Below are positions 1 through 64,000 of a stretch of 64,000 nucleotides of DNA, piece after piece (within the stretch, counting starts at the first letter, position 1; every line of letters begins with the position of its first letter). Where the stretch lies: contig JABLTJ010000012.1 of the NCBI GenBank assembly GCA_013166775.1, positions 18,132 through 82,131 on the forward strand. The letters are read 5' to 3'. This DNA comes from Promethearchaeati archaeon. GTDB taxonomy: Archaea; Asgardarchaeota; Heimdallarchaeia; Heimdallarchaeales; Heimdallarchaeaceae. The translations under genes and the position numbers were made by a program. The notes under the pieces were generated by a model that saw only the letters and a list, made by a program, of their open reading frames with translations, did not search any database and was not told the DNA's origin.

Positions 1-100
1 ACACCCATAAATTACTGACCAAGATTTTAGTTGATCGAGCTCTCTCGTATTTTTCAAGTCCTAATGCTCTTCCAGGACCTCTTCTTTGACCGTGTGCCAT
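1..100 (-). CDS. 5' end of a gene running off the window, probably the partner half of the heterodimeric ABC exporter (MAHGQRRGPGRALGLEKYERARSTKILVSNLWV...)
   Basis: ATG at 100-98 overlaps the TAA of the upstream ABC gene (TAATG coupling); the frame stays open to the window edge. The product is inferred from context only. Confidence 0.6.
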   Translation of the reverse strand, partial: MAHGQRRGPGRALGLEKYERARSTKILVSNLWV

Positions 101-1965
101 TATTTAGAACCTCCTTCTAGAACATCAATATCACTATAAACACCCATGCTTTCTGCCATTGGAAGATGCTGACACATAAACTGATAGTCGACACATCTCT
201 GCAATAATTCTTCATGGGAACCAATATCGACTATCTCTCCTCTTTTCATAAGAATAATAATATCAGCAGCAACAAGTGTTGTAAGCCTTTGAGTAACAAC
301 AATACTAGTGCGATCTTTCATCAGTTCCTCCATAGCATAACGAAGTCTAAGTTCTGTTTTTATGTCAACAGCACTTGTACTATCATCTAAAAGCAGCAGT
401 TTAGGATCTGATAATAGAGCTCGTGCTATTGCTATCCTTTGTCTTTGACCTCCAGAAAGTGTAACTCCTCTCTCACCAATCACTGTTTCATATTTGTTGG
501 GTAGAGTTTCTATAAACTGCGAGATTTGTGCTCTTTCAGCTGCAGATTTAATCTCTTTATCAGATGCTTGTGGTTTAGCAAAAGTTATATTAGCTCTCAA
601 CGTATCAGAGAAAAGGAAAATATCTTGCTCAACCATTGTTACATTCGATCTTACATAATTAGTGTGTATTGAGTCTAGTCTAGTTCCGTCAACTTCTATT
701 GATCCATTTGTTGGATCATAGAGTCTTAAAAGAAGCTTAAGGATTGTTGATTTTCCTGAACCTGGACCTCCAATCAAAGCAACTTTTGAACCTGTAGGTA
801 TTGTAAAAGAAATGTTTTTCAGCACTACTTTCTCAGTCCCAGGGTAAGCAAAATTTACATCTTTGAAATGAATATCTTTTTCCCAATCGCCCTCGATTGG
901 ATTTTCAGGTTGCTGTAGTGGATCGTCGAAAGTCATCATAGACCATAGTCTTTGAGAGTTTTCAAGACCTGCTTGTAGCATGATTAAACGTTGGGGTATC
1001 ATGAAATTTTGTCTATTAAGTGACATAAGTAAACCTAAGATTGATATTAATACTCCTATTGTAAAAGAAGTCCCAGTTGAAGATGTTACCATCCAGAGTC
1101 CATAAGCAAATGCTCCAGCTGTAACAACAATAGTAATCAATGCTGGCCAATAAAAAGCGCTAAGAAATCCTTCTTTCTTCATATCTTCTGCATATTCCAA
1201 ACTTTTCGCATTAAATTTGTTAATCTCTTTTTCATGATTATCAAATGCCCTGACAACTTCCACTCCTCTAAACATTTCTTGTGAAATAGCTGATAGATCA
1301 CCAAGATCAGTAGCAAGTTTTTGTCTAATTGGTCCTACCTTTGCAGCATATCTCCAAGCAATTATTAGATAAATAGCAAAGGATACAGCTAAAACTACAC
1401 CAACTATCCAGTCATACTGTATTAAGAGAACAGTTGTAATAATAATGGTAAACATAGAGCTCAATAACATTCTAAAACCTGGGTGAATAGCCATTCGAAT
1501 CTGATTAATCTCGTTCATACCCATTGACAAAATAACACCAGAATCATTGATATCATAAAATGCCATTGAGTGATCCTGAATTACTTCATAAAATTCTTGT
1601 CGCATGTCTCTTTGTACTCTGAAGGTTGCATCAGCCCAGATATAAATATTCAGACTAAGTGACACCCAACTAATTAGAACGAAAATAATCATTCGTACTA
1701 TAAGCGAGTTAAATTCGGTCGAAAAAATCGTACCTGCATTGATATCAATCAAAAGGATATCTAATACATCTCCAACAAGAGCAATTGTTTTTGTTGTTAG
1801 ATACGTACTTGCTACGAGTAAAACCAATGCAAAACCATACATCAAAGGTTGTCTCTGAAAGGCGGACCAAAACCATCGTGTAGCTGATTTGTATTTCTTT
1901 GTAATCTCTAGTTGAATTTCTGGACTATACTGTGTTTTCTGTTTTTCAATAGTTGATGTTGCCAT
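100..1965 (-). CDS. ABC exporter, fused permease + ATP-binding domain (MdlA/MdlB-like)
   Basis: N-terminal TM helices; Walker A GGPGSGKST, signature LSGGQRQR, Walker B LLLLDD. Confidence 0.93.
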   Translation of the reverse strand: MATSTIEKQKTQYSPEIQLEITKKYKSATRWFWSAFQRQPLMYGFALVLLVASTYLTTKTIALVGDVLDILLIDINAGTIFSTEFNSLIVRMIIFVLISWVSLSLNIYIWADATFRVQRDMRQEFYEVIQDHSMAFYDINDSGVILSMGMNEINQIRMAIHPGFRMLLSSMFTIIITTVLLIQYDWIVGVVLAVSFAIYLIIAWRYAAKVGPIRQKLATDLGDLSAISQEMFRGVEVVRAFDNHEKEINKFNAKSLEYAEDMKKEGFLSAFYWPALITIVVTAGAFAYGLWMVTSSTGTSFTIGVLISILGLLMSLNRQNFMIPQRLIMLQAGLENSQRLWSMMTFDDPLQQPENPIEGDWEKDIHFKDVNFAYPGTEKVVLKNISFTIPTGSKVALIGGPGSGKSTILKLLLRLYDPTNGSIEVDGTRLDSIHTNYVRSNVTMVEQDIFLFSDTLRANITFAKPQASDKEIKSAAERAQISQFIETLPNKYETVIGERGVTLSGGQRQRIAIARALLSDPKLLLLDDSTSAVDIKTELRLRYAMEELMKDRTSIVVTQRLTTLVAADIIILMKRGEIVDIGSHEELLQRCVDYQFMCQHLPMAESMGVYSDIDVLEGGSK

Positions 1966-2925
1966 TTAATTCAGCTCCTTCAAGAGTTTGCTTATTGATT
2001 CTTTTCTTTCAACAAGTTTGATTTTAAGATACTCTTTAGCTAGTTCTCTCTCATCCTCTGATTCAATTCTGTCCAGATGTTCTTTAACAAGACCTGGATG
2101 CCTCAGAAAAACTCGAAAACTTGGCAAAGGCAAACCATGTTCCATAAACATTCTTGAAAATGGTCGTTCATTTTGCTTTCCTTTATGATGAAGCAAATAT
2201 TTTCTGTCTTCATGAGGGATGTCATCTGCTAATCGTCTGAACACATCTCCAAAAGGATTGAAGAATAGAACTTTTCTTTGTTTTTTAGGCATAAAATGTT
2301 TATCATCTACATGGAAAACAAAACCTGTAATATCAATAATATTGATTAGTAGCCTTGCTAATGTGTTTCTTCCCAGCTCTGTAATTTGGTAGATTTTCTT
2401 TAATCTTCCTCCCTCTTTGTCATCTTTGACATACTCAATCAAACCACTTTTCTCTAAGGATTCTATTGCAGGATAAATTCCACTAATATTGCTCCAAATT
2501 GTGGTCATTGATTTTATTTCTTGAACAGATTTTTCCAAATCCTTAGTTATCTCAGAGAGGTAAGCTAAATCCTTTTTGATATTGTCTTCTTTATCCCTAG
2601 TTAGAAGGTTCTTTATCCGAGGATTTAACTTGAATATTGGGCAGTCCTCAATACTCTTTTCTATAGCTCTCCTCTTTGAATTATACTCATCTGTATTAAT
2701 AATATTTTTTGTAATTAGTTGTTGTAAATCATGAAGAGTCTTTATATGATCATCAATGAATTCCAAACTGTTTCTTCGTTTTTCATATAAAATATCTGAA
2801 GCTTTAGAACACATCTCATAGGCATGAGAACCTTCAGGAGAACGAGCAAGGTGTATTAAAATCGCAATTTCCCCTAATTTTCTTGCTAGCTTCTCTTCAT
2901 ATTTGCTTGTTAAATTTTCTTTCAT
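1966..2925 (-). CDS. PadR-family winged-helix transcriptional regulator with a large helical insertion
   Basis: ILIHLARSPEGSHAYEM (helices 1-2), then after ~95 aa GIYPAIESLEKSGLIE...GRLKKIYQITELGR (recognition helix and wing); directly abuts the ABC gene. Confidence 0.75.
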   Translation of the reverse strand: MKENLTSKYEEKLARKLGEIAILIHLARSPEGSHAYEMCSKASDILYEKRRNSLEFIDDHIKTLHDLQQLITKNIINTDEYNSKRRAIEKSIEDCPIFKLNPRIKNLLTRDKEDNIKKDLAYLSEITKDLEKSVQEIKSMTTIWSNISGIYPAIESLEKSGLIEYVKDDKEGGRLKKIYQITELGRNTLARLLINIIDITGFVFHVDDKHFMPKKQRKVLFFNPFGDVFRRLADDIPHEDRKYLLHHKGKQNERPFSRMFMEHGLPLPSFRVFLRHPGLVKEHLDRIESEDERELAKEYLKIKLVERKESISKLLKELN

Positions 2926-2984
2926 TTTTTGCTTTCACCAAACAAAAGTTTATTATCGAAAGTCGCATTAATATTCTTTTTATA

Positions 2985-3008
2985 TAATATTCAGAAACCT
3001 GAATATTA
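2985..3008. promoter_or_regulatory. Perfect inverted repeat, candidate PadR operator
   Basis: TAATATTCAG-AAAC-CTGAATATTA (10-bp arms, 4-nt spacer), ~60 nt upstream of the PadR start and adjacent to TATA-like AT tracts. Confidence 0.55.
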
Positions 3009-3057
3009 ATAAATCTTACCATATGTAAGAATTAGAAAATACTAAATAAAAGTTCAA

Positions 3058-3387
3058 TCACAGCTTAATTGCTTGTGCTAAAAGATCTACTATCAGCTCT
3101 GATTTGATGTCGCTTAAAGACTCAACTCTAATGAATTTAATCATTTCATTCCTTCCCTGTAATAAACTATGAGAATCTTTTATTTCTCCTCTAATCCATA
3201 TCATAAGATTAACATGATCTTCGAAGGAGTTAATTGAACAAATCTTTTTTTCTGTCATATAGACTGGGATACAGAATTTGATGTCCTCATTTAAGAACGA
3301 AAAATTTGATAAAATAATATTACGTAATTCTTCTACAATCTCTTGAATTTCAGTTGGAAATTGTATTATATATTCTCCAATCTCCAT
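3058..3387 (-). CDS. DUF1801/YdhG-like domain protein
   Basis: IGEYI...IVEELRNII...EDIKFCIPVY...HVNL pattern; start more likely at MEIGEY (3387) than at 3471. Confidence 0.75.
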   Translation of the reverse strand: MEIGEYIIQFPTEIQEIVEELRNIILSNFSFLNEDIKFCIPVYMTEKKICSINSFEDHVNLMIWIRGEIKDSHSLLQGRNEMIKFIRVESLSDIKSELIVDLLAQAIKL

Positions 3388-3595
3388 TCTATTACCAATA
3401 ATCACTTTACTCAACCATTTAGCTGTGAAGGATTTTATTAGTAATCCTTTATAAATTTGATAAAATGACAAAAAAACTATTGATTGGAAAATTAGAAAAA
3501 TAGAAAATCCATTAATTTAAGAAGGTGGATAAGATGAATAAAAGAAAATTTGAATATTAAAACAAGTTTATCCAATAACAGCATAATCAGTTAGA

Positions 3596-4279
3596 TTATT
3601 TTTTGGTAAAAAACCAAAAGAATTTTCGTTTCTTTTTCGTTTCTTCTGAAACAGTTTTTCTTAATTCAATAACTCCATCACGTAATGCAAGTTTATAAAC
3701 TAAGTCTCTAAAACCTTCAGGTTCCTCTTCTTGTTCAATTACATACACCAAAGGTATTCGTTTTCTTTCTGTTTCTAAAGCTCTAGTTATCCTACCAGCT
3801 TCATATTTTTCCTTAACTTGACTATCTTTTCCTATCCAGACGAATATTTCATTATAAGCATCTAAAACAAAAGCATCATCTGATTTGAAACCTCGATAAT
3901 CTATGGGAATTTCTGTTGTAATAATCTCACCCTTATCATTTTGCTTGATTTGTAGGAGTTGATAGTCTTTTTCAAATTTCTTCTCAATTTTCTTCAGAAT
4001 TCGTGGAGTATCACCTTCTGTAATCTTGAAAGAAATTATTTTCTTGAATTCTTCAGGTTCTTCATTTTCAGATATAGTTTTGATTTTTAAATCCTTTTTC
4101 TTCTCTTGAAGGATTTTTGCTGACCAAATTCCAGCAAATTTATCATCAACATATGATTTTGAACCCAACCATAACCAAAAAACACTCTCTGTTTCTACAA
4201 TATATACATCTCCTCTATAGAATACATATGGTTCATTTAAAGGAACCAAATCATTTCCTACTATTCGAAAAATCTTCAT
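3596..4279 (-). CDS. Two-domain gelsolin-like actin regulator (Asgard 2DGel type)
   Basis: Two gelsolin repeats: FYRGDVYIVE..FWLWLGSKS..DK..EENEEPEEF and FKSDDAFVLD..IFVWIGKDS..EK..EQEEEPEGF; start probably MKIFRI (4279). Confidence 0.88.
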   Translation of the reverse strand: MKIFRIVGNDLVPLNEPYVFYRGDVYIVETESVFWLWLGSKSYVDDKFAGIWSAKILQEKKKDLKIKTISENEEPEEFKKIISFKITEGDTPRILKKIEKKFEKDYQLLQIKQNDKGEIITTEIPIDYRGFKSDDAFVLDAYNEIFVWIGKDSQVKEKYEAGRITRALETERKRIPLVYVIEQEEEPEGFRDLVYKLALRDGVIELRKTVSEETKKKRKFFWFFTKK

Positions 4280-4396
4280 AAGGTTTTTTTTCTGCAACGC
4301 ATAAATACTTTTGCACAACAAGTTTTTTACTGATCTTAGAGTATTTATTTCATTTTTGATGAAAAAGAATATATACAGTCTAGAGATAAAATAATT

Positions 4397-4969
4397 ATGG
4401 CTGAAAATTCTGATTTTATTGGATTGTTAATTCGAATTTTCAATCTATTTTCTGGAATAATCTATATTATTACTGCAATTCTATTATTTGCACAGATAAA
4501 TCTTAATACTCAAAACACTCTTTTATTTATATCAATCATTTTAATATTTATTGGCATATTACGATTTATAAACGGAAGTTTAAACACAAATCTTCAGAAA
4601 TACTTAAGAATTTCTCGAATAATAGCTGGCATCATTATTTTGGCTTTAGCAGTTTCAGCAGTTGCTAGAGGCTCTATAGAATCAACTGCTATAATTCTGC
4701 TAGCAATTGCTGTTCTTATAAACAGTATTCAAAAATCGCTAATTGGTGTTTTTGAAAAACATTATCCAGTTTGGTTTAGAGCAATATCAATATTAGGAGG
4801 AACAATAACAATAGTATTAAGTCTTCTTGTAATATTTGGGACTTCTTGGGACGTATTTATTTTGATAATCTTATTCGCAATTGTGTTTTTGTTAAATGGA
4901 GTAAGCAGATTAATTAATGCTATTTCTAATCCCATAGAAAAGAAAGGAAGAAAAGTCTCAGCTCGCTGA
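4397..4969 (+). CDS. DUF308/HdeD-like membrane protein (paralog 1)
   Basis: Six short TM helices with repeated 'GxxRxxxG' helix-pair motifs; similar to 9138-9698 and 9803-10513. Confidence 0.7.
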   Translation: MAENSDFIGLLIRIFNLFSGIIYIITAILLFAQINLNTQNTLLFISIILIFIGILRFINGSLNTNLQKYLRISRIIAGIIILALAVSAVARGSIESTAIILLAIAVLINSIQKSLIGVFEKHYPVWFRAISILGGTITIVLSLLVIFGTSWDVFILIILFAIVFLLNGVSRLINAISNPIEKKGRKVSAR

Positions 4970-6340
4970 TTCTTCTGCAATCTTCTTTTCTCGCATTTTT
5001 ATTGAATACCATAAGATTATGTACCCAATTATTCCAGCAATAACAGAAGCTAACAAAATTCCAAACTTCGCAGTATCAAGAAGATTGTCTGTATCAACAA
5101 ATGCTAAACCTGCAATAAAATTAGACATTGTAAAACCTATTCCTGCTAGAAATCCAATTCCTGCTAATTGCATCCAATTTACATTTACAGGAAACTCAAA
5201 GATTTTAGTTTTAGAGTACAAGAAGGAGAATGTCAACATACCCAAGGGTTTTCCTATTAATAATCCTAGAAATACTCCAAAGAAAACATTAGTTGAAAAA
5301 CCTCCTCCACCTAAGGAACTAAAATCTATTCCAGAGTTAGCTAATCCAAACAAAGGAACTATAAAGAAGACTACCCAATTAATCAATTTGTGTTCAATAA
5401 TTTCAAGCGGAGTCAGTATATTAGAAAAACCATCTTCTAATGCTTGTATCGAAGCTTTATATCTAGAATATACAATACTATCGCCTTCACTCAACTCTAT
5501 TTCAGATATATATCCTAGTGTTTTTGTACTAATCTCATGAAATTCTGACACATCTATCCTTTTGGTTGCAGGAATAGTTGTAGCAAGGAGAATTCCTGTA
5601 AGGGTTGAATGAACACCTGATTGAAATATAAAGAACCACAGAAGGATACCCGGAATAATATAAATTATACTTCTACGCACTCCAATCTTGTTTAAAAGGT
5701 AGAGAATACCTAAGATTAAAGCACTTACTAACAAGAAAATCCATTGAATCTGACTTGAGTAGAAGATTGCTATTACTAAAATTGCTCCAATATCATCTAT
5801 AATTGCAATAGAAGTTAAAAGAAGTTTTAATTTCTTTGGAATGTTGTAAGTAAATAATGCTAATATTCCTAAAGATATAGCAATATCTGTTGACATTGGT
5901 ATACCCCAACCGTTTACACCACTACTTTGAGGAGGATTAAAAATCAAATAAATAATAGCAGGAAAAATCATACCGCCAAGAGCTGCGATAATTGAAAGAG
6001 AAGCTTCCTTTAAATCTGTTAAACCGCCAACAATCAATTCACGTTTTAATTCCAATCCAATTATGAAGAAAAAAACAGCCATTAAACCGTCATTTATCCA
6101 ATGTAGGAGTGATTGATGAAAATTAAAAGAACCTATACTGAATCCAATATAAGTATTCCATAAGCTAGTATAAGTATCACCAAAAGGGAGATTGATCCAT
6201 ATTAAACCAATTAAAACACAGAACAATAAAATATGGCTTCCAGATGCTTCTTTATGTATAAATCTCTGGAGTGGAGAGATTATTCTGACTATTGGGGGAT
6301 TCTTCAAAGTGTTATAGATTTTTTTTGGAATCTCTGACAT
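4958..6340 (-). CDS. nhaA: Na+/H+ antiporter NhaA
   Basis: WINDGLMAVFFF..GLELKRE, GWGIPMSTDIA, AIIDDIGA, SGVHSTL, GIGFTMS motifs. Confidence 0.95.
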   Translation of the reverse strand: MSEIPKKIYNTLKNPPIVRIISPLQRFIHKEASGSHILLFCVLIGLIWINLPFGDTYTSLWNTYIGFSIGSFNFHQSLLHWINDGLMAVFFFIIGLELKRELIVGGLTDLKEASLSIIAALGGMIFPAIIYLIFNPPQSSGVNGWGIPMSTDIAISLGILALFTYNIPKKLKLLLTSIAIIDDIGAILVIAIFYSSQIQWIFLLVSALILGILYLLNKIGVRRSIIYIIPGILLWFFIFQSGVHSTLTGILLATTIPATKRIDVSEFHEISTKTLGYISEIELSEGDSIVYSRYKASIQALEDGFSNILTPLEIIEHKLINWVVFFIVPLFGLANSGIDFSSLGGGGFSTNVFFGVFLGLLIGKPLGMLTFSFLYSKTKIFEFPVNVNWMQLAGIGFLAGIGFTMSNFIAGLAFVDTDNLLDTAKFGILLASVIAGIIGYIILWYSIKMREKKIAEESAS

Positions 6341-6484
6341 AAGAAAGATTTATCATTAGTGTTTTTTAATTTTTTTCCTATATTTTCTTTTAAATACTAT
6401 AAGTTTCAGTTAAGATTTTTTTTACCAAATTGCTTTTCTTAACAAACTATGCTCTAGAATGCTTTTTGTCTATTCTTACAAATC

Positions 6485-6527
6485 TTTAAATAAAAAGAAA
6501 CGATAATAATACAATTACAAATGGAGG
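6485..6527 (+). promoter_or_regulatory. TATA-like box and Shine-Dalgarno site of the histone gene
   Basis: TTTAAATA at 6485-6492; GGAGG at 6523-6527, 7 nt before the ATG at 6535. Confidence 0.45.
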
Positions 6528-6534
6528 TTTAAGT

Positions 6535-6738
6535 ATGTCAAAGAAAAAGAAAGATTTACCTACAGATATGTTGATTGTTAAATCAAAAGTAAAAGAGTAT
6601 GTAAAAACACTTGGTGACTATAATGTTTCTTCAGAATTCTATGAAGTGTTTAATCATAAGGTTGCAGAAATGATAAGAAAAGCAGCTAAAAGAACTAAAC
6701 ACAATAATAGAAAAACAGTAGCTGCAAGAGATGTATAG
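6535..6738 (+). CDS. Histone-fold protein with truncated alpha3 (face-to-face/DUF1931-like type) and short Lys-rich N-tail
   Basis: LIVKSKVKEY...NVSSEFYE...AAKR...RKTVAARDV; 67 aa; strong RBS; followed by a T-rich tract. Confidence 0.88.
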   Translation: MSKKKKDLPTDMLIVKSKVKEYVKTLGDYNVSSEFYEVFNHKVAEMIRKAAKRTKHNNRKTVAARDV

Positions 6739-6744
6739 AATTCA

Positions 6745-6770
6745 TTTTCCTTTATCTTTTCTTTTTTTCT
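6745..6770 (+). terminator. Oligo-T archaeal-type terminator after the histone gene
   Basis: Pyrimidine/T-rich run immediately downstream of the stop codon. Confidence 0.4.
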
Positions 6771-6833
6771 CGGATTTTAAATAAAATTTAATAATATTCG
6801 ATAATTTAAAATATCAAGAAGCTAATATGTTGG

Positions 6834-7814
6834 TTGAAAAAAATGCATATAAAGAAAAAATATATAATTTATAGTATTCTCTTGAGTATCTTCAGCCTAG
6901 TAGTTATACTCTTTTTCTTTAGTTATTTTAAAGTAAATAATTTTATTGAGAATGCCTTTAACAATGCTTTTCCTCAAGAAGGAATAGAAAATCCATATCA
7001 CTTATTTTTACAAACATATATTTTATCATTAATCATATATGTTATCATCGGTGTAGTTTTGATATGGTTGTGGAGATTATTGATAAGAGCGATAAAAGCA
7101 AAAGTTTCTCCTTCAATTCTAAATACCTTGAAAATCCTTGGAGATATAATAATTATCCCTTTTGTTGCTATAGCATATCTAAATAAGTTCGAAGCTCTGA
7201 GTGGAACACTGATTGGTGTAGCTGCTATCGTTGGGACAGCTATTGGTTTTGCTTCGACTACTACTGTAGGTAATTTAATAGCAGGTCTTTATCTAATAGT
7301 AAGTAGACCCTTCCAGATAACCGATTACATTATCATACCTGATATGAGTACAGAAGGTGTTGTTAGAGAGATGGGTATAAACTACACAAAAGTAGATCAA
7401 CCAGATGGAAACACAGCGATTTTACCAAATAGTGGATTATTGAACAAATGGATCTATAATACTAAAATTGTAAAATCAGTAAATGACAATGACAAAAAAA
7501 ATAGTTATTTCCATAAAATAAAAAAGAAAGTCTCTATAGTGTATTCATATCCCTTAAAATGGGCATGTTTCTCTGATGATAGTCATAAAGAATGTGTTAA
7601 GGCAATTGAAATAACATCAAACCAGTTTGAAACAAAATTGCTGGAATCTGTAACATGGTTTATTGTTACCAGGGATCGCTTTCACAGAACTTATCAGATG
7701 AATTTAACAGTGGATGATTCATATCAATTAATAGATTTAACTGGAGAATTTATGAATGCTCTAGAAGCTAACTATGAAGAAATAAAAATAAAAGATTCTG
7801 TAACTAATGTATAA
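6834..7814 (+). CDS. Small-conductance mechanosensitive channel (MscS family)
   Basis: AIGFASTTTVGNLIAGLYLIVSRPFQITDYI...EGVVREMGINYT...ILPNS. Confidence 0.88.
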   Translation: MKKMHIKKKYIIYSILLSIFSLVVILFFFSYFKVNNFIENAFNNAFPQEGIENPYHLFLQTYILSLIIYVIIGVVLIWLWRLLIRAIKAKVSPSILNTLKILGDIIIIPFVAIAYLNKFEALSGTLIGVAAIVGTAIGFASTTTVGNLIAGLYLIVSRPFQITDYIIIPDMSTEGVVREMGINYTKVDQPDGNTAILPNSGLLNKWIYNTKIVKSVNDNDKKNSYFHKIKKKVSIVYSYPLKWACFSDDSHKECVKAIEITSNQFETKLLESVTWFIVTRDRFHRTYQMNLTVDDSYQLIDLTGEFMNALEANYEEIKIKDSVTNV

Positions 7815-7879
7815 AGTTTCTTTTTTCGTAATCCAAAGACTTTATAAATTATAAAGAAAATTAGGAATTTGGTGAGAAT

Positions 7880-8275
7880 TTGGCAGCAATAGTATTTGCT
7901 TTTAGTGCTGTATGGTGGGAGTGGCTCATTTGGGCTGGAGAAATAGTTTTTGTATTTGGAGTTCTTCTTTTAATTGAATTTCTAATAAGTAGAAAAGAGT
8001 TCAGAAAGGATTTGGTTTGGAAATCTTTTGTCACTGCAATTTGTATCATAATCTTTGTTGTAATAACAGGATGGATAGCCTCATTCTTTAAATTCGAACA
8101 AAATCAATCCTTGTTTCCATTATCGATCGTGTTAACTTTTGCTTTATCAATGCTACTTATTTACAAATGGTTAGAACCTCAACATTTCAATATTTCACTT
8201 GCGATAACAACTATAATATTGCTAGTTATCTACTTACTAAGAATTCTATTAGATTTAAGTCTTTATCTAACTTAA
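7880..8275 (+). CDS. Hypothetical 4-TM membrane protein
   Basis: Four hydrophobic segments; TTG start after a GGTGA SD-like motif. Confidence 0.6.
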   Translation: MAAIVFAFSAVWWEWLIWAGEIVFVFGVLLLIEFLISRKEFRKDLVWKSFVTAICIIIFVVITGWIASFFKFEQNQSLFPLSIVLTFALSMLLIYKWLEPQHFNISLAITTIILLVIYLLRILLDLSLYLT

Positions 8276-8336
8276 AATTAAAAGAAGAGTTTTTTTTTTT
8301 GAAAAAATTTTTAAATTTAAAAACGCATCTAGAACT

Positions 8337-9032
8337 ATGAAAATTAGAATGGATTTCGAAACAGAGTGGGGATATCTCATAAATCCAAAGAATTTTCAAA
8401 TATTACGAATAAAGGATGATATTCCTGAAGGATTTTTTGTTATACTAAAACAGAGAGAGTTTGTTATAGAAATTAATAGAACAGTAGTTAAGAATACTTA
8501 TGGTTTTGTCAAGAAGAATGCACTACAAAAGTTGGATAAGAGAAAATTATCAGAATATTTAGCTGCTGCATGTGCTGATTTCATTCTAAAGAATACTAAT
8601 TTACCTCCGAATGTACTAATTGAAGGAGATCTAAAATATATGAAACCTGCAAATCTTGCATTTTCTGTAACTAGCTATGATGTTTTTCATCTAAAAATAG
8701 ATTCAGTTCTTCTAAAAGGAGAAAATCCTAAAGAACTACTTGAATCAATCATGAAAGAAAGAAATCGCAGCTTGTCCTTCAAGAAAAAAGAGATGAGATG
8801 GAAAGTGGAATATGCTAAAAGTAGTAGAGCAACATGCAAAAAATGTAATAACAAAATAGAAAAAAACACTCTCAGGATAGGAGAACCAAGTTATTATCAA
8901 GAACATCTTTCATTCAAGTGGTTTCATGAAGATTGTGTAGACTTATCCAAATTTGATGAAACAAAATTATCTGGGCTTGTAGAAATAAAACCTCATGATA
9001 GACGGAGAATAGAGAAGAAGCTTAAGAAATAG
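8337..9032 (+). CDS. PARP-type zinc-finger protein with an unknown N-terminal domain
   Basis: C-terminal VEYAKSSRATCKKC...I.K..LRIG...KWFHEDC...GLVEIKPHDRRRI (C167, C170, H197, C200). Confidence 0.88.
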   Translation: MKIRMDFETEWGYLINPKNFQILRIKDDIPEGFFVILKQREFVIEINRTVVKNTYGFVKKNALQKLDKRKLSEYLAAACADFILKNTNLPPNVLIEGDLKYMKPANLAFSVTSYDVFHLKIDSVLLKGENPKELLESIMKERNRSLSFKKKEMRWKVEYAKSSRATCKKCNNKIEKNTLRIGEPSYYQEHLSFKWFHEDCVDLSKFDETKLSGLVEIKPHDRRRIEKKLKK

Positions 9033-9137
9033 TAAGGATTGCGAAATTTGTTTTCTAGTATATTGTACTAAGAAAAATAATCAATATAAAGATTTTTTAC
9101 TAGATTTCAGAAAATAGAAAAAAACAGAAGAAATAGT

Positions 9138-9698
9138 TTAGGGTACAGCTTCTGTTGGAGTATATCCTGCAAGACCATACATAATTCTCGCTATTCCATT
9201 GAATATGAAAGTTAAAGATAGCAACAATATTAATGTTATAAATCCGTAACTAGTAAAGACTATTACAACTATACCAAGGAATATAGTAATCAAACCAACA
9301 ATGATTAGTAAAACTCTGAACCAACCAGGCAATTTATCCTCAGTTCCAGCAACCATTATTCTTAAAACACCATTTGTAATCAATGCACTAGCTAACAGAA
9401 TTATTAAAATATCTACACCTAGAGAAGGATAAGCAATTACTATTATTCCTATAGGCAGCATTAAAGTTCCCACAACTATCTTTAGTATTCTTATAAACCA
9501 TGATTGTGTTTTGTTGAAAATTCCATCTCCAATCCTGGACAAACCAAGAATTAATAATGAAATGCTGAGCAAGGTCAAAAGAGTTAAAGTTGCAAAACCA
9601 AAGTCAATTATTACAATAAATGCTAGTATAAGGAATATTACTCCTGCAATAATATTGAATAATCGCATCCAGAAAGATAATTTTTTTGTAGATGACAT
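9138..9698 (-). CDS. DUF308/HdeD-like membrane protein (paralog 2)
   Basis: Six TM helices; GLSRIGDG / NGVLRI / NGIARI repeats; LPGWFR motif. Confidence 0.75.
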   Translation of the reverse strand: MSSTKKLSFWMRLFNIIAGVIFLILAFIVIIDFGFATLTLLTLLSISLLILGLSRIGDGIFNKTQSWFIRILKIVVGTLMLPIGIIVIAYPSLGVDILIILLASALITNGVLRIMVAGTEDKLPGWFRVLLIIVGLITIFLGIVVIVFTSYGFITLILLLSLTFIFNGIARIMYGLAGYTPTEAVP

Positions 9699-9802
9699 AT
9701 AATAATAATTGTATAATATTTATATAAGTTTTTTTAAGAAAATGAATGTAAGATTCAAAAATTTCTAAAAAAGTTTTTATGAGAGAAGAACAATAGGATA
9801 TT

Positions 9803-10513
9803 ATGAGTTCTGAAGTAAATTTACAAACTAAAGAAAAAGTAATAATTGAAACAAAAATGCCTGGATGGTTAAGATTCTACAACATAGGCTTTGGATTAAT
9901 ACTTTTTGCAGGTGCTTTCGTAATCTTATTATTTCCTGAAATTCAACCATACACCGTAATTGCTTTTGCGACTTTGATAGTAATAATTGGAGTTTCTAGA
10001 TTAATCAATGGACTTTTTGATAAAGGTCTAAAAGTAAGCACAAAAGTCTTCAAGATAACAATCGGATTTATCTTAACAGGTTTAGGTATTGTTACTTATT
10101 TCGCTCCAGATTTTGGAGAGGACTTCTTTATTATTTTCGTTTCAAGTGCTCTAATCCTAAATGCTTTAACTAGAATGGCTATAGTCGCTATCCGAAAAAG
10201 ACTTCCAGATGCAGTAAAAGTGTTATTATTATTGTTAGCATTATTTATGTTTGCAATTTCTATAATAATTCTGCTAGTACTATTAACAGGTATTCTATCA
10301 GTTTTAACTGATGATCTATTAATAGGGTTGTTAGGTTTGACTGTACAGTTTTCTGGAATAGGAAGACTCATCTCTGGAGTTTCAGGATTTAGATTAACAA
10401 CCACAAAAACAGAAGAAGAATACCAAAAACAACAAAGAACCAAGAAAGAGAAGAAGAAACAAGCTAAACTGGAAAAAGAATTACGCAAAGAAAAACGAAA
10501 AGCAAAGAAATAG
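9803..10513 (+). CDS. DUF308/HdeD-like membrane protein (paralog 3) with a highly charged C-terminal tail
   Basis: MPGWLR, GVSRLING, GIGRLISG repeats; K/E-rich tail. Confidence 0.7.
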   Translation: MSSEVNLQTKEKVIIETKMPGWLRFYNIGFGLILFAGAFVILLFPEIQPYTVIAFATLIVIIGVSRLINGLFDKGLKVSTKVFKITIGFILTGLGIVTYFAPDFGEDFFIIFVSSALILNALTRMAIVAIRKRLPDAVKVLLLLLALFMFAISIIILLVLLTGILSVLTDDLLIGLLGLTVQFSGIGRLISGVSGFRLTTTKTEEEYQKQQRTKKEKKKQAKLEKELRKEKRKAKK

Positions 10514-10581
10514 AATAATAATCTTCCTTTTTCATATTTTTTCTATGTAACATATTTATACTTTAAAGAAAATTCATTATT

Positions 10582-11646
10582 ATGTTTTTTCCCAAGAAGA
10601 AAAGAAATTCTAAAGCAGGTTTACCTCCTGGAAGTATAGTCTATACAGGAGAGCGAGAGGCTGAAAGCATATATCTAACTGCATTAGGATATAATGAAAA
10701 AGACATAACACACAAGAAATTAGAAAAAATAGAAGAATTTTTTGAATTAAAAAAAGAATCAGCACAGAATTGGTTAATTGTCGAAGGAGTCCATCAAGTA
10801 GAAAATATTGAAAAAATAGGGGGAGAATATAATTTGCACCCTCTTGTACTAGAAGACATAGTAAATGTATTCGGAAGATCGAAAATAGATACATTTGATG
10901 AATATCTATGCATTATTATGAAGATGTTCCAATATTCTTCTGAATCAAACCAGTTAGAGGAGGATCAAATTAGTCTTTTACTTACTCATGATAGTGTAAT
11001 CTCTTTCAGCGAAAAACAATCAGAAATTTTTACTCCCGTAATCAACAGAATAATAAGTGGATATGGAAGAATTCGTAAAACAAAAAATGATTATCTGCTA
11101 TATTCTCTAATAGACATAGTCGTTGATAATTATTTCTTGGTTTTAGAGCAAATTGGTTTAGGATTAAGTGATATAGAGGAAGAATTAGTTTCGTCTCCGA
11201 ATCAAAATACCCTAATACAGATTCAATACCTAAAACGGAACATCATACATCTTAGAAAGACAATTTTTCCCGTAAGGGAGATTCTAAACAGTATAATTAG
11301 AGGGGATGCAACTATAATCGAGGATTCTACTATGCTCTATTTTCGAGACGTTTATGATCATGTAATAAGAATAATTGAAACAATTGAGTCTTACAGAGAC
11401 ATGGTTTCAGGATTATTAGACATTTACCTATCCAGTGTAAGTAATAAAATGAATGAAATCATGAAAGTATTAACTATAATTGCTACTATTTTTATTCCGT
11501 TAACATTTATTGCAGGAATTTATGGTATGAATTTCTTGTATATGCCTGAATTACAGTGGCAATGGGGATATTTGTTTGTCTGGATAATAATGATTATCAT
11601 TACAGGTTTCATGATATTCTATTTCAGAAAGCGGAAATGGATTTAG
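10582..11646 (+). CDS. corA: Magnesium/cobalt transporter CorA
   Basis: KAGLPPGS, LHPLVLEDI, MNEIMKVLT, YGMNF..MPEL signature. Confidence 0.96.
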   Translation: MFFPKKKRNSKAGLPPGSIVYTGEREAESIYLTALGYNEKDITHKKLEKIEEFFELKKESAQNWLIVEGVHQVENIEKIGGEYNLHPLVLEDIVNVFGRSKIDTFDEYLCIIMKMFQYSSESNQLEEDQISLLLTHDSVISFSEKQSEIFTPVINRIISGYGRIRKTKNDYLLYSLIDIVVDNYFLVLEQIGLGLSDIEEELVSSPNQNTLIQIQYLKRNIIHLRKTIFPVREILNSIIRGDATIIEDSTMLYFRDVYDHVIRIIETIESYRDMVSGLLDIYLSSVSNKMNEIMKVLTIIATIFIPLTFIAGIYGMNFLYMPELQWQWGYLFVWIIMIIITGFMIFYFRKRKWI

Positions 11647-11727
11647 TACTATTACTGAAAATTAGAAGAATTCATCACTAAATAGAAGATAGAGAAATAT
11701 CTGAAAAAATTAATATATTTTATTTAT

Positions 11728-12513
11728 TTAATCTATATCAGGGATATATTCTTCTTCCTTCAAAGCAAGATCAACTAGCTCGTTGTAAGCTTTCTTCACA
11801 TCTTCATCTTCTCCAATAAGTAAGAAATGTAATGATCCTTCACCTGAACCAACACCACTCGAACCTATTTGAAACACATTGATATCTGGATAGAGTAATT
11901 CAAATGCTTCGAACTCAGTGAAAACCTCTCCAGGGATTGGCATTATACCTATTGGTAAACCCATGGTGTATTCTTTGTCTATTGCTTTGTTGCCAAGAAT
12001 TTGTGATAATTCCCATACACTATCATCAATGGATCTAGACAAACTGATCGGAGAGATAATACTTATTCCTCTTGCTATTGCAATTGGAACAATACCACCA
12101 ATAGTACCTCCTTCAGGATGAGCAAGATATACGCCTGCTATACCATCGCTTCCTAATGTGTTTCCTCCCTTGAAAATCACATCTCCTGGTTCAAAAGACT
12201 GTAAAGCTTCTTTAAAGCTATCTACTTCCTTCTTTACACCTTTATCGATAACGACTTCTTTAAGTCTTTTTTCTCCTTTCAAGCTTCCTAATCTAAATAA
12301 ATCTCTCTTTTCTCCGGTTACTTGACCAGCAACATAGTGAGATTTGTTAATTGGTTCTCCAAGTAATTCTTCTAAAACATAAGCTGTAGTTGAACCTCGC
12401 GAAACAAATATTTTACCTTTTTCTAAAGCTTCTTGCACTTCTGGGTGTTGTTTAATTCCTCGTGCAATCAACCTTTTACATTCTGAATGAGTTAATACTA
12501 CTAAAGCACGCAT
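11728..12513 (-). CDS. Conserved hypothetical protein (possible RpiA/CoA-transferase-like alpha/beta fold)
   Basis: LTHSECKRLIARG, GSTTAYV, KGGN, HPEGGTIG, GVGSGEGS Gly-rich motifs; no confident function. Confidence 0.6.
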   Translation of the reverse strand: MRALVVLTHSECKRLIARGIKQHPEVQEALEKGKIFVSRGSTTAYVLEELLGEPINKSHYVAGQVTGEKRDLFRLGSLKGEKRLKEVVIDKGVKKEVDSFKEALQSFEPGDVIFKGGNTLGSDGIAGVYLAHPEGGTIGGIVPIAIARGISIISPISLSRSIDDSVWELSQILGNKAIDKEYTMGLPIGIMPIPGEVFTEFEAFELLYPDINVFQIGSSGVGSGEGSLHFLLIGEDEDVKKAYNELVDLALKEEEYIPDID

Positions 12514-12577
12514 AATTTTTTAGTTCAAGATAGAAATAAAAATGTTTCCAGAAAGAAGAAAGAAAAGAATACTCCCT

Positions 12578-15500
12578 TTAGAAGTATTCCTCAAAGTTTG
12601 TTTGAGTAAAAGGACGTATCGACTCAAGATCTTTAGTTAGAATATAAAGGGTATTGAAAACAAATTTCTCTTTTGGTTTTACAATTATATTTTTTGTATC
12701 ACTGCCCAATGTGGCAAAGGAAAGATCAGGTGAGTAAGTACCCACATTCACATATTTTTGATTAGAATAAGCAACTGTACCAAAGGTGTAATCGTTTTCA
12801 ATATTTTTGTATGCAGCCCATTTCACGTCATAATCTTGATGTCTACGAGCATATGCTTGAAAGTCACTAAGTTTGAAAGTAGTGATCTTTTCCTTAACCT
12901 CTGTATAGTATTCATCCTCAGGCTTTCCACTTGTTTTCATTTGTGCATCACTAAAGATTGAAAAAGTTCTATTAGTTTCAGAGTGATTTTCAACTATTTG
13001 TTGAAAAAGAACAATAGGTGAGGTGGGCAGAGTCAAATAGTTATTTATTACTTGTAATCCCTTAAGTTTCGATGAATATTCTATTATCTCTGATTTGAAG
13101 GATATACCTTTCCAATACCCTCTTTGAATTTTGGACCCCTCAAATTTAAGTCTATTATAGTTATATTCATCTCTTTGTGGTGCAGAATAAATCTCACCAC
13201 TTAACCCACCATAAAATTCATTCCACCATAAAAACGGTTTTACATTAGGATAAAAGGTTTGTAAGTAATTATCATTATTCTCAACTGAAAGATGATACAC
13301 TTGACCTCTGAATGAGGAATCAGCTTTGAAATGGAGAAATCCATTATCCACTATGAAGGTTTTTTTCGAACCCTCGATTACTTCTTGAACAGAGATTTCT
13401 GTTCCCTCATCAAAACAACATATTGCAATCGGATATTCATAATTTAATGATAATGTCTTAAAGAGTAGTTTTCCTGAGTAGAGTCTTTTAGTTAGTTTGT
13501 CAAAGTTAAACAGAACCTCTAATTTACTTGTTTTGGTTTTATTAATTATATACTCTTCAGGAGATATATTCAATTTTGGAAAATTCAACCCAATACTTCC
13601 TTCAAATCCTGTTTCTTTCTGTGTATCAATAGAAAGGACTACATTTTGATTTGATTTAGGAAGAATTATACCTCTACATAGGTATTTTAAAGTAGAATCT
13701 GAATACAATCCAATTGCTTTATAATCTGAAGGAGATCTCCAAAGTTCAAGTCTTTTTTCTGCAAGATTCAGATATTTTTCTTTCCATTTAAGCTGAATCT
13801 CTTGCCATGTATCAGCGAAATAGAACCAAATCATTGATGTTTCATATGATTCATTTACTCTAAGTTTTGGAATTTTTTCCTCAGTACTTTGGAATTTTAT
13901 TTTATCTAATCTATCAAGATTGTATAAACAGCCGACATACCCTTCAGGATATTTTCCAGCATTCCATCCTTCTTGAAAATCTTCAGGTTTGTTTGGATCA
14001 TCAATCGGGAGTTCTGGTAAGTTAAAGTATTTTATTCCTTCTTTGAAATGGAAAATAAGTTGTTCCAGCCTATCTCCTCTCCACCACCAGAATTCCGTTT
14101 GGACACCTAAATCACCCATTTCTTTATCTGAATTATTATCTAGTGTAAAGCATAAACCTATTGGCTCATCATCATTTGGTACAAATATCTTGCGAGTAAA
14201 CTGTATTCCTTTCTTTTCAGTTGAAGAAGCACTAGAATGCAACCAAATTCCATCTTCTGTAATATTAATTGAGTGATCAAGATTTTTTGTGTAAAATTCA
14301 CTTCCTTCAGTATCAAAAGGATAACCAAGAACCATGGTGAATCCAGTTCTTTCAAGATTTCTTTTCTTATCCCTAATTGTTACTAAATTTTCCCCTATCG
14401 AGTATCCTTTGTAATAACTCGCTCTTACATCTCGGTTTTCGATGAATACCTGTTGATCAATTTCATAACTAATCGCTTTGTTTTTCTTGAAAATTATAAT
14501 TGGTAATTTCTTTGAGATTATTTCTGTTTTGTCAATTGAAGAGACTTTAATCTCGAAATAATCTACATTTGTACTAGATTCTTTAATCTTCACTGGGATG
14601 TCTATTTGTGAATCATATTTTGAGAGTTTAATATTGTAATTCTTCTTTTCAAAATAGAGCAATTTACTATCTGCAACTGTAATTATTATTTCTCTTTCTT
14701 CTTCAAGAAAATTCGAGATTATAACGGGAAGGGTTACCTCTGTATTAGATTTTGATATGAAATTCTTAGGATCAGTCTGAATATCAACAGCATTTTTGGG
14801 AATTTTACCCAATGCAATTGGAAAAGAAACACCATTTAAGGAAAGTTGAAACACTAATTCATTCAAACTATAGATTTGAGGGAAAATCTGAACATCTAGT
14901 TCTTCTGTATCAGAGAGAAAAGATCCTGTATAAGTAAGTTCTTTCTGTTGATTTGTTAATAGTTCTATTGTTGCTTGTTTATCACCAGAGAATTTCAGAC
15001 TGGATGTTGAAGAAGCTGATAAAGAAATCTTAACGTTTTCTTCACTCTGGTTCTTTAGTAAGAGATTAAATGGAAATTCATCAATTCCAACAAAAGCTTG
15101 TGAATTAGGTGTTTTTGCTTGAATATGTAAATCAAGGTTTTTGAACTTAAAGTGAAAACCACTTATTCTTCCTATTGAGCGATCGATCCAAACTCTCAGT
15201 GATTCCCCTTCTTCTGTTTCAAAATAATATTCATAAATATGCATTTCATTATCTAGTTCATTATTTTGTTCTTGATTTATTACAGGTTTAAAGATATCAT
15301 ACCAAGAATAGATTGAAAAGAATTCTCTGAAAAGGGAATAATTTAGAATTTGAGGGATATAATTTTCCATATATACAGAGGTTCTTGGTCTCCATTTGTA
15401 TCCTTGACGTTTGTATAAAGGCATTGCTTTGAGATTACCTCCCCATGTATGTAATCCGATAAATCGTGCTCCCCGTTCCATAGCATACTGTGTTGCTTTC

Positions 15501-15847
15501 AGAAGGAGTGCTTTTCCTAGTTTTTGTCCTTGATAAGCTGGATCAACACCTATTATAGCAACGTACCATCCATCAGGTGTATCCCAACTTTTATTGCAAA
15601 TGCAAACACCTACCATTTTATTTTCATCATCAGGTGCATAAACAACAAAAAAACTACTCATATCCACTGATTTGTAGTAATCTTCAGCCCATTCTGCTGT
15701 AAAAACAAAGGAACCACCGAATCCTCCTGGCCATGAATCAGAATCCTTGAAAGAATTAAAACATCTTGCTAATTTTTCATACTCTTTCTGAGTTTGTTGC
15801 ATATTTTTAACAAGTTTATTTTTCTCATTGGGTGGAAAGAGAATCAT
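12578..15847 (-). CDS. Large multidomain protein with an N-terminal GNAT acetyltransferase domain
   Basis: GVDPAYQGQKLGKAL (acetyl-CoA motif A), LHTWGGNLKAMPLYKRQGY; ~900 aa beta-rich remainder. Confidence 0.8.
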   Translation of the reverse strand: MILFPPNEKNKLVKNMQQTQKEYEKLARCFNSFKDSDSWPGGFGGSFVFTAEWAEDYYKSVDMSSFFVVYAPDDENKMVGVCICNKSWDTPDGWYVAIIGVDPAYQGQKLGKALLLKATQYAMERGARFIGLHTWGGNLKAMPLYKRQGYKWRPRTSVYMENYIPQILNYSLFREFFSIYSWYDIFKPVINQEQNNELDNEMHIYEYYFETEEGESLRVWIDRSIGRISGFHFKFKNLDLHIQAKTPNSQAFVGIDEFPFNLLLKNQSEENVKISLSASSTSSLKFSGDKQATIELLTNQQKELTYTGSFLSDTEELDVQIFPQIYSLNELVFQLSLNGVSFPIALGKIPKNAVDIQTDPKNFISKSNTEVTLPVIISNFLEEEREIIITVADSKLLYFEKKNYNIKLSKYDSQIDIPVKIKESSTNVDYFEIKVSSIDKTEIISKKLPIIIFKKNKAISYEIDQQVFIENRDVRASYYKGYSIGENLVTIRDKKRNLERTGFTMVLGYPFDTEGSEFYTKNLDHSINITEDGIWLHSSASSTEKKGIQFTRKIFVPNDDEPIGLCFTLDNNSDKEMGDLGVQTEFWWWRGDRLEQLIFHFKEGIKYFNLPELPIDDPNKPEDFQEGWNAGKYPEGYVGCLYNLDRLDKIKFQSTEEKIPKLRVNESYETSMIWFYFADTWQEIQLKWKEKYLNLAEKRLELWRSPSDYKAIGLYSDSTLKYLCRGIILPKSNQNVVLSIDTQKETGFEGSIGLNFPKLNISPEEYIINKTKTSKLEVLFNFDKLTKRLYSGKLLFKTLSLNYEYPIAICCFDEGTEISVQEVIEGSKKTFIVDNGFLHFKADSSFRGQVYHLSVENNDNYLQTFYPNVKPFLWWNEFYGGLSGEIYSAPQRDEYNYNRLKFEGSKIQRGYWKGISFKSEIIEYSSKLKGLQVINNYLTLPTSPIVLFQQIVENHSETNRTFSIFSDAQMKTSGKPEDEYYTEVKEKITTFKLSDFQAYARRHQDYDVKWAAYKNIENDYTFGTVAYSNQKYVNVGTYSPDLSFATLGSDTKNIIVKPKEKFVFNTLYILTKDLESIRPFTQTNFEEYF

Positions 15848-15994
15848 GCACTTTCTTCCATAAAAATAGTTAATAAGATTACTATTTTGTAGAGAATTTC
15901 CTTTTACTTCTTTTTATATCGTTTAATACTACAACATACTTTTTAATATGAAAGAACCTACTATACATTCTGAGAGTACTTATTCGGTGCAATC

Positions 15995-16450
15995 ATGAGT
16001 AAGAATAAAGCGAATGCTGAAAAACTAGCAAAAATACCAAAAAGACCACCATTATTACGTTTTACTGTCGTAGATTTAAGTGGGTTAACTGTATTCCATC
16101 GATCCTTTGTTAGTGAAGTTTTAGATGAAGTTCTTTTCTCAGGTTTTAGTGCTGCAATGATTGCTTTTTCAAGAGAACTTGGGAGTGATTTACATTCAAT
16201 CAGAATGGAAGGAGTAAATTACTTTTTTCAAACAAGGGGGGATTTTATCTTTGTAGTTGGTATGTATCCAAGGGTTCATTCAAATAGCGCAAAACGTTTT
16301 CTCAGACTTATCAACAATCTCATTGCTTGGGATGAACTGGAGGGATATCTAAACAAAGCGATTTATTTTCAAACAGAGAATTTTCAAGATGAAGCTGAAC
16401 AGTTAATACTAGAATTTCAGATTAAATTTAAACATCTAATTCATACTTAA
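15995..16450 (+). CDS. Stand-alone longin-like domain protein
   Basis: FTVVDLSGLTVFHRSF...LFSGFSAAMIAFSREL...SIRM...FIFVVG: longin beta-hairpin, helix, then beta strands. Confidence 0.72.
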   Translation: MSKNKANAEKLAKIPKRPPLLRFTVVDLSGLTVFHRSFVSEVLDEVLFSGFSAAMIAFSRELGSDLHSIRMEGVNYFFQTRGDFIFVVGMYPRVHSNSAKRFLRLINNLIAWDELEGYLNKAIYFQTENFQDEAEQLILEFQIKFKHLIHT

Positions 16451-16526
16451 TAGCACAGTGAAAGAATTCACAATAAGTTTTAAAGTAATAAATTATAAAT
16501 TATAACACAACATTAGGTGTCCTTGC

Positions 16527-17774
16527 ATGCTAATAACAGAGAAAAAATCCCTCAAAATTCAAGAAAGGGACATGACTAATATTCTCAAGTTTAAAGAGAA
16601 AAACGAAATTACTGATCTAAATGTAAGAAATAAGAGAGTACTCGTAAGAGTTGATTATAATCTACCTCTAGATTCTGACGGAAATATAGCTGATGATAGA
16701 AGAATCAGATATACTCTTCCTACAATTTACTATCTTCTAAATGAGAACTGCAAGATAATTCTGATGTCTCACTGGGGAAGACCAAAAGGAAAGATTGTAG
16801 AAGAATTGAGACTTGATCCAATAGCAAGAAGATTAAGAGAATTACTGCCATTATACAGAATTTACAAAGTTGATGATTGTATAGGAAATGAAGTAAAAGC
16901 TATGGCAAATAAGCTAAATCAACAGCAAATACTATTGCTTGAAAATACTCGTTTCCATCCTGAAGAACAGAAGAACGATGATGATTTTGCTAAGGAATTA
17001 GCAAATTATGCAGATGTTTTCATAAATGAAGCTTTTGCTACTGCTCACAGGGAACATGCTAGCACTTGTGGAGTAGCTAAATTTATCGAGGAAAAAGCAA
17101 TTGGATTCCTCATGGCAAAAGAATTAAAATTTCTATCACATACAATTGCTGAACCTAATCGTCCAATGACAGCTATAATTGGAGGAGCTAAGATTGAAGA
17201 TAAATTACCTGCTATTAAAAATCTGATTGGTTTAGCAGATAATATTCTTATTGGTGGTTCAATTGCTTTTACTTTTCTTTTAGCACAAGGTTATGAAGTT
17301 GGAATGTCTCAAAAGGATTTAGCATATATTGACACAGTTAAAGAGTATGTTCAATTAGCAAACGAAGTAGGTACAAAAATCTATATTCCCTCAGATGTGG
17401 TCGCAACTGAAGATCTAAGAAGAATCATACCTGTTGAAATTGTATCAACTAAAGAAATGAATAAAAGACAAATTGGTGCAGATATTGGACCAGAGACTAT
17501 CAAGGAATATACAGAAGTATTAGGAAATTCAAAAGAAGTTCTTTGGACAGGACCAATGGGAATATTCGAACAGAAAGAGTTTGAAAAAGGGACAAAAGAA
17601 CTAGCTCAGTTCCTTGTAGAAAACAATATAACTACATTTGTAGGTGGAGGAGATTCCGCAGCAGCTTTCGAGAAATTTGACTTTGAGAAAGATATTTCAT
17701 TTGTATCAACAGGAGGAGGAGCATCTTTAGCGGTCATGAAAGGAGAACTCTTGCCAGCTATTGATTATCTTTAA
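16527..17774 (+). CDS. pgk: Phosphoglycerate kinase
   Basis: VLVRVDYNLP, SHWGRPKG, LLENTRF, TAHR, GGAKIEDK, DIGPET, GPMGIFE, GGGDS, STGGGASL. Confidence 0.96.
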   Translation: MLITEKKSLKIQERDMTNILKFKEKNEITDLNVRNKRVLVRVDYNLPLDSDGNIADDRRIRYTLPTIYYLLNENCKIILMSHWGRPKGKIVEELRLDPIARRLRELLPLYRIYKVDDCIGNEVKAMANKLNQQQILLLENTRFHPEEQKNDDDFAKELANYADVFINEAFATAHREHASTCGVAKFIEEKAIGFLMAKELKFLSHTIAEPNRPMTAIIGGAKIEDKLPAIKNLIGLADNILIGGSIAFTFLLAQGYEVGMSQKDLAYIDTVKEYVQLANEVGTKIYIPSDVVATEDLRRIIPVEIVSTKEMNKRQIGADIGPETIKEYTEVLGNSKEVLWTGPMGIFEQKEFEKGTKELAQFLVENNITTFVGGGDSAAAFEKFDFEKDISFVSTGGGASLAVMKGELLPAIDYL

Positions 17775-18774
17775 ATTCTTTCCATTTCTCAAGTAGCTTC
17801 TGTTCTTTTTTAGGATTTAGTCCACCTGCAAATCCGTAGTTGTATTTCTTGGGAGCGATTTTTTCCCATTCTAATATATCGATTATTGTATCCTTAAGTT
17901 GTCTAAAAGCTAATCCTTCAGCGATAGCTTTACCAATGTTACAGCTATTTGTCATTAATAATAACTGGTCACTAGTTGTCCAGAAAGGTAATTCTCTCCA
18001 TTGTCCAATCTTGTTTTTCAGCAAAAATTCATTAGAGACCCAAGTGAATTCCCCTTTACTTTTACTTACCTCTTTGCAAGTGTTCAAAATTTGACCAATT
18101 GTTAGCTTGTAATCAGGTCCTGTAACGTTGAAATCACCGCCTTTTCCTTGATTAATCATCTTGAAAACCCAACGAGCTATATCGGAAGCATCTATTAACT
18201 GAATAGGATATTCATAACCAACAGGAGCAAGAATTTCACCACCTTTTTCAACTCTCTTCACCCAATAAGAAAAGCGGTTTGTTTTGTCATATTTACCTAC
18301 AATCAAACCTGCTCTAACATTCAATGCTTTGGTTCCAAATACGCGATTATTTATTTTTTCAGCTAGTGCTTTATTTACTCCATATCGTGTAGCTAATGTT
18401 TTCTTCTGATTTACTCGTGTAGGTGTAGTTTCATCAAAATTAGGTTTTACTTCAGAATAAGTTTCAATGCTTGAAATAAATGTGTAGTGTTTGACTTGGT
18501 CTTTAAGTAGATGAGTAGATTCTTCAACAACTTGAACCAAATTTTTCATATAACCTATGGTATCAATAACACAATCCCATTCTCTTCCCTTAAGAGATTC
18601 CAAATCCCCTTTCTTTCTATCTCCAATTAATTTTTCAACATCAGGATAGATTTCTCTGTTTGATTTTCCTCTATTAAAAAGAGTAATCTCATAACCTAGA
18701 TTTAGAGCCTGTTCAACGAAATGTCTTCCAAGAAAATGTGTCCCCCCTAGTATTAAAACTCGCATTATGATCAC
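17758..18774 (-). CDS. NAD-dependent epimerase/dehydratase (atypical SDR)
   Basis: LILGGTHFLG, LFNRG, YGVNK, RAGLIVG; 3' end overlaps pgk convergently. Confidence 0.9.
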   Translation of the reverse strand: MIIMRVLILGGTHFLGRHFVEQALNLGYEITLFNRGKSNREIYPDVEKLIGDRKKGDLESLKGREWDCVIDTIGYMKNLVQVVEESTHLLKDQVKHYTFISSIETYSEVKPNFDETTPTRVNQKKTLATRYGVNKALAEKINNRVFGTKALNVRAGLIVGKYDKTNRFSYWVKRVEKGGEILAPVGYEYPIQLIDASDIARWVFKMINQGKGGDFNVTGPDYKLTIGQILNTCKEVSKSKGEFTWVSNEFLLKNKIGQWRELPFWTTSDQLLLMTNSCNIGKAIAEGLAFRQLKDTIIDILEWEKIAPKKYNYGFAGGLNPKKEQKLLEKWKEFKDNQ

Positions 18775-18824
18775 TTGACATTCGATGTTTTATGCAATCG
18801 ATAAAGGAAGAAATAAACGGACAT

Positions 18825-19814
18825 TTATTTAATTTGTGCTGTTTTGAGATTTGTTTTATAATAAGGAGATTTTCGAATTAAATATCTTCTAATAAAAGAA
18901 CGCAACAAGAAAACAAAAAAACGCGAATATCGCATTTTATCATTTATTTCTGCAAGAAAATCGTCAAATGAATGATGTTGGTAATTCAATAATTTCTGCG
19001 ATTCTTCAGTTTCTAACCAATTAGTATAATACCAATCATCCTTCGTTTCTGGTTCTTTGAAAACTGCTTCTGGAAGCATCCCAATTCCTAATACTTGAAA
19101 ATACTTAGTCAGAAAATCACGATTTATATACTGACATTTCTTACCTCCACCAAGCATCATAATTCTTCCTTCAGTTTGAAATGTAACAGCATTAGCAAAG
19201 GCAAGTCCTACATCATAAGTATGAGCAAATTCTATTTTTTGTCCCATAGGTATTTCATATAGAAGATTCATTGCATTATCTCTAAGGGATAGTGAAGGAA
19301 CAGCAGTGGTTCTAAAAATTATCCATGGTAATCCACTTTCTTGGATGATATTTTCTGCTTCAGCTTTTGTTTTAGTATAAACATCTGAGGGATTGATTGG
19401 ATGTTCTACGGTTCTAGGAGGCAAATCTGGAGCTTGAGGACCATAGATAGATATCGAACTTGGAAAAATAATCTTTGGTGGATTCTTTTGCTTTTTCGCT
19501 TCTTTCAAAAGAACTTTTGTCCCTTCAACATTAATTAGATAAGCAAGTGCAGGTTTTTTCTCAGTAAGTGGAGGAGTTATACCTGCTAAATGAATTATAC
19601 AGTCTTGATCTTTTACTGTTTCAGCGATTAAAACCTCATTTAGGATATCTCCAAAAATTGTTTTGAAATCATACTCTCTTAGAAGTCGTTTAGCGAATTT
19701 TAGATTCTTATTTGTAAGCAGGTCAAAGCAAGTAACACAGTGTTTTGCTTTTGCTAGAAACTTCAAAGTACTCTGTCCCAAATTCCCATATGCACCTGTA
19801 AGGAGAACATTCAT
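18825..19814 (-). CDS. NAD-dependent epimerase/dehydratase (extended SDR, 3-beta-HSD-like)
   Basis: LLTGAYGNLG, IIHLAG, NVEGT, SSISIYG, YTKTK. Confidence 0.9.
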   Translation of the reverse strand: MNVLLTGAYGNLGQSTLKFLAKAKHCVTCFDLLTNKNLKFAKRLLREYDFKTIFGDILNEVLIAETVKDQDCIIHLAGITPPLTEKKPALAYLINVEGTKVLLKEAKKQKNPPKIIFPSSISIYGPQAPDLPPRTVEHPINPSDVYTKTKAEAENIIQESGLPWIIFRTTAVPSLSLRDNAMNLLYEIPMGQKIEFAHTYDVGLAFANAVTFQTEGRIMMLGGGKKCQYINRDFLTKYFQVLGIGMLPEAVFKEPETKDDWYYTNWLETEESQKLLNYQHHSFDDFLAEINDKMRYSRFFVFLLRSFIRRYLIRKSPYYKTNLKTAQIK

Positions 19815-19874
19815 AATTAGAAGTATTCTGATAAGAAATTTAAGCTTTCTTAAGGAAGAAAAAAGAGAAGAAGA

Positions 19875-21653
19875 TTATTTCTTACGTTTCGATGAGCTAC
19901 CTTTTGTTAGTGAATACGTAATAACAGAGACTATTATCTGCAAACCTAGAACAACGCCAGCCATTATTAGAATCTCTGATAAGCTTAGTGAAGTGAATAA
20001 TCCAGTTTTAGTTTCTTCAGCAATCTCTACATATTCTACATTTGAAATTGCACTGGTTCCATACTCGTTATTTGCAAGGATAGCATAGTAATAAAAACCA
20101 GTTTCGTTTAGTGTATCAGTAAAAGAAACATCAGTAGTAATAGATAGAGGTTCCCTTCCTGAAATTGACCAGATGTAAGAAGTATCACGATAGACAGCAT
20201 ATTCTTCTGCACTCAAGATTTCACTCCATTCTAAAGAAACATTCCCGATGGATGAAGGATTAGGTATAATTGGAGATAATATTGGAATAGAGGGAGTACC
20301 AGCAAATTTACGATAACAGATATCAGGATCGGTTCCTGAGCTGTCAAGATCTTCCTGTTCAATCCAGACGCAAGAAACAAAACCAAATGAATCTACTTCT
20401 AATTCTGGTTGATGCGATAAATCATTACTCTCCACAGATACGACTTCAGTTATAGACCATTGATTTATACTTGGATCCCTAAACTTGAAGAATATGTCAA
20501 AATCCGTTCCAGCCCCACTATATTCTGTTGCATCATACCATGCAACAAAAACAAAACCGTTTTTGTCTACGACTATATCTGGATGTTCAGTACTATGTCT
20601 GCTTTCACTAGAAACAACTTCAGTTAAACCCCAAGAATCAGAAGAAGTATAGAGCTTTTTGTAGAATAAATCCTGATTAATACCTGAATCTAAATAATCA
20701 GCATAATCAGCCCATATTACATGTATATCGTCATTTTGATCAAGAGCAATTTTAGGATTATATGAATTTAGGTCACTAAAAGAATTTAATAGGTTCAGAT
20801 CAGACAATGTTGAAGTATAAACATTCCATCTTCGATAAAAGATATCACCGTCAGTGTCAGCTCCGAGTATATCAGTATAATCATACCAGACAAAATGCAC
20901 ATCACCCGAGAGTGAGTTTGCTACAATTTGAGGTTTATAGGCATAAGCGCTACTTTCAGTTGAAATCAATGTAGTTGATGACCATGAAGAAGCTGTATCA
21001 TTGTAAAATTTCAAGAAAATATCGTTATCTCCATCAGCTCCGAGAATATCTGTTGGATCTGACCACGCAATGTATAAATTATCATTGTTGTCTACATAAA
21101 TAGTCAACTCTTCATGTATCGTTAGAGTACTATCAGTTGAAATCACAGAAGTAATAGTCCATGATCCCCCAGCATTTTTCTTTTTGTAGAAAACATCTCT
21201 ATCTGTATCAGCACCTAAATAGTCAGACCAATCTGTCCAAGCAATATGTATGTCATCATTTGTATCCACTGCTATTACTGGATGAAGAGAGGTATCAGTA
21301 CTTTCTGAAGACACTAATTCAAGAGGAGACCAAGTTTCAATCTCTGAGTTATATGAGATATAGAATATATCCGAATCTCCACCAGAACTAAGTAGATCTG
21401 GTGTATTATCGTACCAAACAACATGAATGTTATTATCTGAATCTATTGCTATTTGAGGACTATATGCGTTAGCTGTACTGGTATCTGATAAAATTTCATA
21501 GTTAGACCAGAACCAGGAGGAATTTGCATTTGGAAGAGAAGGATGAGCATCATTATCAATAAAAGCTTGAGGTAGAATACAACAGGAAATCATTAAGGAC
21601 AAGGTTATTAAAACAGCTAAAACTAATCTAAAGAATATGTCTATTTTTTTCAA
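19875..21653 (-). CDS. Cell-surface protein: signal peptide, 7 Asp-rich beta-propeller-type repeats, FnIII-like domain, C-terminal TM (family member A)
   Basis: Seven ~57-aa repeats (IAxDxxxxIHxxWxD...GxDxDIFY...W...VSxES); FnIII (LEWS..Y.VYR..YYYAI.A.N.YG.S..SN); TM plus basic tail. Confidence 0.8.
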   Translation of the reverse strand: MKKIDIFFRLVLAVLITLSLMISCCILPQAFIDNDAHPSLPNANSSWFWSNYEILSDTSTANAYSPQIAIDSDNNIHVVWYDNTPDLLSSGGDSDIFYISYNSEIETWSPLELVSSESTDTSLHPVIAVDTNDDIHIAWTDWSDYLGADTDRDVFYKKKNAGGSWTITSVISTDSTLTIHEELTIYVDNNDNLYIAWSDPTDILGADGDNDIFLKFYNDTASSWSSTTLISTESSAYAYKPQIVANSLSGDVHFVWYDYTDILGADTDGDIFYRRWNVYTSTLSDLNLLNSFSDLNSYNPKIALDQNDDIHVIWADYADYLDSGINQDLFYKKLYTSSDSWGLTEVVSSESRHSTEHPDIVVDKNGFVFVAWYDATEYSGAGTDFDIFFKFRDPSINQWSITEVVSVESNDLSHQPELEVDSFGFVSCVWIEQEDLDSSGTDPDICYRKFAGTPSIPILSPIIPNPSSIGNVSLEWSEILSAEEYAVYRDTSYIWSISGREPLSITTDVSFTDTLNETGFYYYAILANNEYGTSAISNVEYVEIAEETKTGLFTSLSLSEILIMAGVVLGLQIIVSVITYSLTKGSSSKRKK

Positions 21654-21731
21654 ATTTTAATCACTAATTGAAAGGATTCTCAATAGTAACTATAAATTTT
21701 GTCCAAAAAAAAAAGTAAAAAAAAGAAGAAA

Positions 21732-23513
21732 CTACTTCTTCTTACCTTTTGAGGGTGGTGTCTTCAGAATTACAACCATCGTTAGTGTCAGAATTATCTG
21801 TAAAGCACCCACTATACCAACGATTATAATGACTTCTCCCCAATTAAAATCTTCAAAGAATCCTTGTTGATCAGCTGGATCATGAACTACGACTGATTCA
21901 ACATTTGATAAATCACTATCTGCATAATCATTACTCGCTATTACTGAATAGTAGTAAGTTCCGCTTGCATTCAACTCATCCTCGAAAGTATTCGTACTAA
22001 CAGAAGCTATTGGAGTTAGAGAATCAGTGGTTGAGATGTATGATAAATCTCTATAGATGTCATAATTTAAAGCACCAAAGGATTCTTCCCAATCAATTGT
22101 TATATTTCCAACTATTGATGGATTAGGTGAAATTGGGTATAAAGTAATATCCTCAGGCGGTCCTACGAATTTTCGATAGAAGATATCATAATCAAACCCA
22201 CAACCATCATAATCTGTCTCATCATACCATACAATATGAACATGACCTAAACCATCTACAGCAATAATAGGAACAAATGAATTAAGTGTCATTTCATTGG
22301 AAACTAGTGTTAATGATGACCAATCATCAGAAGGTGAATTTTTAAATTTATAATAGATATCATAATCAGAACCAGTGCCTGGAAAAGGTGTTAAGTCTTC
22401 CCACGTAACATGTACTATTCCCTTCTTATCTACTGCTACTGTAGCATAAGTAGATACGGTTGTACTTTCGATGGTGATAACTTCAGTCGTTGACCAAGAT
22501 GATAATTGAGGATCATAATATTTGTAAAAAATATCTTTATCTACACTAGACTCTTCATAGTCTGTTATATCTTCCCAAACAATATGTATCTTCCCTACAT
22601 TGTCAATAGTCATGGATGGATGGCGTGAATCGTCAGTACTTTCAGAGCTGATAAAAATAAGTGGTAACCAATCTGCTTCTGCGACCATGTATTTTTTATA
22701 AAAAATATCTTGATCAGCCCCACTACCTAAATCAGAGTAATCATACCAAGCAAAGTGAATATCATCATTATCAGCTATAATAACATCTGGATTATATGAA
22801 CCAGTATCTGATTCTGTAGACACTAAAGTCATTCCCAACCAGGTACTTGTTAATACAGTTAGACTATTGTAAAAAATATCATAATCTGAACCTCCAAGAT
22901 CACCAACATCTGTTTGGTCTGTCCAAGCTATAGATGGATTTCCACTATTATCAACATCAATTGATACCTGCTGTAAATTTGCTGTACTATCAGTGGACAC
23001 TAGTTCTGAAGTAGTCCAGACCCCTGCAGGAGTTCTTCTTTTGTAGAACACATCACGATCTGAACCAGCACCAAGAATGTCTGTAAAATCTACCCAAGCA
23101 ACGTGGATATTGTTATTTTTGTCAATAGCTATTGCTGGGTTGTCAGAATTTCCACTACTCTCAGTTGATACAGTTTCAGGATCTGACCAAATTTTTGTTT
23201 CAGAGTCCCATCTCATGTAAAATACGTCTCTATCAGAACCTGATCCATCTAAATCACTAGTATCATCATTGAATACGAAATGAATGTTATTATTATCATC
23301 AATTTTAATGGCTTGACCATGAGAATCATCACTAGTTTGAGATAGAACCTCAACAGATGGCCAGAACCATGTCGATTTGTCACTTTGAACTACTTGATAG
23401 ACATTGTTCGAGATATTTTGTTCACCTTGAATTCTAATTAACAAAGAGCTAGAAAACATCATAGTTGATAAAATCAAACTTAAACAGAAAAACAGTTTTT
23501 TTCTTTTTACCAT
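21732..23513 (-). CDS. Cell-surface beta-propeller/FnIII/TM protein (family member B, tandem paralog)
   Basis: Same architecture and repeat consensus as 19875-21653. Confidence 0.8.
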   Translation of the reverse strand: MVKRKKLFFCLSLILSTMMFSSSLLIRIQGEQNISNNVYQVVQSDKSTWFWPSVEVLSQTSDDSHGQAIKIDDNNNIHFVFNDDTSDLDGSGSDRDVFYMRWDSETKIWSDPETVSTESSGNSDNPAIAIDKNNNIHVAWVDFTDILGAGSDRDVFYKRRTPAGVWTTSELVSTDSTANLQQVSIDVDNSGNPSIAWTDQTDVGDLGGSDYDIFYNSLTVLTSTWLGMTLVSTESDTGSYNPDVIIADNDDIHFAWYDYSDLGSGADQDIFYKKYMVAEADWLPLIFISSESTDDSRHPSMTIDNVGKIHIVWEDITDYEESSVDKDIFYKYYDPQLSSWSTTEVITIESTTVSTYATVAVDKKGIVHVTWEDLTPFPGTGSDYDIYYKFKNSPSDDWSSLTLVSNEMTLNSFVPIIAVDGLGHVHIVWYDETDYDGCGFDYDIFYRKFVGPPEDITLYPISPNPSIVGNITIDWEESFGALNYDIYRDLSYISTTDSLTPIASVSTNTFEDELNASGTYYYSVIASNDYADSDLSNVESVVVHDPADQQGFFEDFNWGEVIIIVGIVGALQIILTLTMVVILKTPPSKGKKK

Positions 23514-23660
23514 AATAAAACCTCTAAAGCTAAGATACTGTAATTGAACCTATAAGTATTTTCTAGAAAAGTTAGATTTCAGAATTAATGAATTAATTTA
23601 TAAATGCTTCAACTTACCGCTCATCGCAAGAGAGTCTCTCTCTTTTAAGAAAATAATTCG

Positions 23661-23978
23661 GTGAAAAAAATGACAATTAAAATTACGGTTTTAAAGATGC
23701 TTAATCCAAAGGAAGTATTTGGGAAAGAGATAAAGAATCCAGAAGGAAAAACTGTTCCTACATGCTCTGCTTTCGAAGAAGGGCAAGAATTTCTAATTGA
23801 GAAACTAAATAAACCGGAAAATTTCTGTGGATGGGCATGGAGAGATATCTACAAGGATTTATCTGTTTTAGATTTTGGCGGAGATTTTAGCTGGTCTGAA
23901 CCAAATCAAGCAATAACTTGCTGTACAGATGGTATGAGACCTGTGATTTTCAAATTGGAAAGATTGGTAGAACAGTAA
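23661..23978 (+). CDS. TIGR04076-family small Cys-containing protein
   Basis: KITVLK...C..F.EGQEF...PENFCGWAW.DI...CCTDGMRPVIFKLER. Confidence 0.85.
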   Translation: MKKMTIKITVLKMLNPKEVFGKEIKNPEGKTVPTCSAFEEGQEFLIEKLNKPENFCGWAWRDIYKDLSVLDFGGDFSWSEPNQAITCCTDGMRPVIFKLERLVEQ

Positions 23979-24811
23979 TGATAAATGAAGAAATTCCACT
24001 CATAGAAGAAGCTCTTCGAAATTATGGTGAAGCATTCCAAGAGTGGAACATAGAAAAATTATCAATTGCTTTTCACCCTGAAGCTATGACTTATTGGTTT
24101 ATTCCAGAGAGAGGAGGTTTCATCAAGGGTTATTGTTACGGATGGATTAGAATGTTCTTGAGAAACCAGAAAGATAATCCAGGAACCAATTTCATACCCT
24201 TTCCTGAAGAAATTGACTATGAGGGAACAGCAGCTTATGTTAGATTGAGATTTCTTGTTGAAGATGCTCAGGATCCAAGAGATACTACTGATTATCTAAC
24301 ACTACTGAAGTTCAGAGAAGGTTGGAATATCATTCACAAATCAGGTTTTACTAGGAGTATTTCTTTAGAAGAACTTAACACTATTCTTAAAGAGAAACAG
24401 GAAACAGTCAGAAATAATCCTGAGGAAGTAGAAAAAATCGAAAGAGTTCTAAAAACATATGCGGATGCATTTCATGAATTAGACAAGAATAAAGTTGTTC
24501 AGGTTTTTCATAACGATATGAAAGTCAATAGTTTAGATGTTGAAAATAATAAATTCAGGAATCGGTTCAGATCTCTTGCTGATTGGAGAGAAGTTATTGA
24601 TAATCACAAAAGAATGAATATATCTTTTAAAACAGAAGTAGAAAAAATAGATCAGCTTGGCAGTTCTGCTGTAGCAAAAATGAGATGGTTTGCTTTTAGA
24701 GAAGATGGAACATCCGAAACTGTTGATTTTCTTACTTTGCTTAAAGTTGATGGAAGATGGCTAATAGTAAATAAGACTTGCTATAGTCAGTTTAAGCCAA
24801 AAAAAGATTGA
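23978..24811 (+). CDS. Tandem NTF2-like (lumazine-binding-2 type) domain protein
   Basis: Two copies of Y..AF...AFHP...IDxxGxxA....DxLTLLKxxxxWxIVxK; true start probably the ATG at 23978 overlapping the upstream stop (TAATG). Confidence 0.8.
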   Translation: MINEEIPLIEEALRNYGEAFQEWNIEKLSIAFHPEAMTYWFIPERGGFIKGYCYGWIRMFLRNQKDNPGTNFIPFPEEIDYEGTAAYVRLRFLVEDAQDPRDTTDYLTLLKFREGWNIIHKSGFTRSISLEELNTILKEKQETVRNNPEEVEKIERVLKTYADAFHELDKNKVVQVFHNDMKVNSLDVENNKFRNRFRSLADWREVIDNHKRMNISFKTEVEKIDQLGSSAVAKMRWFAFREDGTSETVDFLTLLKVDGRWLIVNKTCYSQFKPKKD

Positions 24812-24823
24812 TTTCTTATTGAG

Positions 24824-25651
24824 GTGAAGAAGATAAAGAATAATAATTTAACAGAAATTCAAGAAATCAAGAATACTGTTCACGATTTCTATAATGGAAT
24901 CTTTGAACATGACTATGATAAAATCTGTTCTTTTTTTTATTCAGAAGGAAAATCAATGGGTTACAGTTCTAGAAGAAAGGAGATTGGTATTGTTTCCAGA
25001 AATCATTGGAAAGAGATGTTTGAAAATAATCCAATAGATCCTAATCAGAGATATCACTTTGAGATAGCAAATATTGAATATTTCAAAACTGCAGCAACAG
25101 TTCAAATTGACATCTGGGAGGAATTTGATGAAACTAGGATGGAATACAGAGATTTTCTATCTCTACTTAAATTGGAAAGTAAGTGGTTGATTGTAAACAA
25201 GGTTTTTCACAGCAATACTATGCAAATAAACAAAACAGCAGTGAAACAAAATGGGGAAACGGAAATGAAACATAAACAAACAGATGATATAGATCTGATA
25301 ATTAAGACAGTTCAGTATTATATAGACGCTGTTACTAATATTGAGCTTTCTAAAGTGAAAAAAGCTTGGCACACAAACGGCCAAAGAATATTTGTTGATA
25401 AGAAAAGCAATGAAATTGTTTTCTTAGAAAGTCCAGTGAAAGACGATGTTAAGAAGATAGAGTCTGCACTTAAGAACACAAAACAAAGATGCATGATTGA
25501 GAGCATAAATAAGAGTGGTACATCTGCTACTGCACGAATTAAATGGTTTGTTGAGAGTCCAGATTGGGTAGGTACTGAGATAAATTTCTTGTCACTTCTC
25601 AAAAGGGAGGATAAATGGGAAATTGTAGGAAAAATTGCTCACAAAGATTAG
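24824..25651 (+). CDS. Tandem NTF2-like (lumazine-binding-2 type) domain protein, paralog
   Basis: Two copies ending DFLSLLKLESKWLIVNK and NFLSLLKREDKWEIVGK. Confidence 0.8.
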   Translation: MKKIKNNNLTEIQEIKNTVHDFYNGIFEHDYDKICSFFYSEGKSMGYSSRRKEIGIVSRNHWKEMFENNPIDPNQRYHFEIANIEYFKTAATVQIDIWEEFDETRMEYRDFLSLLKLESKWLIVNKVFHSNTMQINKTAVKQNGETEMKHKQTDDIDLIIKTVQYYIDAVTNIELSKVKKAWHTNGQRIFVDKKSNEIVFLESPVKDDVKKIESALKNTKQRCMIESINKSGTSATARIKWFVESPDWVGTEINFLSLLKREDKWEIVGKIAHKD

Positions 25652-26496
25652 AGATATGCAATTTCTAGAGCTTGTAATAGTTCAGCAGGGATTATCCTAT
25701 CCTCTGCAAATTCCCAAAGGCTTGGATCTCTGCGTTCCATAGAAGGAGGATTAACAGCTCTTCTAAGAAGGAAGTATAAAATGTCTTTTGAAGAAATAAA
25801 AGCAATTGTCCAATTCTCATTTTTTATTGCTTTTTTGGCATCTATAACTTCTGTCCACTCTCTTTCGAATCTTGCTTCTTCAAATAATTTCATTGTAATC
25901 TGAAATAGATCTTTTGCTCTAGTTTCATCAGCTGGTAAATGTAATTCAGGATAATCTTTAAGTCTGTGAGTGATTGGTAATCCGTTATCAAATCGATTTT
26001 CAAATAAAGCAAGCATATGCAAATTCTCTTCATAAGCATTTTTTGCCCAAGGAGTTTTTGGAGGTTTACCCATCATTTTAATGAATATTCTATGCTCAGG
26101 TTTCCATTCCCACTCTTGACATAACGTGATTCTGTTTTGAATAAACTGTTCTTTTTCAAACCAAACTTCACAATTTCGTAGAAAGGAGAGATAAAGAGAT
26201 GCTTGATAAATATCGCTTAAACTTTCAATCTGCTTGTTCAGTGCTTTCATCATATATTCTACGTCATGAAACCATACATCAAGAATCTTACCTTGAAATT
26301 CATATTTTTTATTATGTATAAATGGAGTTTGATTTGTTCTAATCACGACTAAATCAATATCACTAAATTCTTTAGCAGTTCCATCAGCCCAAGATCCCAC
26401 AAGTAACACAGCTAGAGTGTTCTCATCTAGTAAATCTTCCAAAACCAGATTTTTTAATTTAGTAAGAATTTCGGATTCAACTGATTTCTCTTCCAT
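25648..26496 (-). CDS. Pol-beta-superfamily nucleotidyltransferase domain protein
   Basis: VLLVGSWADG.....SDIDLVVI plus a third Asp in ILDVWF; helical C-terminal half. Confidence 0.82.
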   Translation of the reverse strand: MEEKSVESEILTKLKNLVLEDLLDENTLAVLLVGSWADGTAKEFSDIDLVVIRTNQTPFIHNKKYEFQGKILDVWFHDVEYMMKALNKQIESLSDIYQASLYLSFLRNCEVWFEKEQFIQNRITLCQEWEWKPEHRIFIKMMGKPPKTPWAKNAYEENLHMLALFENRFDNGLPITHRLKDYPELHLPADETRAKDLFQITMKLFEEARFEREWTEVIDAKKAIKNENWTIAFISSKDILYFLLRRAVNPPSMERRDPSLWEFAEDRIIPAELLQALEIAYL

Positions 26497-26729
26497 CGTG
26501 ATGTGAAGGAATTTCTAGAATATTAGTTTATCTGAAAACAGTAGCATCATTAGCAGTTGGATTCTCTACTAAGCTTACTTAGAACTGGATATTAGAGTTT
26601 CTAACTGTTACCTAAAGAGTAAACTTGAAAAATCAATAGAAACTAATTCAATTGTTTCAAATTGGTTGGAAAGTGAAACAATTTAGGTGATCGTTTAAAA
26701 ATAGTTCAAATTTATGGTGAGGTCTCTCT

Positions 26730-28538
26730 ATGTCCACAAGGCAAATCCTCCAAGAAGTACTTGATATCATGAATGATATTCATACCACTGTAACTAATAT
26801 CAATTGGAGAGATTATTCGGAAACTCGAGTGAAGATTTTAGTTACCAGGAAAACTGATGAGCTGAAACACATTATAAGTGATCTACCGGATGAAGATATT
26901 TTCAGCTCTGATGAAGCATCAACGTTTTTTGAAAAAATCCTTGACAAAATCACAAGAATTCTAAGTAATTTACCTTCAGATAAAATGCCTTTACAATGGT
27001 ACGAATTAGAACTATGGAGGTTAAGATATGCTTCTATGTATGCTTTACAGTGGGGACATGGGGGTGAATTACAGGTGGCAGGTACAGCTCATGCTCTTGC
27101 TAATGTTCTTATTGGAATTCAGACTATGGATGTGCAGGATCTCATCGTAGATTGGGATCATCCTGAATTTGAAAAACGAAGGAAATTAATTTTGAATTAT
27201 CTCAATTCTGCTTATCTTTTCTTCTTTAGTTTGTGCACATCTCTTAACCATATTTACAAACATGATGTTGAACATTGGTTATCGGAAGGAGTTAAGGCAA
27301 GTATTCAGTATCTAAAATATCTGGATTACTTCTGGAATGTCCCTAAAAATATCCAACTTGAAAAGAAGAAATATAAGAATGTAAGAGATCCTAATTATTC
27401 CCCATATTATGCGACTTTTGCTGGAATTGATTACATAGTTTCTTTCCTCTTGGATTTACAGAAATACTTCTTCAGAGATAATATAAAAATTGACACTAAA
27501 GAAGAAATCATAAATCTCAGAGAACCTGAAAAATTTCTTGAATCTCTTCAGAAGCTGGTAGAAAAAGGAGAAAATTATATTGCTGATTTCAAAAAACATG
27601 TGGATGAAGGATTTTTTGACATCAATGAAGAGCCATTGAATGATCCAGATATAAAAGAAACGATTTACGAATTATATGTATCCAAGATCTGGATAAAAGG
27701 TTTAATCGCAATAAATGAGCTAGTCATTAATGAGAATGAAGATGAGATTACTTCTTTAGTAGAATCGGTGATTCCTGAGTTATTCAAGTATGTAGATAAA
27801 TATAACCATCTCTTTAGTGAAGAGGATTTCATTCATAGTCAAATAGCTGATGGGATTAATTCAATTCTCAACGAAGTGATTTTATTTTCAGGAGTCATTG
27901 CAATAAAAACAGGGAAAACTTCAGATATAGAGAAAATTGAAAATGATTATAGAATGTTTTTCACTGAAGAAGCTATGAAAAGATATCCAACACTCAATGG
28001 TCTTTTTACAACATTTAAAATCACAAATTCAATCATAAAAGATGAAATCATCAATCTAGAAAAATATGCTCTGAAACTAATTCAACTCTCCGAGTATACT
28101 TTATACGAATCAAGGAATTCTTTTTCTTATTCTCTATTAGGTAACATGATTCTCTTAATTCTTGGTTCTATTTCAAAAGAAGAGTTCCAGAAAAATGTTA
28201 GAGATAAATTTGAATATTTGTTGCCTTCATTTTCAGAGAGCTTGATTTCAGAGATAGAGATTTATCTAGCAAATCTTAATCTAGCACTGAACGATGAGCA
28301 ATCTTCTTTCGATATGAACAGATTACTAATACCACAATATTTTGACCCTTATTCAGTTTTCATTCCTGAGTTAGGTATGCTAGCAAAGAAGTTTGAATTT
28401 AAAGAGATAGTGTATTTACCATTTAATCTTCAGAAGGACTACTTAGCTGATTCTGACCAAAAAATGATGAAGCAAATTGATACAGCTATAGAACAAACTG
28501 AAACATCCGTAGAACAACCAGATACACTTTCAGATTGA
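26730..28538 (+). CDS. Hypothetical, predominantly helical 602-aa protein
   Basis: Long ORF with a GGTGAGG SD motif upstream; no recognisable motif. Confidence 0.7.
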   Translation: MSTRQILQEVLDIMNDIHTTVTNINWRDYSETRVKILVTRKTDELKHIISDLPDEDIFSSDEASTFFEKILDKITRILSNLPSDKMPLQWYELELWRLRYASMYALQWGHGGELQVAGTAHALANVLIGIQTMDVQDLIVDWDHPEFEKRRKLILNYLNSAYLFFFSLCTSLNHIYKHDVEHWLSEGVKASIQYLKYLDYFWNVPKNIQLEKKKYKNVRDPNYSPYYATFAGIDYIVSFLLDLQKYFFRDNIKIDTKEEIINLREPEKFLESLQKLVEKGENYIADFKKHVDEGFFDINEEPLNDPDIKETIYELYVSKIWIKGLIAINELVINENEDEITSLVESVIPELFKYVDKYNHLFSEEDFIHSQIADGINSILNEVILFSGVIAIKTGKTSDIEKIENDYRMFFTEEAMKRYPTLNGLFTTFKITNSIIKDEIINLEKYALKLIQLSEYTLYESRNSFSYSLLGNMILLILGSISKEEFQKNVRDKFEYLLPSFSESLISEIEIYLANLNLALNDEQSSFDMNRLLIPQYFDPYSVFIPELGMLAKKFEFKEIVYLPFNLQKDYLADSDQKMMKQIDTAIEQTETSVEQPDTLSD

Positions 28539-28550
28539 ATAATATGGTTT

Positions 28551-30236
28551 TTAATCTTCATCTACCTTTTCCGTTAAAAGCTCTAAATCTCTTTTCCTAT
28601 TTTCAATTTCCTCTTTTTTCCGTTTGATTTGATCATCTAATTCCTGAATCTCTTTTGAGATTTTCTGAGCTTTTGAATAATCCTCTTTATCATCAATGGA
28701 GCTCAACAAAGTTTTTTGTATATCTAATTCAGCTTCTAATTCTTTGTATAAAGCATTTAATTGCTTATCTTTGAGATCTAGCTCCTCTTTTGCTCTTTCC
28801 AATCTTCCTCTCTCATTCTTCATTTTGGTTATCAAATCTTTTAATTCTTCATAACTTTCTTCTAGTTTTCCTTTATCTTCTGCTATATTATCGTGGCAAT
28901 CACAGACCTCTTCATTGAGTTTTTCTTTTTCCTTTTCATACTTCTTTATCTTTTTCTCATCGTATTCATCCTTGATTAGGCTATTAATCTCTTCTATTCT
29001 CGCTTTCTTTTCATTAATCTCGATTTGTAAATCATTAATCTCGTCGCTCATTTCATTTTCTTTCTTCTCGTGTTTCTCAATTTCCTTTTCAATGTCTGAA
29101 ATTCCAGATTCTAAATCTTGCATCTCCTTTTTCTTTTCTTCAGAAGTTATTTTCAATTGTTCGATTTTTTCATTTAGATTTGTGATCTCTATTTCGATTT
29201 TATCTATTTTATCGATATCATCTTTTAGTTCAACAACTTCTCTCAAGGTCTGTGCATCTTTCATCTTCTTCTTAAGTTCTCTATTTAAAGCTAGAATTCT
29301 CTTTTCTTTTGCACCCCTATCCTCTTCAACATCTACAATACGTAGATTATCTTCTTCTAATTTGATTTTTAGAAGATCAAGATCTACTTCTGTGTCTTTA
29401 ACCTTATGTTGAGCTATTTCCAATTTTTCGTTAATTCCGTTAATTTCAGTGAGAATATCTTGGAATTTCTCCTCATCCCTTTCTTCAATTTCTATCGTTT
29501 CGAGAGAATTCCTTCTTTCTGTTTTCTCTTTGAAAATTTTCTTCAAATCTTTTACATCATCTTTCTTCAATTTCAGCTCTTTAGATAATAAATCGATTCG
29601 TTCTTCTTCGAACATTATTTTTTCATTTAATCTTGTAATTTCTTCAGTTCTTTGATCCTTCTCTATTTCTTGTTTCTGTATCTCAGAATTAAGATCTTCA
29701 ATCTCTTTTTCGATTTTTTCAGCATCTTTCATATCATCAGATGAAGCCCCTAAAAGAATTTGGATGGATTTTTGCTTTTCTAATTTCACTTCCATTTCTT
29801 CATATAGACTCTTTAAATCTCTCTCCTTTGAGCGGATATCTTTCTCAAATAGATCCATTTGTCCAATGTCAATGAGTTTCTCTATTTTTGTGATATATTT
29901 TTGGATGTTTTTAATTCTTATTTCTCCATCTTCCAAGGATTTCCTAAAGAATAAAGCTAGATTGGAGTTTTCCCCGAGCTTGAGAATTAAAACATCTATT
30001 TCATCAGTATCAAAGAGGAGTTGATTATATCCTTTGTAATTATAATTGCATATTTCATATAATGTTCTCAAATTTGAAAGAATATTTGATAAATCGTTTC
30101 CTAACTTAGGTATGTTTACTGACTCCTCAAATTGTTCAAAAGTAGTCTGATAGACAATACCATCATTATAAAACATTACAATATGCTCTACTTCAGGCAG
30201 AGCTCTTTTTATTCTTTCTATTGTTTTTAGCACCAT
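28551..30236 (-). CDS. Roadblock/LC7(profilin-like) N-terminal domain fused to a long helical/coiled-coil repeat rod
   Basis: aa 1-122: helix, VEHIVMFYNDGIVY beta-hairpin, helix, QLLFDTDEIDVLILKL..LALFF strands, helix; aa ~125-561 E/K-rich heptads with ~86-aa periodicity. Confidence 0.72.
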   Translation of the reverse strand: MVLKTIERIKRALPEVEHIVMFYNDGIVYQTTFEQFEESVNIPKLGNDLSNILSNLRTLYEICNYNYKGYNQLLFDTDEIDVLILKLGENSNLALFFRKSLEDGEIRIKNIQKYITKIEKLIDIGQMDLFEKDIRSKERDLKSLYEEMEVKLEKQKSIQILLGASSDDMKDAEKIEKEIEDLNSEIQKQEIEKDQRTEEITRLNEKIMFEEERIDLLSKELKLKKDDVKDLKKIFKEKTERRNSLETIEIEERDEEKFQDILTEINGINEKLEIAQHKVKDTEVDLDLLKIKLEEDNLRIVDVEEDRGAKEKRILALNRELKKKMKDAQTLREVVELKDDIDKIDKIEIEITNLNEKIEQLKITSEEKKKEMQDLESGISDIEKEIEKHEKKENEMSDEINDLQIEINEKKARIEEINSLIKDEYDEKKIKKYEKEKEKLNEEVCDCHDNIAEDKGKLEESYEELKDLITKMKNERGRLERAKEELDLKDKQLNALYKELEAELDIQKTLLSSIDDKEDYSKAQKISKEIQELDDQIKRKKEEIENRKRDLELLTEKVDED

Positions 30237-30247
30237 TTTTTCTCACA

Positions 30248-31714
30248 TTATGATATAATTAATGACCTAAATTTATTGATCCCTCTGTTAATGTTAGATT
30301 TTATCTGTTCACTTCCATATTTTGAAAATATAAAAAGGATTCCAATTGTTGCAAAAACCGCTAGAATTAAGATCAGACCTATTAGATATGTTCCTCTTGA
30401 AAGCATTGTGAAGTAGATGGAAACTATGAATAGTTGTAAGATTGTCGTACTGAAGCCTATCTTCCAAAAGGTTTTCATTTTTATTGGTCGGTTATTTTGT
30501 TCAGCTATGTTGAGAACTAGTATATTATCTCCTAAAGGTGTCAAATTATCTCCCCAGTTTGCTCCGAAAGAAAGGGCATAGTAATAATCATTACTTGGTG
30601 ACATGATTCCAACAACAGGTATCAAAATCTTAGTTATAGGGATATTATCAATCATTGAGCTTAGGAATGCTGAAACCCAAATAACAAGTATAAGTTGAAA
30701 TACGGGATTATTTGCTCCTAATCCTTTTAGTAAATTTCCGATTAAAGCAACGATTCCAACAGCTTCTAATCCCCCAGCTAGAACAAATATGCCTAGTAGA
30801 TATAGAATAAGTTCAAGATCAAATCTCTTAATTATTTCTTTTGGTTTGAGTCCTAGAAATGCACTGAAAATTGTTAATAACATTGCTACACTCATCGCGA
30901 ATATATCTATAGGTACTTTATCTGAAGGGATAACTGGACCAATGAGTATGAATCCGATAAATAATATTCCTAAACTACTCATTGAAGCATATAACAATCG
31001 TCGACTTTGAACGAAGTTCCACACATTAAATTCATCTAAGGTTTCAATCAATTTTCTTCCAGGATCTCTGAATTCTTTTCTATATAGAAAGATGAAAAAT
31101 GTAATTGTTATTCCAGCAGTTAAAATCGAGAATAAACCTACATTTACAAAGAATTCATTGAATTTTATGTTAGTTTCAGTTACAATTAAAATGTTTGGTA
31201 TTGATGAAATAGAAAAGAAAGTACCTCCAATATTAACCATGATTGCTTCAGTGATAATATACGGCGTTGGATCTATTTTTAGAATACGTGAAATAGTAAT
31301 TGTCAATGGTATTAGAATCATAACTGTTAGAATATTATTGATAATTGCAGAGAAGAAAACTGAGATTATACACAGAATGGTCATCAGTGCTATAGGTTTC
31401 CCTTTTGATAGTTTAATTGCTAGAACACCAAGAAATTGAAAAAGCCCCACTTCGTCAGAAATTTGTACAATAAACATCATCCCCAGTATTAGTATAAGTG
31501 AGTGTAAGTTAACAAACCCATCATCAGGAGTTCCAAACAATAAATCCACAATAACAGAAAAATTTTTTTTCTCAATAAAGGTCAAGACAAAATAGGTGAT
31601 AACTGCAGCTGTTATAGCAGCAACCGCTCGATTTAATTTATCTGTGAAAATTAGAACAATGACAGCAAGGAAACATAAAGATATAATAATCTGACTCGCT
31701 AGAATTTTTGGCAC
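30248..31714 (-). CDS. ArsB/NhaD (SLC13/P-protein-like) ion transporter
   Basis: SAIINNILTV, NIGG....SSIPNILI, LSSMIDNIP, GANWGDNLTPLG; many TM helices. Confidence 0.88.
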   Translation of the reverse strand: MPKILASQIIISLCFLAVIVLIFTDKLNRAVAAITAAVITYFVLTFIEKKNFSVIVDLLFGTPDDGFVNLHSLILILGMMFIVQISDEVGLFQFLGVLAIKLSKGKPIALMTILCIISVFFSAIINNILTVMILIPLTITISRILKIDPTPYIITEAIMVNIGGTFFSISSIPNILIVTETNIKFNEFFVNVGLFSILTAGITITFFIFLYRKEFRDPGRKLIETLDEFNVWNFVQSRRLLYASMSSLGILFIGFILIGPVIPSDKVPIDIFAMSVAMLLTIFSAFLGLKPKEIIKRFDLELILYLLGIFVLAGGLEAVGIVALIGNLLKGLGANNPVFQLILVIWVSAFLSSMIDNIPITKILIPVVGIMSPSNDYYYALSFGANWGDNLTPLGDNILVLNIAEQNNRPIKMKTFWKIGFSTTILQLFIVSIYFTMLSRGTYLIGLILILAVFATIGILFIFSKYGSEQIKSNINRGINKFRSLIIS

Positions 31715-31890
31715 CTTTATCTAATTTTCTCATTTAATTCCAAGACTAGTTGCTTTTTATGCAATTTCTAACCGATGATTTGTCTTTGTAAGTAATTTCA
31801 AAACTACAATTATAAAACAGTTTTGTCATCTTGTTACCTCAAGTGGATAAGTCATCAACTTGAACTACATAGAAAAACAGTTATTTTATA

Positions 31891-33753
31891 TTAAGAGAAG
31901 ATTTCTTGTGCCCATTTTTCCATAATGTCACTTTTTTCTTTTTCCAGATATCTACCTGTAAGAATAGTATGACCAAAATATTGCATAAATGAAGAGGATA
32001 CTAATTTACTAGCGAATGTTTCTACTTTCTTTCTTGCTGAATAAGATGAACCCTTGAAAGCATAACATACTATGATATTTTCAATATTCTGAAAGATAAG
32101 AAGATAGTTTTGGTGCTCAATTCGTCTAATTAAACCTTCAGTCGCGAATATTTCTTGAACAATGTTATTTATCGCAGATAAGAAACCAGATAGAAGAACC
32201 TGATCTACTTTTGTATCATCACCAAATTGCATCGAAAATAACGGAATACCATTTTCATTCAAAATAATCAACATAACAGGTATATCATTTTCTATTTCGT
32301 CAAGCTCAAAAGTGGCTCTATTTATCATATTAAGTACTAAGTTATCTATTTTTGATTCCTTAATTCTATCAGCAAGACTAACATTTTCTTCGATTAAATT
32401 CTTCCATTTATTCACTTCTGAAAGCAAATTATCATGGTCATTCGAAATTCTTCTAGCTAAGTTTTCTAAATCCTGTCCTTCAGCAATTGCTTGAGCTTGC
32501 GATAAGAATCCACTAGCTTTACCTATATCTGTATCAAGCAAAGCTAGCCTCCCCTTTAGCCAGTAAACTTCTGCAAGTAGAGATTTAGAAAATTGTTGCT
32601 GAGCAATTTTCAGTATCTTATTTGTCAATTCCTCAAGATCTGAAAGGATAGTTCGATTATCGGTGAATCTTAATTCATGTAATAGAATTTCACAGAGATT
32701 TAACATTGCATGAACATTGATTTCTTGATATACTAGATTTCTCTCAATTATACTTTGAAGAATTTCTTGAGCTCTCCCTAAACTGTAGAATCTATTAATT
32801 TTGCGGAGTAATATTGCTTCAGATAAAATCGAATAGTAAAAAATCATTGTTCCGGAATGTTCTTTACTGGTTTTTTTTGATAATTCAAGATATTTCTCAG
32901 CTTCAGCAAACTGATTCTTATTTGATAGAATATTAATTAGATAATAGGAGGATTCAACAACAGTGAATTTGAAGTTTATTTCTAGAGATCTTGCCAAGCT
33001 TTTGGAAAAATATTCTAAAGCATTATCAAGATCACCTTTACTATAATATACAATCCCCACATTATTGTAAGTAATCGCCATTCCATATATATTACCAAGT
33101 TCTTGGTGATAAATCAAAGCAGTATTGTAGAATTGAAGAGCTTTACCAAAATCTCCCTTGAGTCTGTAAATCTCTCCAATAGCCACGTTACACTTCGCTA
33201 CAATGATGCTATTATTCAGTGCTCTTCCTTTTACCAAACTCTGTTCAAGTAATAACATAGATTCTTGTAAACTTCCTTTGAATGTCAGAATCTTTCCTTT
33301 ACGATATAAACATTGAGCATAGAGATCATCATTCTTTGTAATTTTGGATAAAATGAGACACTCATTTAAGTATTCCAAAGATTTTACCAAATCAACGAAA
33401 CAGAAAACAGATCCTTTTTGAAATAAGATTTTGGCAGTAATTTCCTTTGAAGAAAGAGAATTAGGATCGTTAATTTCCTTTGTTGCAAGGTATTCTGCTT
33501 TCTCAATTATAAGTAGACTATCTTCAAATCTACCCTGTTGCCAGAGAGATTCAATAATGTAACAGTAAAAATCACATTTTTGTTCGAGTGATAAGAATTT
33601 CTCTTCGAAATTGTTAAGAATTTGTTGAGACAAAATAATGCTTTTTTCAAAAAATCCAAGTTGAGTGTAGATACGTGATTTTGATAAAGCTAATTCAACC
33701 AATGAACTATCAGAGATGTCAGGAGTCTCCTCTAAACGATCTATTTCATCCAA
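31891..33753 (-). CDS. TPR-repeat protein with a C-terminal longin-like domain
   Basis: TPR motifs (IGEIYRLKGDFGKALQFY; NNVGIVYYSKGDLDNALEYF); C-term LIILNENGIPLFS..F...LLSGFLSAI. The frame is open ~23 codons upstream of the TTG, so the start is uncertain. Confidence 0.85.
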   Translation of the reverse strand: MDEIDRLEETPDISDSSLVELALSKSRIYTQLGFFEKSIILSQQILNNFEEKFLSLEQKCDFYCYIIESLWQQGRFEDSLLIIEKAEYLATKEINDPNSLSSKEITAKILFQKGSVFCFVDLVKSLEYLNECLILSKITKNDDLYAQCLYRKGKILTFKGSLQESMLLLEQSLVKGRALNNSIIVAKCNVAIGEIYRLKGDFGKALQFYNTALIYHQELGNIYGMAITYNNVGIVYYSKGDLDNALEYFSKSLARSLEINFKFTVVESSYYLINILSNKNQFAEAEKYLELSKKTSKEHSGTMIFYYSILSEAILLRKINRFYSLGRAQEILQSIIERNLVYQEINVHAMLNLCEILLHELRFTDNRTILSDLEELTNKILKIAQQQFSKSLLAEVYWLKGRLALLDTDIGKASGFLSQAQAIAEGQDLENLARRISNDHDNLLSEVNKWKNLIEENVSLADRIKESKIDNLVLNMINRATFELDEIENDIPVMLIILNENGIPLFSMQFGDDTKVDQVLLSGFLSAINNIVQEIFATEGLIRRIEHQNYLLIFQNIENIIVCYAFKGSSYSARKKVETFASKLVSSSFMQYFGHTILTGRYLEKEKSDIMEKWAQEIFS

Positions 33754-33926
33754 AGCTTCTTGAAATTTAGATGTCGAGATGAATGATTGAATTATTTTCA
33801 GTTTTTCTTGTTCTACGGAGAATTAAATCACACTCACAGTTAACAATTAGTATTAAGCATATAAGGAGTCAAATAAATATGTTTCATTTGAGGCTAGTAA
33901 AATGAAAAAGAATAAATTAGATGAAA

Positions 33927-35672
33927 TTATTTCTTTTTGTTATCTTTGATCATTAGATATTCCTTTACTATGCTTTCTAATTCCTTTTTTGTGATTCTAC
34001 TATCTTCCTCGATTTTCCCATCCAAGAGTCTGATATGTCTAAAACCTGGACGAAGCAGAGATAAATCGTGAGAACAGACAACTACAGTTGCTTTATTTAT
34101 TCGTACAATATCCATGAGGAGATCCATGATTGTTCGAGCTAGTTCACTATCCATATTTGCAGTTGGTTCGTCAGCTAAGATGACTATTGTTTTTCGAGAT
34201 AAAGCAGCAGCTAGAGTAGCTCTTTGGATTTCACCTGCTGAAAGCTCGTTTGGATATGAATCAAGCTTGTGGTCGATGTGACATTCTTTCACAATAGAAT
34301 TACTATATTCCACATCATACTTTTCACCAGAGAAGAGATTCGGGATAAGTAGATTGTCCTTAACTTGTAATGGATCAAATAGATTGTTGTGTTGTGATAT
34401 GTAAGCAATGTTATTTAATCTGTAGAGTGAAACCAAGCTTTCTTTCTCTTCTGTTATCGGAAACTTACTCACCTTAATTGTACCTTCATTAGGTTTTATC
34501 AGTCCTGCTATAAGATTAAGAAGTGTAGTTTTACCTACACCAGAAGGACCAGACAAGAAAACAAAGTCTCCTTTGTCGATATTTAGGTCAATTTTCTGAA
34601 TAACTTCATTGTAACCAGCTTCAGATTTATATCCTTTTGAGAGACCTTTTATTCTTATGAGTGGTTGAGCTTTCTTAGGAGGAATAAATTCTCTACTTAA
34701 AATGGCTTCGACATCTTCAAATTTGACTCTCTCTATTTGTTCTTCTATGTCTTCAGCAGGACTGGTTAATAGATTGTAAATTTGATCTCGAGTGATGATT
34801 TCTGGATTCCAGAAGAGACCCATTTTTTTCGAAGGGTGCATATCAAATTCTATTATATCACTCAAAGCTGCTATTGATTTTATTTCATCAGGTATTCTGA
34901 CAAAATTTGAGGGATCAATGTAAGCTTTATTAATCTCAGAAGAGTGCATCAGAAATTCTAATTGATCTCTCCCCATATCTCTACTGATACCTGCTAATCG
35001 TCCATCTCTTAATATGAAACTTTTTTCGAAGATTGTTCTGTAGCGAATATCATGTGTTACAACAAGAATAGTTGTACCTAATGACATGTTTACTTGCTTG
35101 ATTGTCTCAATCATTTCACGAGTGTGTTGACTGTCCAATTGCCCTGAAGGTTCATCTGCCAAGATAATTTCAGGTTTTTTAGCAAGAGCTACTCCCAGAG
35201 AGAGTCTCATTGCTTCTCCTCCAGATAACTTTGCAACAGTATTATTCTTGACATGTTCTAAGTTCAGTAGTTTAATTAGCTCATCAACTTCTCTGTTCGA
35301 TTGCTCTCTAGGTAGGTAGAAGATTTTCTTAGGGATAAGTAAATTCTGTCGTACACTTAGATGAGAAAAGAGATTTTCACTGATGAATTGATTAATCATT
35401 CCAACACTATAAAATCTGAACTCTCGTCTTTCATACTCATTCAGCTTGTCAAATCTTTGATCCTTAATGTATAATGCACCACTAGTTAATTCATCGACTC
35501 CAGCTATCATATTAATTAGGGTGGTCTTTCCTGAGCCACTTGGACCGATAATACTTACTAGTTCTCCTTCCTTTATGTTAAGATTAAGCCCTCTTAAAGC
35601 TGCAACTGAAACTTCTGTAACAGAATCTTGGTAGATTTTTATTATATCTTCGCATCTTATCATCTTTATCAC
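33927..35672 (-). CDS. ABC ATP-binding protein with two fused LolD/MacB-type ATPase domains
   Basis: GPSGSGKTT/LSGGE/ILADEP/VTHD and GPSGVGKTT/LSAGE/ILADEP/CSHD. Confidence 0.9.
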   Translation of the reverse strand: MIKMIRCEDIIKIYQDSVTEVSVAALRGLNLNIKEGELVSIIGPSGSGKTTLINMIAGVDELTSGALYIKDQRFDKLNEYERREFRFYSVGMINQFISENLFSHLSVRQNLLIPKKIFYLPREQSNREVDELIKLLNLEHVKNNTVAKLSGGEAMRLSLGVALAKKPEIILADEPSGQLDSQHTREMIETIKQVNMSLGTTILVVTHDIRYRTIFEKSFILRDGRLAGISRDMGRDQLEFLMHSSEINKAYIDPSNFVRIPDEIKSIAALSDIIEFDMHPSKKMGLFWNPEIITRDQIYNLLTSPAEDIEEQIERVKFEDVEAILSREFIPPKKAQPLIRIKGLSKGYKSEAGYNEVIQKIDLNIDKGDFVFLSGPSGVGKTTLLNLIAGLIKPNEGTIKVSKFPITEEKESLVSLYRLNNIAYISQHNNLFDPLQVKDNLLIPNLFSGEKYDVEYSNSIVKECHIDHKLDSYPNELSAGEIQRATLAAALSRKTIVILADEPTANMDSELARTIMDLLMDIVRINKATVVVCSHDLSLLRPGFRHIRLLDGKIEEDSRITKKELESIVKEYLMIKDNKKK

Positions 35673-38600
35673 TCCAGATTCCTTGGTGTAAACCTCACAA
35701 AGTTTATTTTCATTGCTACAAAGAAAATTAAATAGAACAGAATAGGTATTCCCAGAAATATCAGTAACATTGCTGGATAGGGATAAGGAATAACATAAGG
35801 AATTGATGAGTATGTAAAACTCAACATCAAAAATCCTGTTAATCGAACTAATCCGTAACCTGCTACTCCACCAAGAAGCAAACCAGGGAGGATTGCAGAG
35901 ATTAGAAGTTCTAATCCTGTCATGAGAATAATATTATTTGAAGGGATACCTATTTTTTTCAAGACATCATGTTTAATAATACGTTTTTGCAAAATCTTGA
36001 TTGGATTACTTAGACTTGTAAATATAATTGCTACCAAACAGATTAGAATTCCAAAAACAAATTCAGCTGTCATCAACGAATAGAATGGAAAATCTCTGAT
36101 CAACAATGTATCAGCTTCTTCTTCTGTTGATTCCACATTTATGTTGAGATCCTTCTCAAGTTGTTCTGCAAACTTAATTTGATTTATCGTTGGTTTCAAT
36201 TTAATTAATAATCTATCAATTGTATTCCCTTCGTATTCATGAGTTGACTCATTAAGTTTCTTGTAATTTTCCTTATTAGTTACAAAATAATAATCACTGG
36301 GAAGGAGTGATTCTTGTTCATCATAAAAAATCGGATAGAGGTTAAAAGTTGAGGAAATAGTAAATGTAAATTCTGCTGATCCATTTGAAAAAGTATAACT
36401 AGATTCTTCTCTAGATACAAAGTTGAAAAATGCTCTTGAGACCATCATGGTATCTAGTAAGTCTGTTTCTTGAACTCTATCGTTCCAGTCCTCGAAGATG
36501 TACTTCGGTGGTTTGAATGCTGATGATAGATAATCATTAATGTTATTGTAGACAAGAGTATATAATGACGTATAATAATAGAAATTATGATATACAGAGA
36601 TATTAGATATGCTATCAATTTCATTATAAAGATTTAATTTACCCAATATGCTGGAAGTATCAAGATCTTGCCAATTACTAATATATAGATCACTTCCTCC
36701 ATGAAGTAACGTTTCGTTTTGAATCTTAGTTTGGATTGCTATCGGTGACAAAATGAATGGCATTATTACTCCTATAATGATAACGTAAGTTAAAAAAGTG
36801 TTATTGAATAAATTGATATCAGAACGTACATCAACTAGAGAAAGAGAAAATTTGGTTTTCTTTATTCTCCAAGATATTTTACTTAGAACAATCATTAGAA
36901 TTTTATGAAGATCTTTCATCAATAATCCGACGCCAAGTAGAGCAACCATTACTCCTATACCCATAAGATAAATGAAGATTAGAGCAAAACTTGCAATGCC
37001 AGGGACAGCGAAACCAAATGCAAACATACTAAATAACCAGATACCTATTCCAGCTATTATCCCTCCAAGAATGATAATAAAGATGTGATTTAATCTAAGT
37101 ATTTTAAGTAATTTAACTAGTCTTCTTGGAGTTTTTTGTATTTTCTTCTCAGCTTTTGACATACGAACTATTCGTGGAAACGAAATTAGTATTAAAAGAA
37201 TCAAAGTTATACCTACTGAGAGAGGAACACTAGTGAAACTTATTTTTGCGGGTGTTTGTTTAAATTCAAGAAACTTGTCTACCCTTATTAATGGAGGTAA
37301 AAGAGCTAGAGTTATTAAAAATCCAATTAGAGCTGAAAGTATTGCTTCTATTGTTTTCATAGAGAGATAAATGAAGGAGATATTACCCGTTGATAATCCC
37401 TTGGATCTTAAGATTCTTATTTCTTGTTCGAAACTTAATCCAAATAATTCATTCACTTCGAAAATTAGAAACCACGCTAGATATATAATTGGTACTAAGA
37501 TAAAGAGGACAAGAATTTGAGCTGTTGCTAAAGTAGATTCTATACCATAAAATGCATATAAGAATTCATTATTAATTATCCAAATACTTTGAGGGAGATG
37601 AGAAAAACTGTAAGGACTTCTGCTTACCAAAGTATTCAGTTCTTCATTCAAAACTGAAATTTCATTTGGAGAAATATCTGAAAAATCATAGGAAAACTGA
37701 ATATTACCTAGTATATAAAGAGAAGAACTTGTTACGTTTTCATAAGTCTTGAAGAAATAATCCACAGGATTTAATGCAATATTGTGATTAGTTAGGAAAT
37801 TAACAGGATCTTTAGGTAGATTAAGTTCTTTACATAATGAGATCAAGACTGAATAACTGGGAACACTAATTATTCCCTTAATTGTCAGATTGTTGTCAGA
37901 AAATGGCAAATCAATAATTTCACCAAGTTGAAGATCAAGTAAATCTTGAAGATATGAAGAAATGAGAATATCTCCACTATCAGTTGGAAGATTACCTTCT
38001 TCAAGCAAGGATTTTAGAAGTGGATTATAGCTTTCTGTATATGCATGATTTTCTATATAATCATCCAGACCTACTTGAATTGACAAAGATGAACCTAAAG
38101 AATAATAATATCCTGTGATTATTCTAGAAAACAAAACTGTGTTTCTCTCTATTGAATTTACTATTTCTTCTATCGCCATTTCTGTTATGTTCTTGGTTAA
38201 ATCACCTATGGTTACACCTATAGAAGGTATACTGAAATATACTGATGAAGTACCGTTATCATATATATCATAATTAGAAATATAATCAAAAACTAAAGAA
38301 TTTCTTTTTGAATCATAAAGACTTGCGCTTGCAATAATTATTGTTGCTAGGATAGTAAACCCAAGCAAATTGATAACCAAACGTTTCTTATTAGTTCTCC
38401 ACAGCACAAAAATCAAACTTGAAGCATTTAGAAAGAATAACCAGATATTAGTAAATACAAGTTTTGCTTTTGAAACATCAGCAATAATGGGTCGAAGTAA
38501 GAAAGCTTTCAGTTTCTTAATACCTCTGTTTATTCTTTTGTGAAAGATTGCATAAGTAAGACCAAAAACTGCAATTGGGACTGCCAATGCGTACCAATAT

Positions 38601-39931
38601 TTTAACCAAAAATATGCAAATGCAGAATAATTCTTAAGACCAAATAGTAATGGTTGTTCTGGGTAAAAAATAGAGAGATCAGAATACAGATTCATTGCAA
38701 TTACGAACTTACCTAGAAAATGAAAATTGGAAATTTGCTTAGTGCTCAAAGATGATGTATAGCTTACGAGATAAGACCCGTTTTCAAAAACATATGCAGA
38801 TGCTGAATAAAACGAATATCTTACTACTCCCCTTTCAAGAGTAATTTCTTCAGCAGATAAGGTATTTTCTTCTTCTGTTATGATTGTAATTTTCCCAGTA
38901 ACACTATAGTCATACCCATATCTAGATGCATCCTCAATATAGTATACATCACTGAATTCATCAAATACATAGTAAGTAGCATTCTCATAAGAATGTACAT
39001 GATATTCACTCATATAATACTTTTCAAGAGCTATAGACGTAAAAGATGATTCAGATATTGTTTCATTTATATCGAATTCAGCGGTATAAAAACTTCCATA
39101 GGACACGAAAGAAATATGGAATTTGTTATCAGATCCAACAGCTAAATCTGATTCGAACCAGTCCATTTCAAGTGTGATAGAGGTAGAATTATAATAACTC
39201 TCTACCTGATATCCGGTACTAAATCCAACTACAGTAAGAGTCATATTATAATGATCTTGACCATAATTAGAAAACTGAAGTAATCCAAATAACTCTCCAT
39301 TCATAATTGCTAAGGAGCGTAAATAATATGGGGAAAATGGTAACTCATAATTCTTGTTTATTACTGAACCATTTGGATAGATTGCTCTATGATAAATAAT
39401 TGAGTTGGCTTCCCAATTCTCGTCAACATACAGAAGATGAATGGCATCGTCTTCTACAAAGAAATAAGCAGATTCATGATACTCTTGAGAAATAAAGATT
39501 GAAGATATTTCAGAGTTTTCTTCAGTCCATTCATAGAGTCTTAAGATTGTACCGTAATGTTGACCACTAAGTGAATAGAAGAGATAAATCCCATCCCCTA
39601 CAGTTCTAGCTTCAAAAGTATAAGAAGCATAATAATCGCTTTCAATGACTCTTTCAATTTCATCATTTACAACATGTAAGATAACAAATGAATAATTAAA
39701 ATAACTAATCTGAACAAAGTAATGAGTCCTATCCTCAGAATCAAGCAAAGCTCTTGTTTGTATCCAACTTATATCATCAGAGCTTTTTGTATACATTATT
39801 GGTTGGTCAGTAACAACATCGGGGAGAGCAAAAGAATTTGTGGAACTTAGAAAAGTCATAAAGATAACAATTGCCAGAGCAACAGTAAGAATTTTTTTCC
39901 TTCCAAGTTTTAACATTACCATGGTTATCAC
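35669..39931 (-). CDS. Very large FtsX/MacB-type ABC permease with an extra N-terminal extracellular domain
   Basis: Signal peptide, ~410-aa beta-rich Tyr/Ser-rich domain, TM, two FtsX-like blocks (EIRILRSKGLS; HDVLKKIGIP); overlaps the ATPase start (GTGA). Confidence 0.8.
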   Translation of the reverse strand: MITMVMLKLGRKKILTVALAIVIFMTFLSSTNSFALPDVVTDQPIMYTKSSDDISWIQTRALLDSEDRTHYFVQISYFNYSFVILHVVNDEIERVIESDYYASYTFEARTVGDGIYLFYSLSGQHYGTILRLYEWTEENSEISSIFISQEYHESAYFFVEDDAIHLLYVDENWEANSIIYHRAIYPNGSVINKNYELPFSPYYLRSLAIMNGELFGLLQFSNYGQDHYNMTLTVVGFSTGYQVESYYNSTSITLEMDWFESDLAVGSDNKFHISFVSYGSFYTAEFDINETISESSFTSIALEKYYMSEYHVHSYENATYYVFDEFSDVYYIEDASRYGYDYSVTGKITIITEEENTLSAEEITLERGVVRYSFYSASAYVFENGSYLVSYTSSLSTKQISNFHFLGKFVIAMNLYSDLSIFYPEQPLLFGLKNYSAFAYFWLKYWYALAVPIAVFGLTYAIFHKRINRGIKKLKAFLLRPIIADVSKAKLVFTNIWLFFLNASSLIFVLWRTNKKRLVINLLGFTILATIIIASASLYDSKRNSLVFDYISNYDIYDNGTSSVYFSIPSIGVTIGDLTKNITEMAIEEIVNSIERNTVLFSRIITGYYYSLGSSLSIQVGLDDYIENHAYTESYNPLLKSLLEEGNLPTDSGDILISSYLQDLLDLQLGEIIDLPFSDNNLTIKGIISVPSYSVLISLCKELNLPKDPVNFLTNHNIALNPVDYFFKTYENVTSSSLYILGNIQFSYDFSDISPNEISVLNEELNTLVSRSPYSFSHLPQSIWIINNEFLYAFYGIESTLATAQILVLFILVPIIYLAWFLIFEVNELFGLSFEQEIRILRSKGLSTGNISFIYLSMKTIEAILSALIGFLITLALLPPLIRVDKFLEFKQTPAKISFTSVPLSVGITLILLILISFPRIVRMSKAEKKIQKTPRRLVKLLKILRLNHIFIIILGGIIAGIGIWLFSMFAFGFAVPGIASFALIFIYLMGIGVMVALLGVGLLMKDLHKILMIVLSKISWRIKKTKFSLSLVDVRSDINLFNNTFLTYVIIIGVIMPFILSPIAIQTKIQNETLLHGGSDLYISNWQDLDTSSILGKLNLYNEIDSISNISVYHNFYYYTSLYTLVYNNINDYLSSAFKPPKYIFEDWNDRVQETDLLDTMMVSRAFFNFVSREESSYTFSNGSAEFTFTISSTFNLYPIFYDEQESLLPSDYYFVTNKENYKKLNESTHEYEGNTIDRLLIKLKPTINQIKFAEQLEKDLNINVESTEEEADTLLIRDFPFYSLMTAEFVFGILICLVAIIFTSLSNPIKILQKRIIKHDVLKKIGIPSNNIILMTGLELLISAILPGLLLGGVAGYGLVRLTGFLMLSFTYSSIPYVIPYPYPAMLLIFLGIPILFYLIFFVAMKINFVRFTPRNLE

Positions 39932-40188
39932 TTACACTATTATAAATCTAGGTTAAAATATACTAATAAACTCTAAAAGATAATTGTGTATTCATTAACA
40001 CAAATGGATTAGGATTCATTATTCCTACAACTTCTTACTCTAAGAAAATGCATCCTTTGATTCTAAAGCAAATTCTTGAAATTAATTTTAGGGGTTCAAA
40101 ACTATATTTTCACACAAAATCTTATAATCAACTATCACATCTCTAGTAAAAATCTTTCTCTTTCAAACGACTAGGAGAGGTTTATAAA

Positions 40189-40998
40189 ATGAGTAAAATT
40201 ATCAATGATTTTCGTCATTATCCTAAATGGATAAAAAACATCATGAATAGATTTATGCATAGATTATTGTTGTCAAAATATGACTATTCCGATTTAAAAT
40301 TCTTAAACTATGGGTATGAAAACTTAGATTCTGAAAGAGAAGATCTTGAATTAGAGGAAGATGATGAGTCGGAACGTTATTGTCTTCAACTCTATAATCA
40401 TACTATAAGTGGAGTTGATCTTAAAGGGAAGGATATCTTAGAAGTTGGAAGTGGACGTGGTGGTGGTGCATCTTTTATTACACGTTACTATGATCCAAAT
40501 TCGTATATTGGTCTAGATCTTTCAAAAAAATTGATTCGTTTTTGTAATAAGAACTGCAATCTGCCAGGTCTTTCATTCGTCTACGGTAACGCTGAGAACC
40601 TCCCATTTGATGGTAATTCATTTGATGCTATAGTGAATATTGAATCTTCTAGAGATTATTGTAATGTTGACATTTTCTTGACTGAAGCATACCGAGTTCT
40701 TCGTCAAGGTGGCTTTCTACTTTTTGCTGATTTGAGAACAGTTGAAGGCAAAGAAATATTGAAAAATCAAATCAATGAAGCAGGTTTTGATATAACAGAA
40801 GAAGAGGATATTACAAAAAATACACTGAAAGCTCTTGATTTAGATTATAAAAGAAGATACAAATTAGTTGACGACAAAGCTCCTCGTTTTCTGGAAAAAC
40901 TAGGAAAAGAATGGTCGGGTCTTAGGGGTACAGAGAGATATGAATCATTTGCAGAGGGTTCTTTGATTTACCTAAGATATTTATTAAAGAAACCATAA
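40189..40998 (+). CDS. Class I SAM-dependent methyltransferase (fatty-acid/lipid O-methyltransferase-like)
   Basis: FLNYGY, ERYCLQLY, LEVGSGRGGG, GNAENLPF, NIESS, RVLRQGG. Confidence 0.85.
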   Translation: MSKIINDFRHYPKWIKNIMNRFMHRLLLSKYDYSDLKFLNYGYENLDSEREDLELEEDDESERYCLQLYNHTISGVDLKGKDILEVGSGRGGGASFITRYYDPNSYIGLDLSKKLIRFCNKNCNLPGLSFVYGNAENLPFDGNSFDAIVNIESSRDYCNVDIFLTEAYRVLRQGGFLLFADLRTVEGKEILKNQINEAGFDITEEEDITKNTLKALDLDYKRRYKLVDDKAPRFLEKLGKEWSGLRGTERYESFAEGSLIYLRYLLKKP

Positions 40999-41055
40999 AC
41001 TATGAATTATATTTTAAGTATAATTTTAAGAATTAAAAAAAAGAAATAAAGAGAA

Positions 41056-41981
41056 TTATTTTTTAGACTTCTTGAAAGAAGATGTTGTTTTAAGCACAAA
41101 GAAAGTAGCAACGCTGAGAATTATTTGAAATCCTCCAAGAATTCCTGCTAAGACAAGAATTTCTCCCATTCGTAATGCTTTAAAGAAACCTAATCCAGAT
41201 ACGTCATCATTTATTACTATAGAATTTACATTAGACGAATCACTTTCTCCAAAATCATTTTTAGCTACAATTGAATAATAATAGGTACCGGTTTCATTGA
41301 TGGTATCGAAAAAACTACTAGTAGTTACAGAAGCAATAGGAGTCAAACTTGAGATTGACCAAATGTAAACTTCTTCTCTATAGATATCGTAATCTGTTGC
41401 ACTTAGGGAATCACTCCAATCAACACTCAAATCACCAAGTGGTGCAGGATTTTGAGTAAATGGAGCTAAAATAGGTATTTCTGGTGGTTCTACTAGCTTA
41501 TTATAGAAAACATCCCATTCAGATCCAGCACTTAAAACATCTTCATAATCTGTCCATACTACATGTATATTTCCAAGAGAATCAATTGCTAGCCGAGGAG
41601 CTTCATTAGTTACAGTACTTTCAGTAGAAACAAGCTCAAAACTAGACCAGGTTTCAGATGCATAATCCCAATTCATATAAAAAATATCAACATCTGAACC
41701 TGAACCTGCAAGATCATTTGTATAATCTTGCCAAACAATGTGAATATTGTTTGAATCATCAATTATCATCTCTACATTAAAAGCATTCGCATCTCCTTCA
41801 GTTAAAACTTCAATATCTGTCCAGAACCAATTAGAATAATCAACACTGCTTAAAGATATTTCAGAGTTTTCGTCACCTGCATAAGCTAAAATATTACTAG
41901 AGTAAATTAGGGGAGAGATAAGAATAACAAAACAAAAATCTGTAAGAATCTTTTTTTCAGAATAAACACCAATATCGACAT
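41056..41981 (-). pseudogene. Frameshifted, internally shortened (2-blade) member C of the propeller/FnIII/TM surface-protein family
   Basis: ATG at 41981 gives MSILVFILKKRFLQIFVLLFLSLP* (signal-like). The mature frame (...LIYSSNILAYAG..NWFWTDIEVL..MIIDDS) is shifted by one base. Only two repeats precede the FnIII/TM. Confidence 0.65.
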
Positions 41982-42095
41982 GGCTGCCTCTAATCTAAAA
42001 AGATTATTCACAAAGAAAAAGAGAAATTTTGATTGGATTCCTATATTCGAAAGAGTAATATTATTAAATAACATAATGATGTTTATCTGATAATA

Positions 42096-43328
42096 TTGAA
42101 AAAAATTATTAAAGCAGCTCCTGATTATTTACCTTTAAGTATTCTTGAATTTATAAGACATTTTGCTAATCTTCTTACTCGAAAAAAGTATAACCTCTGG
42201 ATAAATTACGACTATTATACAAAGATAATAGGATATTCATGCAGGTCACTATTTGAAGTTTGTATGGAGTATTTTCACAAAGATGATTTAACAATCGCTA
42301 CCTCACCTTTACATCACACTTCTTTTAGAAATATAATTGAAAGATTTGTAAAGCCTGAAAATATACACATAATCAAGTTAAATAGTAATTATAATGAAAT
42401 TGAAAAAATTCCTGAAATGGAAAAATGCGATTTAGTAATTATAACTCACTTATTTGGTCAAGACATGGATTTATCTTGTTTATTAGAATTTAAAGAAAAA
42501 CATAACTGTATAATTATAGAAGATAGAGTTCAAGGTGGAACTCTTGATTTAGAATTCAGTACCGATATTGTTGATATCTCTCTTTATTCAATGGCTATGG
42601 ATAAAAGACCTGTTGCTCTAGGGGGAGGATTCATGAATATTATTAATAAACGTGAAAAGTTAATTGAAGATGCAAAAAAAAGGATTGAAACATTACCAAG
42701 AGAAAAAAGAAGGAAGAGGTTTTTTGATTTACTAAAAAAAATCCCTACTTATATAATATATAATAGTAGAACGTTTCTATTCATAGTTATGAATATAATC
42801 AGATTTCTAAGTGTTTTTAGTAGAAGAATAAGTTTATTGAAAATTACCATATCTTATAGAACTAAAAATCCAGGTTTTAGTCATTTTGATTATATGCTGA
42901 AACCATCAAATGCGTTATTAAAATCAATGTTTAAAAAATTTGAAAACTATGAGAAAATGGAAAAATTATATAGAGAGAAATTTACACTTTTCTTTAATTG
43001 TTTTTCTCCAAATATAATTTCCTACTTCTTCCCATGGATTAAGGATTATGCCTGTCTAACACCATATAATACCATTTTGATAGAAGAACATCTAGTAGAT
43101 CAATTTCTCGAATTTTTAAATAATGATTTTGTGTTTTGTATCCCTAAACCTACTTATAAAGTGTTTAATTTTTCTTATGAGAATGATTCAATAGATAAGA
43201 AATTCAATATTGGAATAATATATCTCCCTTCACTTGCAAATATGAAACTGAAAGAGATTAAATATCTATCTAGTAAAGTAAAGGAATTTTATGATACAAT
43301 TTATTCTGAGAAAGAAAAGAAAAAATAG
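42096..43328 (+). CDS. DegT/DnrJ/EryC1/StrS-like PLP-dependent enzyme (divergent)
   Basis: IITHLFGQ, IIIEDRVQG (PLP Asp), SLYSMAMDK (PLP Lys), ALGGG, C-terminal IYLP. Confidence 0.7.
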   Translation: MKKIIKAAPDYLPLSILEFIRHFANLLTRKKYNLWINYDYYTKIIGYSCRSLFEVCMEYFHKDDLTIATSPLHHTSFRNIIERFVKPENIHIIKLNSNYNEIEKIPEMEKCDLVIITHLFGQDMDLSCLLEFKEKHNCIIIEDRVQGGTLDLEFSTDIVDISLYSMAMDKRPVALGGGFMNIINKREKLIEDAKKRIETLPREKRRKRFFDLLKKIPTYIIYNSRTFLFIVMNIIRFLSVFSRRISLLKITISYRTKNPGFSHFDYMLKPSNALLKSMFKKFENYEKMEKLYREKFTLFFNCFSPNIISYFFPWIKDYACLTPYNTILIEEHLVDQFLEFLNNDFVFCIPKPTYKVFNFSYENDSIDKKFNIGIIYLPSLANMKLKEIKYLSSKVKEFYDTIYSEKEKKK

Positions 43329-43539
43329 AAACGGTTTTTCAATATTTTCAATTGTATAAGGAGTTTTCTAAGTGAGATTATTTGTTAAGATTTTACTTTT
43401 CCTTCTATTTCTTCTTTTTCTCATAACGTAAATTGTTCTTATAATTGTTTAAATTTTTAGTTCAAAATTCCTTGTTTAGTTCCCATTTAAAAGGGAAAAG
43501 ATGAAGTATAGGTTATATATCAACACAGAAAGCTTTATC

Positions 43540-44139
43540 TTATTTCTTCGCTTTTAGGAGATACCAGTGTTTATGAATTTCTGTTAATTTCACTTTGAAT
43601 CCTATAGCTTGAAGCATTTCTTTAGTTAACTCTGCATTCTGTTTTTTTGATGGCACACCATAAGCTGTTCTAACAGCTGTTTTATCTGGAAAAATAACCT
43701 TTATCTTAATCAGAAAAACACCTTCTTCTTTTGCAATAGATGCATCCCATATCCAAAATTCTCCTTTTTGAGAAATGACTCTATAGACTTCTTTGAACAC
43801 TTCTCTTTTATCCTCGTTTGACATGTACATGATACTGAAAAAAGCTGTTGCGCTATCAAATTGTCCATCAGAGAATTTCAGATTTCTTGCATCAGCTAGT
43901 ATCCATTTAGCTTCTGGAGCTTTATGTTGAGCTTCATCTATTTCACTTTGAAGTTTATCTACAACTGTAATTCTGTCTCTTCCAATTTGTGCAATGATTC
44001 CTTCTCCACCTCCACCAATGTCAATAACAGAATTTTCTGGGATCGATTTGATTTCTATTTTGTGTGTTCTTTTTATTAATAGCTGAAGGATAAACTTTGC
44101 ATAATTGGATTTCTTAGATTTTTTCGGAGGTGTAGTCAT
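43540..44139 (-). CDS. Class I SAM-dependent methyltransferase
   Basis: VIDIGGGGEGII, ADARNLKFSDGQFD, EVYRVI. Confidence 0.88.
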   Translation of the reverse strand: MTTPPKKSKKSNYAKFILQLLIKRTHKIEIKSIPENSVIDIGGGGEGIIAQIGRDRITVVDKLQSEIDEAQHKAPEAKWILADARNLKFSDGQFDSATAFFSIMYMSNEDKREVFKEVYRVISQKGEFWIWDASIAKEEGVFLIKIKVIFPDKTAVRTAYGVPSKKQNAELTKEMLQAIGFKVKLTEIHKHWYLLKAKK

Positions 44140-44384
44140 ATTGAAAGATAATTAATTCAGCTTAAAATTCTTTCTCATTATTTTGTAATGTTTCAAGCTG
44201 ATTAGCTTATTATTTCATGAAGCTAATAGAGAGATTAAGATTAGTATTAACATTATCATTTTGTTAGTTTTAATAATATCACATCTAACAAATCATGAAT
44301 TTTATTTCACAATATATAAAGATATCTTGGACAAAATGAGATAGAAAAAAAAGAGCTCCCGTTAAGAATGAAAGAGAAGAAGAA

Positions 44385-46184
44385 TTACTTCTTCTTTCCA
44401 CTTTTAGGTCTACTTGTGGATTGAATTTTACTACTTAGAAGAGCGTATGTAAGAACAGAGAATATCAACTGAAATCCCAGAACTATTCCTGCAAATACAA
44501 GTATCTCACTAAGCTCAAGTGAAGCGAAGAATCCTGTACCTCTTACTACTTCAACAAACACAGTGTTTGAAATAAGACTATCTCCATAGTCATTTGTAGC
44601 AACAATTGCGTAATAGTAGATGCCTGTGGTATCAACTGTATCAGTGAAGTATGAATTATTAGTCGTAGCTATTGGGATTAATCCTGTAACTGAAGAGAAT
44701 GGAGAAGTTTCTCTGTAGATTGAGAAGTTTTTAGCACCTTGTATTGCTGACCAACTCAAAGCAATGTTTCCAACAGAGCTTGGATTTGGATTTATTTCTT
44801 CTAAGATAGGTTGCATCGGAGCTCCTACAAATTTCTTGTAAAAGAGATCTTGATCGGGACCAGCTCCTAATATTGAAGAAGTATCAAGAAATATCATATG
44901 CACATGACCTAGTGAATCAACAGCTAAAACGGGGAATGAAGCTATTCCTTCATGATCATATGTAAGAACACTTAGGGACGACCAAATATTTGTATTTAAA
45001 TCAAGATATTTGAAAAATATGTTATCGTTGGAACTTGGACCTCCAACATCTGTAGTGTCTTGCCAAGCTAAGTAGAGATAATCTGTACCATCGATTTCGA
45101 TTTCTAAGTTCCAAGAATTTCCAGTACTCTCAGTTGAGATAACATCTGTTATAGACCAAGAATTTGAATTGGGATTATACTTCCTGTGAAAGATATCAAA
45201 ATCTACTCCAGAATCTAAATAATCTGTATAATCGTACCAAACAAGATGAATCATACCATCAGTACTTGTTGACATTTTGGCTTTGTATGATTCACCATCG
45301 CTAACAGAACTGATTAGTTGAGTTGAAGACCATGTCGTAAGATCGCTATCAAGTTTTCTAAAGAATATATCTGTATCTGCTCCAGCGGCTATAATATTTG
45401 TAGAATCATGCCAAGCAATAATTATGTTCTCTTGAGAATCAAGTTGAATTTCTGGGAGATACGCATTCATTGTACTCAGATCAGAAACCATTTCAGCAAC
45501 TGACCATACTCCCGCTGCTGTTCTATATTTGTAAAGTATATCTTGATCAGCATCAGCATCAATGAAAGTCGCAGGATCTTCCCATACTACATGAGCAAAA
45601 CCATTGGAATCAGCAACAATTGCTAAGTAAACAGAAACATCGACACTTTCCGTTGAAACAACTTCTACTACACCCCATCCTGAGGAGGTTTTCTGTCTAT
45701 AAAATATATCTGGATCTAATCCTGAACTTAAGATATCGTCTCCTTCACGCCAAGCAATATGCACTGTTCCTAAAGGATCAACAGCAATCACTGATATTTC
45801 AGAATAATCTGAACTACCTTCAGATACAAGTTCTAATTCTGACCAGCTTTTAAGCTCATAATCATATTTCCTGTAGAACACATCTCTATCGGTACCTGAA
45901 CTCAGAAGATCATCAGTTCCATAGGTTATAACGTGTAAGTTATTATCTGCATCAATTGCCATATCAGATATATAGTTTGTATTATCGAACTCAGCTGTGA
46001 GAAGTTCTACAGGTTCCCACCACCATGCAGAGAAATCGTTACTAAATTTATATTGTTCTTTTAGATTTTCATATAACATTGCATTAGTTTGTGTTGAAAT
46101 TGGTATAATCATTATCAACACTACAATAATGCTCAAAGCTACTTTTTTTGCTCTAATAAAAATCACCAAAAATATGATTATCAC
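44385..46184 (-). CDS. Cell-surface beta-propeller/FnIII/TM protein (family member D)
   Basis: Seven repeats, FnIII, TM EILVFAGIVLGFQ, basic tail; start uncertain. Confidence 0.8.
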   Translation of the reverse strand: MIIIFLVIFIRAKKVALSIIVVLIMIIPISTQTNAMLYENLKEQYKFSNDFSAWWWEPVELLTAEFDNTNYISDMAIDADNNLHVITYGTDDLLSSGTDRDVFYRKYDYELKSWSELELVSEGSSDYSEISVIAVDPLGTVHIAWREGDDILSSGLDPDIFYRQKTSSGWGVVEVVSTESVDVSVYLAIVADSNGFAHVVWEDPATFIDADADQDILYKYRTAAGVWSVAEMVSDLSTMNAYLPEIQLDSQENIIIAWHDSTNIIAAGADTDIFFRKLDSDLTTWSSTQLISSVSDGESYKAKMSTSTDGMIHLVWYDYTDYLDSGVDFDIFHRKYNPNSNSWSITDVISTESTGNSWNLEIEIDGTDYLYLAWQDTTDVGGPSSNDNIFFKYLDLNTNIWSSLSVLTYDHEGIASFPVLAVDSLGHVHMIFLDTSSILGAGPDQDLFYKKFVGAPMQPILEEINPNPSSVGNIALSWSAIQGAKNFSIYRETSPFSSVTGLIPIATTNNSYFTDTVDTTGIYYYAIVATNDYGDSLISNTVFVEVVRGTGFFASLELSEILVFAGIVLGFQLIFSVLTYALLSSKIQSTSRPKSGKKK

Positions 46185-46295
46185 TGTTATCTATAAATAT
46201 TCTGCAAAAACTTACATCTTTAAAGGAGTTTATTAGGAATTTTAAATTTTTCACTAAATCGAAGGTTTAAATATCACTCAATTACATTCTCTATA

Positions 46296-47351
46296 ATGTC
46301 CTTCAGAATACTTGATATTGACCCAAACAGCTCTCCAAAAAAGATACTGGACAAATACGTAGCTTTTTTCGATAAGCTTCAAAAAGAGCATTCACCAAAG
46401 GATCCTCTTACACCAAAAGAAATTCAACTAAAGAGAATGAAAGTTGAAAGAGCTGGAGAAATTAGAATTAGAAAAGCTGTTCTTTTTGAGAAACGCAATA
46501 TTATAGTTGCTAGGCTCTATATGTTATATTTTACAGAGGAGAGTCATGAATTTGAAAAGAATAAACACATCGTTTATTTGGACATAAATATTCTAAAGGA
46601 GTTTAAAGATAGTGATGTTGCACAAGAACTCCTTCTATCGGCTTTAGAAATAATAAAACAAAATGATTTGATTACTACACTAGAAGTATGTTCTGTATAT
46701 CAAAGAGATTGGGAATTCTGGGAGAAACTTGGACTTGAGTTAACAATCGAAGAAGGAGTTAACAGGCTTTATCTTGATGAAACAAATTGGGATCTAATGA
46801 AAGAGTGGGTAGAAGAGGGTCAAAAAAGAGCTCAAAAGGAAGAAATAGAGATTATTGCTTTCAAGGAATGCCCTGACGAGTTAATTGAAGAGTATACAGC
46901 GCTTTATACTGAGATTTTAAAACTTGTTCCATTTGGTGATTCTGCTTGGGCACCTTCAGATATATCATCTAAGACACTGAGAGAAATTGAAGAAAAGCAT
47001 AGGGAAAGAGGTTATGACTGGTGGATTCTTGTGACAAAAGAAAAGGATGGAAATTTAAGTGCAATCACAGAGATTTATTTTTCTCCTGATACAGCACATC
47101 GTGTCAGTCAAGAGTTAACTGGAGTAAAGCTAGGAAATCGTGATAGAGGGTTAGGGAAATGGTTGAAAGCTGAAATGTTGTTTTATATTAAGGAGAATCT
47201 TCCTAAAACGATTTTTGTTCAAACAGGAAATGCAGATTTTAACGCACCTATGTTGTCCATCAATGAGAGAATGGGATTCAAAAGACATCTTTCAGAAAAA
47301 TGCTACAAGATCAAAATAGAAGAACTAGAAAAGAACTTGAAACAGCTCTAA
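46296..47351 (+). CDS. Tandem-GNAT N-acetyltransferase
   Basis: QELTGV....RDRGLGKWLKAEML, TGNADFNAPMLSINERMGF. Confidence 0.88.
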   Translation: MSFRILDIDPNSSPKKILDKYVAFFDKLQKEHSPKDPLTPKEIQLKRMKVERAGEIRIRKAVLFEKRNIIVARLYMLYFTEESHEFEKNKHIVYLDINILKEFKDSDVAQELLLSALEIIKQNDLITTLEVCSVYQRDWEFWEKLGLELTIEEGVNRLYLDETNWDLMKEWVEEGQKRAQKEEIEIIAFKECPDELIEEYTALYTEILKLVPFGDSAWAPSDISSKTLREIEEKHRERGYDWWILVTKEKDGNLSAITEIYFSPDTAHRVSQELTGVKLGNRDRGLGKWLKAEMLFYIKENLPKTIFVQTGNADFNAPMLSINERMGFKRHLSEKCYKIKIEELEKNLKQL

Positions 47352-47389
47352 TTAACAAACCGATAAGCTAAAGTTGAGTTGAAATCTCA

Positions 47390-48724
47390 TCAGAACTTCT
47401 TATCTGTTTGAAATCCGGATATTTTGAAGAATCTCGAGAGCAACCATTCGAAAGAACCTTTGAAATCAAACAAATTCCAAATAAACGCAACTATGAACCA
47501 GAATATTACCAGGAATAAACCATAGAGAATGCACGACCAGATATAATTATTCCAACCGGGAATGATGAGATTCAGGATCAGTGCAAATGTTTCTGAAATT
47601 GGTCTCTCTAACAAGAAAAATGTTAGAGAATTAGTACTAAACCTTAGGAAAATTGTTGAAATTTTCTTTTTATCTCGGTGAGAAGGATTTGTCTTATCTC
47701 CTCTCTTGTTGAAAAAGAGCAGTAGTATCGGTATCCCTACAACTATAAAGAATCCAATTTCAAACATAACTATAATGTAGTCAAAGAAAACATCATCCAG
47801 TAATCCTAAAGACTCATAGATTGAATCAGGAATGATGAACGCTACTATTGCTGCTACAATCCACCCAACGCCTATCCAGATCAGCCTTCTTATTTTCTTT
47901 TTTGATGGATTGTAAGTAAGGATTATACCAAAATATGCACCTATAAGTCCAAACCCAAGATAAGGTAATAATGGAAAATAATTTCCTGCTACAATATCAA
48001 TAAGATATGCAACAATATAATTTTCTCCATCAATCGCATTACTAAAATCATCATACAGATATATTCTCACAAAAGACACCATTATGATTACAATTCCAAG
48101 AATTAGTAGGATTATTCTCCTCTTCTTCTCTTTGAATTTCTGTTCATTTTTAAAGAGAAAAGTAAAGAATAAACCCATTATAATCAGATTCCATCCAAGC
48201 ATTGAAAAAACGGAACCTTGAATTATTTTTGCAGGTGCAACAGAGTAAAATTGACCCGTTCGAATTACTCCAGGCAAAAGAGAATGACTGATGTCTCCTG
48301 TTACAAAATCAAGTTGAAATGGACCCACAAGATAGTTGTAAGCAATATTCATTATTAGGAAAAAAACTCCTAGAAAAATCCATCTTATTCCAAAAGCCTT
48401 CCAGGAAGGTTTTGATATGTTGTTTCCAAAGTTATTTTCTAAACGCTTAAAGCTTGAATAGGTGTTTACAATCGCAGAAATAAATGCGAATAAACCAGCC
48501 CAGTTAAGAACCACATATATTATCATGAAAAACGGATTTAGATTATCCAGATCTATTGATTGAATTAAACCATAATGGTAAACTATTCCATGAATAAAAA
48601 TAATCATTATAATACCTATCGCACGGATATAATCAAAAAAGAACCAACGTTGAGTTTTCCCTAATTCTTCATTAGAAGGTTCAATATCTGTCGTAGTTAA
48701 AACATTAGAATCTGAATTTGTCAT
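47390..48724 (-). CDS. Multi-pass membrane acyltransferase-like protein (DUF1624/HGSNAT-like)
   Basis: RWFFFDYIRAIGIIMIIFIH, FPLLPYLGFGLIG, NSLTFF, GSFEW. Confidence 0.7.
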   Translation of the reverse strand: MTNSDSNVLTTTDIEPSNEELGKTQRWFFFDYIRAIGIIMIIFIHGIVYHYGLIQSIDLDNLNPFFMIIYVVLNWAGLFAFISAIVNTYSSFKRLENNFGNNISKPSWKAFGIRWIFLGVFFLIMNIAYNYLVGPFQLDFVTGDISHSLLPGVIRTGQFYSVAPAKIIQGSVFSMLGWNLIIMGLFFTFLFKNEQKFKEKKRRIILLILGIVIIMVSFVRIYLYDDFSNAIDGENYIVAYLIDIVAGNYFPLLPYLGFGLIGAYFGIILTYNPSKKKIRRLIWIGVGWIVAAIVAFIIPDSIYESLGLLDDVFFDYIIVMFEIGFFIVVGIPILLLFFNKRGDKTNPSHRDKKKISTIFLRFSTNSLTFFLLERPISETFALILNLIIPGWNNYIWSCILYGLFLVIFWFIVAFIWNLFDFKGSFEWLLSRFFKISGFQTDKKF

Positions 48725-48757
48725 ACGTATTCAACATCAAATCCGGCTTCTACTAAT

Positions 48758-50107
48758 TTAAAAATCTTCTTTGAAAGTTCTTCTTATTCTTCGTAATTTT
48801 GCATCAAAATCATGAGCAATTATTGTATAAATGAACTCAAGGTCTGGAATCTTGCTATCATGTTTTGAGAAGATATTTGAAATATTCTCTTGGATGGATT
48901 TTTCAATATCCTTAACGAATGTTTCTTTCTTCGAACTTTTTTCTAGTTCGGATTTCAATTGAAGTTTAATAGATAAATTTGTTGGAGAAGTTTGTATAGC
49001 GTTGTATTCTTCAATATAGTCTGAAGAACTTACTATAGACCTTCGTATGAAATCAGGTAAAATAAATTGAAAACCTTCTTCTGTTTTTTTTGCACCTATT
49101 ACAACATCATCAGCTCTACCATGAATTTCTTGTATAGCACGAAAACTCGAACCGCAAGGACATGCTTCTTGAGATATTGTTATTAGATCATTGAGCCGAT
49201 ATCTGATAATAGGCGTCCCATATTTGATGAAATCTGTAACAACAACATAACCAGGCTCCCCAGGTTTTACTGGTTCACCTTTGTTATTTAAAACTTCTAC
49301 AAATGTGGTGTCTTCATTGATATGCAAATTGCCCTGACTACATGGAAGAGCAATGAAACTTTCTGATGACTTGTATACCTCCAAGACGGAGCATTTAAAA
49401 CTAGATTCAATTACTTCCTTGATATTAGGAGTTAATATTTCACCATAAGAGACCAACATTATAGGATCAAATTTTAGTGTGCCCTTCTGTTTTTCTTTTG
49501 TTAATACGTGCAGTACAGAAGGAGGACCAGAAATAATATTGGGATTCAGTGAATTCAACTTGTTCACTATTGCTTCGAATGTATCCAAAGGATTCACATA
49601 AGAAATCCTGATTTTAGCACCATTATGACTGAAACCAGGAGAAAAGACTCTAAGGATAAATGCAAGATGTATTTTTCGAACCTTTGGGAAAGGGAATCTA
49701 TAGAATACCAAGAGTTGCATTAGAAGAGCTTCCATTTTTGTTGCAAATTCTATTCCTCTGTTTCCACTAGTACCTGTAGACATTCCTACTAGATATCCTT
49801 TGTAGTATTCACTGAAATCTCGACTACTCTCTTTTTCTAGACAATGCTCAATACATTCTTCTTTTGTCAATCCTTTTGTGTTTAATTCAGAAAAATTTTC
49901 CATGAATAACTGTTTATTCATAAACGGTAATTTGCTGAAATTGGTTATATCATATCCATTATAGAAAGATGAATAAAATTTTGATTTCTTTGTTGCAGAT
50001 TTTACTAATCTCTCTATTTGCTTTTCTTGATATTTCCAAATATGATCAGCATCCCATTTCTTGAAGCGATGGTTAACTCTCCAAAGAAATCTGAAGGGAT
50101 TGAACAT
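48758..50107 (-). CDS. Phenylacetate-CoA ligase / coenzyme F390 synthetase-like adenylate-forming enzyme
   Basis: STGTSGNRG P-loop, SYGEIL, EVYKSSE, LHINED, PIIRYRLND, CPCGS, GRADD. Confidence 0.88.
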   Translation of the reverse strand: MFNPFRFLWRVNHRFKKWDADHIWKYQEKQIERLVKSATKKSKFYSSFYNGYDITNFSKLPFMNKQLFMENFSELNTKGLTKEECIEHCLEKESSRDFSEYYKGYLVGMSTGTSGNRGIEFATKMEALLMQLLVFYRFPFPKVRKIHLAFILRVFSPGFSHNGAKIRISYVNPLDTFEAIVNKLNSLNPNIISGPPSVLHVLTKEKQKGTLKFDPIMLVSYGEILTPNIKEVIESSFKCSVLEVYKSSESFIALPCSQGNLHINEDTTFVEVLNNKGEPVKPGEPGYVVVTDFIKYGTPIIRYRLNDLITISQEACPCGSSFRAIQEIHGRADDVVIGAKKTEEGFQFILPDFIRRSIVSSSDYIEEYNAIQTSPTNLSIKLQLKSELEKSSKKETFVKDIEKSIQENISNIFSKHDSKIPDLEFIYTIIAHDFDAKLRRIRRTFKEDF

Positions 50108-50237
50108 ATAGAATAATTTATGTCATATAATAAATCAGTTCCGCTTATTCAGAAAAGATTTGTTTCTTCATATGACTCACGAGTACTATTTGGATTAAGA
50201 GATTAATGTTTATTAATACTTCAATTAGACATAAATC

Positions 50238-51283
50238 ATGACCTATGAGATATTTCATATCGTTTCAGATGAAATAGAGGAGAATTTGGTAGAATCCATT
50301 ATAGATTATCTGCAAACTATTGATAAAATGGATTATCCAAAAGATCCGTTAACTCCTCGAGAAGTGATAAGAAAGAATCTATTCAAAAAAAGGAAAGGTA
50401 AAGTAAAATATCAGAGTATTGTAATCGATAAAATAGAAACAAAGTTATAGTTTTTGTTCACATATCAATTCTGACAAAAGATCATCCTGAATTTGATAAT
50501 TCAAAACAAATAGCAAAAATTGATTTATCAGTTCTGAAGGGATTTACTCACATAGACATAATTGAAGATTTGTTTGTTTCAATTTTGCAAAGAACAAAAA
50601 ACTATGACTATGTCACAACAATTAAAGGATGCAATATCTGGGAAGATGAATGGAATTTATGGTTAAAACATGGCGTATATCACTTTGATACAATTGAAGT
50701 TAATAGATTATATTTCGATGAAGTAGATTGGGATTTAATGAATCAATGGAAAGAGGAAGGAAGGAGAAATGCAGAGATTGCAGGTATATCTTTGCTTCTT
50801 TTTGAAGAATGTCCAGAAGAAATTCTTGAGGATTTTGTAGACTTGTATACAGAAATTGGTAATCTAATTCCCTATGAGGATGAAGTAAAAGATGAAGAGG
50901 ATTTTCTAGAAACGTCAACTTCCAGAAGGGGAAGAGAGGAAATAAGAAAGAAGCACGGAGAGATATGGTTAACTGCTGTTTCAAAAGAGAAAGATGGTAA
51001 GATAAGTAGTCTTACTGAAATTGTTAATACTCCAGATAAAACTCATATTGCTAATCAATTATTGACAGGAGTTCAACCACGATACAGAGGAAGAGGATTA
51101 GGGAAATGGTTGAAAGCTGAAATGTTATTTTTAGTAAGAGAAAAGATACCAGAGGTTATAGTAATTCATACAGGTAATTCGAAAGTCAACAATCCAATGT
51201 TATCAATAAATGAGAGGATGGGATTTAGGACAGTTTTAACTGTAAAATGCTTTTCCATAAATATTAAGGAAAATCCTTTGTAA
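50238..51283 (+). pseudogene. Frameshifted tandem-GNAT acetyltransferase (paralog of 46296-47351)
   Basis: ORF 50238-50450 (PKDPLTPRE) and the frame of 50570-51283 both align with the intact paralog; adding one A to the A4 at 50430-50433 restores ...DKNRNKVIVFVHISILTKDHPEF... Confidence 0.8.
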
Positions 51284-51596
51284 TTACCTAAACATCTACT
51301 TCAAAGTAATCCTTAATTTGATGAAGATCAATATTACATGTTTCTTTAACCAGTTCTACAAGAAAAAGTGGATATTCAATTATAGTTTTGAAAAAATTCA
51401 CAGTTTGTTCATTTTCATTTGTTATTGTTAGATTGTTAATTATGCTATAAAATCTTAGAAAGTTATAGGTGTTGGTTAATATCATGAAATAGGGTAGATT
51501 TTCTACTTTACTCCCCGAAATTTGATTAATAATTTACAAGTATTAATAAAGGTTAAAAGAATATTTCTTAAGATTCTAAAAACTCACTTTTTCTTA

Positions 51597-52241
51597 CTAA
51601 ATTATAAAGGAATTTAATGTTATAATAACAGTATTTGTTATCCAAACAATAATAACATCAAACCTCAATAAAATTTGAGCTGTTTGGTTCTGTATAATAT
51701 CTAAATCGACTACTTGACTATCATTGTCAAGAAAATTAAAAGGTATTACAACGAAATTGTTTTCTGGCAGAATCAAGTTTATAGTTCCTTCAGTAGTTTT
51801 CACTTGAATCTGTTCATCAAGGTATAGGAAAACTGCTGAATAAAAACCCTCTGCAATATCAGCAGATTGGAGAAATTTGCTAGTATTAACTCCTTCATAT
51901 AAATCAAACTGATGAGAAATTCCAAAAATGGTGAAATTGTCCGTACTTCTTCCAACTAAACCAATTTCTGTAATAGTTAGCCATACTTCTAATATAGTAT
52001 AAGACTGGTTGATTATAGGTAGTAGTGAGAGTTTCAAATTTCCTGTTTCAGAATTAATTTGTTGAGAAAAATTACTGGAAAAAAAGATATTTAATGTGCC
52101 TTCTTTTTCATTAAAATTATCAATTTCTTGTATGATAATGTCAATATTCCTGATTGTTATAGTTGTTGCTAATGTAAAGTTAACCAGTATTAAACAAATC
52201 AGGACACCACTAAGTATATTTCTTCTATCCATTTTTCTCAC
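51597..52241 (-). CDS. Exported DUF4382-like domain protein
   Basis: N-terminal hydrophobic anchor; EVWLTITEI..FDL....GFYS.V.L...ILLRFDV pattern. Confidence 0.55.
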   Translation of the reverse strand: MRKMDRRNILSGVLICLILVNFTLATTITIRNIDIIIQEIDNFNEKEGTLNIFFSSNFSQQINSETGNLKLSLLPIINQSYTILEVWLTITEIGLVGRSTDNFTIFGISHQFDLYEGVNTSKFLQSADIAEGFYSAVFLYLDEQIQVKTTEGTINLILPENNFVVIPFNFLDNDSQVVDLDIIQNQTAQILLRFDVIIVWITNTVIITLNSFII

Positions 52242-52308
52242 ATATATGTTCTCTTGCTTTCTTTTATCTTATTTGCCTTAATTTTTTAAGGTTAGTTGAT
52301 TTGATTTT

Positions 52309-53151
52309 TTAAGAACCCAATGTTATATGGGTGTAAATTGTAAGATAGATATAATCAATAAGTATTAATGAAGATGTAATTAATAATGCATGAATTTTTT
52401 TACACTTTGAGATGATAGAAATTCCTCCAGAGATTAGAAGAATCGACCAAATTTTGCAGGCTATCAATAAAATTGTTAAAATGATTTCTGCCCAGATTGG
52501 AGTGATTGTTAAAACTAGAAAGAATATACCTGCTGGGATAAGATAAATTAAGTAGGGTAATATACCCACCAGAACTGCAACACTCAAATCAACACTATTA
52601 AATTGCTTTTTCATCAATTTAAGAATCACTACAATCAGAATATAATATAAATACCAGTGAATTAAGGAGATAACAGCATTGATTATAGTTCCACCATGAA
52701 ATAATGTTGCAATAGAACTGAAAGTACTATTGGTAATACTAAAAAGCCAAGCTACAAGTATTAAAACTACATTTAGCTCAATGAAACTTCTGGTTTTTGT
52801 ACTTATGAAATAATAAACTATGTTAGGGGAAGTAAGCCGACCAGTAATCCTTTGGGAACTATCTTTTTGGTCAATTTGTTTTTCTTTAAAAATATATTCT
52901 TGTTCATGAAATAATGCATTACAGATCCTTTTCCCATTATCATTCAAACGATAGAAATTCTGACCATCCCTTTCTAAATAATTTCTCATCATTTTTAGAT
53001 GATAATATAAACCTCCATCAGAAAGCGATAAGTCCTCCTTCAGTTCTGAATATGATATAGACCCTGAAGTTGAAATGTAAACTAATATCTCTCGTCTAAC
53101 TTCACTTGCAAAAATTTTCATCTCAGCAAGCTTTTGTTTATCGTTTTCCAT
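52309..53151 (-). CDS. ArsR-like winged-helix regulator fused to a multi-TM domain
   Basis: RREILVYI..SYSELKEDL.LSDGGLYYHLKMM...YRLNDNG followed by ~5 TM helices. Confidence 0.8.
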   Translation of the reverse strand: MENDKQKLAEMKIFASEVRREILVYISTSGSISYSELKEDLSLSDGGLYYHLKMMRNYLERDGQNFYRLNDNGKRICNALFHEQEYIFKEKQIDQKDSSQRITGRLTSPNIVYYFISTKTRSFIELNVVLILVAWLFSITNSTFSSIATLFHGGTIINAVISLIHWYLYYILIVVILKLMKKQFNSVDLSVAVLVGILPYLIYLIPAGIFFLVLTITPIWAEIILTILLIACKIWSILLISGGISIISKCKKIHALLITSSLILIDYIYLTIYTHITLGS

Positions 53152-53289
53152 TAGTATATTATATAGAATTAGTTATTTTATTAAAATATTTCCTTCAAAA
53201 TCTCAACCTTAATTTTTTTAGGATGAAACCTTGGAAAAGCAAAGAACAAGATATTAGAAAAGTGATGAGAAAAACAATATGGTGATTTA

Positions 53290-54300
53290 ATGAAATTACA
53301 CAAATATTACCTCGGTTTAAGTCTGATGGTTTTGATTTTGTTTTCAGCAAGTCAAACCTTAGCAGATGAAGGAATAGGCTATCAAGAACAAAATAATGTA
53401 GTAACCTTAACAGTCGATGATCTGACAATAATGGTTAATGCAGGTGGTCAAGTACCAAAATTCCACTATCAACTAGAAAGCGGATTATCATTTAACATAA
53501 TGTTTAAGCTTTTAGCAGAATTCTATGATTTCAATGATGATGGTGTTTTTCAATACAATGAAACTAATGTATGGGGATCTGAACCTCCTGCGATAGGAGA
53601 AATAAGATATAATACTATCCTTGCTTTACCTAGCATTATCTGGGAGTTCAGTGGATTTGAAGCTGAAGAAGTAGAAGAAACTACTGTTGCAGTTCACTTC
53701 AACTTTACATCTATAAACATTTTAGATCCTTTTTACGCAGGTCTAGAATTAGCTATTGTAGCACATCTCTATTTTGAAGACCAAACTATTAACGGTTATC
53801 AATTAGAAGGTGGAAGAGAACTCAAATTTGATTTAATTGTTAAAAATTGGCCATGGCAAAAAGATGATTCTAAGCTTGCTATAAGATTCGACATTTCTAC
53901 AGACAATGATGAAGACGAAATTGAACAAGAACCTGGAAAACCCATTGATACTGGAAGTAACACCACTGGTATGGAACAAAAAGCTAAACACACAGAAGAC
54001 GTTAAGCAAGCTGTCTCCATTAATCATGACGATGTAGAAGGATATTTTGCATATGCTACTCAATCACAAAATCGAATTAACAATGAATATCAGACCATGG
54101 GTGTGGAAGCATCTTATTGCACTGATGAAGATAATATCCAATATTATCTGTGCTTTGAACATTTTGATGATGAGTTAATTTACGATCCTTCAATAGGATC
54201 TATAGATAGTGAAACTGCTGGAACAACAAGCTTGTTTTTCATAAGTTTTGGATCTCTAATTGTTTTAGCAATCTATTTCTATAGAAAGAAAAGGAACTAA
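53290..54300 (+). CDS. Secreted, C-terminally membrane-anchored acidic beta-rich protein
   Basis: Signal peptide; EFYDFNDDGVFQYNE (EF-hand-like); LKFDLIVKNWPW; LIYDPSIG; C-terminal TM plus RKKRN. Confidence 0.75.
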   Translation: MKLHKYYLGLSLMVLILFSASQTLADEGIGYQEQNNVVTLTVDDLTIMVNAGGQVPKFHYQLESGLSFNIMFKLLAEFYDFNDDGVFQYNETNVWGSEPPAIGEIRYNTILALPSIIWEFSGFEAEEVEETTVAVHFNFTSINILDPFYAGLELAIVAHLYFEDQTINGYQLEGGRELKFDLIVKNWPWQKDDSKLAIRFDISTDNDEDEIEQEPGKPIDTGSNTTGMEQKAKHTEDVKQAVSINHDDVEGYFAYATQSQNRINNEYQTMGVEASYCTDEDNIQYYLCFEHFDDELIYDPSIGSIDSETAGTTSLFFISFGSLIVLAIYFYRKKRN

Positions 54301-54304
54301 ATCC

Positions 54305-54324
54305 TTTTCTTTTTTTTTTTTTTT
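54305..54324 (+). terminator. Long oligo-T tract (T15 at 54310-54324), likely terminator
   Basis: Immediately after the 54300 stop codon. Confidence 0.5.
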
Positions 54325-54412
54325 AGAATCGTGGCTGAAATCCAATATATTATTTATTTAAGCCTTAATTTTTTAAGGAAAATTCCTTATTAATTGTCAC
54401 TCATTACGTTAT

Positions 54413-54961
54413 ATGATTAAAATGAAAAAAATCTTGCTTGTTATAGGAATTTTAGCAATAGTAGGTATACTATTATTTCTACCTATTATGATCTTTGGTG
54501 GATTTACAGTTCAAACAGTTGAGGGAACGTTGACTTTTGATAGTACATCAACTCTAGCATTGAGCAAATCCCTGAAAAGTCAACCTATAAAACACTCGTT
54601 AACCGCATGGAATATTGAATTACAGAATAGCTCACAAAATGCATGGGCATATGCTTTTAGTGGTATAGGTGGAAGAAATGATGTAGAAAACGATCAGCCA
54701 AATGTTGATATTTCATTAGAATTTTCCATAAGTTTTGTTATAAAGAAAGATGGTGAAATAGTCAAAGAAATCAATATAGGTCTGGTTCATGGTGAAGGGC
54801 AGCACGAAGTATCTGTTGTACTGGGACCAAGTGAGGGATTAACAAGCTCAGGTACTTATGAGTTGTACATCAACATTTCATTAAAACTAACAACACCTGG
54901 CACTGATTTATCTCTAGATATAGAACTTGGGCCAGTTAGCATCTTTGTGGAAATCAACTAA
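54413..54961 (+). CDS. Hypothetical exported/anchored beta-rich protein
   Basis: N-terminal KK + hydrophobic helix; Ig-like alternating pattern. Confidence 0.65.
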   Translation: MIKMKKILLVIGILAIVGILLFLPIMIFGGFTVQTVEGTLTFDSTSTLALSKSLKSQPIKHSLTAWNIELQNSSQNAWAYAFSGIGGRNDVENDQPNVDISLEFSISFVIKKDGEIVKEINIGLVHGEGQHEVSVVLGPSEGLTSSGTYELYINISLKLTTPGTDLSLDIELGPVSIFVEIN

Positions 54962-55611
54962 GTTTATTATTTAGGGTACTCACACTTTTTTCTATTTCTT
55001 CAATATTGCTCTATTTGATGCCATATGAAAAGAAGGGACCGCTTTGTAAAAGCCATATACATGCTTTATTCTGATTTATTTAAGAGTTTTTTTAGAATTT
55101 AAATGGAAATTAGTTGTAATCATTGTTGCAATGATTGTAATAGTAATAATTTCATGTAACTTTTGTACTACTCTAAAAAATTAAAAGTTAGCCCTTATTT
55201 TTCTAGAGAAGATACTTCATTATTTCAAATATTAACTAATAAGAATGTTAGCGTCTTAGTTATCTTGGTAAAAATGCTCGCGATTTCCCCCACAAAAATA
55301 TATAAAAAATGGCAAATTATAAGGAAAATTGAAATAACTGCAGAATTGGAAAAAGAGATTAATAAAATATTAGTCAAACTAATTATTATAAACATAGATC
55401 TATAGTTGACGGTATATAATATTTAAATTCTGCATTATCACAATTGAGTAAACAATATCTCCTTAAAATCCTTAAAATCGTGAGTTTAATCTTTTTTCTA
55501 CTCCCAAAAACATCTATAATTATTATTCACACAATTTTAATAATAGTTCGACTGAAAAAAATTTACCCTTTACAAAGTATTGGGATACTGCTATTTATTA
55601 ACGGAGAGATA

Positions 55612-56691
55612 TCAGTTAGCTTCTTGTACTTTTAGATATTCTTTGAAACCTATATCAAATTTATATGTAGCTTTAATTGCAGATGTTGGGCATACATTTA
55701 CACATTCAAGGCACTGAATACATTCTGTGGAAGTAACTCTAGAGCCTTTTGCGGAATAGTCCAAGATCTTTATATCCATAGGACAAGCTCTTTCACAAGC
55801 ACGACACTGGATGCATATTTCTGAATCAACGGAGATTTTCATGATTGATGCTCTTGTGCCTAATTTCATTATTGGTGCGATGGGACAAATATACTTACAG
55901 AAGGCTCGGTTATCTTTGAGTAAAGCTGCTAGAACTATAGCTAATGTGAAGTAAATTAGGTTCCCAATTAAAAACCACCAAAATTCATGGATTTGAAACA
56001 AAGAGGACTTTAGATGCTCTCCACTATAAGTTCCAGTAAAATCAACTATGCCCCTGGTTGTTGAAAGTGTGTAGTTAAAGACAAATACTAGTACAAAAAC
56101 AAGAATTGTACTCAGAGCAAAGTGAGTGTAACGTAGAATACCCCAGTTCTTCTTACGACCTGGACTTCTCTTCCAAGGAAGCAAATCTAAAACAGCTGCA
56201 GTCCAGCAGGTCCAGCCACACCAACCTCTACCAAACAACGTTGGTCCAAATATTTTTGCAATTGAATAATGTATTACGCCTGCAGCAAATGTTCTTGAAA
56301 GTAACCAGAACCAAAAGCCCTCTAGTTGCATATTCTCTGGTTCGAGGAATCCCCAAACAAGGTAAATTACCCCAAAACCTAACCCTATAAACATGTAACC
56401 GCCGACAAGAACCTGACTTATTTTTCGAGCAATGTGTTTCTTGCTTTTTTGTAAAACAGGTCATAATCCTAAACCTAATGCTATTGATGTACCAATTATC
56501 ATGAAATTAATTAAATAGAAGATATTGTCTAAAGTAAGCCATAATGTGATAGAGACGGTATAGAATATAATTAGAATAAATATCATCATGCTGTATTTCT
56601 TAAAAAACACAAGAAAGGAGAATCGCTCTATCTCATTTTGACCATCATTAGTTTCATTATTCTTGCTTATCATGTTAGTCTTTCTGGTCAC
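55612..56691 (-). pseudogene. Membrane 4Fe-4S-binding (NapH/YccM-like polyferredoxin) gene interrupted by an in-frame TGA
   Basis: ORFs 56461-56691 and 55612-56394 share one frame (...LGLGL*PVLQKSKKHIARKISQVLVGGYMFIG...); GRGWCGWTCW, FCKYICP, CIQCRACERACP, CIQCLECVNVCP. Confidence 0.8.
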
Positions 56692-56902
56692 ATCATCAAA
56701 CCCTTTAATATCATATGACTCTGTTTCCGATTGAAATAGTTTTTTGTGAAATAAAAGTCATATTTCAGAGAATATTCAAACATTCATCAAAGTAATAACA
56801 AAAGATGATATCGTTGAATCATTTCATCGATTTGCGTAAAATTATATTTGAAAAATATCTAAGCAAAAAATGTTTAAAGACACAAGGAAATAATAACTTA
56901 AC

Positions 56903-57685
56903 ATGGAGTATATGCTTGCACCTATGGAAAAAATAGCAGATTCTAGTTTCAGATATATTTGCCATAAATATGGTGCAGATCTTACTTTCACAGAACAGAT
57001 TAGATTTGAAACACTGGTTAAGAAAACTAAATCTGCTTTAGATAGAATTAAGCTTTATGATAATACTCCAACGATGATCCAAATTATGGGAAAGGATGAA
57101 GGAAAATTAGATGCGTTTCTGAGAGATTTTTCTCCTGATAAAGGTTTTCAAGGATTCAATCTTAATCTTGGATGTCCTTCTCAAACTTATGTTAGACAAG
57201 GTATTGGAAGTGCGATGATTAAAAGACCAACAAAAGTCAAGCGAATGGTAGACACTATCAAGAATTATGGTTACAATGTCAATATTAAGTTGCGTCTTGG
57301 ACTAACTAAAACTGAGAAAAGAGAAAAAGTATATCGTAAATTAATTGAAAAAGTTGAAGCGGATTTCTTTGTGGTACATGCCAGGTATAGATCTGAGTCG
57401 TATGAAAGGAAAGCTGATTGGAGTGTTTTTCCAGAATGTGTTAACACAGGAAAAGCTATTGTTGCTAATGGAGATATTCAAACTAAAGGGGATGTTGAGA
57501 AAATGAAAGAAATAGGTTGCATAGGAGTAATGATAGGAAGAGCTGCAGAGAATAATCCTCTGATATTTGGACAATTAAGAAACCTGAAACTACCAACTTT
57601 AAAATCAGTAAAGCAAGAATATATTGAACTTTGTAAAAACAGAGAAGGTAGTTATCGTGAAAATGTGTCAAAATGGATAATATAA
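56903..57685 (+). CDS. tRNA-dihydrouridine synthase (Dus family)
   Basis: LAPME, NLNLGCP, KLRLG, VVHAR, VANGDI, GVMIGRAA. Confidence 0.92.
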   Translation: MEYMLAPMEKIADSSFRYICHKYGADLTFTEQIRFETLVKKTKSALDRIKLYDNTPTMIQIMGKDEGKLDAFLRDFSPDKGFQGFNLNLGCPSQTYVRQGIGSAMIKRPTKVKRMVDTIKNYGYNVNIKLRLGLTKTEKREKVYRKLIEKVEADFFVVHARYRSESYERKADWSVFPECVNTGKAIVANGDIQTKGDVEKMKEIGCIGVMIGRAAENNPLIFGQLRNLKLPTLKSVKQEYIELCKNREGSYRENVSKWII

Positions 57686-57775
57686 CCAATTACATAAACA
57701 AATACACAAATAATTTTTAATAATGTCAGTTTGTTATTAAATCAGATATTAAATTTCTTTGAAACGTGAAAAAAC

Positions 57776-58888
57776 ATGACAAATTTATTAGATGATATTG
57801 ACGAAATTTTGCTAATGGGTCCAGGACCTTCTTGTGTCCATCCCGAAGTGTATAAAGCCCTCAATCGTTTTACTTTAGGGCACTTAGATCCCCATTTCAT
57901 CAAAATAATGGATGAGATTCAAGTATTACTTCAAAAGTTAATGAATACTGACAACAGAATGACAATTCCAGTATCGGGAACAGGATCCGCAGGGATGGAA
58001 ACTTGTTTTGTTAATTTGATTGAGCAAGAAGATAAAGTCTTAATATTGATAAATGGAGTTTTTGGAAAACGAATGCAAGAAGTAGCTACGCGTTTAGGTG
58101 CAGATGTGGACGTCATGGAATTTGAATGGGGGACACCAATTGATCCTGAACAAGTAAAAGAAAAATTATCTGGTAATTCTTATAATCTCATTGCAATGGT
58201 CCATGCAGAAACTTCAACTGGAGTAAAAAATCCAGTCGAGGAGATTTCACACCTAATTAAAGATACTGAGAGTTTGTTCTTGGTGGATGCAGTTACAAGT
58301 CTAGGGGGAATTGAGGTCAAAGTTGATGATTGGAGGATTGATGCCATATATAGTGGAACTCAAAAATGTTTGTCAGTGCCCCCTGGTTTAGCCCCTGTTA
58401 GTTTTTCAGAAAAGGCTTTATCAAAGATAAAAAATAGGAAGACCAAAGTTCCAAATTGGTATTTGGACATGAGTTTGGTTGGAGAATATTGGCAGAAAGA
58501 TCACAAAAGAGCATATCATCATACAGCCCCCATAAATATGCTGTACGCACTATATCAATCACTCTTACTTTTCTTTGAAGAAGGAGCGGAACAAGTATTT
58601 CAACGGCATGCAGAATGTCACAATAAATTAAAAGTAGGATTAGAAGAATTGGGTTTGAAAATGTATGTTGAAGGTAAGTTTCGTCTGCCTATGCTTAATG
58701 CAGTATCCATTCCCGATGGTATTGACGAAGCGGAAGTTAGAAAAAAACTGCGGTTTGAACATAAAATTGAAATTGGTGGAGGTTTAGGACCACTAGCAGG
58801 CAAGATATGGCGAATAGGATTAATGGGACATACTGCCCAACCAGAAAATGTTGAAAGATTCCTTACTGCGCTGAAGAGTGTTTTGTAA
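57776..58888 (+). CDS. Alanine-glyoxylate/serine-pyruvate aminotransferase (class V PLP)
   Basis: LMGPGPS, GTGSAGME, VHAETSTG, VDAVTSLGG, SGTQKCLSVPPG, YHHT, WRIGLMG. Confidence 0.95.
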   Translation: MTNLLDDIDEILLMGPGPSCVHPEVYKALNRFTLGHLDPHFIKIMDEIQVLLQKLMNTDNRMTIPVSGTGSAGMETCFVNLIEQEDKVLILINGVFGKRMQEVATRLGADVDVMEFEWGTPIDPEQVKEKLSGNSYNLIAMVHAETSTGVKNPVEEISHLIKDTESLFLVDAVTSLGGIEVKVDDWRIDAIYSGTQKCLSVPPGLAPVSFSEKALSKIKNRKTKVPNWYLDMSLVGEYWQKDHKRAYHHTAPINMLYALYQSLLLFFEEGAEQVFQRHAECHNKLKVGLEELGLKMYVEGKFRLPMLNAVSIPDGIDEAEVRKKLRFEHKIEIGGGLGPLAGKIWRIGLMGHTAQPENVERFLTALKSVL

Positions 58889-58942
58889 GTCTTCTTATCA
58901 TTTTCTAAAAAAAATTATAAGTGTCTTAAAATCTCATTCACC

Positions 58943-59836
58943 ATGTCGGATTATGTAATTAAATCATATGATGAATCTTTTTTAAAAAAGCAAGTAGAAA
59001 TAGGAACAATTTATTCAAAGAAATGGTTAACTTTTACACAATCTAACGTAGAAAAACTAAGGCAGATATACTCTCAAGACAACTTTGATTCCGATACTAG
59101 ATTGTATTGCTTCAAAGATAAAGAGATGGTTGGATATATAAGCGCAACTATCATCATCGATGAAGAAAAAAATACCAAAAGAGCTAACACACGTTTAGCT
59201 TTTGTTCTTCCAGGTCATGAAAAGATGTTCTATACCCTTTACTCTCAATTGGAAGAAATACTGAAAGAGAAGGGAGTATCAGTTATCACAACAACTCAAT
59301 CAAAGATGAATGATAATTATTACGAACTCGCTGAGAAAATAGGTTTCATCTATGAGAAAACTAATGTTGAGATTTTTATAGGATCATCTAACTCATTTAA
59401 AGAATTTGAATCAGATTTACCTATCTCTGATTTTAACAGAGAAATTAATTATAATCTTGCATTGAAAAAACTAAAGGAAACATACAAAAACAGCACAGAA
59501 GAAGCACTTACCAATTATCTCAACCTTACAACTACAACACATAAACCAATCTCATTCAGAGTTATGAAAGATGGTGACAAGATCGTAGCTTTCTGCAGAA
59601 CTAGAGTATCCTCAACCGATAGATTCGCTCAAATTGATCTTCTGCTATCTGAGGGTTCGGAGTTTAGAAAACAAATCATTTCAGATGCAATGGTTATTTG
59701 CAAAAATAAAGGGTATGAGGAAGTTGCAGTTCGTTTAAGCATACATGATCAGAATGACATTGAAAATGCAAAAGATTTCGTGTCAGTTGGTTTCGAAAAA
59801 ATAACTATGGAGGATAGACTTGTTAAGAAACTATAA
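58943..59836 (+). CDS. Probable divergent tandem GNAT-fold protein
   Basis: YCFKDKEMVGYI, FVLPGHE, EKIGF / VSVGF endings of two GNAT-like halves. Confidence 0.55.
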   Translation: MSDYVIKSYDESFLKKQVEIGTIYSKKWLTFTQSNVEKLRQIYSQDNFDSDTRLYCFKDKEMVGYISATIIIDEEKNTKRANTRLAFVLPGHEKMFYTLYSQLEEILKEKGVSVITTTQSKMNDNYYELAEKIGFIYEKTNVEIFIGSSNSFKEFESDLPISDFNREINYNLALKKLKETYKNSTEEALTNYLNLTTTTHKPISFRVMKDGDKIVAFCRTRVSSTDRFAQIDLLLSEGSEFRKQIISDAMVICKNKGYEEVAVRLSIHDQNDIENAKDFVSVGFEKITMEDRLVKKL

Positions 59837-59988
59837 TAAGCTATTTATTTTTCTTTTTATTTAAAAACAAAAATAACTTCAGACTTTTTCTTAAACAGAT
59901 TATTGCATAACCTTCCAGGAAAGGTATTAATTCCATTTGTGCAAATTATACAAGTAGTTAATAAGGTAAAAAAAGATAATTTCTAGAT

Positions 59989-60420
59989 GTGAAGAGCTTT
60001 TACCGGAGAAATTTCATCACTTTTGAGTTATTATTGCTTATGTTTTCATCAATTTTTTATATATTATTCATAATGTACTACCCAAGAGCTTATTGTTATT
60101 TACATATTATTGATTTAAATTTGATATTGCCAGCTTCCATTTTTGGTCTAGAATCATTAATAATATCTTTCCTTGTTTTTATGAATGATTTCAAAACTAC
60201 CCCAAAATCTAAGTTTAGAGAATTTACAGCGAATAGGTTAATATTATTTTCTTTAGGTTTGCTTGTCTTTGGAATAACCCTTTATCTTGTTATACGGTCA
60301 GATTGTTATCACAGAATTTCTTTCTCATTTCATATAGTACCATATTTTGTATTTTTATTTTCATTAGTAATCCCATTAATCGTCATTATATTACGAAGAA
60401 GATTCATGAGAGATGAATAA
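59989..60420 (+). CDS. Hypothetical 4-TM membrane protein
   Basis: Four hydrophobic segments; GTG start. Confidence 0.5.
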   Translation: MKSFYRRNFITFELLLLMFSSIFYILFIMYYPRAYCYLHIIDLNLILPASIFGLESLIISFLVFMNDFKTTPKSKFREFTANRLILFSLGLLVFGITLYLVIRSDCYHRISFSFHIVPYFVFLFSLVIPLIVIILRRRFMRDE

Positions 60421-60599
60421 ATAACAAAAAGGTAGGAGCTTTTTAGATGTGTGCTATTTCCAAGGTTTTGAAATTAATATCCCTAACGAGAAGGATGACT
60501 TATCAAGAACCTTACGGATTTTAAGAAGGAAGGTACTTACAAGAAGATATCTCTAAAAACATCAGAAAAAGATATAGGAGTTGAAACGTACACGTTCAA

Positions 60600-61697
60600 T
60601 TGTTGATGAGAGTTAGAAAACGAACTATTGCTATACTTATAATAATTATCTTAAGTACAGTCGTTTTTCTCTTCTTTCCTCCAAAAACATGGAAAATAAA
60701 TCAGATAACAATAGGTGGTGATTTCGGTTTTACAAGATATAAATTTCCTGGTAAAGGAACAGCTGATAATCCCTATATTATAAGAGGATATACGCTAGTA
60801 AATCCAGAAAGAGGATTTACATTTAAAACAGGGATTCATATTTATGGAACAACGAAACATTTCATAATTACTGAATGTATTATTTCTTTCTTCTACAGAG
60901 GGATTAAAATCTATAATGTTAAAGCAGGTACCTGTAATTTAATGAACAACACCATACTTGAAGGGGGGATGTCAGATAGTGGACCCGCACATGGTATTGA
61001 ATTAATGGAGTCAGATGAAGTAATCATATGCAATAACACCATAGATGCTTACTATGATGCTGGAATTAACCTTCACTGGTCAAACAACTGTACAATTGAA
61101 GGAAACAACATTGCTGATTGTTCAAGAGGTATTAGAATTTTGGTTTCATCCAATAACAGAATTTTAAAGAATAATCTTGAAAGAAACCGGTACGGAATTA
61201 CTTTCTATAAATCTAATGACTCACTCCTTTTTGATAATTTTTTTAACAATGAAAATACCAACATTGGATTAAATGGTTATGGAAATAGTATATACAAAAA
61301 TACTTGTTTAAATGCACTTATTGGAATAGAAATTTTAAGTGAAAGCAAAGACTTTGATATTGCATTTAATTACATTTCTAATAATACAGAAGGTATAGTT
61401 TCAGAATGTTATAATTGCTCAATTTACGAAAACAATATTTATCGAAATCTTGTTGGAATATACCTTAAGAGAGACAGCAGAGATACTGTAATATACTTTA
61501 ATAATTTTATAGAAAATTATCCATTGCTAGAATCAAATCAGTCACAAGCTATTGATGTTGGCTTGTTCAATATATGGTATCATCCAATTCTACTTCAAGG
61601 AAATTACTGGAGTAACATTGGAACAAATTCTACTTATTTGATCGGAGGTACAAGAGGTTCTGTAGATAAGTATCCACTCTCAAGTCCCATTGCATAA
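60600..61697 (+). CDS. Right-handed parallel beta-helix (NosD/CASH) protein, membrane-anchored
   Basis: GKGTADNPYII, repeated GIxLxxSxNxxIxxNxI, C-terminal GNYWS...DKYPL. Confidence 0.85.
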   Translation: MLMRVRKRTIAILIIIILSTVVFLFFPPKTWKINQITIGGDFGFTRYKFPGKGTADNPYIIRGYTLVNPERGFTFKTGIHIYGTTKHFIITECIISFFYRGIKIYNVKAGTCNLMNNTILEGGMSDSGPAHGIELMESDEVIICNNTIDAYYDAGINLHWSNNCTIEGNNIADCSRGIRILVSSNNRILKNNLERNRYGITFYKSNDSLLFDNFFNNENTNIGLNGYGNSIYKNTCLNALIGIEILSESKDFDIAFNYISNNTEGIVSECYNCSIYENNIYRNLVGIYLKRDSRDTVIYFNNFIENYPLLESNQSQAIDVGLFNIWYHPILLQGNYWSNIGTNSTYLIGGTRGSVDKYPLSSPIA

Positions 61698-61763
61698 AAA
61701 TAGGCAAAAAATATAAGTTTATGAAACGTAAACAATAGAAATATCTATGGAAAGTCTTTCAGA

Positions 61764-62972
61764 ATGAAAAAAACCACTAAAGTAGCTTTAATATCAATTC
61801 CTACTCTCATTATCATTTTTGTAGTAGGTTTTTGGTTACCAATTTACATACTTAGTCCTCAATTTGGAAAACCTAGAGTCAAGAACATTATTCAAATCTA
61901 TTCTGACACTGATTTCGAAAATTATGATTTTACAGGAACTGGTAATTCTAATGATCCATATATCATCGAAAATCGTGTTCTTGGAGTTAATACATCAGGA
62001 GTTAAGAGAGGGTATTATGGTCTTGATGTTGCTAATACATCTAAATACTTCATTGTTCAGAACTGTACATTTTTTGGTGGATTAAATGCTATTAGATTAG
62101 AAAATATTACAGATGAAACAGTTCTAATAAGAGGTAATAGTTTTTATGCTATAGCACAAAGTGAATGGGATAATCCACAAGGTAGATCAGGAATAGAAAT
62201 AAGAAAAACTAACCAAGTAACTATCAAAAACAATACTTTTGCACCTGCAAACAAATACGTTGATTATTATTATATCTTAACGATTTACAAAGTTAATAAC
62301 GTACTATTTGAAAACAATACATGTGAGGGATGTTTTTTGGACATTAGGAGATCTACAGATGTTCAACTTGTTGGAAATCTTTTCGAAGAAGCCTTCTATT
62401 TTGAAGATCTCTATAATTTAAATTTCGCAAATAATATTTTTTACGGAGAGCATGATTTTATAGAATTTACTAATTGCTCATACTCATTTTTTAAAGAAAA
62501 TATTTTCTACGAAAGAATATCTGTTTGGAAAACTCTACATACTGTTTTGAGTTGTAACCGATTTAATAGCAATAGTGGTCTTCATCTCATTGGTAGTTCT
62601 TATATGGAGATATCCAACAATTCATTTGTATGTACAACAGAAGAAATCTCTACTTACGATGTTGGTATTCTACTCGAAAGAGAAAGTAAGTATTGTATCA
62701 TTCAAGCAAATAGCATTTACAATTTTTCAAATTACGGTATTTATCTGACGGAAGATTCCAATTACAATATAATTTATCACAATTCAATGTTTGATAATTT
62801 TATCATAAATTCTACATCACAAGCGTTTGATGAGTGTTATGGGAATCTTTGGAATAATCCTTCTCTCTTTCAAGGGAATTATTGGTCTAATTTAGGGTTG
62901 AACACGACATATGAAATTGATGGTTCAGCGGGTTCAGTTGATTTATATCCTCTATCTTCTCCCTTGATTTGA
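61764..62972 (+). CDS. Right-handed parallel beta-helix (NosD/CASH) protein, tandem paralog
   Basis: GTGNSNDPYIIEN, PbH1 repeats, GNYWS...DLYPL. Confidence 0.85.
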   Translation: MKKTTKVALISIPTLIIIFVVGFWLPIYILSPQFGKPRVKNIIQIYSDTDFENYDFTGTGNSNDPYIIENRVLGVNTSGVKRGYYGLDVANTSKYFIVQNCTFFGGLNAIRLENITDETVLIRGNSFYAIAQSEWDNPQGRSGIEIRKTNQVTIKNNTFAPANKYVDYYYILTIYKVNNVLFENNTCEGCFLDIRRSTDVQLVGNLFEEAFYFEDLYNLNFANNIFYGEHDFIEFTNCSYSFFKENIFYERISVWKTLHTVLSCNRFNSNSGLHLIGSSYMEISNNSFVCTTEEISTYDVGILLERESKYCIIQANSIYNFSNYGIYLTEDSNYNIIYHNSMFDNFIINSTSQAFDECYGNLWNNPSLFQGNYWSNLGLNTTYEIDGSAGSVDLYPLSSPLI

Positions 62973-63036
62973 TTTTATTTTTAAATCAATGATTATGAAC
63001 AGACAAGCTTAAATTGAGAGAGAAGTACTCAAAATT

Positions 63037-63864
63037 GTGTTAGATTTAATACAACTTAGAGCTGTTTGTAAAGACCCTTTTCATCTTCTTACATCTAAAG
63101 ATGGTACTGAACTTTTTCTTCGAGAATGGAAGGCAACCAAAATGTCTACAACAGCCTTTCTCATTTTCCACGGAATTACTGCACATAGCGGATTATATGG
63201 CATGATTGGTAAGCGTCTCTCAGAGATGGGGTATTCCGCATATGCTCTAGATTTGAGGGGACATGGATTATCAGAGGGCCCTCGTGGTGATTATGTTAGC
63301 AAGAACAAACTCTCTGAAGACATCGAAGCAGCTCTTGACTTCATTAAGTCAAAACATGAAAAAATAGTTTTAATTGGACATAGTCTAGGAGTTGTTACTA
63401 GTGCTATTACAATAAATCTATTCCCAGAGCTAGTAAGTGGTTTAATTTTTCTAAGTGCAGCAAGAGAGGTGAGAGAAGGAGCTTATGCAAAAAGAGCATT
63501 TACAACAACAATTAAGATCCTATTTTGGTCTATCTTTAAACCCAGCAAACCAGTAATCCACTATTACCGCGAAGGGATGCGAGGGAAGGGAGATCCGCAA
63601 TTCAATTTTTACTATACACTTAGATTCTTAAAAACAATTAATCCAAATAATTTTGTTCTACCGGAAAAGATGACATATCCAATTTTTGTTGGTGTGGGGG
63701 AGAGTGATGAATTATTCTCAATTGAATCCACAAAAGCGTTTTTTGAAGAAATTCCTAGTGAAACCAAGGAATTTGCGATACTTCCTGGTGCAAAGCATGC
63801 TCATTTCGAAAAGAACAGCTTTGATCCATTGTTTAATTGGATAAAAAACACATTTAATATATAG
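63037..63864 (+). CDS. Alpha/beta hydrolase (lysophospholipase/monoacylglycerol lipase-like)
   Basis: FHGITAH, DLRGHGLS, GHSLG nucleophile, GESDEL, GAKH. Confidence 0.9.
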   Translation: MLDLIQLRAVCKDPFHLLTSKDGTELFLREWKATKMSTTAFLIFHGITAHSGLYGMIGKRLSEMGYSAYALDLRGHGLSEGPRGDYVSKNKLSEDIEAALDFIKSKHEKIVLIGHSLGVVTSAITINLFPELVSGLIFLSAAREVREGAYAKRAFTTTIKILFWSIFKPSKPVIHYYREGMRGKGDPQFNFYYTLRFLKTINPNNFVLPEKMTYPIFVGVGESDELFSIESTKAFFEEIPSETKEFAILPGAKHAHFEKNSFDPLFNWIKNTFNI

Positions 63865-64000
63865 TTTCAATTTAAATTACTGGTCAAACTTAGGCTATCA
63901 CAAACAATGGATGAAATTCTGTTTCCCTATCACCTGAAAGAAAAACTTTCCCAAACTTTTCATATTTCTTTTTCATTTCTCAATCCTCATGTAAGGCGGC

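What the first reader, a model, noticed from the sequence alone, without database searches (positions are those of the whole stretch)
3596..4279. Two-domain gelsolin with WH2-like motifs and a basic-aromatic tail: a candidate actin-to-membrane tether
Seen: two gelsolin repeats. The linker carries ILKKI, and after domain 2 a helix is followed by ELRKT; both resemble the LKKT actin-binding motif of WH2 domains. The protein ends in KKKRKFFWFFTKK. Known: Asgard gelsolins regulate actin, and polybasic/aromatic terminal peptides are typical membrane-targeting sequences (for example the MinD-type amphipathic helix). Inference: this gelsolin could cap, sever or nucleate actin directly at the membrane, which is relevant to Asgard protrusions.
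Basis: partly seen in the sequence, partly recalled or inferred. Interest (0 to 1): 0.75.

Follow-up and report, generated by a model that had tools for sequence, protein, structure and literature searches.

The report
Heimdall gelsolin with membrane-anchor-like tail
This gene of a Heimdall-group Asgard archaeon encodes a two-domain gelsolin (an actin-filament regulator) whose last 13 residues belong to a conserved, previously undescribed class of basic-aromatic end motifs that look like bacterial membrane-targeting peptides. It is therefore a testable candidate for how these relatives of eukaryotes fasten actin to the cell membrane.

Summary
Window 3596-4279 (-) encodes a 227-aa two-domain gelsolin (2DGel). 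Its best solved relative is the Heimdallarchaeota 2DGel, PDB 7WHF (E 2e-42).

- **Linker motif (LKKI):** it aligns with the crystallographically defined WH2-like motif (LKHV) of that protein. This feature is already published.
- **ELRKT after domain 2:** it is conserved (L-R-x-T-V) only within the Heimdallarchaeaceae-type clade. It is predicted to be helical, and binding to actin is unproven.
- **Tail:** this is the new part. Every tailed Heimdallarchaeia 2DGel I collected ends in a polybasic run plus aromatic/hydrophobic residues.
  - Forms seen are KKWWQFWK, KKKPWWKFW, and KKGFFxRLFGR.
  - The motif follows a spacer of variable length.
  - On a core-domain tree the motif flavour switches repeatedly, including among the closest relatives of this protein.
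  - Thor/Atabey 2DGels and one nested Heimdall paralogue lack the tail.
  - The published Heim2DGel ends in KLKKKGFFGRLFGR, 8 of 10 residues identical to the E. coli MinD membrane-targeting sequence. That segment was left out of the published in-vitro tail construct.
  - In this genome only the two tailed gelsolins carry such an end.

Best reading (about 0.6): a Ca2+-regulated actin regulator held at the membrane by a terminal interfacial anchor. Membrane binding itself is untested.

First readers of this scan noted the same tail on at least six other genomes. None of those notes was followed up.

The parts
3596..4279 (-). Whole CDS of the two-domain gelsolin (2DGel), 227 aa plus stop (3596-3598)
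   Evidence: ORF and translation; Pfam Gelsolin x2; PDB 7WHF E 2.3e-42; Foldseek top hits 7whf, 7c2h, 7c2g, 7whg
4019..4279 (-). Gelsolin domain 1 (residues 1-87). It carries the type II Ca2+ signature residues D24 and D45/D46. Q58 sits at the position of the type I Asp.
   Evidence: AF2 secondary structure; column counts in alignment A1; the mapping to human gelsolin D66/E97/D109 is alignment arithmetic from my own knowledge of that numbering (inference)
3968..4018 (-). Inter-domain linker (residues 88-104), predicted disordered. It contains the WH2-like motif L95-K96-K97-I98 (window 3986-3997).
   Evidence: pLDDT below 50 for residues 91-102; L95 invariant in 34 sequences; aligns with FLKHV of 7WHF, described as the WH2-like actin-binding motif in PMC9433394 and PMC7444086
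3683..3967 (-). Gelsolin domain 2 (residues 105-199), with conserved acidic residues D140, E157, E160 and E169
   Evidence: Pfam best stretch 123-191; AF2; column counts
3650..3667 (-). E205-L-R-K-T-V210: a clade-conserved L-R-x-T-V motif in the helical extension after domain 2, and a candidate duplicate of the linker motif
   Evidence: L206 in 29/34, R207 in 31/34, T209 in 29/34, V210 in 28/34 sequences. A global profile alignment of D1+linker on D2+extension puts LKKI on LRKT, but the local alignment stops before it. It is absent in P0262/7WHF.
3638..3649 (-). Short acidic spacer S-E-E-T (residues 211-214). In relatives this spacer varies from a few residues to roughly 50-60.
   Evidence: Alignment A1 and C-termini lists
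3599..3637 (-). Terminal polybasic-aromatic motif KKKRKFFWFFTKK (residues 215-227): proposed interfacial membrane anchor
   Evidence: Conserved class of C-termini. Net charge +7 and best 5-residue Wimley-White interfacial score -6.4 kcal/mol, rank 1 of 419 basic C-termini in the genome. pLDDT about 45, with no confident structure for the tail.
4301..4307 (-). TATTTAT, 22-28 nt upstream of the ATG: candidate archaeal TATA box for a leaderless or short-leader transcript
   Evidence: Read directly from the sequence; inference only, since no archaeal promoter tool was available and the bacterial consensus scan is irrelevant

Best explanation
The gene encodes a Heimdallarchaeial two-domain gelsolin, a Ca2+-regulated protein that binds actin monomers and filament barbed ends. 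Domain 1 and the following WH2-like LKKI stretch should bind actin as in the solved Heim2DGel/actin complex, with domain 2 supplying a second contact. After domain 2 a helical extension and a short spacer lead to a terminal polybasic-aromatic peptide (KKKRKFFWFFTKK). I propose that this peptide works as a membrane-targeting sequence. The lysines and arginines would be attracted to the anionic archaeal membrane surface, and the Phe/Trp cluster would insert into the interfacial zone. Severing, capping or sequestering activity, or capped filament ends, would then be held at the inner face of the cell membrane. The tail-less paralogue encoded in the same genome would act in the cytosol. Shown: gelsolin identity, homology of the linker motif, conservation and physico-chemistry of the tail, and its distribution among paralogues and lineages. 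Inferred: Ca2+ regulation, actin binding by this particular protein, and all membrane binding.
For: Identity: Pfam Gelsolin x2; 7WHF E 2.3e-42 over residues 2-203; Foldseek top hits are the four Asgard 2DGel/actin structures. The genome encodes two actins and an ARP. Tail, 1: 73 homologues of 43-85% identity nearly all end in [KR]2-[WF][WFY]x[FV][WL][KR]. Right-anchored identity over 73 sequences is K.97 K.95 W.96 W.92 Q.78 F.99 W1.0, against 0.25-0.67 in the spacer. Tail, 2: more distant clusters end in KKKPWWKFW, KKKKKPFWKFWG, KKSFWDKLKFW, KKGFFARLFxx and KKKKRGFFSRLFRRG, after spacers of very different length and sequence. Tail, 3: the published Heim2DGel (P0262) ends KLKKKGFFGRLFGR, 8 of 10 identical to the E. 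coli MinD membrane-targeting tag KGFLKRLFGG. Tail, 4: on a core-domain tree, 61 of 69 Heimdallarchaeia rows are tailed and the Thor/Atabey outgroup is tail-less. The tail-less Heimdallarchaeaceae paralogue is one nested clade (99*). The W-rich and MinD-like flavours interchange at least 4-6 times, including within the 5-row clade (97*) that holds this protein. Turnover of sequence with retained charge and hydrophobicity is what lipid-binding peptides show. Tail, 5: in this genome the motif occurs only on the two tailed gelsolins. Their C-termini rank 1 and 2 of 419 basic C-termini for interfacial hydrophobicity. Tail, 6: published experiments fit. Removing the Heim2DGel tail did not change Ca2+-dependent actin disassembly, residues 227-270 did not bind F-actin, and the tail kept GFP out of the nucleus; the authors call the tail's role unclear (PMC9433394).
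Against: There are no membrane-binding data for any of these proteins. FFWFF is not an amphipathic helix, since five consecutive aromatics cover all faces, and its hydrophobic moment is only moderate (0.64). AF2 gives the tail pLDDT of about 45. Within Heimdallarchaeaceae the KKWWQFW sequence is conserved almost residue for residue. That is tighter than lipid binding alone requires and could indicate a protein partner. The published GFP-tail fusion was reported as excluded from the nucleus, not as enriched on membranes, and its exact end point is not stated. The motif is not used by any other protein of this genome.
Confidence: 0.6

Rival explanations
1. The terminal motif is a docking peptide for a protein, not for lipid. 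Candidates are a second actin subunit or the side of a filament (giving side-binding, bundling or nucleation), or another specific partner such as a Ca2+ sensor that recognises basic amphipathic helices.
For: KKWWQFW is nearly invariant residue by residue in 73 Heimdallarchaeaceae sequences, and the motif is restricted to gelsolins in this genome. The first 10-20 residues after D2 contact actin in the Loki and Heim crystal structures (PMC9433394). The authors of PMC7444086 proposed an F-actin side-binding element in the C-terminal extension of 1DGelX. The published F-actin pelleting test used residues 227-270 and so never tested the terminal motif.
Against: The motif sequence is replaced by quite different basic-hydrophobic sequences (FLSFLKKK, GFFSRLFRRG, SFWDKLKFW) in close and distant relatives while the actins stay conserved. 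The spacer varies from a few residues to roughly 50-60, which is unlike a motif that must reach a fixed site on bound actin. Removing the tail did not alter actin disassembly by Heim2DGel in cells.
Confidence: 0.2
2. The C-terminal helix and tail act as an intramolecular latch that folds back on the gelsolin domains in low Ca2+ and keeps the protein inactive, like the C-terminal latch helix of human gelsolin G6 on G2.
For: Asgard 2DGels are inactive without Ca2+ (PMC9433394). Vertebrate gelsolin uses a C-terminal helix as a latch (own knowledge; review cited as ref. 11 in PMC7444086). AF2 predicts a long C-terminal helix.
Against: AF2 gives no confident structure for the tail (pLDDT falls to about 45). 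Tail-less Thor 2DGels and the tail-less paralogue are also Ca2+-type 2DGels. Truncated Heim2DGel stayed inactive before ionomycin and active after it, as reported. A latch would not tolerate spacers ranging from a few residues to roughly 50-60.
Confidence: 0.07
3. Separate question: ELRKTV after domain 2 is a second WH2-like actin-binding motif, a duplicate of the linker motif. One molecule could then hold two actins and nucleate or cap at the membrane.
For: L206, R207, T209 and V210 are conserved in 28-31 of 34 sequences. Other clusters have LRRV or LRKV at this place, and LRRV is the central motif of Thor2DGel. A global profile alignment of D1+linker against D2+extension puts LKKI exactly on LRKT. 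Loki2DGel binds two actins, and the first 20 residues after D2 touch actin.
Against: The local profile alignment ends 13 residues earlier, so the register is not statistically supported. The third position is K, T, S or R. The motif is missing in P0071, P0072 and the solved Heim2DGel. AF2 predicts it helical, whereas LKKT of WH2 binds extended. There is no Pfam WH2 match.
Confidence: 0.3

Closest known systems
Heim2DGel of Heimdallarchaeota LC_3 (OLS25976.1, PDB 7WHF; Akil et al. 2022, PMC9433394)
   Same: Two gelsolin domains with a WH2-like L-K-x-[VI] motif in the linker, and conserved type II Ca2+ residues. 37-38% identity (Foldseek). A C-terminal extension ends in a polybasic-hydrophobic motif.
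   Different: The LC_3 extension is 68 aa with a MinD-like end (GFFGRLFGR). This protein has about 30 residues beyond D2, a conserved LRKTV and an FFWFF end. It lacks the insertions of Heim2DGel D1/D2 (gaps) and has Gln at the D1 type I position. The published work did not recognise or test the terminal motif.
Thorarchaeota 2DGel / 2DGel3 (PDB 7C2G, 7C2H; Akil et al. 2020, PMC7444086)
   Same: [quoted passage not shown]
   Different: The Thor proteins stop right after domain 2 (197-200 aa). They have no extension and no basic-aromatic tail.
Membrane-targeting sequence of MinD (E. coli KGFLKRLFGG), and by the same principle FtsA
   Same: A short motif at the extreme C-terminus, with basic residues next to Phe/Leu/Trp, attached by a flexible spacer. 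Relatives of this protein carry near-identical sequences.
   Different: This protein's own version (FFWFF between two basic runs) is not a regular amphipathic helix. No homology is implied, only convergence. Function is untested.
Vertebrate gelsolin/CapG/villin phosphoinositide regulation, and polybasic-aromatic effector peptides such as MARCKS-ED (own knowledge)
   Same: An actin capping/severing protein whose activity is coupled to acidic membrane lipids through basic (and, in MARCKS, Phe-rich) stretches.
   Different: In eukaryotic gelsolin the lipid site lies in the G1-G2 linker region and releases actin. Here the candidate lipid binder is a separate terminal peptide that would tether the protein and not inhibit it.

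Membership tests
Gelsolin-homology superfamily (Pfam PF00626) | Gelsolin repeat above the curated threshold, with gelsolin fold | tested here: met
   66.2 bits against a cut-off of 21, two stretches; Foldseek probability 1.00 to gelsolin structures
Asgard two-domain gelsolin (2DGel) | Exactly two gelsolin domains in a protein of about 200-340 aa, closest to the solved Asgard 2DGels | tested here: met
   7WHF E 2.3e-42, 7C2G E 3e-31, 7WHG E 1.8e-17; AF2 shows two domains
Asgard two-domain gelsolin (2DGel) | WH2-like L-[KR]-[KRH]-[TVI] motif in the D1-D2 linker | tested here: met
   LKKI at residues 95-98 aligns with LKHV of 7WHF; L95 invariant
Asgard two-domain gelsolin (2DGel) | Signature Ca2+-binding residues (type I and II) in both domains | tested here: inconclusive
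   D24, D45/46, D140, E157, E160 and E169 are conserved. The D1 type I position is Q58 here (E in 21 of 34 relatives). The mapping rests on alignment arithmetic, not on a structure.
Asgard two-domain gelsolin (2DGel) | Ca2+-dependent severing, capping or sequestering of actin | not testable with these tools
   Shown only for the Thor, Loki, MKD1 and LC_3 proteins (PMC7444086, PMC9433394)
WH2 domain (Pfam PF02205) | Amphipathic helix followed by an extended LKKT/V, detectable as a WH2 domain | tested here: not met
   No WH2 hit at E up to 1. The linker motif is 'WH2-like' only in the sense of the gelsolin G1-G2 linker. ELRKT is predicted helical.
MinD/FtsA-type C-terminal membrane-targeting sequence (functional class, not a homology family) | Short basic plus hydrophobic/aromatic peptide at the extreme C-terminus after a flexible spacer, conserved in character rather than sequence | tested here: met
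   Net charge +7 and interfacial score -6.4 kcal/mol, rank 1 of 419.
MinD/FtsA-type C-terminal membrane-targeting sequence (functional class, not a homology family) | Regular amphipathic helix | tested here: inconclusive
   Hydrophobic moment is 0.64 for this protein, against 0.8-1.09 for the MinD-like relatives. FFWFF has no polar face. KKWWQFW places W, W, F and W on one face (own helical-wheel arithmetic).
MinD/FtsA-type C-terminal membrane-targeting sequence (functional class, not a homology family) | Binds membranes and is needed for membrane localisation | not testable with these tools
   No experiment exists. The published tail construct 227-270 lacked the motif.

The most novel reading that the evidence does not exclude
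The common ancestor of Heimdallarchaeia 2DGels, the gelsolins of the archaeal group closest to eukaryotes, was a peripheral membrane protein. A terminal MTS-like peptide ties a Ca2+-regulated capping/severing module directly to the lipid bilayer. In the Heimdallarchaeaceae clade a duplicated WH2-like motif (LRKTV) would let the membrane-bound molecule hold a second actin, making it a membrane-localised nucleator or barbed-end anchor that shapes protrusions. Later duplication and tail loss would have produced a cytosolic paralogue. This would be the first direct actin-membrane linker defined in Asgard archaea, and a prokaryotic forerunner of lipid-coupled gelsolin regulation.
Probability: 0.2. 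Interest if true: 0.85.

Novelty: new variant of a known kind. Interest (0 to 1): 0.62.

Why it matters
Asgard archaea build actin-filled protrusions and crawl. Their known actin regulators are essentially profilins and gelsolins, and no protein has been shown to connect the filaments to the membrane. A conserved membrane-anchor-like end on the gelsolins of Heimdallarchaeia would supply such a link. The candidate element is only 8-13 residues long, so it is easy to test. It also gives a reason to re-examine the published Heim2DGel, whose 'tail of unclear role' ends in a near copy of the MinD membrane-targeting sequence that was left out of the in-vitro construct. If confirmed, it would show that coupling of gelsolin-type actin regulation to membranes predates eukaryotes. 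It would also show that tailed and tail-less paralogues divide membrane and cytosolic duties.

Tried and rejected
- **Co-fold:** I submitted residues 186-227 (from alignment A1) with the genome's own actin (L007) to test whether ELRKT or the tail binds actin. 
- **Promoter scan:** the bacterial promoter/terminator scan gave nothing meaningful for an archaeon.
- **Tail peptide against PDB sequences:** no hits.
- **Gene neighbourhood:** the neighbours are an ABC exporter, PadR, DUF1801, a DUF308 membrane protein, NhaA and MscS. The gelsolin-PadR-ABC order recurs in an 81%-identical relative, but that closeness makes it uninformative, and there is no cytoskeletal context.
- **A general targeting tag of this organism:** rejected, because only the two gelsolins carry the motif.
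- **A sorting signal of the PGF-CTERM/archaeosortase kind:** rejected, because there is no signal peptide and no transmembrane helix.
- **The upstream TTG start at 4321:** rejected by the homologue N-termini.
- **Literature:** searches for a described membrane-binding tail on Asgard gelsolins found none.

Full report
**1. What is there**

The minus-strand ORF from ATG 4279 to the stop at 3596-3598 encodes 227 residues. An in-frame TTG at 4321 would add 14 residues, but all homologues begin at the MK[IV][FY] that corresponds to 4279. A TATTTAT lies 22-28 nt upstream of that ATG, as expected for an archaeal TATA box of a leaderless or short-leader mRNA. This last point is inference only.

Pfam finds the gelsolin repeat twice (E 2.3e-18). 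Among solved structures the best sequence match is the Heimdallarchaeota 2DGel, PDB 7WHF (E 2.3e-42, residues 2-203). Thor 2DGel3, Loki 2DGel and vertebrate gelsolins follow.

An AF2 model built on 34 homologues (mean pLDDT 77) shows:
- two gelsolin domains;
- a disordered linker (residues 91-102, pLDDT below 50);
- one long C-terminal helix (190-225) whose confidence falls from 87 to about 45.

Foldseek returns the four Asgard 2DGel/actin structures as top hits.

**2. Organism and paralogues**

The window lies on contig C7 of a 3.85-Mb, 115-contig assembly, 88.7% complete. Homologues come almost only from Heimdallarchaeota/Heimdallarchaeaceae MAGs.

The genome encodes two actins and one ARP. 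It has three 2DGel paralogues:
- this protein;
- a 225-aa one on C22 ending KKWWQFWK;
- a 204-aa one on C112 that stops right after domain 2.

Other Heimdallarchaeaceae genomes typically carry one tailed (225-230 aa) and one tail-less (204-209 aa) copy.

The neighbours here are an ABC exporter, PadR, DUF1801, a DUF308 membrane protein, NhaA and MscS. None is cytoskeletal. The same gelsolin-PadR-ABC order in an 81%-identical relative reflects close kinship only.

**3. The linker motif**

LKKI (residues 95-98) aligns with LKHV of 7WHF. That stretch runs up the face of actin in the crystal structures. The literature describes it as the central WH2-like motif of Asgard 2DGels: LRRV in Thor, LKHV in Heim, LVDV/LKDV in Loki (PMC7444086, PMC9433394, bioRxiv 2025.11.30.690169). 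L95 is invariant in my alignment. This part of the finding is correct but already known.

**4. ELRKT**

In alignment A1, L206, R207, T209 and V210 are kept in 28-31 of 34 sequences. Position 208 varies (K, T, S, R). Some distant clusters have LRRV or LRKV there.

The segments after each domain look like duplicates. Both run EEPE-x-F, then about 15 residues, then L-[KR]-K-[IT]. A global profile alignment puts LKKI exactly on LRKT. However, the local alignment ends at residues 82 and 194, so the register is only suggestive.

The motif is missing in P0071, P0072 and the solved Heim2DGel. It is predicted helical, and there is no Pfam WH2 match.

There is published precedent for a contact here: the first 10-20 residues after D2 contact actin in the Loki and Heim complexes. 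I give a second actin-binding role about 0.3.

**5. The tail**

This is the informative part. Nearly all 73 homologues end in a basic pair plus an aromatic cluster, most often KKWWQFWK(R). The closest relatives of this protein end in FLSFLKKK, RFWEKKKK, FLDSLKRKILSFLKK or KKWWEFWK. Anchored on the last Trp, identity over 73 sequences is K.97 K.95 W.96 W.92 Q.78 F.99 W1.0. The spacer before it shows 0.25-0.67.

A search of 1.8 billion cluster representatives and a second word search extended this to clusters below 50% identity:
- KKWWQFWRWFSN, KKKKKPFWKFWG, KKKKKSFWDKLKFWQKRK;
- a Kariarchaeaceae-type group of 245-280 aa in which a 40-70-residue acidic spacer ends in KKKPWWKFW, KKGFFARLFxx, KKGLLGKLMFWK or KKGFWSRLFGKK.

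Genome loci add KKKKRGFFSRLFRRG.

P0262 is the published Heim2DGel. Its residue 222 is Asp, as the paper states, which confirms the numbering. It ends KLKKKGFFGRLFGR (residues 271-284). That is 8 of 10 identical to KGFLKRLFGG, the E. coli MinD membrane-targeting tag used to tether proteins to membranes (PMC5471200).

**6. Evolutionary pattern**

I built a tree from the core domains only (columns up to residue 200, 75 rows below 85% identity, IQ-TREE LG+G4 quick search, SH-aLRT support, rooted on Thor/Atabey rows). I left out four likely truncated fragments and all forms over 300 aa.

- 61 of 69 Heimdallarchaeia rows are tailed.
- All six outgroup rows are tail-less.
- The tail-less Heimdallarchaeaceae paralogue is one nested clade (99*).
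- W-rich and MinD-like ends interchange 8-9 times by parsimony, at least 4-6 of them forced by starred branches. One switch lies inside the 5-row clade (97*) that contains this protein.

If the root is right, the tail is ancestral to these Heimdallarchaeia 2DGels and was lost in the short paralogue. Replacing one basic-hydrophobic sequence by another, on spacers ranging from a few residues to roughly 50-60, is the behaviour of a lipid-binding peptide. A peptide fitted to a protein pocket would behave differently.

**7. Specificity within the genome**

A regular-expression scan of all 10,516 stop-terminated ORFs of at least 60 aa finds the motif only on the two tailed gelsolins, apart from obvious non-matches.

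This protein scores -6.37 kcal/mol with net charge +7, and the C22 paralogue -6.10 with +4. They rank 1 and 2 among 419 ORFs of at least 100 aa with basic C-termini, and 2 and 4 among all 4,223.

**8. Fit with published experiments (PMC9433394)**

- Removing the Heim2DGel tail did not change Ca2+-triggered loss of actin filaments in U2OS cells.
- The tail fragment did not pellet with F-actin. That fragment was 227-270, so it lacked the terminal motif.
- Full-length protein and a GFP-tail fusion were kept out of the nucleus, whereas truncated protein and GFP entered it.
- The authors conclude that the role of the tails is unclear and may concern cellular location.

This is compatible with attachment to cytoplasmic membranes but does not show it. 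No paper in the searchable library describes a membrane-targeting end on Asgard gelsolins.

**9. Mechanism proposed**

Domain 1 plus LKKI binds actin at the barbed-end cleft and face, as in 7WHF. Ca2+ activates, since the type II residues D24, D45/46, D140 and E157 are conserved. The D1 type I position is Gln58 here but Glu/Asp in most relatives (mapping by alignment arithmetic). The helical extension and spacer act as a short arm. The terminal KKKRK-FFWFF-TKK sits in the interfacial region of an anionic membrane.

The consequence would be capping, severing or sequestering at the cell cortex, or anchoring of capped ends. A tail-less paralogue would cover cytosolic duty. Confidence is about 0.6.

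Main rival (0.2): the motif docks on actin or another protein. The near-invariance of KKWWQFW within one family and its restriction to gelsolins argue for this. A latch role (0.07) fits poorly with the variable spacers and the published truncation data.

**10. Novelty and prior notes**

The protein family, its Ca2+ control and its central WH2-like motif are known. The conserved terminal motif class, its MinD-like members (including the crystallised Heim2DGel), its likely ancestral status and its loss in a paralogue are, as far as I could search, undescribed.

First readers of this scan noted the same kind of tail on the C22 paralogue and on at least six other genomes, including a MinD-like KKGFWSKIFRR end. 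Those notes were unchecked, and the present analysis reached the same pattern from the sequence data. Other follow-ups in the scan describe Lokiarchaeial gelsolin domains fused to four-helix membrane modules. If real, that would be a second, independent way of putting a gelsolin at the membrane; I did not test it.

Noticed in passing
G000 C22:20118-20858 (-) and C112:1760-2422 (-); loci L003/L006 and L001/L004: There are two further 2DGel paralogues in the same genome. One is 225 aa with the canonical KKWWQFWK end. The other is 204 aa and stops right after domain 2 (...AKEDKKK). Most Heimdallarchaeaceae genomes sampled carry such a tailed plus tail-less pair.
   Followed up: partly
P0262 (Heim LC_3 HeimC3_12500, PDB 7WHF), residues 271-284: The published Heim2DGel ends KLKKKGFFGRLFGR, 8 of 10 identical to the E. 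coli MinD membrane-targeting tag. The in-vitro tail construct of the paper was 227-270 and so lacked this segment.
   Followed up: yes
window 4105-4107 (codon of Gln58): Gln58 stands at the position that, by alignment arithmetic, corresponds to the type I Ca2+-ligand Asp of gelsolin domain 1 (human D109; Asp in Heim2DGel). It is Glu in 21 and Gln in 9 of 34 relatives, and the Gln forms are this protein's own subclade. Ca2+ dependence of actin binding by D1 may be altered.
   Followed up: partly
P0263, P0264, P0267, P0079 (Hodarchaeota, about 390-400 aa); P0091, P0236, P0243, L074, L080 (Kariarchaeaceae-type, 443-536 aa): Longer 2DGels carry a different conserved C-terminal domain (pattern ...SGF.L..G.R.G....GH.Y..) instead of the basic-aromatic end. 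It has no Pfam match. It probably corresponds to the 409-aa B3_Heim architecture mentioned in PMC9433394.
   Followed up: partly
G000 contigs C48 and C49 (+), 156-aa ORFs: A duplicated 156-aa ORF ends in EKIPFWKKIF[TA]RKK. It is the only other basic-aromatic C-terminus of this kind in the genome. Its identity was not determined.
   Followed up: no
L010 and L046 (JBHLQZ01, record titled Candidatus Thorarchaeota archaeon QM1B.68): This MAG carries the Heimdallarchaeaceae-type tailed (69% identical to this protein) and tail-less 2DGel pair, unlike all other Thorarchaeota records. The taxonomic label of the record is probably wrong.
   Followed up: no
window 8337-9032 (+): A 231-aa protein has a C-terminal PARP/DNA-ligase-III-type zinc finger (PF00645, E 6e-15) and an unassigned N-terminal part. 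This finger is unusual outside eukaryotes.
   Followed up: no
window 1966-2925 (-) and 100-1965 (-): A PadR-family regulator of 319 aa is much longer than usual, with its PadR match only at residues 125-190. It sits directly upstream of an ABC exporter gene. The same pair follows the gelsolin gene in an 81%-identical relative (L084).
   Followed up: no

Follow-up and report, generated by a model that had tools for sequence, protein, structure and literature searches.

Roadblock and longin proteins count among the 'eukaryotic signature' parts of the Asgard archaea, and most discussion of them concerns their role as small-GTPase platforms. MglB, with structures from Thermus and Myxococcus (1j3w, 3t1s, 6izw, 6h5b), is a Roadblock dimer that acts as a GAP on the small GTPase MglA, and is usually encoded beside it. 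In Ragulator, LAMTOR Roadblock heterodimers work with Rag GTPases and SLC38A9 at lysosomes, which ties Roadblock-fold proteins functionally to a membrane transporter; SLC38A9 is an amino-acid transporter which contacts the Rag GTPases. In the arsenite pump, the ArsB permease docks a cytoplasmic partner, the ATPase ArsA. Within the Asgard archaea themselves, the solved Roadblock proteins are Roadblock3 (9jue) and Roadblock2 (9jq8) of Ca. Prometheoarchaeum syntrophicum MK-D1 and a Thorarchaeota protein, 7f8m (Tran et al. 2024, PMC10933270). These are dimers of stand-alone proteins of ∼110–130 aa without a coiled-coil tail, and the words transporter and coiled coil each occur 0 times in that paper.

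The gene analysed here lies at 28551..30236 on the minus strand of the window, by which we mean the whole 64,000-nucleotide stretch of DNA that was analysed; all coordinates below refer to it, and all of the features described are on the minus strand. The open reading frame is genuine, and its product, P0001, is a 561-aa protein consisting of a Roadblock-type head on a long helical rod. It is single-copy within its own genome. Sixteen homologues were found, with heads 71–87% identical to that of P0001, and those with an organism name all come from Heimdall-group MAGs. With the solved Asgard Roadblocks P0001 shares its phylum and the fold of its head, but only ∼12% identity, and unlike them it carries a long tail. 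MglB resembles it in having a Roadblock fold followed by a C-terminal helix (Foldseek E ∼1e-7, TM 0.6–0.7), but lacks a long repeated rod; moreover, the conserved neighbour of P0001 is a permease gene, with no GTPase gene nearby. Ragulator provides an analogy only, as no Rag-like partner is linked here, the homology shown is limited to the Roadblock fold, and SLC38A9 belongs to another transporter superfamily than the permease. The literature searched (roadblock with Asgard, coiled-coil, transporter and ArsB) contained no description of a Roadblock–permease pairing, and as far as that literature extends, the view of the sequence-only reading that the architecture is undescribed stands.

The head of P0001 has a Roadblock fold

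The head occupies aa 1–125 (29862..30236). An AF2 model built from an alignment of 49 family heads (pLDDT 77.6, pTM 0.71) shows a helix, two strands, a second helix, three strands and then the start of a third helix (H3-12, E16-23, E28-31, H42-62, E72-76, E80-86, E91-98, H108-). When this model was compared with the PDB using Foldseek, the top 50 matches were all Roadblock, MglB, LAMTOR or LC7 proteins, and 149 matches had E ≤ 1e-3. The best was the Asgard Roadblock3 structure 9jue_A (E 7.7e-8, TM 0.70/0.77; rmsd 3.1 over 127 columns), and the same entry was found when the head family profile was run against PDB sequences (E 2e-3). The Atlas model of P0001 likewise matches Robl_LC7 clusters. 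In contrast to the fold, the curated Pfam model Robl_LC7 (PF03259) gave no match at E ≤ 1 to either the whole of P0001 or aa 1–130, and it matches only 8 of the 49 family heads, weakly (best E 4.8e-4). The head is a remote member of the Roadblock/LC7 superfamily by fold, not by the curated Pfam model, and the Roadblock-type head proposed from the sequence is borne out by the AF2 model, the Foldseek comparison and the profile search against the PDB.

The structural matches of the head include MglB with MglA bound (6izw, 6h5b, 3t12) and the LAMTOR/Ragulator subunits 1veu, 6b9x and 5x6v, and one stand-alone member of the family is labelled in IMG as an MglB-family regulator. Because the solved Roadblock relatives are dimers, the head of P0001 probably also acts as a dimer; in this superfamily dimers form through the edge strand and helix 2. 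It is the more conserved part of the protein: identity among the long forms is 70–87% in the head and 42–80% in the rod, and for all homologues except the closest, the head is 70–78% identical whereas the rod is 42–50% identical.

The rod is periodic and is predicted to form hairpins

The sequence-only reading had described the rod as five helical repeats of ∼86 aa. The five 20-residue segments on which this was based are present verbatim at aa 167, 253, 339, 425 and 518, with spacings of 86, 86, 86 and 93. In a single-sequence BLOSUM autocorrelation of aa 126–561 the maximum is at lag 86 (z 5.8, against a maximum of 4.4 in 300 residue shuffles). Heptad lags of 7, 14 and 21 are also significant, and other lags equal to 2 mod 7 (65, 93, 100 and 114) score highly as well (z 4.4–5.0), so the single-sequence signal at lag 86 is in part heptad background. 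In the profile autocorrelation of 11 full-length homologues, lag 86 reaches z 8.0, a value attained by none of 300 heptad-block shuffles, and the next-ranking lags are 179, 93 and 172. Together with the local diagonals, this establishes a true periodicity of the rod.

Among the local diagonals, the best connect aa 130 with aa 303 (lag 173), aa 318 with aa 497 (lag 179) and aa 127 with aa 479 (lag 352). As the strongest local matches are ∼173–179 aa apart, the rod is better seen as two hairpin units of ∼175 aa lying between two partial ones. Judged from the sequence, the super-repeat of ∼175 aa consists of two halves of ∼86 aa; hence the 86-aa periodicity stands, but the unit of duplication is the predicted hairpin of ∼175 aa rather than a fivefold ∼86-aa repeat.

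The rod begins with a stalk helix leaving the head (aa 108–162; 29751..29915). This is a partial repeat unit, homologous to aa 283–338 and aa 458–512, and the lag 173 and lag 352 diagonals begin inside it, at aa 127–130. It is followed by a Gly-Ala-Ser helix break (aa 163–165; 29742..29750), the predicted first fold-back point, whose three residues, G163, A164 and S165, are invariant in all 11 full-length homologues. Hairpin unit 1 (aa 166–338; 29223..29741) is modelled as a helix of aa 166–246, a tip at aa 247–254 and a second helix of aa 255–338. Hairpin unit 2 (aa 339–515; 28692..29222) comprises a helix of aa 339–423, a tip at aa 424–426 and a helix of aa 427–512, and is tied to unit 1 by lags 172 and 179. 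The two units are continuous in the AF2 model, where aa 255–423 form one 169-aa helix, with a dip in pLDDT to 74 around aa 331–340. The C-terminal helix (aa 516–561; 28554..28691; helix 517–560 in the model) would be the first half of a further unit. The rod contains no prolines, and its sole cysteines are in a conserved C-D-C-x-D-N patch at aa 445–450 (28887..28904), in which C447 never varies and D446, D449 and N450 each reach 90% conservation or more; in one homologue the patch reads C-x-x-C.

The rod helices are modelled with pLDDT > 90 and with breaks at aa 163–165, 247–254, 424–426 and 513–516, giving a two- to three-stranded rod ∼25 nm long. The full-length model is of a monomer, with pTM 0.38 and pLDDT < 50 in the head region, and prediction as a monomer tends to make long amphipathic helices fold back. 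With this caveat, the modelling suggests that the rod consists of antiparallel hairpins. Fold-back at each of the turns had been proposed; the model has hairpin tips at aa 247–254 and 424–426, but aa 339 lies in the middle of a helix.

In VIA-align, parts of unit 1 superpose on prefoldin 1fxk (aa 205–298, rmsd 1.8) and on 8gmh_E (aa 175–324, rmsd 1.7), and parts of unit 2 on the CHMP4B hairpin 4abm (aa 386–462, rmsd 1.0) and the Smc5/6 arm 7qcd_B (aa 344–509, rmsd 2.7). Superpositions of aa 205–298, 386–462 and 344–509 at 1.0–2.7 Å, on solved hairpins that also include the SMC-family arm 5xg2 and the dynein stalk 5ayh, reflect generic helical geometry, their Z values of 11–15 being within the range that the tool gives for helical models that are unrelated; neither a sequence relation nor a common domain between the rod and these hairpins was found. 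Similarly, for the full-length model Foldseek found nothing in the PDB at E ≤ 1e-3; its matches were generic long coiled coils, among them Rad50, axonemal proteins and MukB. A likeness of the turns to UVR domains had also been suggested from the sequence. When the five turn segments were scanned separately with the Pfam UVR model (PF02151), none matched at E ≤ 10, so this likeness is a visual one, although the HMMER filters drop most very weak matches and such a scan could miss a remote relationship.

The length of the tail differs between Asgard families

A sample of 300 genomes covered 30 Asgard families. The head family is present in 4 of the 30 families and has been seen so far only in Asgard archaea. 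Long forms, of 553–575 aa, occur only in f1, the family of the source archaeon, to which the long rod is thus confined. Forms of ∼205–229 aa are found in families f5 and f14, and forms of ∼131–137 aa in f27. Repeat number does not vary among the long forms, the full-length homologues all being 561–568 aa; tail length differs only between families.

The short forms carry a tail with a single helix-turn-helix, and both ends of the rod are related to it. The stalk helix aligns with the tail of the ∼210-aa forms, and the C-terminal helix is equivalent to their C-terminal helix. Correspondingly, the profile of the short-form tail matches P0001 at aa 109–207 (probability 97%) and again at aa 491–559, up to the C-terminus (hhalign probability 85%, E 6.6e-6).

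A permease gene is the constant genomic partner

Immediately upstream of the rod gene is a gene for a 488-aa permease of the ion-transporter superfamily (30248..31714), resembling ArsB, CitMHS and MamN. Only 11 nt (30237..30247) separate its stop codon from the ATG of the rod gene, and no terminator-like site was found in 28300–32100. In homologous loci the permease and head genes are spaced by 10 nt or less, or overlap. The permease matches CitMHS (1e-48) and ArsB (9e-10) in Pfam and the ArsB structure 10tp in the PDB (E 3e-8); its NCBIfam matches to MamN and ArsB (1e-21) are far below the family cut-offs. The likeness to the ArsA–ArsB pump is that a distant relative of ArsB is encoded with a soluble partner. 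The differences are that ArsA is unrelated to Roadblock proteins, that the permease here falls so far short of the ArsB cut-offs, and that no ars genes are among the neighbours scanned.

The pairing is conserved throughout the head family. Using tblastn, a permease orthologue (46–78% identity) was found at all 45 loci. In 44 it lies directly upstream of the head gene, in the same orientation; in the 45th the two genes are adjacent but divergent. The arrangement holds for every long-form locus with readable upstream sequence, and the same gene order is seen for members of 126, 130, 212 and 309 aa, with head identity down to 25%. By hand count, ∼69 of the 300 Asgard genomes have a strong head match, and all of these also have the permease orthologue. 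Conversely, permease matches of at least ∼49% identity occur in the same genomes as the head, at adjacent coordinates, and two other genomes have a permease match of 42–49% identity and no head match. Within f5, both genes are present in the same 9 of 21 genomes. This permease-partnered Asgard Roadblock family is a grouping defined here, by the head alignment A2, and is not a curated one; the A2 head profile matches P0001 with E 3.4e-51, and its permease gene is the one 11 nt upstream.

A predicted complex of the permease and the head scored a median of 0.36 (runs of 0.36, 0.60 and 0.32; best control 0.00), with at least 87% of contacts in common between runs and a partner pLDDT of at least 67; no interface was returned. 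Of 80 solved complexes, 58 attained the mark for such predictions, as did 2 of 110 mismatched pairs; those that attained it with scores of 0.60 or less were only 7 of the 80 solved complexes but both of the mismatches. A pass in this weak band is more often wrong than right unless there is a strong prior. No permease–head fusion was seen among 62 family representatives, where every full-length match begins at residue 1, in proteins either of 561 aa or of at most 309 aa. Proteins of a conserved operon may never touch, and we know of no experiment or solved complex showing a Roadblock protein bound to an ion-transporter-superfamily permease.

A TPR protein encoded further upstream, P0002, was considered as a conserved third member and rejected, a TPR gene recurring upstream of the permease only in loci L011 and L012. 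By hhalign, the C-terminal domain of P0002 is unrelated to the head profile (probability 0.2%), and it has no match in Pfam or to PDB sequences.

Alternative readings of P0001

Instead of folding back, the rod could extend from the head as one coiled coil of ∼65 nm, a homodimer with parallel, in-register helices that the Roadblock dimer nucleates, and the repeated motifs would be stutters or hinges; P0001 would then serve as a long tether, or as a cytoskeletal element that forms filaments. Since Roadblock domains dimerise (PMC10933270), two stalk helices would sit side by side, and the significant heptad lags, the uninterrupted helix of aa 255–423, the purely generic coiled-coil matches of the whole model and its low pTM all suit such an arrangement. 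We nevertheless regard it as rather unlikely. The helix-breaking Gly-Ala-Ser does not vary, and conservation extends to the turn motifs; the helices on either side of the breaks match in length (81/84 and 83/86 aa), which antiparallel pairing would demand; the rod is predicted with high pLDDT and its hairpins superpose closely on solved ones; and the short forms have just one helix-turn-helix. There is next to no probability that P0001 is a chromosome protein of the SMC/Rad50 kind, in spite of a JGI label of 'chromosome segregation ATPase' on two homologues, a match to NCBIfam SMC_prok_B over aa 341–560 (E 2.6e-13, with weaker SMC and Rad50 matches) and a top VIA match, with Z 15.1 and rmsd 8.2, to a coiled-coil fragment of Smc. 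The SMC_prok_B match covers coiled coil only and, at 48.6 bits, is far below the cut-off of 567; the generic coiled-coil matches of P0001 in Pfam and NCBIfam (tropomyosin, SMC, Rad50) are all far below their cut-offs. Its N-terminus is a Roadblock fold, the conserved C-D-C at aa 445–447 is away from any predicted apex, and there is no Walker A motif and no ATPase, SMC_N or hinge domain in Pfam. The sequence-only reading had already noted the absence of an SMC/Rad50 ATPase or hinge, and was right in this according to the Walker A search and NCBIfam; at the level of domain content the identity is refuted.

The same reading took the head to be GTPase-regulatory, which would make P0001 a GAP or GEF scaffold akin to MglB or Ragulator, acting on small GTPases and carried by a rod of the tether or filament type. 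In its favour, Roadblock dimers are established as platforms for GTPases (PMC10933270), the structural matches of the head include MglA-bound MglB and LAMTOR/Ragulator subunits, one family member bears the MglB-type IMG label, and the genome contains at least 40 Arf/Ras-like matches. However, none of those 40 matches is on the contig of the window, no GTPase is among the ten neighbours scanned, and the permease is the only conserved neighbour across Asgard families; nor does a common fold prove a common function. The proposal therefore lacks contextual support. We judge it unlikely as an account of P0001, but it is compatible with a link to the transporter, in that a permease-bound Roadblock dimer could be a docking site for a GTPase.

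Proposed role of P0001

Because the head family is always encoded next to one permease gene, its members are most likely the cytoplasmic partners of that transporter, and the balance of the evidence tilts towards P0001 being a lineage-expanded member of the Roadblock-fold family, dedicated to one secondary transporter of the ArsB/CitMHS type. The permease and rod genes, 11 nt apart here and overlapping in some relatives, would be on one transcript. The ∼125-aa head, probably as a dimer, would dock on the cytoplasmic face of the permease, and the tail, an acidic antiparallel helical hairpin, would reach into the cytoplasm. In the source family, two tandem hairpin units of ∼175 aa were added to an ancestral hairpin tail of ∼100 aa. 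Such a partner would most likely regulate or position the transporter, with the rod as a spacer or as a scaffold for further binding.

A more elaborate version, which we consider very unlikely, is a 'transceptor' module in which the transporter would signal substrate availability through a Roadblock dimer docking one or more small GTPases, and in which the ∼25-nm acidic hairpin rod of this lineage, with its conserved C-D-C patch, would contribute a spacer or a second binding site, perhaps dependent on metal, through which the membrane complex is linked to other cell structures. Were this so, the lysosomal transporter–Ragulator–Rag system would have a forerunner of its logic in prokaryotes.

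On either version, this is a distinct and well-conserved Roadblock family: a membrane transporter is its sole constant partner in the genomes, and the length of its tail has evolved from nothing to a rod of 435 residues. If the two proteins bind, P0001 and its relatives would represent a novel type of accessory subunit for transporters, and would offer a testable example of a Roadblock protein acting at a membrane in those archaea that are closest to the eukaryotes. The rod itself is a clean natural case of a coiled coil lengthened by duplication of a hairpin unit. No RNA dataset is listed as containing the stretch; among DNA datasets it was found in three marine-sediment runs, all from one study.

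A Roadblock-fold head and a conserved rod periodicity

The open reading frame of the rod protein P0001 (28551–30236, minus strand; window G+C ∼31%) is intact and encodes 561 aa. Residues 1–130 are not recognised by Pfam or NCBIfam. An exhaustive search with residues 1–135 as the query gave 62 related cluster representatives, many of them stand-alone proteins of 120–145 aa, many 200–310 aa long, and the remainder having the 561-aa form. The top PDB sequence match of an alignment of 49 heads (A2) was 9jue, 'Roadblock/LC7 domain protein' (E = 2e-3), over nearly the whole domain, and eight of the 49 weakly matched Pfam Robl_LC7. In the AF2 model of the head made from A2 (pLDDT 77.6, pTM 0.71), a helix and two strands are followed by a second helix, three strands and a final helix. 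The 50 best Foldseek matches of this model were all Roadblock-fold proteins (best E = 7.7e-8, TM 0.70/0.77), among them Asgard Roadblock3 (9jue) and Roadblock2 (9jq8), a Thorarchaeota Roadblock (7f8m), MglB, LAMTOR subunits and dynein LC7. This fold is also the one given by the Atlas's own model of P0001. The roadblock-like head proposed in the sequence-only reading is thus confirmed as a fold. On these models the head belongs to the Roadblock/LC7 superfamily, although it fails the curated Pfam model and is in that sense an outlier.

The same reading proposed five helical repeats of ∼86 aa, and the five 20-residue segments that it quoted occur verbatim at residues 167, 253, 339, 425 and 518. 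In the BLOSUM autocorrelation of residues 126–561, 86 is the top lag (z = 5.8, against a maximum of 4.4 across 300 shuffles). Close behind it come several further lags congruent to 2 mod 7, so that the heptad pattern accounts for part of this single-sequence signal. In the profile of 11 full-length homologues (A1), lag 86 stands alone (z = 8.0) and none of 300 shuffles with heptad blocks kept intact scored as high; the next lags are 179, 93 and 172. The best local diagonals within P0001 have spacings of 173 (residue 130 to 303), 179 (318 to 497) and 352 (127 to 479). The profile lag together with these ∼175-residue diagonals therefore indicates a periodicity that is real, conserved and hierarchical. 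The period claimed earlier stands, but the unit of the rod is ∼175 aa, made of two ∼86-aa halves.

Predicted architecture of the rod

AF2 modelling of the whole protein gave rod helices at residues 108–162, 166–246, 255–423, 427–512 and 517–560, with breaks at 163–165, 247–254, 424–426 and 513–516. The pLDDT is mostly above 90, dipping to 74 near residues 331–340; the overall pTM was 0.38, and the same run modelled the head poorly. With VIA-align, residues 205–298 superpose on prefoldin (1.8 Å), 175–324 on the 137-residue hairpin 8gmh_E (1.7 Å), 386–462 on the CHMP4B hairpin (1.0 Å) and 344–509 on a Smc5/6 arm (2.7 Å). These ranges and the helix boundaries together mean that the model holds two long antiparallel hairpins, which in the model share one continuous 169-residue helix and have their tips at residues ∼250 and ∼425. 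The predicted length of the rod is about 25 nm, computed at 0.15 nm per residue. By the geometry of the model, the three best-conserved motifs (near residues 165, 339 and 515) would meet mid-rod; G-A-S at 163–165 is invariant in A1. The rod contains no proline and carries a net charge of −39, which makes it very acidic.

The antiparallel fold-back suggested from the sequence is therefore retained in the monomer model as two hairpins, but the turn assigned to residue 339 falls inside the continuous helix 255–423, and the UVR signal ascribed to the turns was not found in P0001. As the same reading had noted, there is no ATPase motif; matches to SMC/Rad50 were coiled-coil noise far below cut-offs, and that identity was rejected.

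The only cysteines in the 435-aa rod lie in a C-D-C-x-D-N patch (residues 445–450; 28887–28904, minus strand), in which C447 is invariant and conservation is at least 90% at D446, D449 and N450. One homologue has C-x-x-C instead, and the ∼210-aa short forms lack the patch. Cysteine, aspartate and histidine are typical metal or metalloid ligands; residues of this type are found here in a rod whose partner gene encodes an ArsB-like permease.

Distribution of the family and origin of the long form

Among 300 sampled genomes of the phylum, representing 30 families, the head family is present in four families. It was found in 22 of 28 genomes of the window's own family (f1), as open frames of 553–575 aa where complete, and in 9 of 21 genomes of another family within its class (f5; ∼208–229 aa). 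In a family belonging to a different class (f14) it occurs, at E ≤ 1e-5, in 44 of 67 genomes and mostly has ∼205–223 aa, and in the remaining family (f27) in two of seven, at ∼131–137 aa. All named members come from Asgard archaea of the Heimdall or Hel groups.

On the long form, a profile of 20 short-form tails is colinear with residues 109–207 (probability 97%, E = 1.5e-10), with a second placement at 491–559, up to the C-terminus (probability 85%), and a weaker third at 340–426. The ancestral tail was thus one helix-turn-helix of ∼100 aa. Judged from these alignments, the long form looks like this ancestral hairpin plus two ∼175-aa hairpin units that one lineage gained through internal duplication. 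In that lineage full-length homologues keep a fixed length of 561–568 aa, and in all homologues except the closest the rod is 42–50% identical and the head 70–78%.

Pairing with a permease gene

A 488-aa permease of the ion-transporter superfamily (30248–31714, minus strand) is encoded 11 nt upstream of P0001 on the same strand, and no terminator-like site was found between the two genes. It matches Pfam CitMHS (1e-48) and ArsB (9e-10), its NCBIfam matches to MamN and ArsB are far below cut-offs, and the nearest PDB sequence is ArsB 10tp (E = 3e-8). In 44 of 45 fetched homologous loci an orthologue (46–78% identity, tblastn) immediately precedes the head gene in the same orientation; at the 45th, the weakest family match, the permease is adjacent but divergent. 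The pair is present at every long-form locus with readable upstream DNA, and also for head-family members of 126, 130, 212 and 309 aa, whose head identity goes as low as 25%. In some loci the two genes overlap. Other neighbours vary.

A permease search of the same 300 genomes gave bimodal identities. Matches of at least ∼49% come from the same genomes as the head, at coordinates adjoining the head gene, and those of 27–37% are paralogues, found in many genomes without the head. By a hand count of the two tables, a strong head match occurs in ∼69 genomes, each of which also carries the orthologous permease; in another two, a permease match of 42–49% comes with no head match. One genome of the window's family (G086, contig C31, ∼13229–21381) carries a tandem duplication of the pair, in which three permease copies (51–57% identity with that of the window) alternate with two rod genes, whose open frames are 553 and 555 aa long. 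We found no description of a Roadblock–permease pairing in the literature searched, and the words coiled coil and transporter do not occur in the paper describing the solved Asgard Roadblock structures (PMC10933270).

A putative partner subunit of the permease

Complex prediction for the permease (alignment A3) and the head (A2) gave 'weak support', with a median score of 0.36 (runs 0.36, 0.60 and 0.32; best control 0.00), at least 87% of contacts in common between runs and a partner pLDDT of at least 67. In calibration, 58 of 80 solved complexes attained the mark, as did 2 of 110 mismatched pairs; scores of 0.60 or below were obtained for only seven of those 80 and for both mismatches. Given the strong prior from the gene pairing, the score, which came without an interface, adds a little and is not proof of binding. 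On balance we favour, with moderate confidence, P0001 being a cytoplasmic partner subunit of the permease. In this reading the conserved head, probably dimeric, would dock on the transporter, and the hairpin tail, which has become much longer in this lineage, would reach into the cytoplasm and serve as a spacer or scaffold. As a partner, P0001 would act to regulate the transporter or to position it.

The form of that tail depends on a prediction made for the monomer, and because such prediction is biased towards fold-back, the rod may be a parallel dimer in place of the two folded-back hairpins of the model. The head, for its part, could be a GTPase platform, as its fold had suggested to the sequence-only reading, and this role could be combined with that of permease partner. 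However, the genome context gives it no support: none of the genome's 40 Arf/Ras-like matches is on the window's contig, and P0001, unlike MglB, lacks the adjoining GTPase gene that is a hallmark of that protein.

Other genes in the window

The gene for P0002, a 620-aa TPR protein (31891–33753, minus strand; Pfam TPR_12, 4e-19), lies on the strand of the permease gene, 176 nt upstream of it. The last ∼150 aa of P0002, as modelled by the Atlas, are similar to longin-type domains (coatomer zeta/Clat_adaptor_s, TM 0.63/0.54) and to the C-terminal domains found in Asgard Arf-like GTPases; no sequence-level match was found for this region. A small TPR gene also lies 5′ of the permease in two of the fetched loci (L011 and L012) and is absent from the others. 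Convergent with the rod gene is P0003, a 602-aa frame (26730–28538, plus strand) without a Pfam or NCBIfam match; several homologous loci have, at this convergent position downstream, a gene for a ∼345-aa protein with faint acetyltransferase matches instead.

A 1420-aa frame without a Pfam match (35669–39931, minus strand) shares 4 nt with the start of a gene (33927–35672, minus strand) whose product has two ABC-type ATPase domains, and the two may form an ABC system in which the large partner is of an unrecognised kind. Two adjoining genes (23918–24811 and 24824–25651, plus strand) each encode a tandem pair of 'putative lumazine-binding'/SnoaL-like (NTF2-fold) domains (PF12893, 1.5e-26 and 4.6e-23). 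Just upstream of phosphoglycerate kinase, a 151-aa frame (15995–16450, plus strand) faintly matches Fuz_longin_1 (E = 0.17) and may encode another small longin or Roadblock-type protein.
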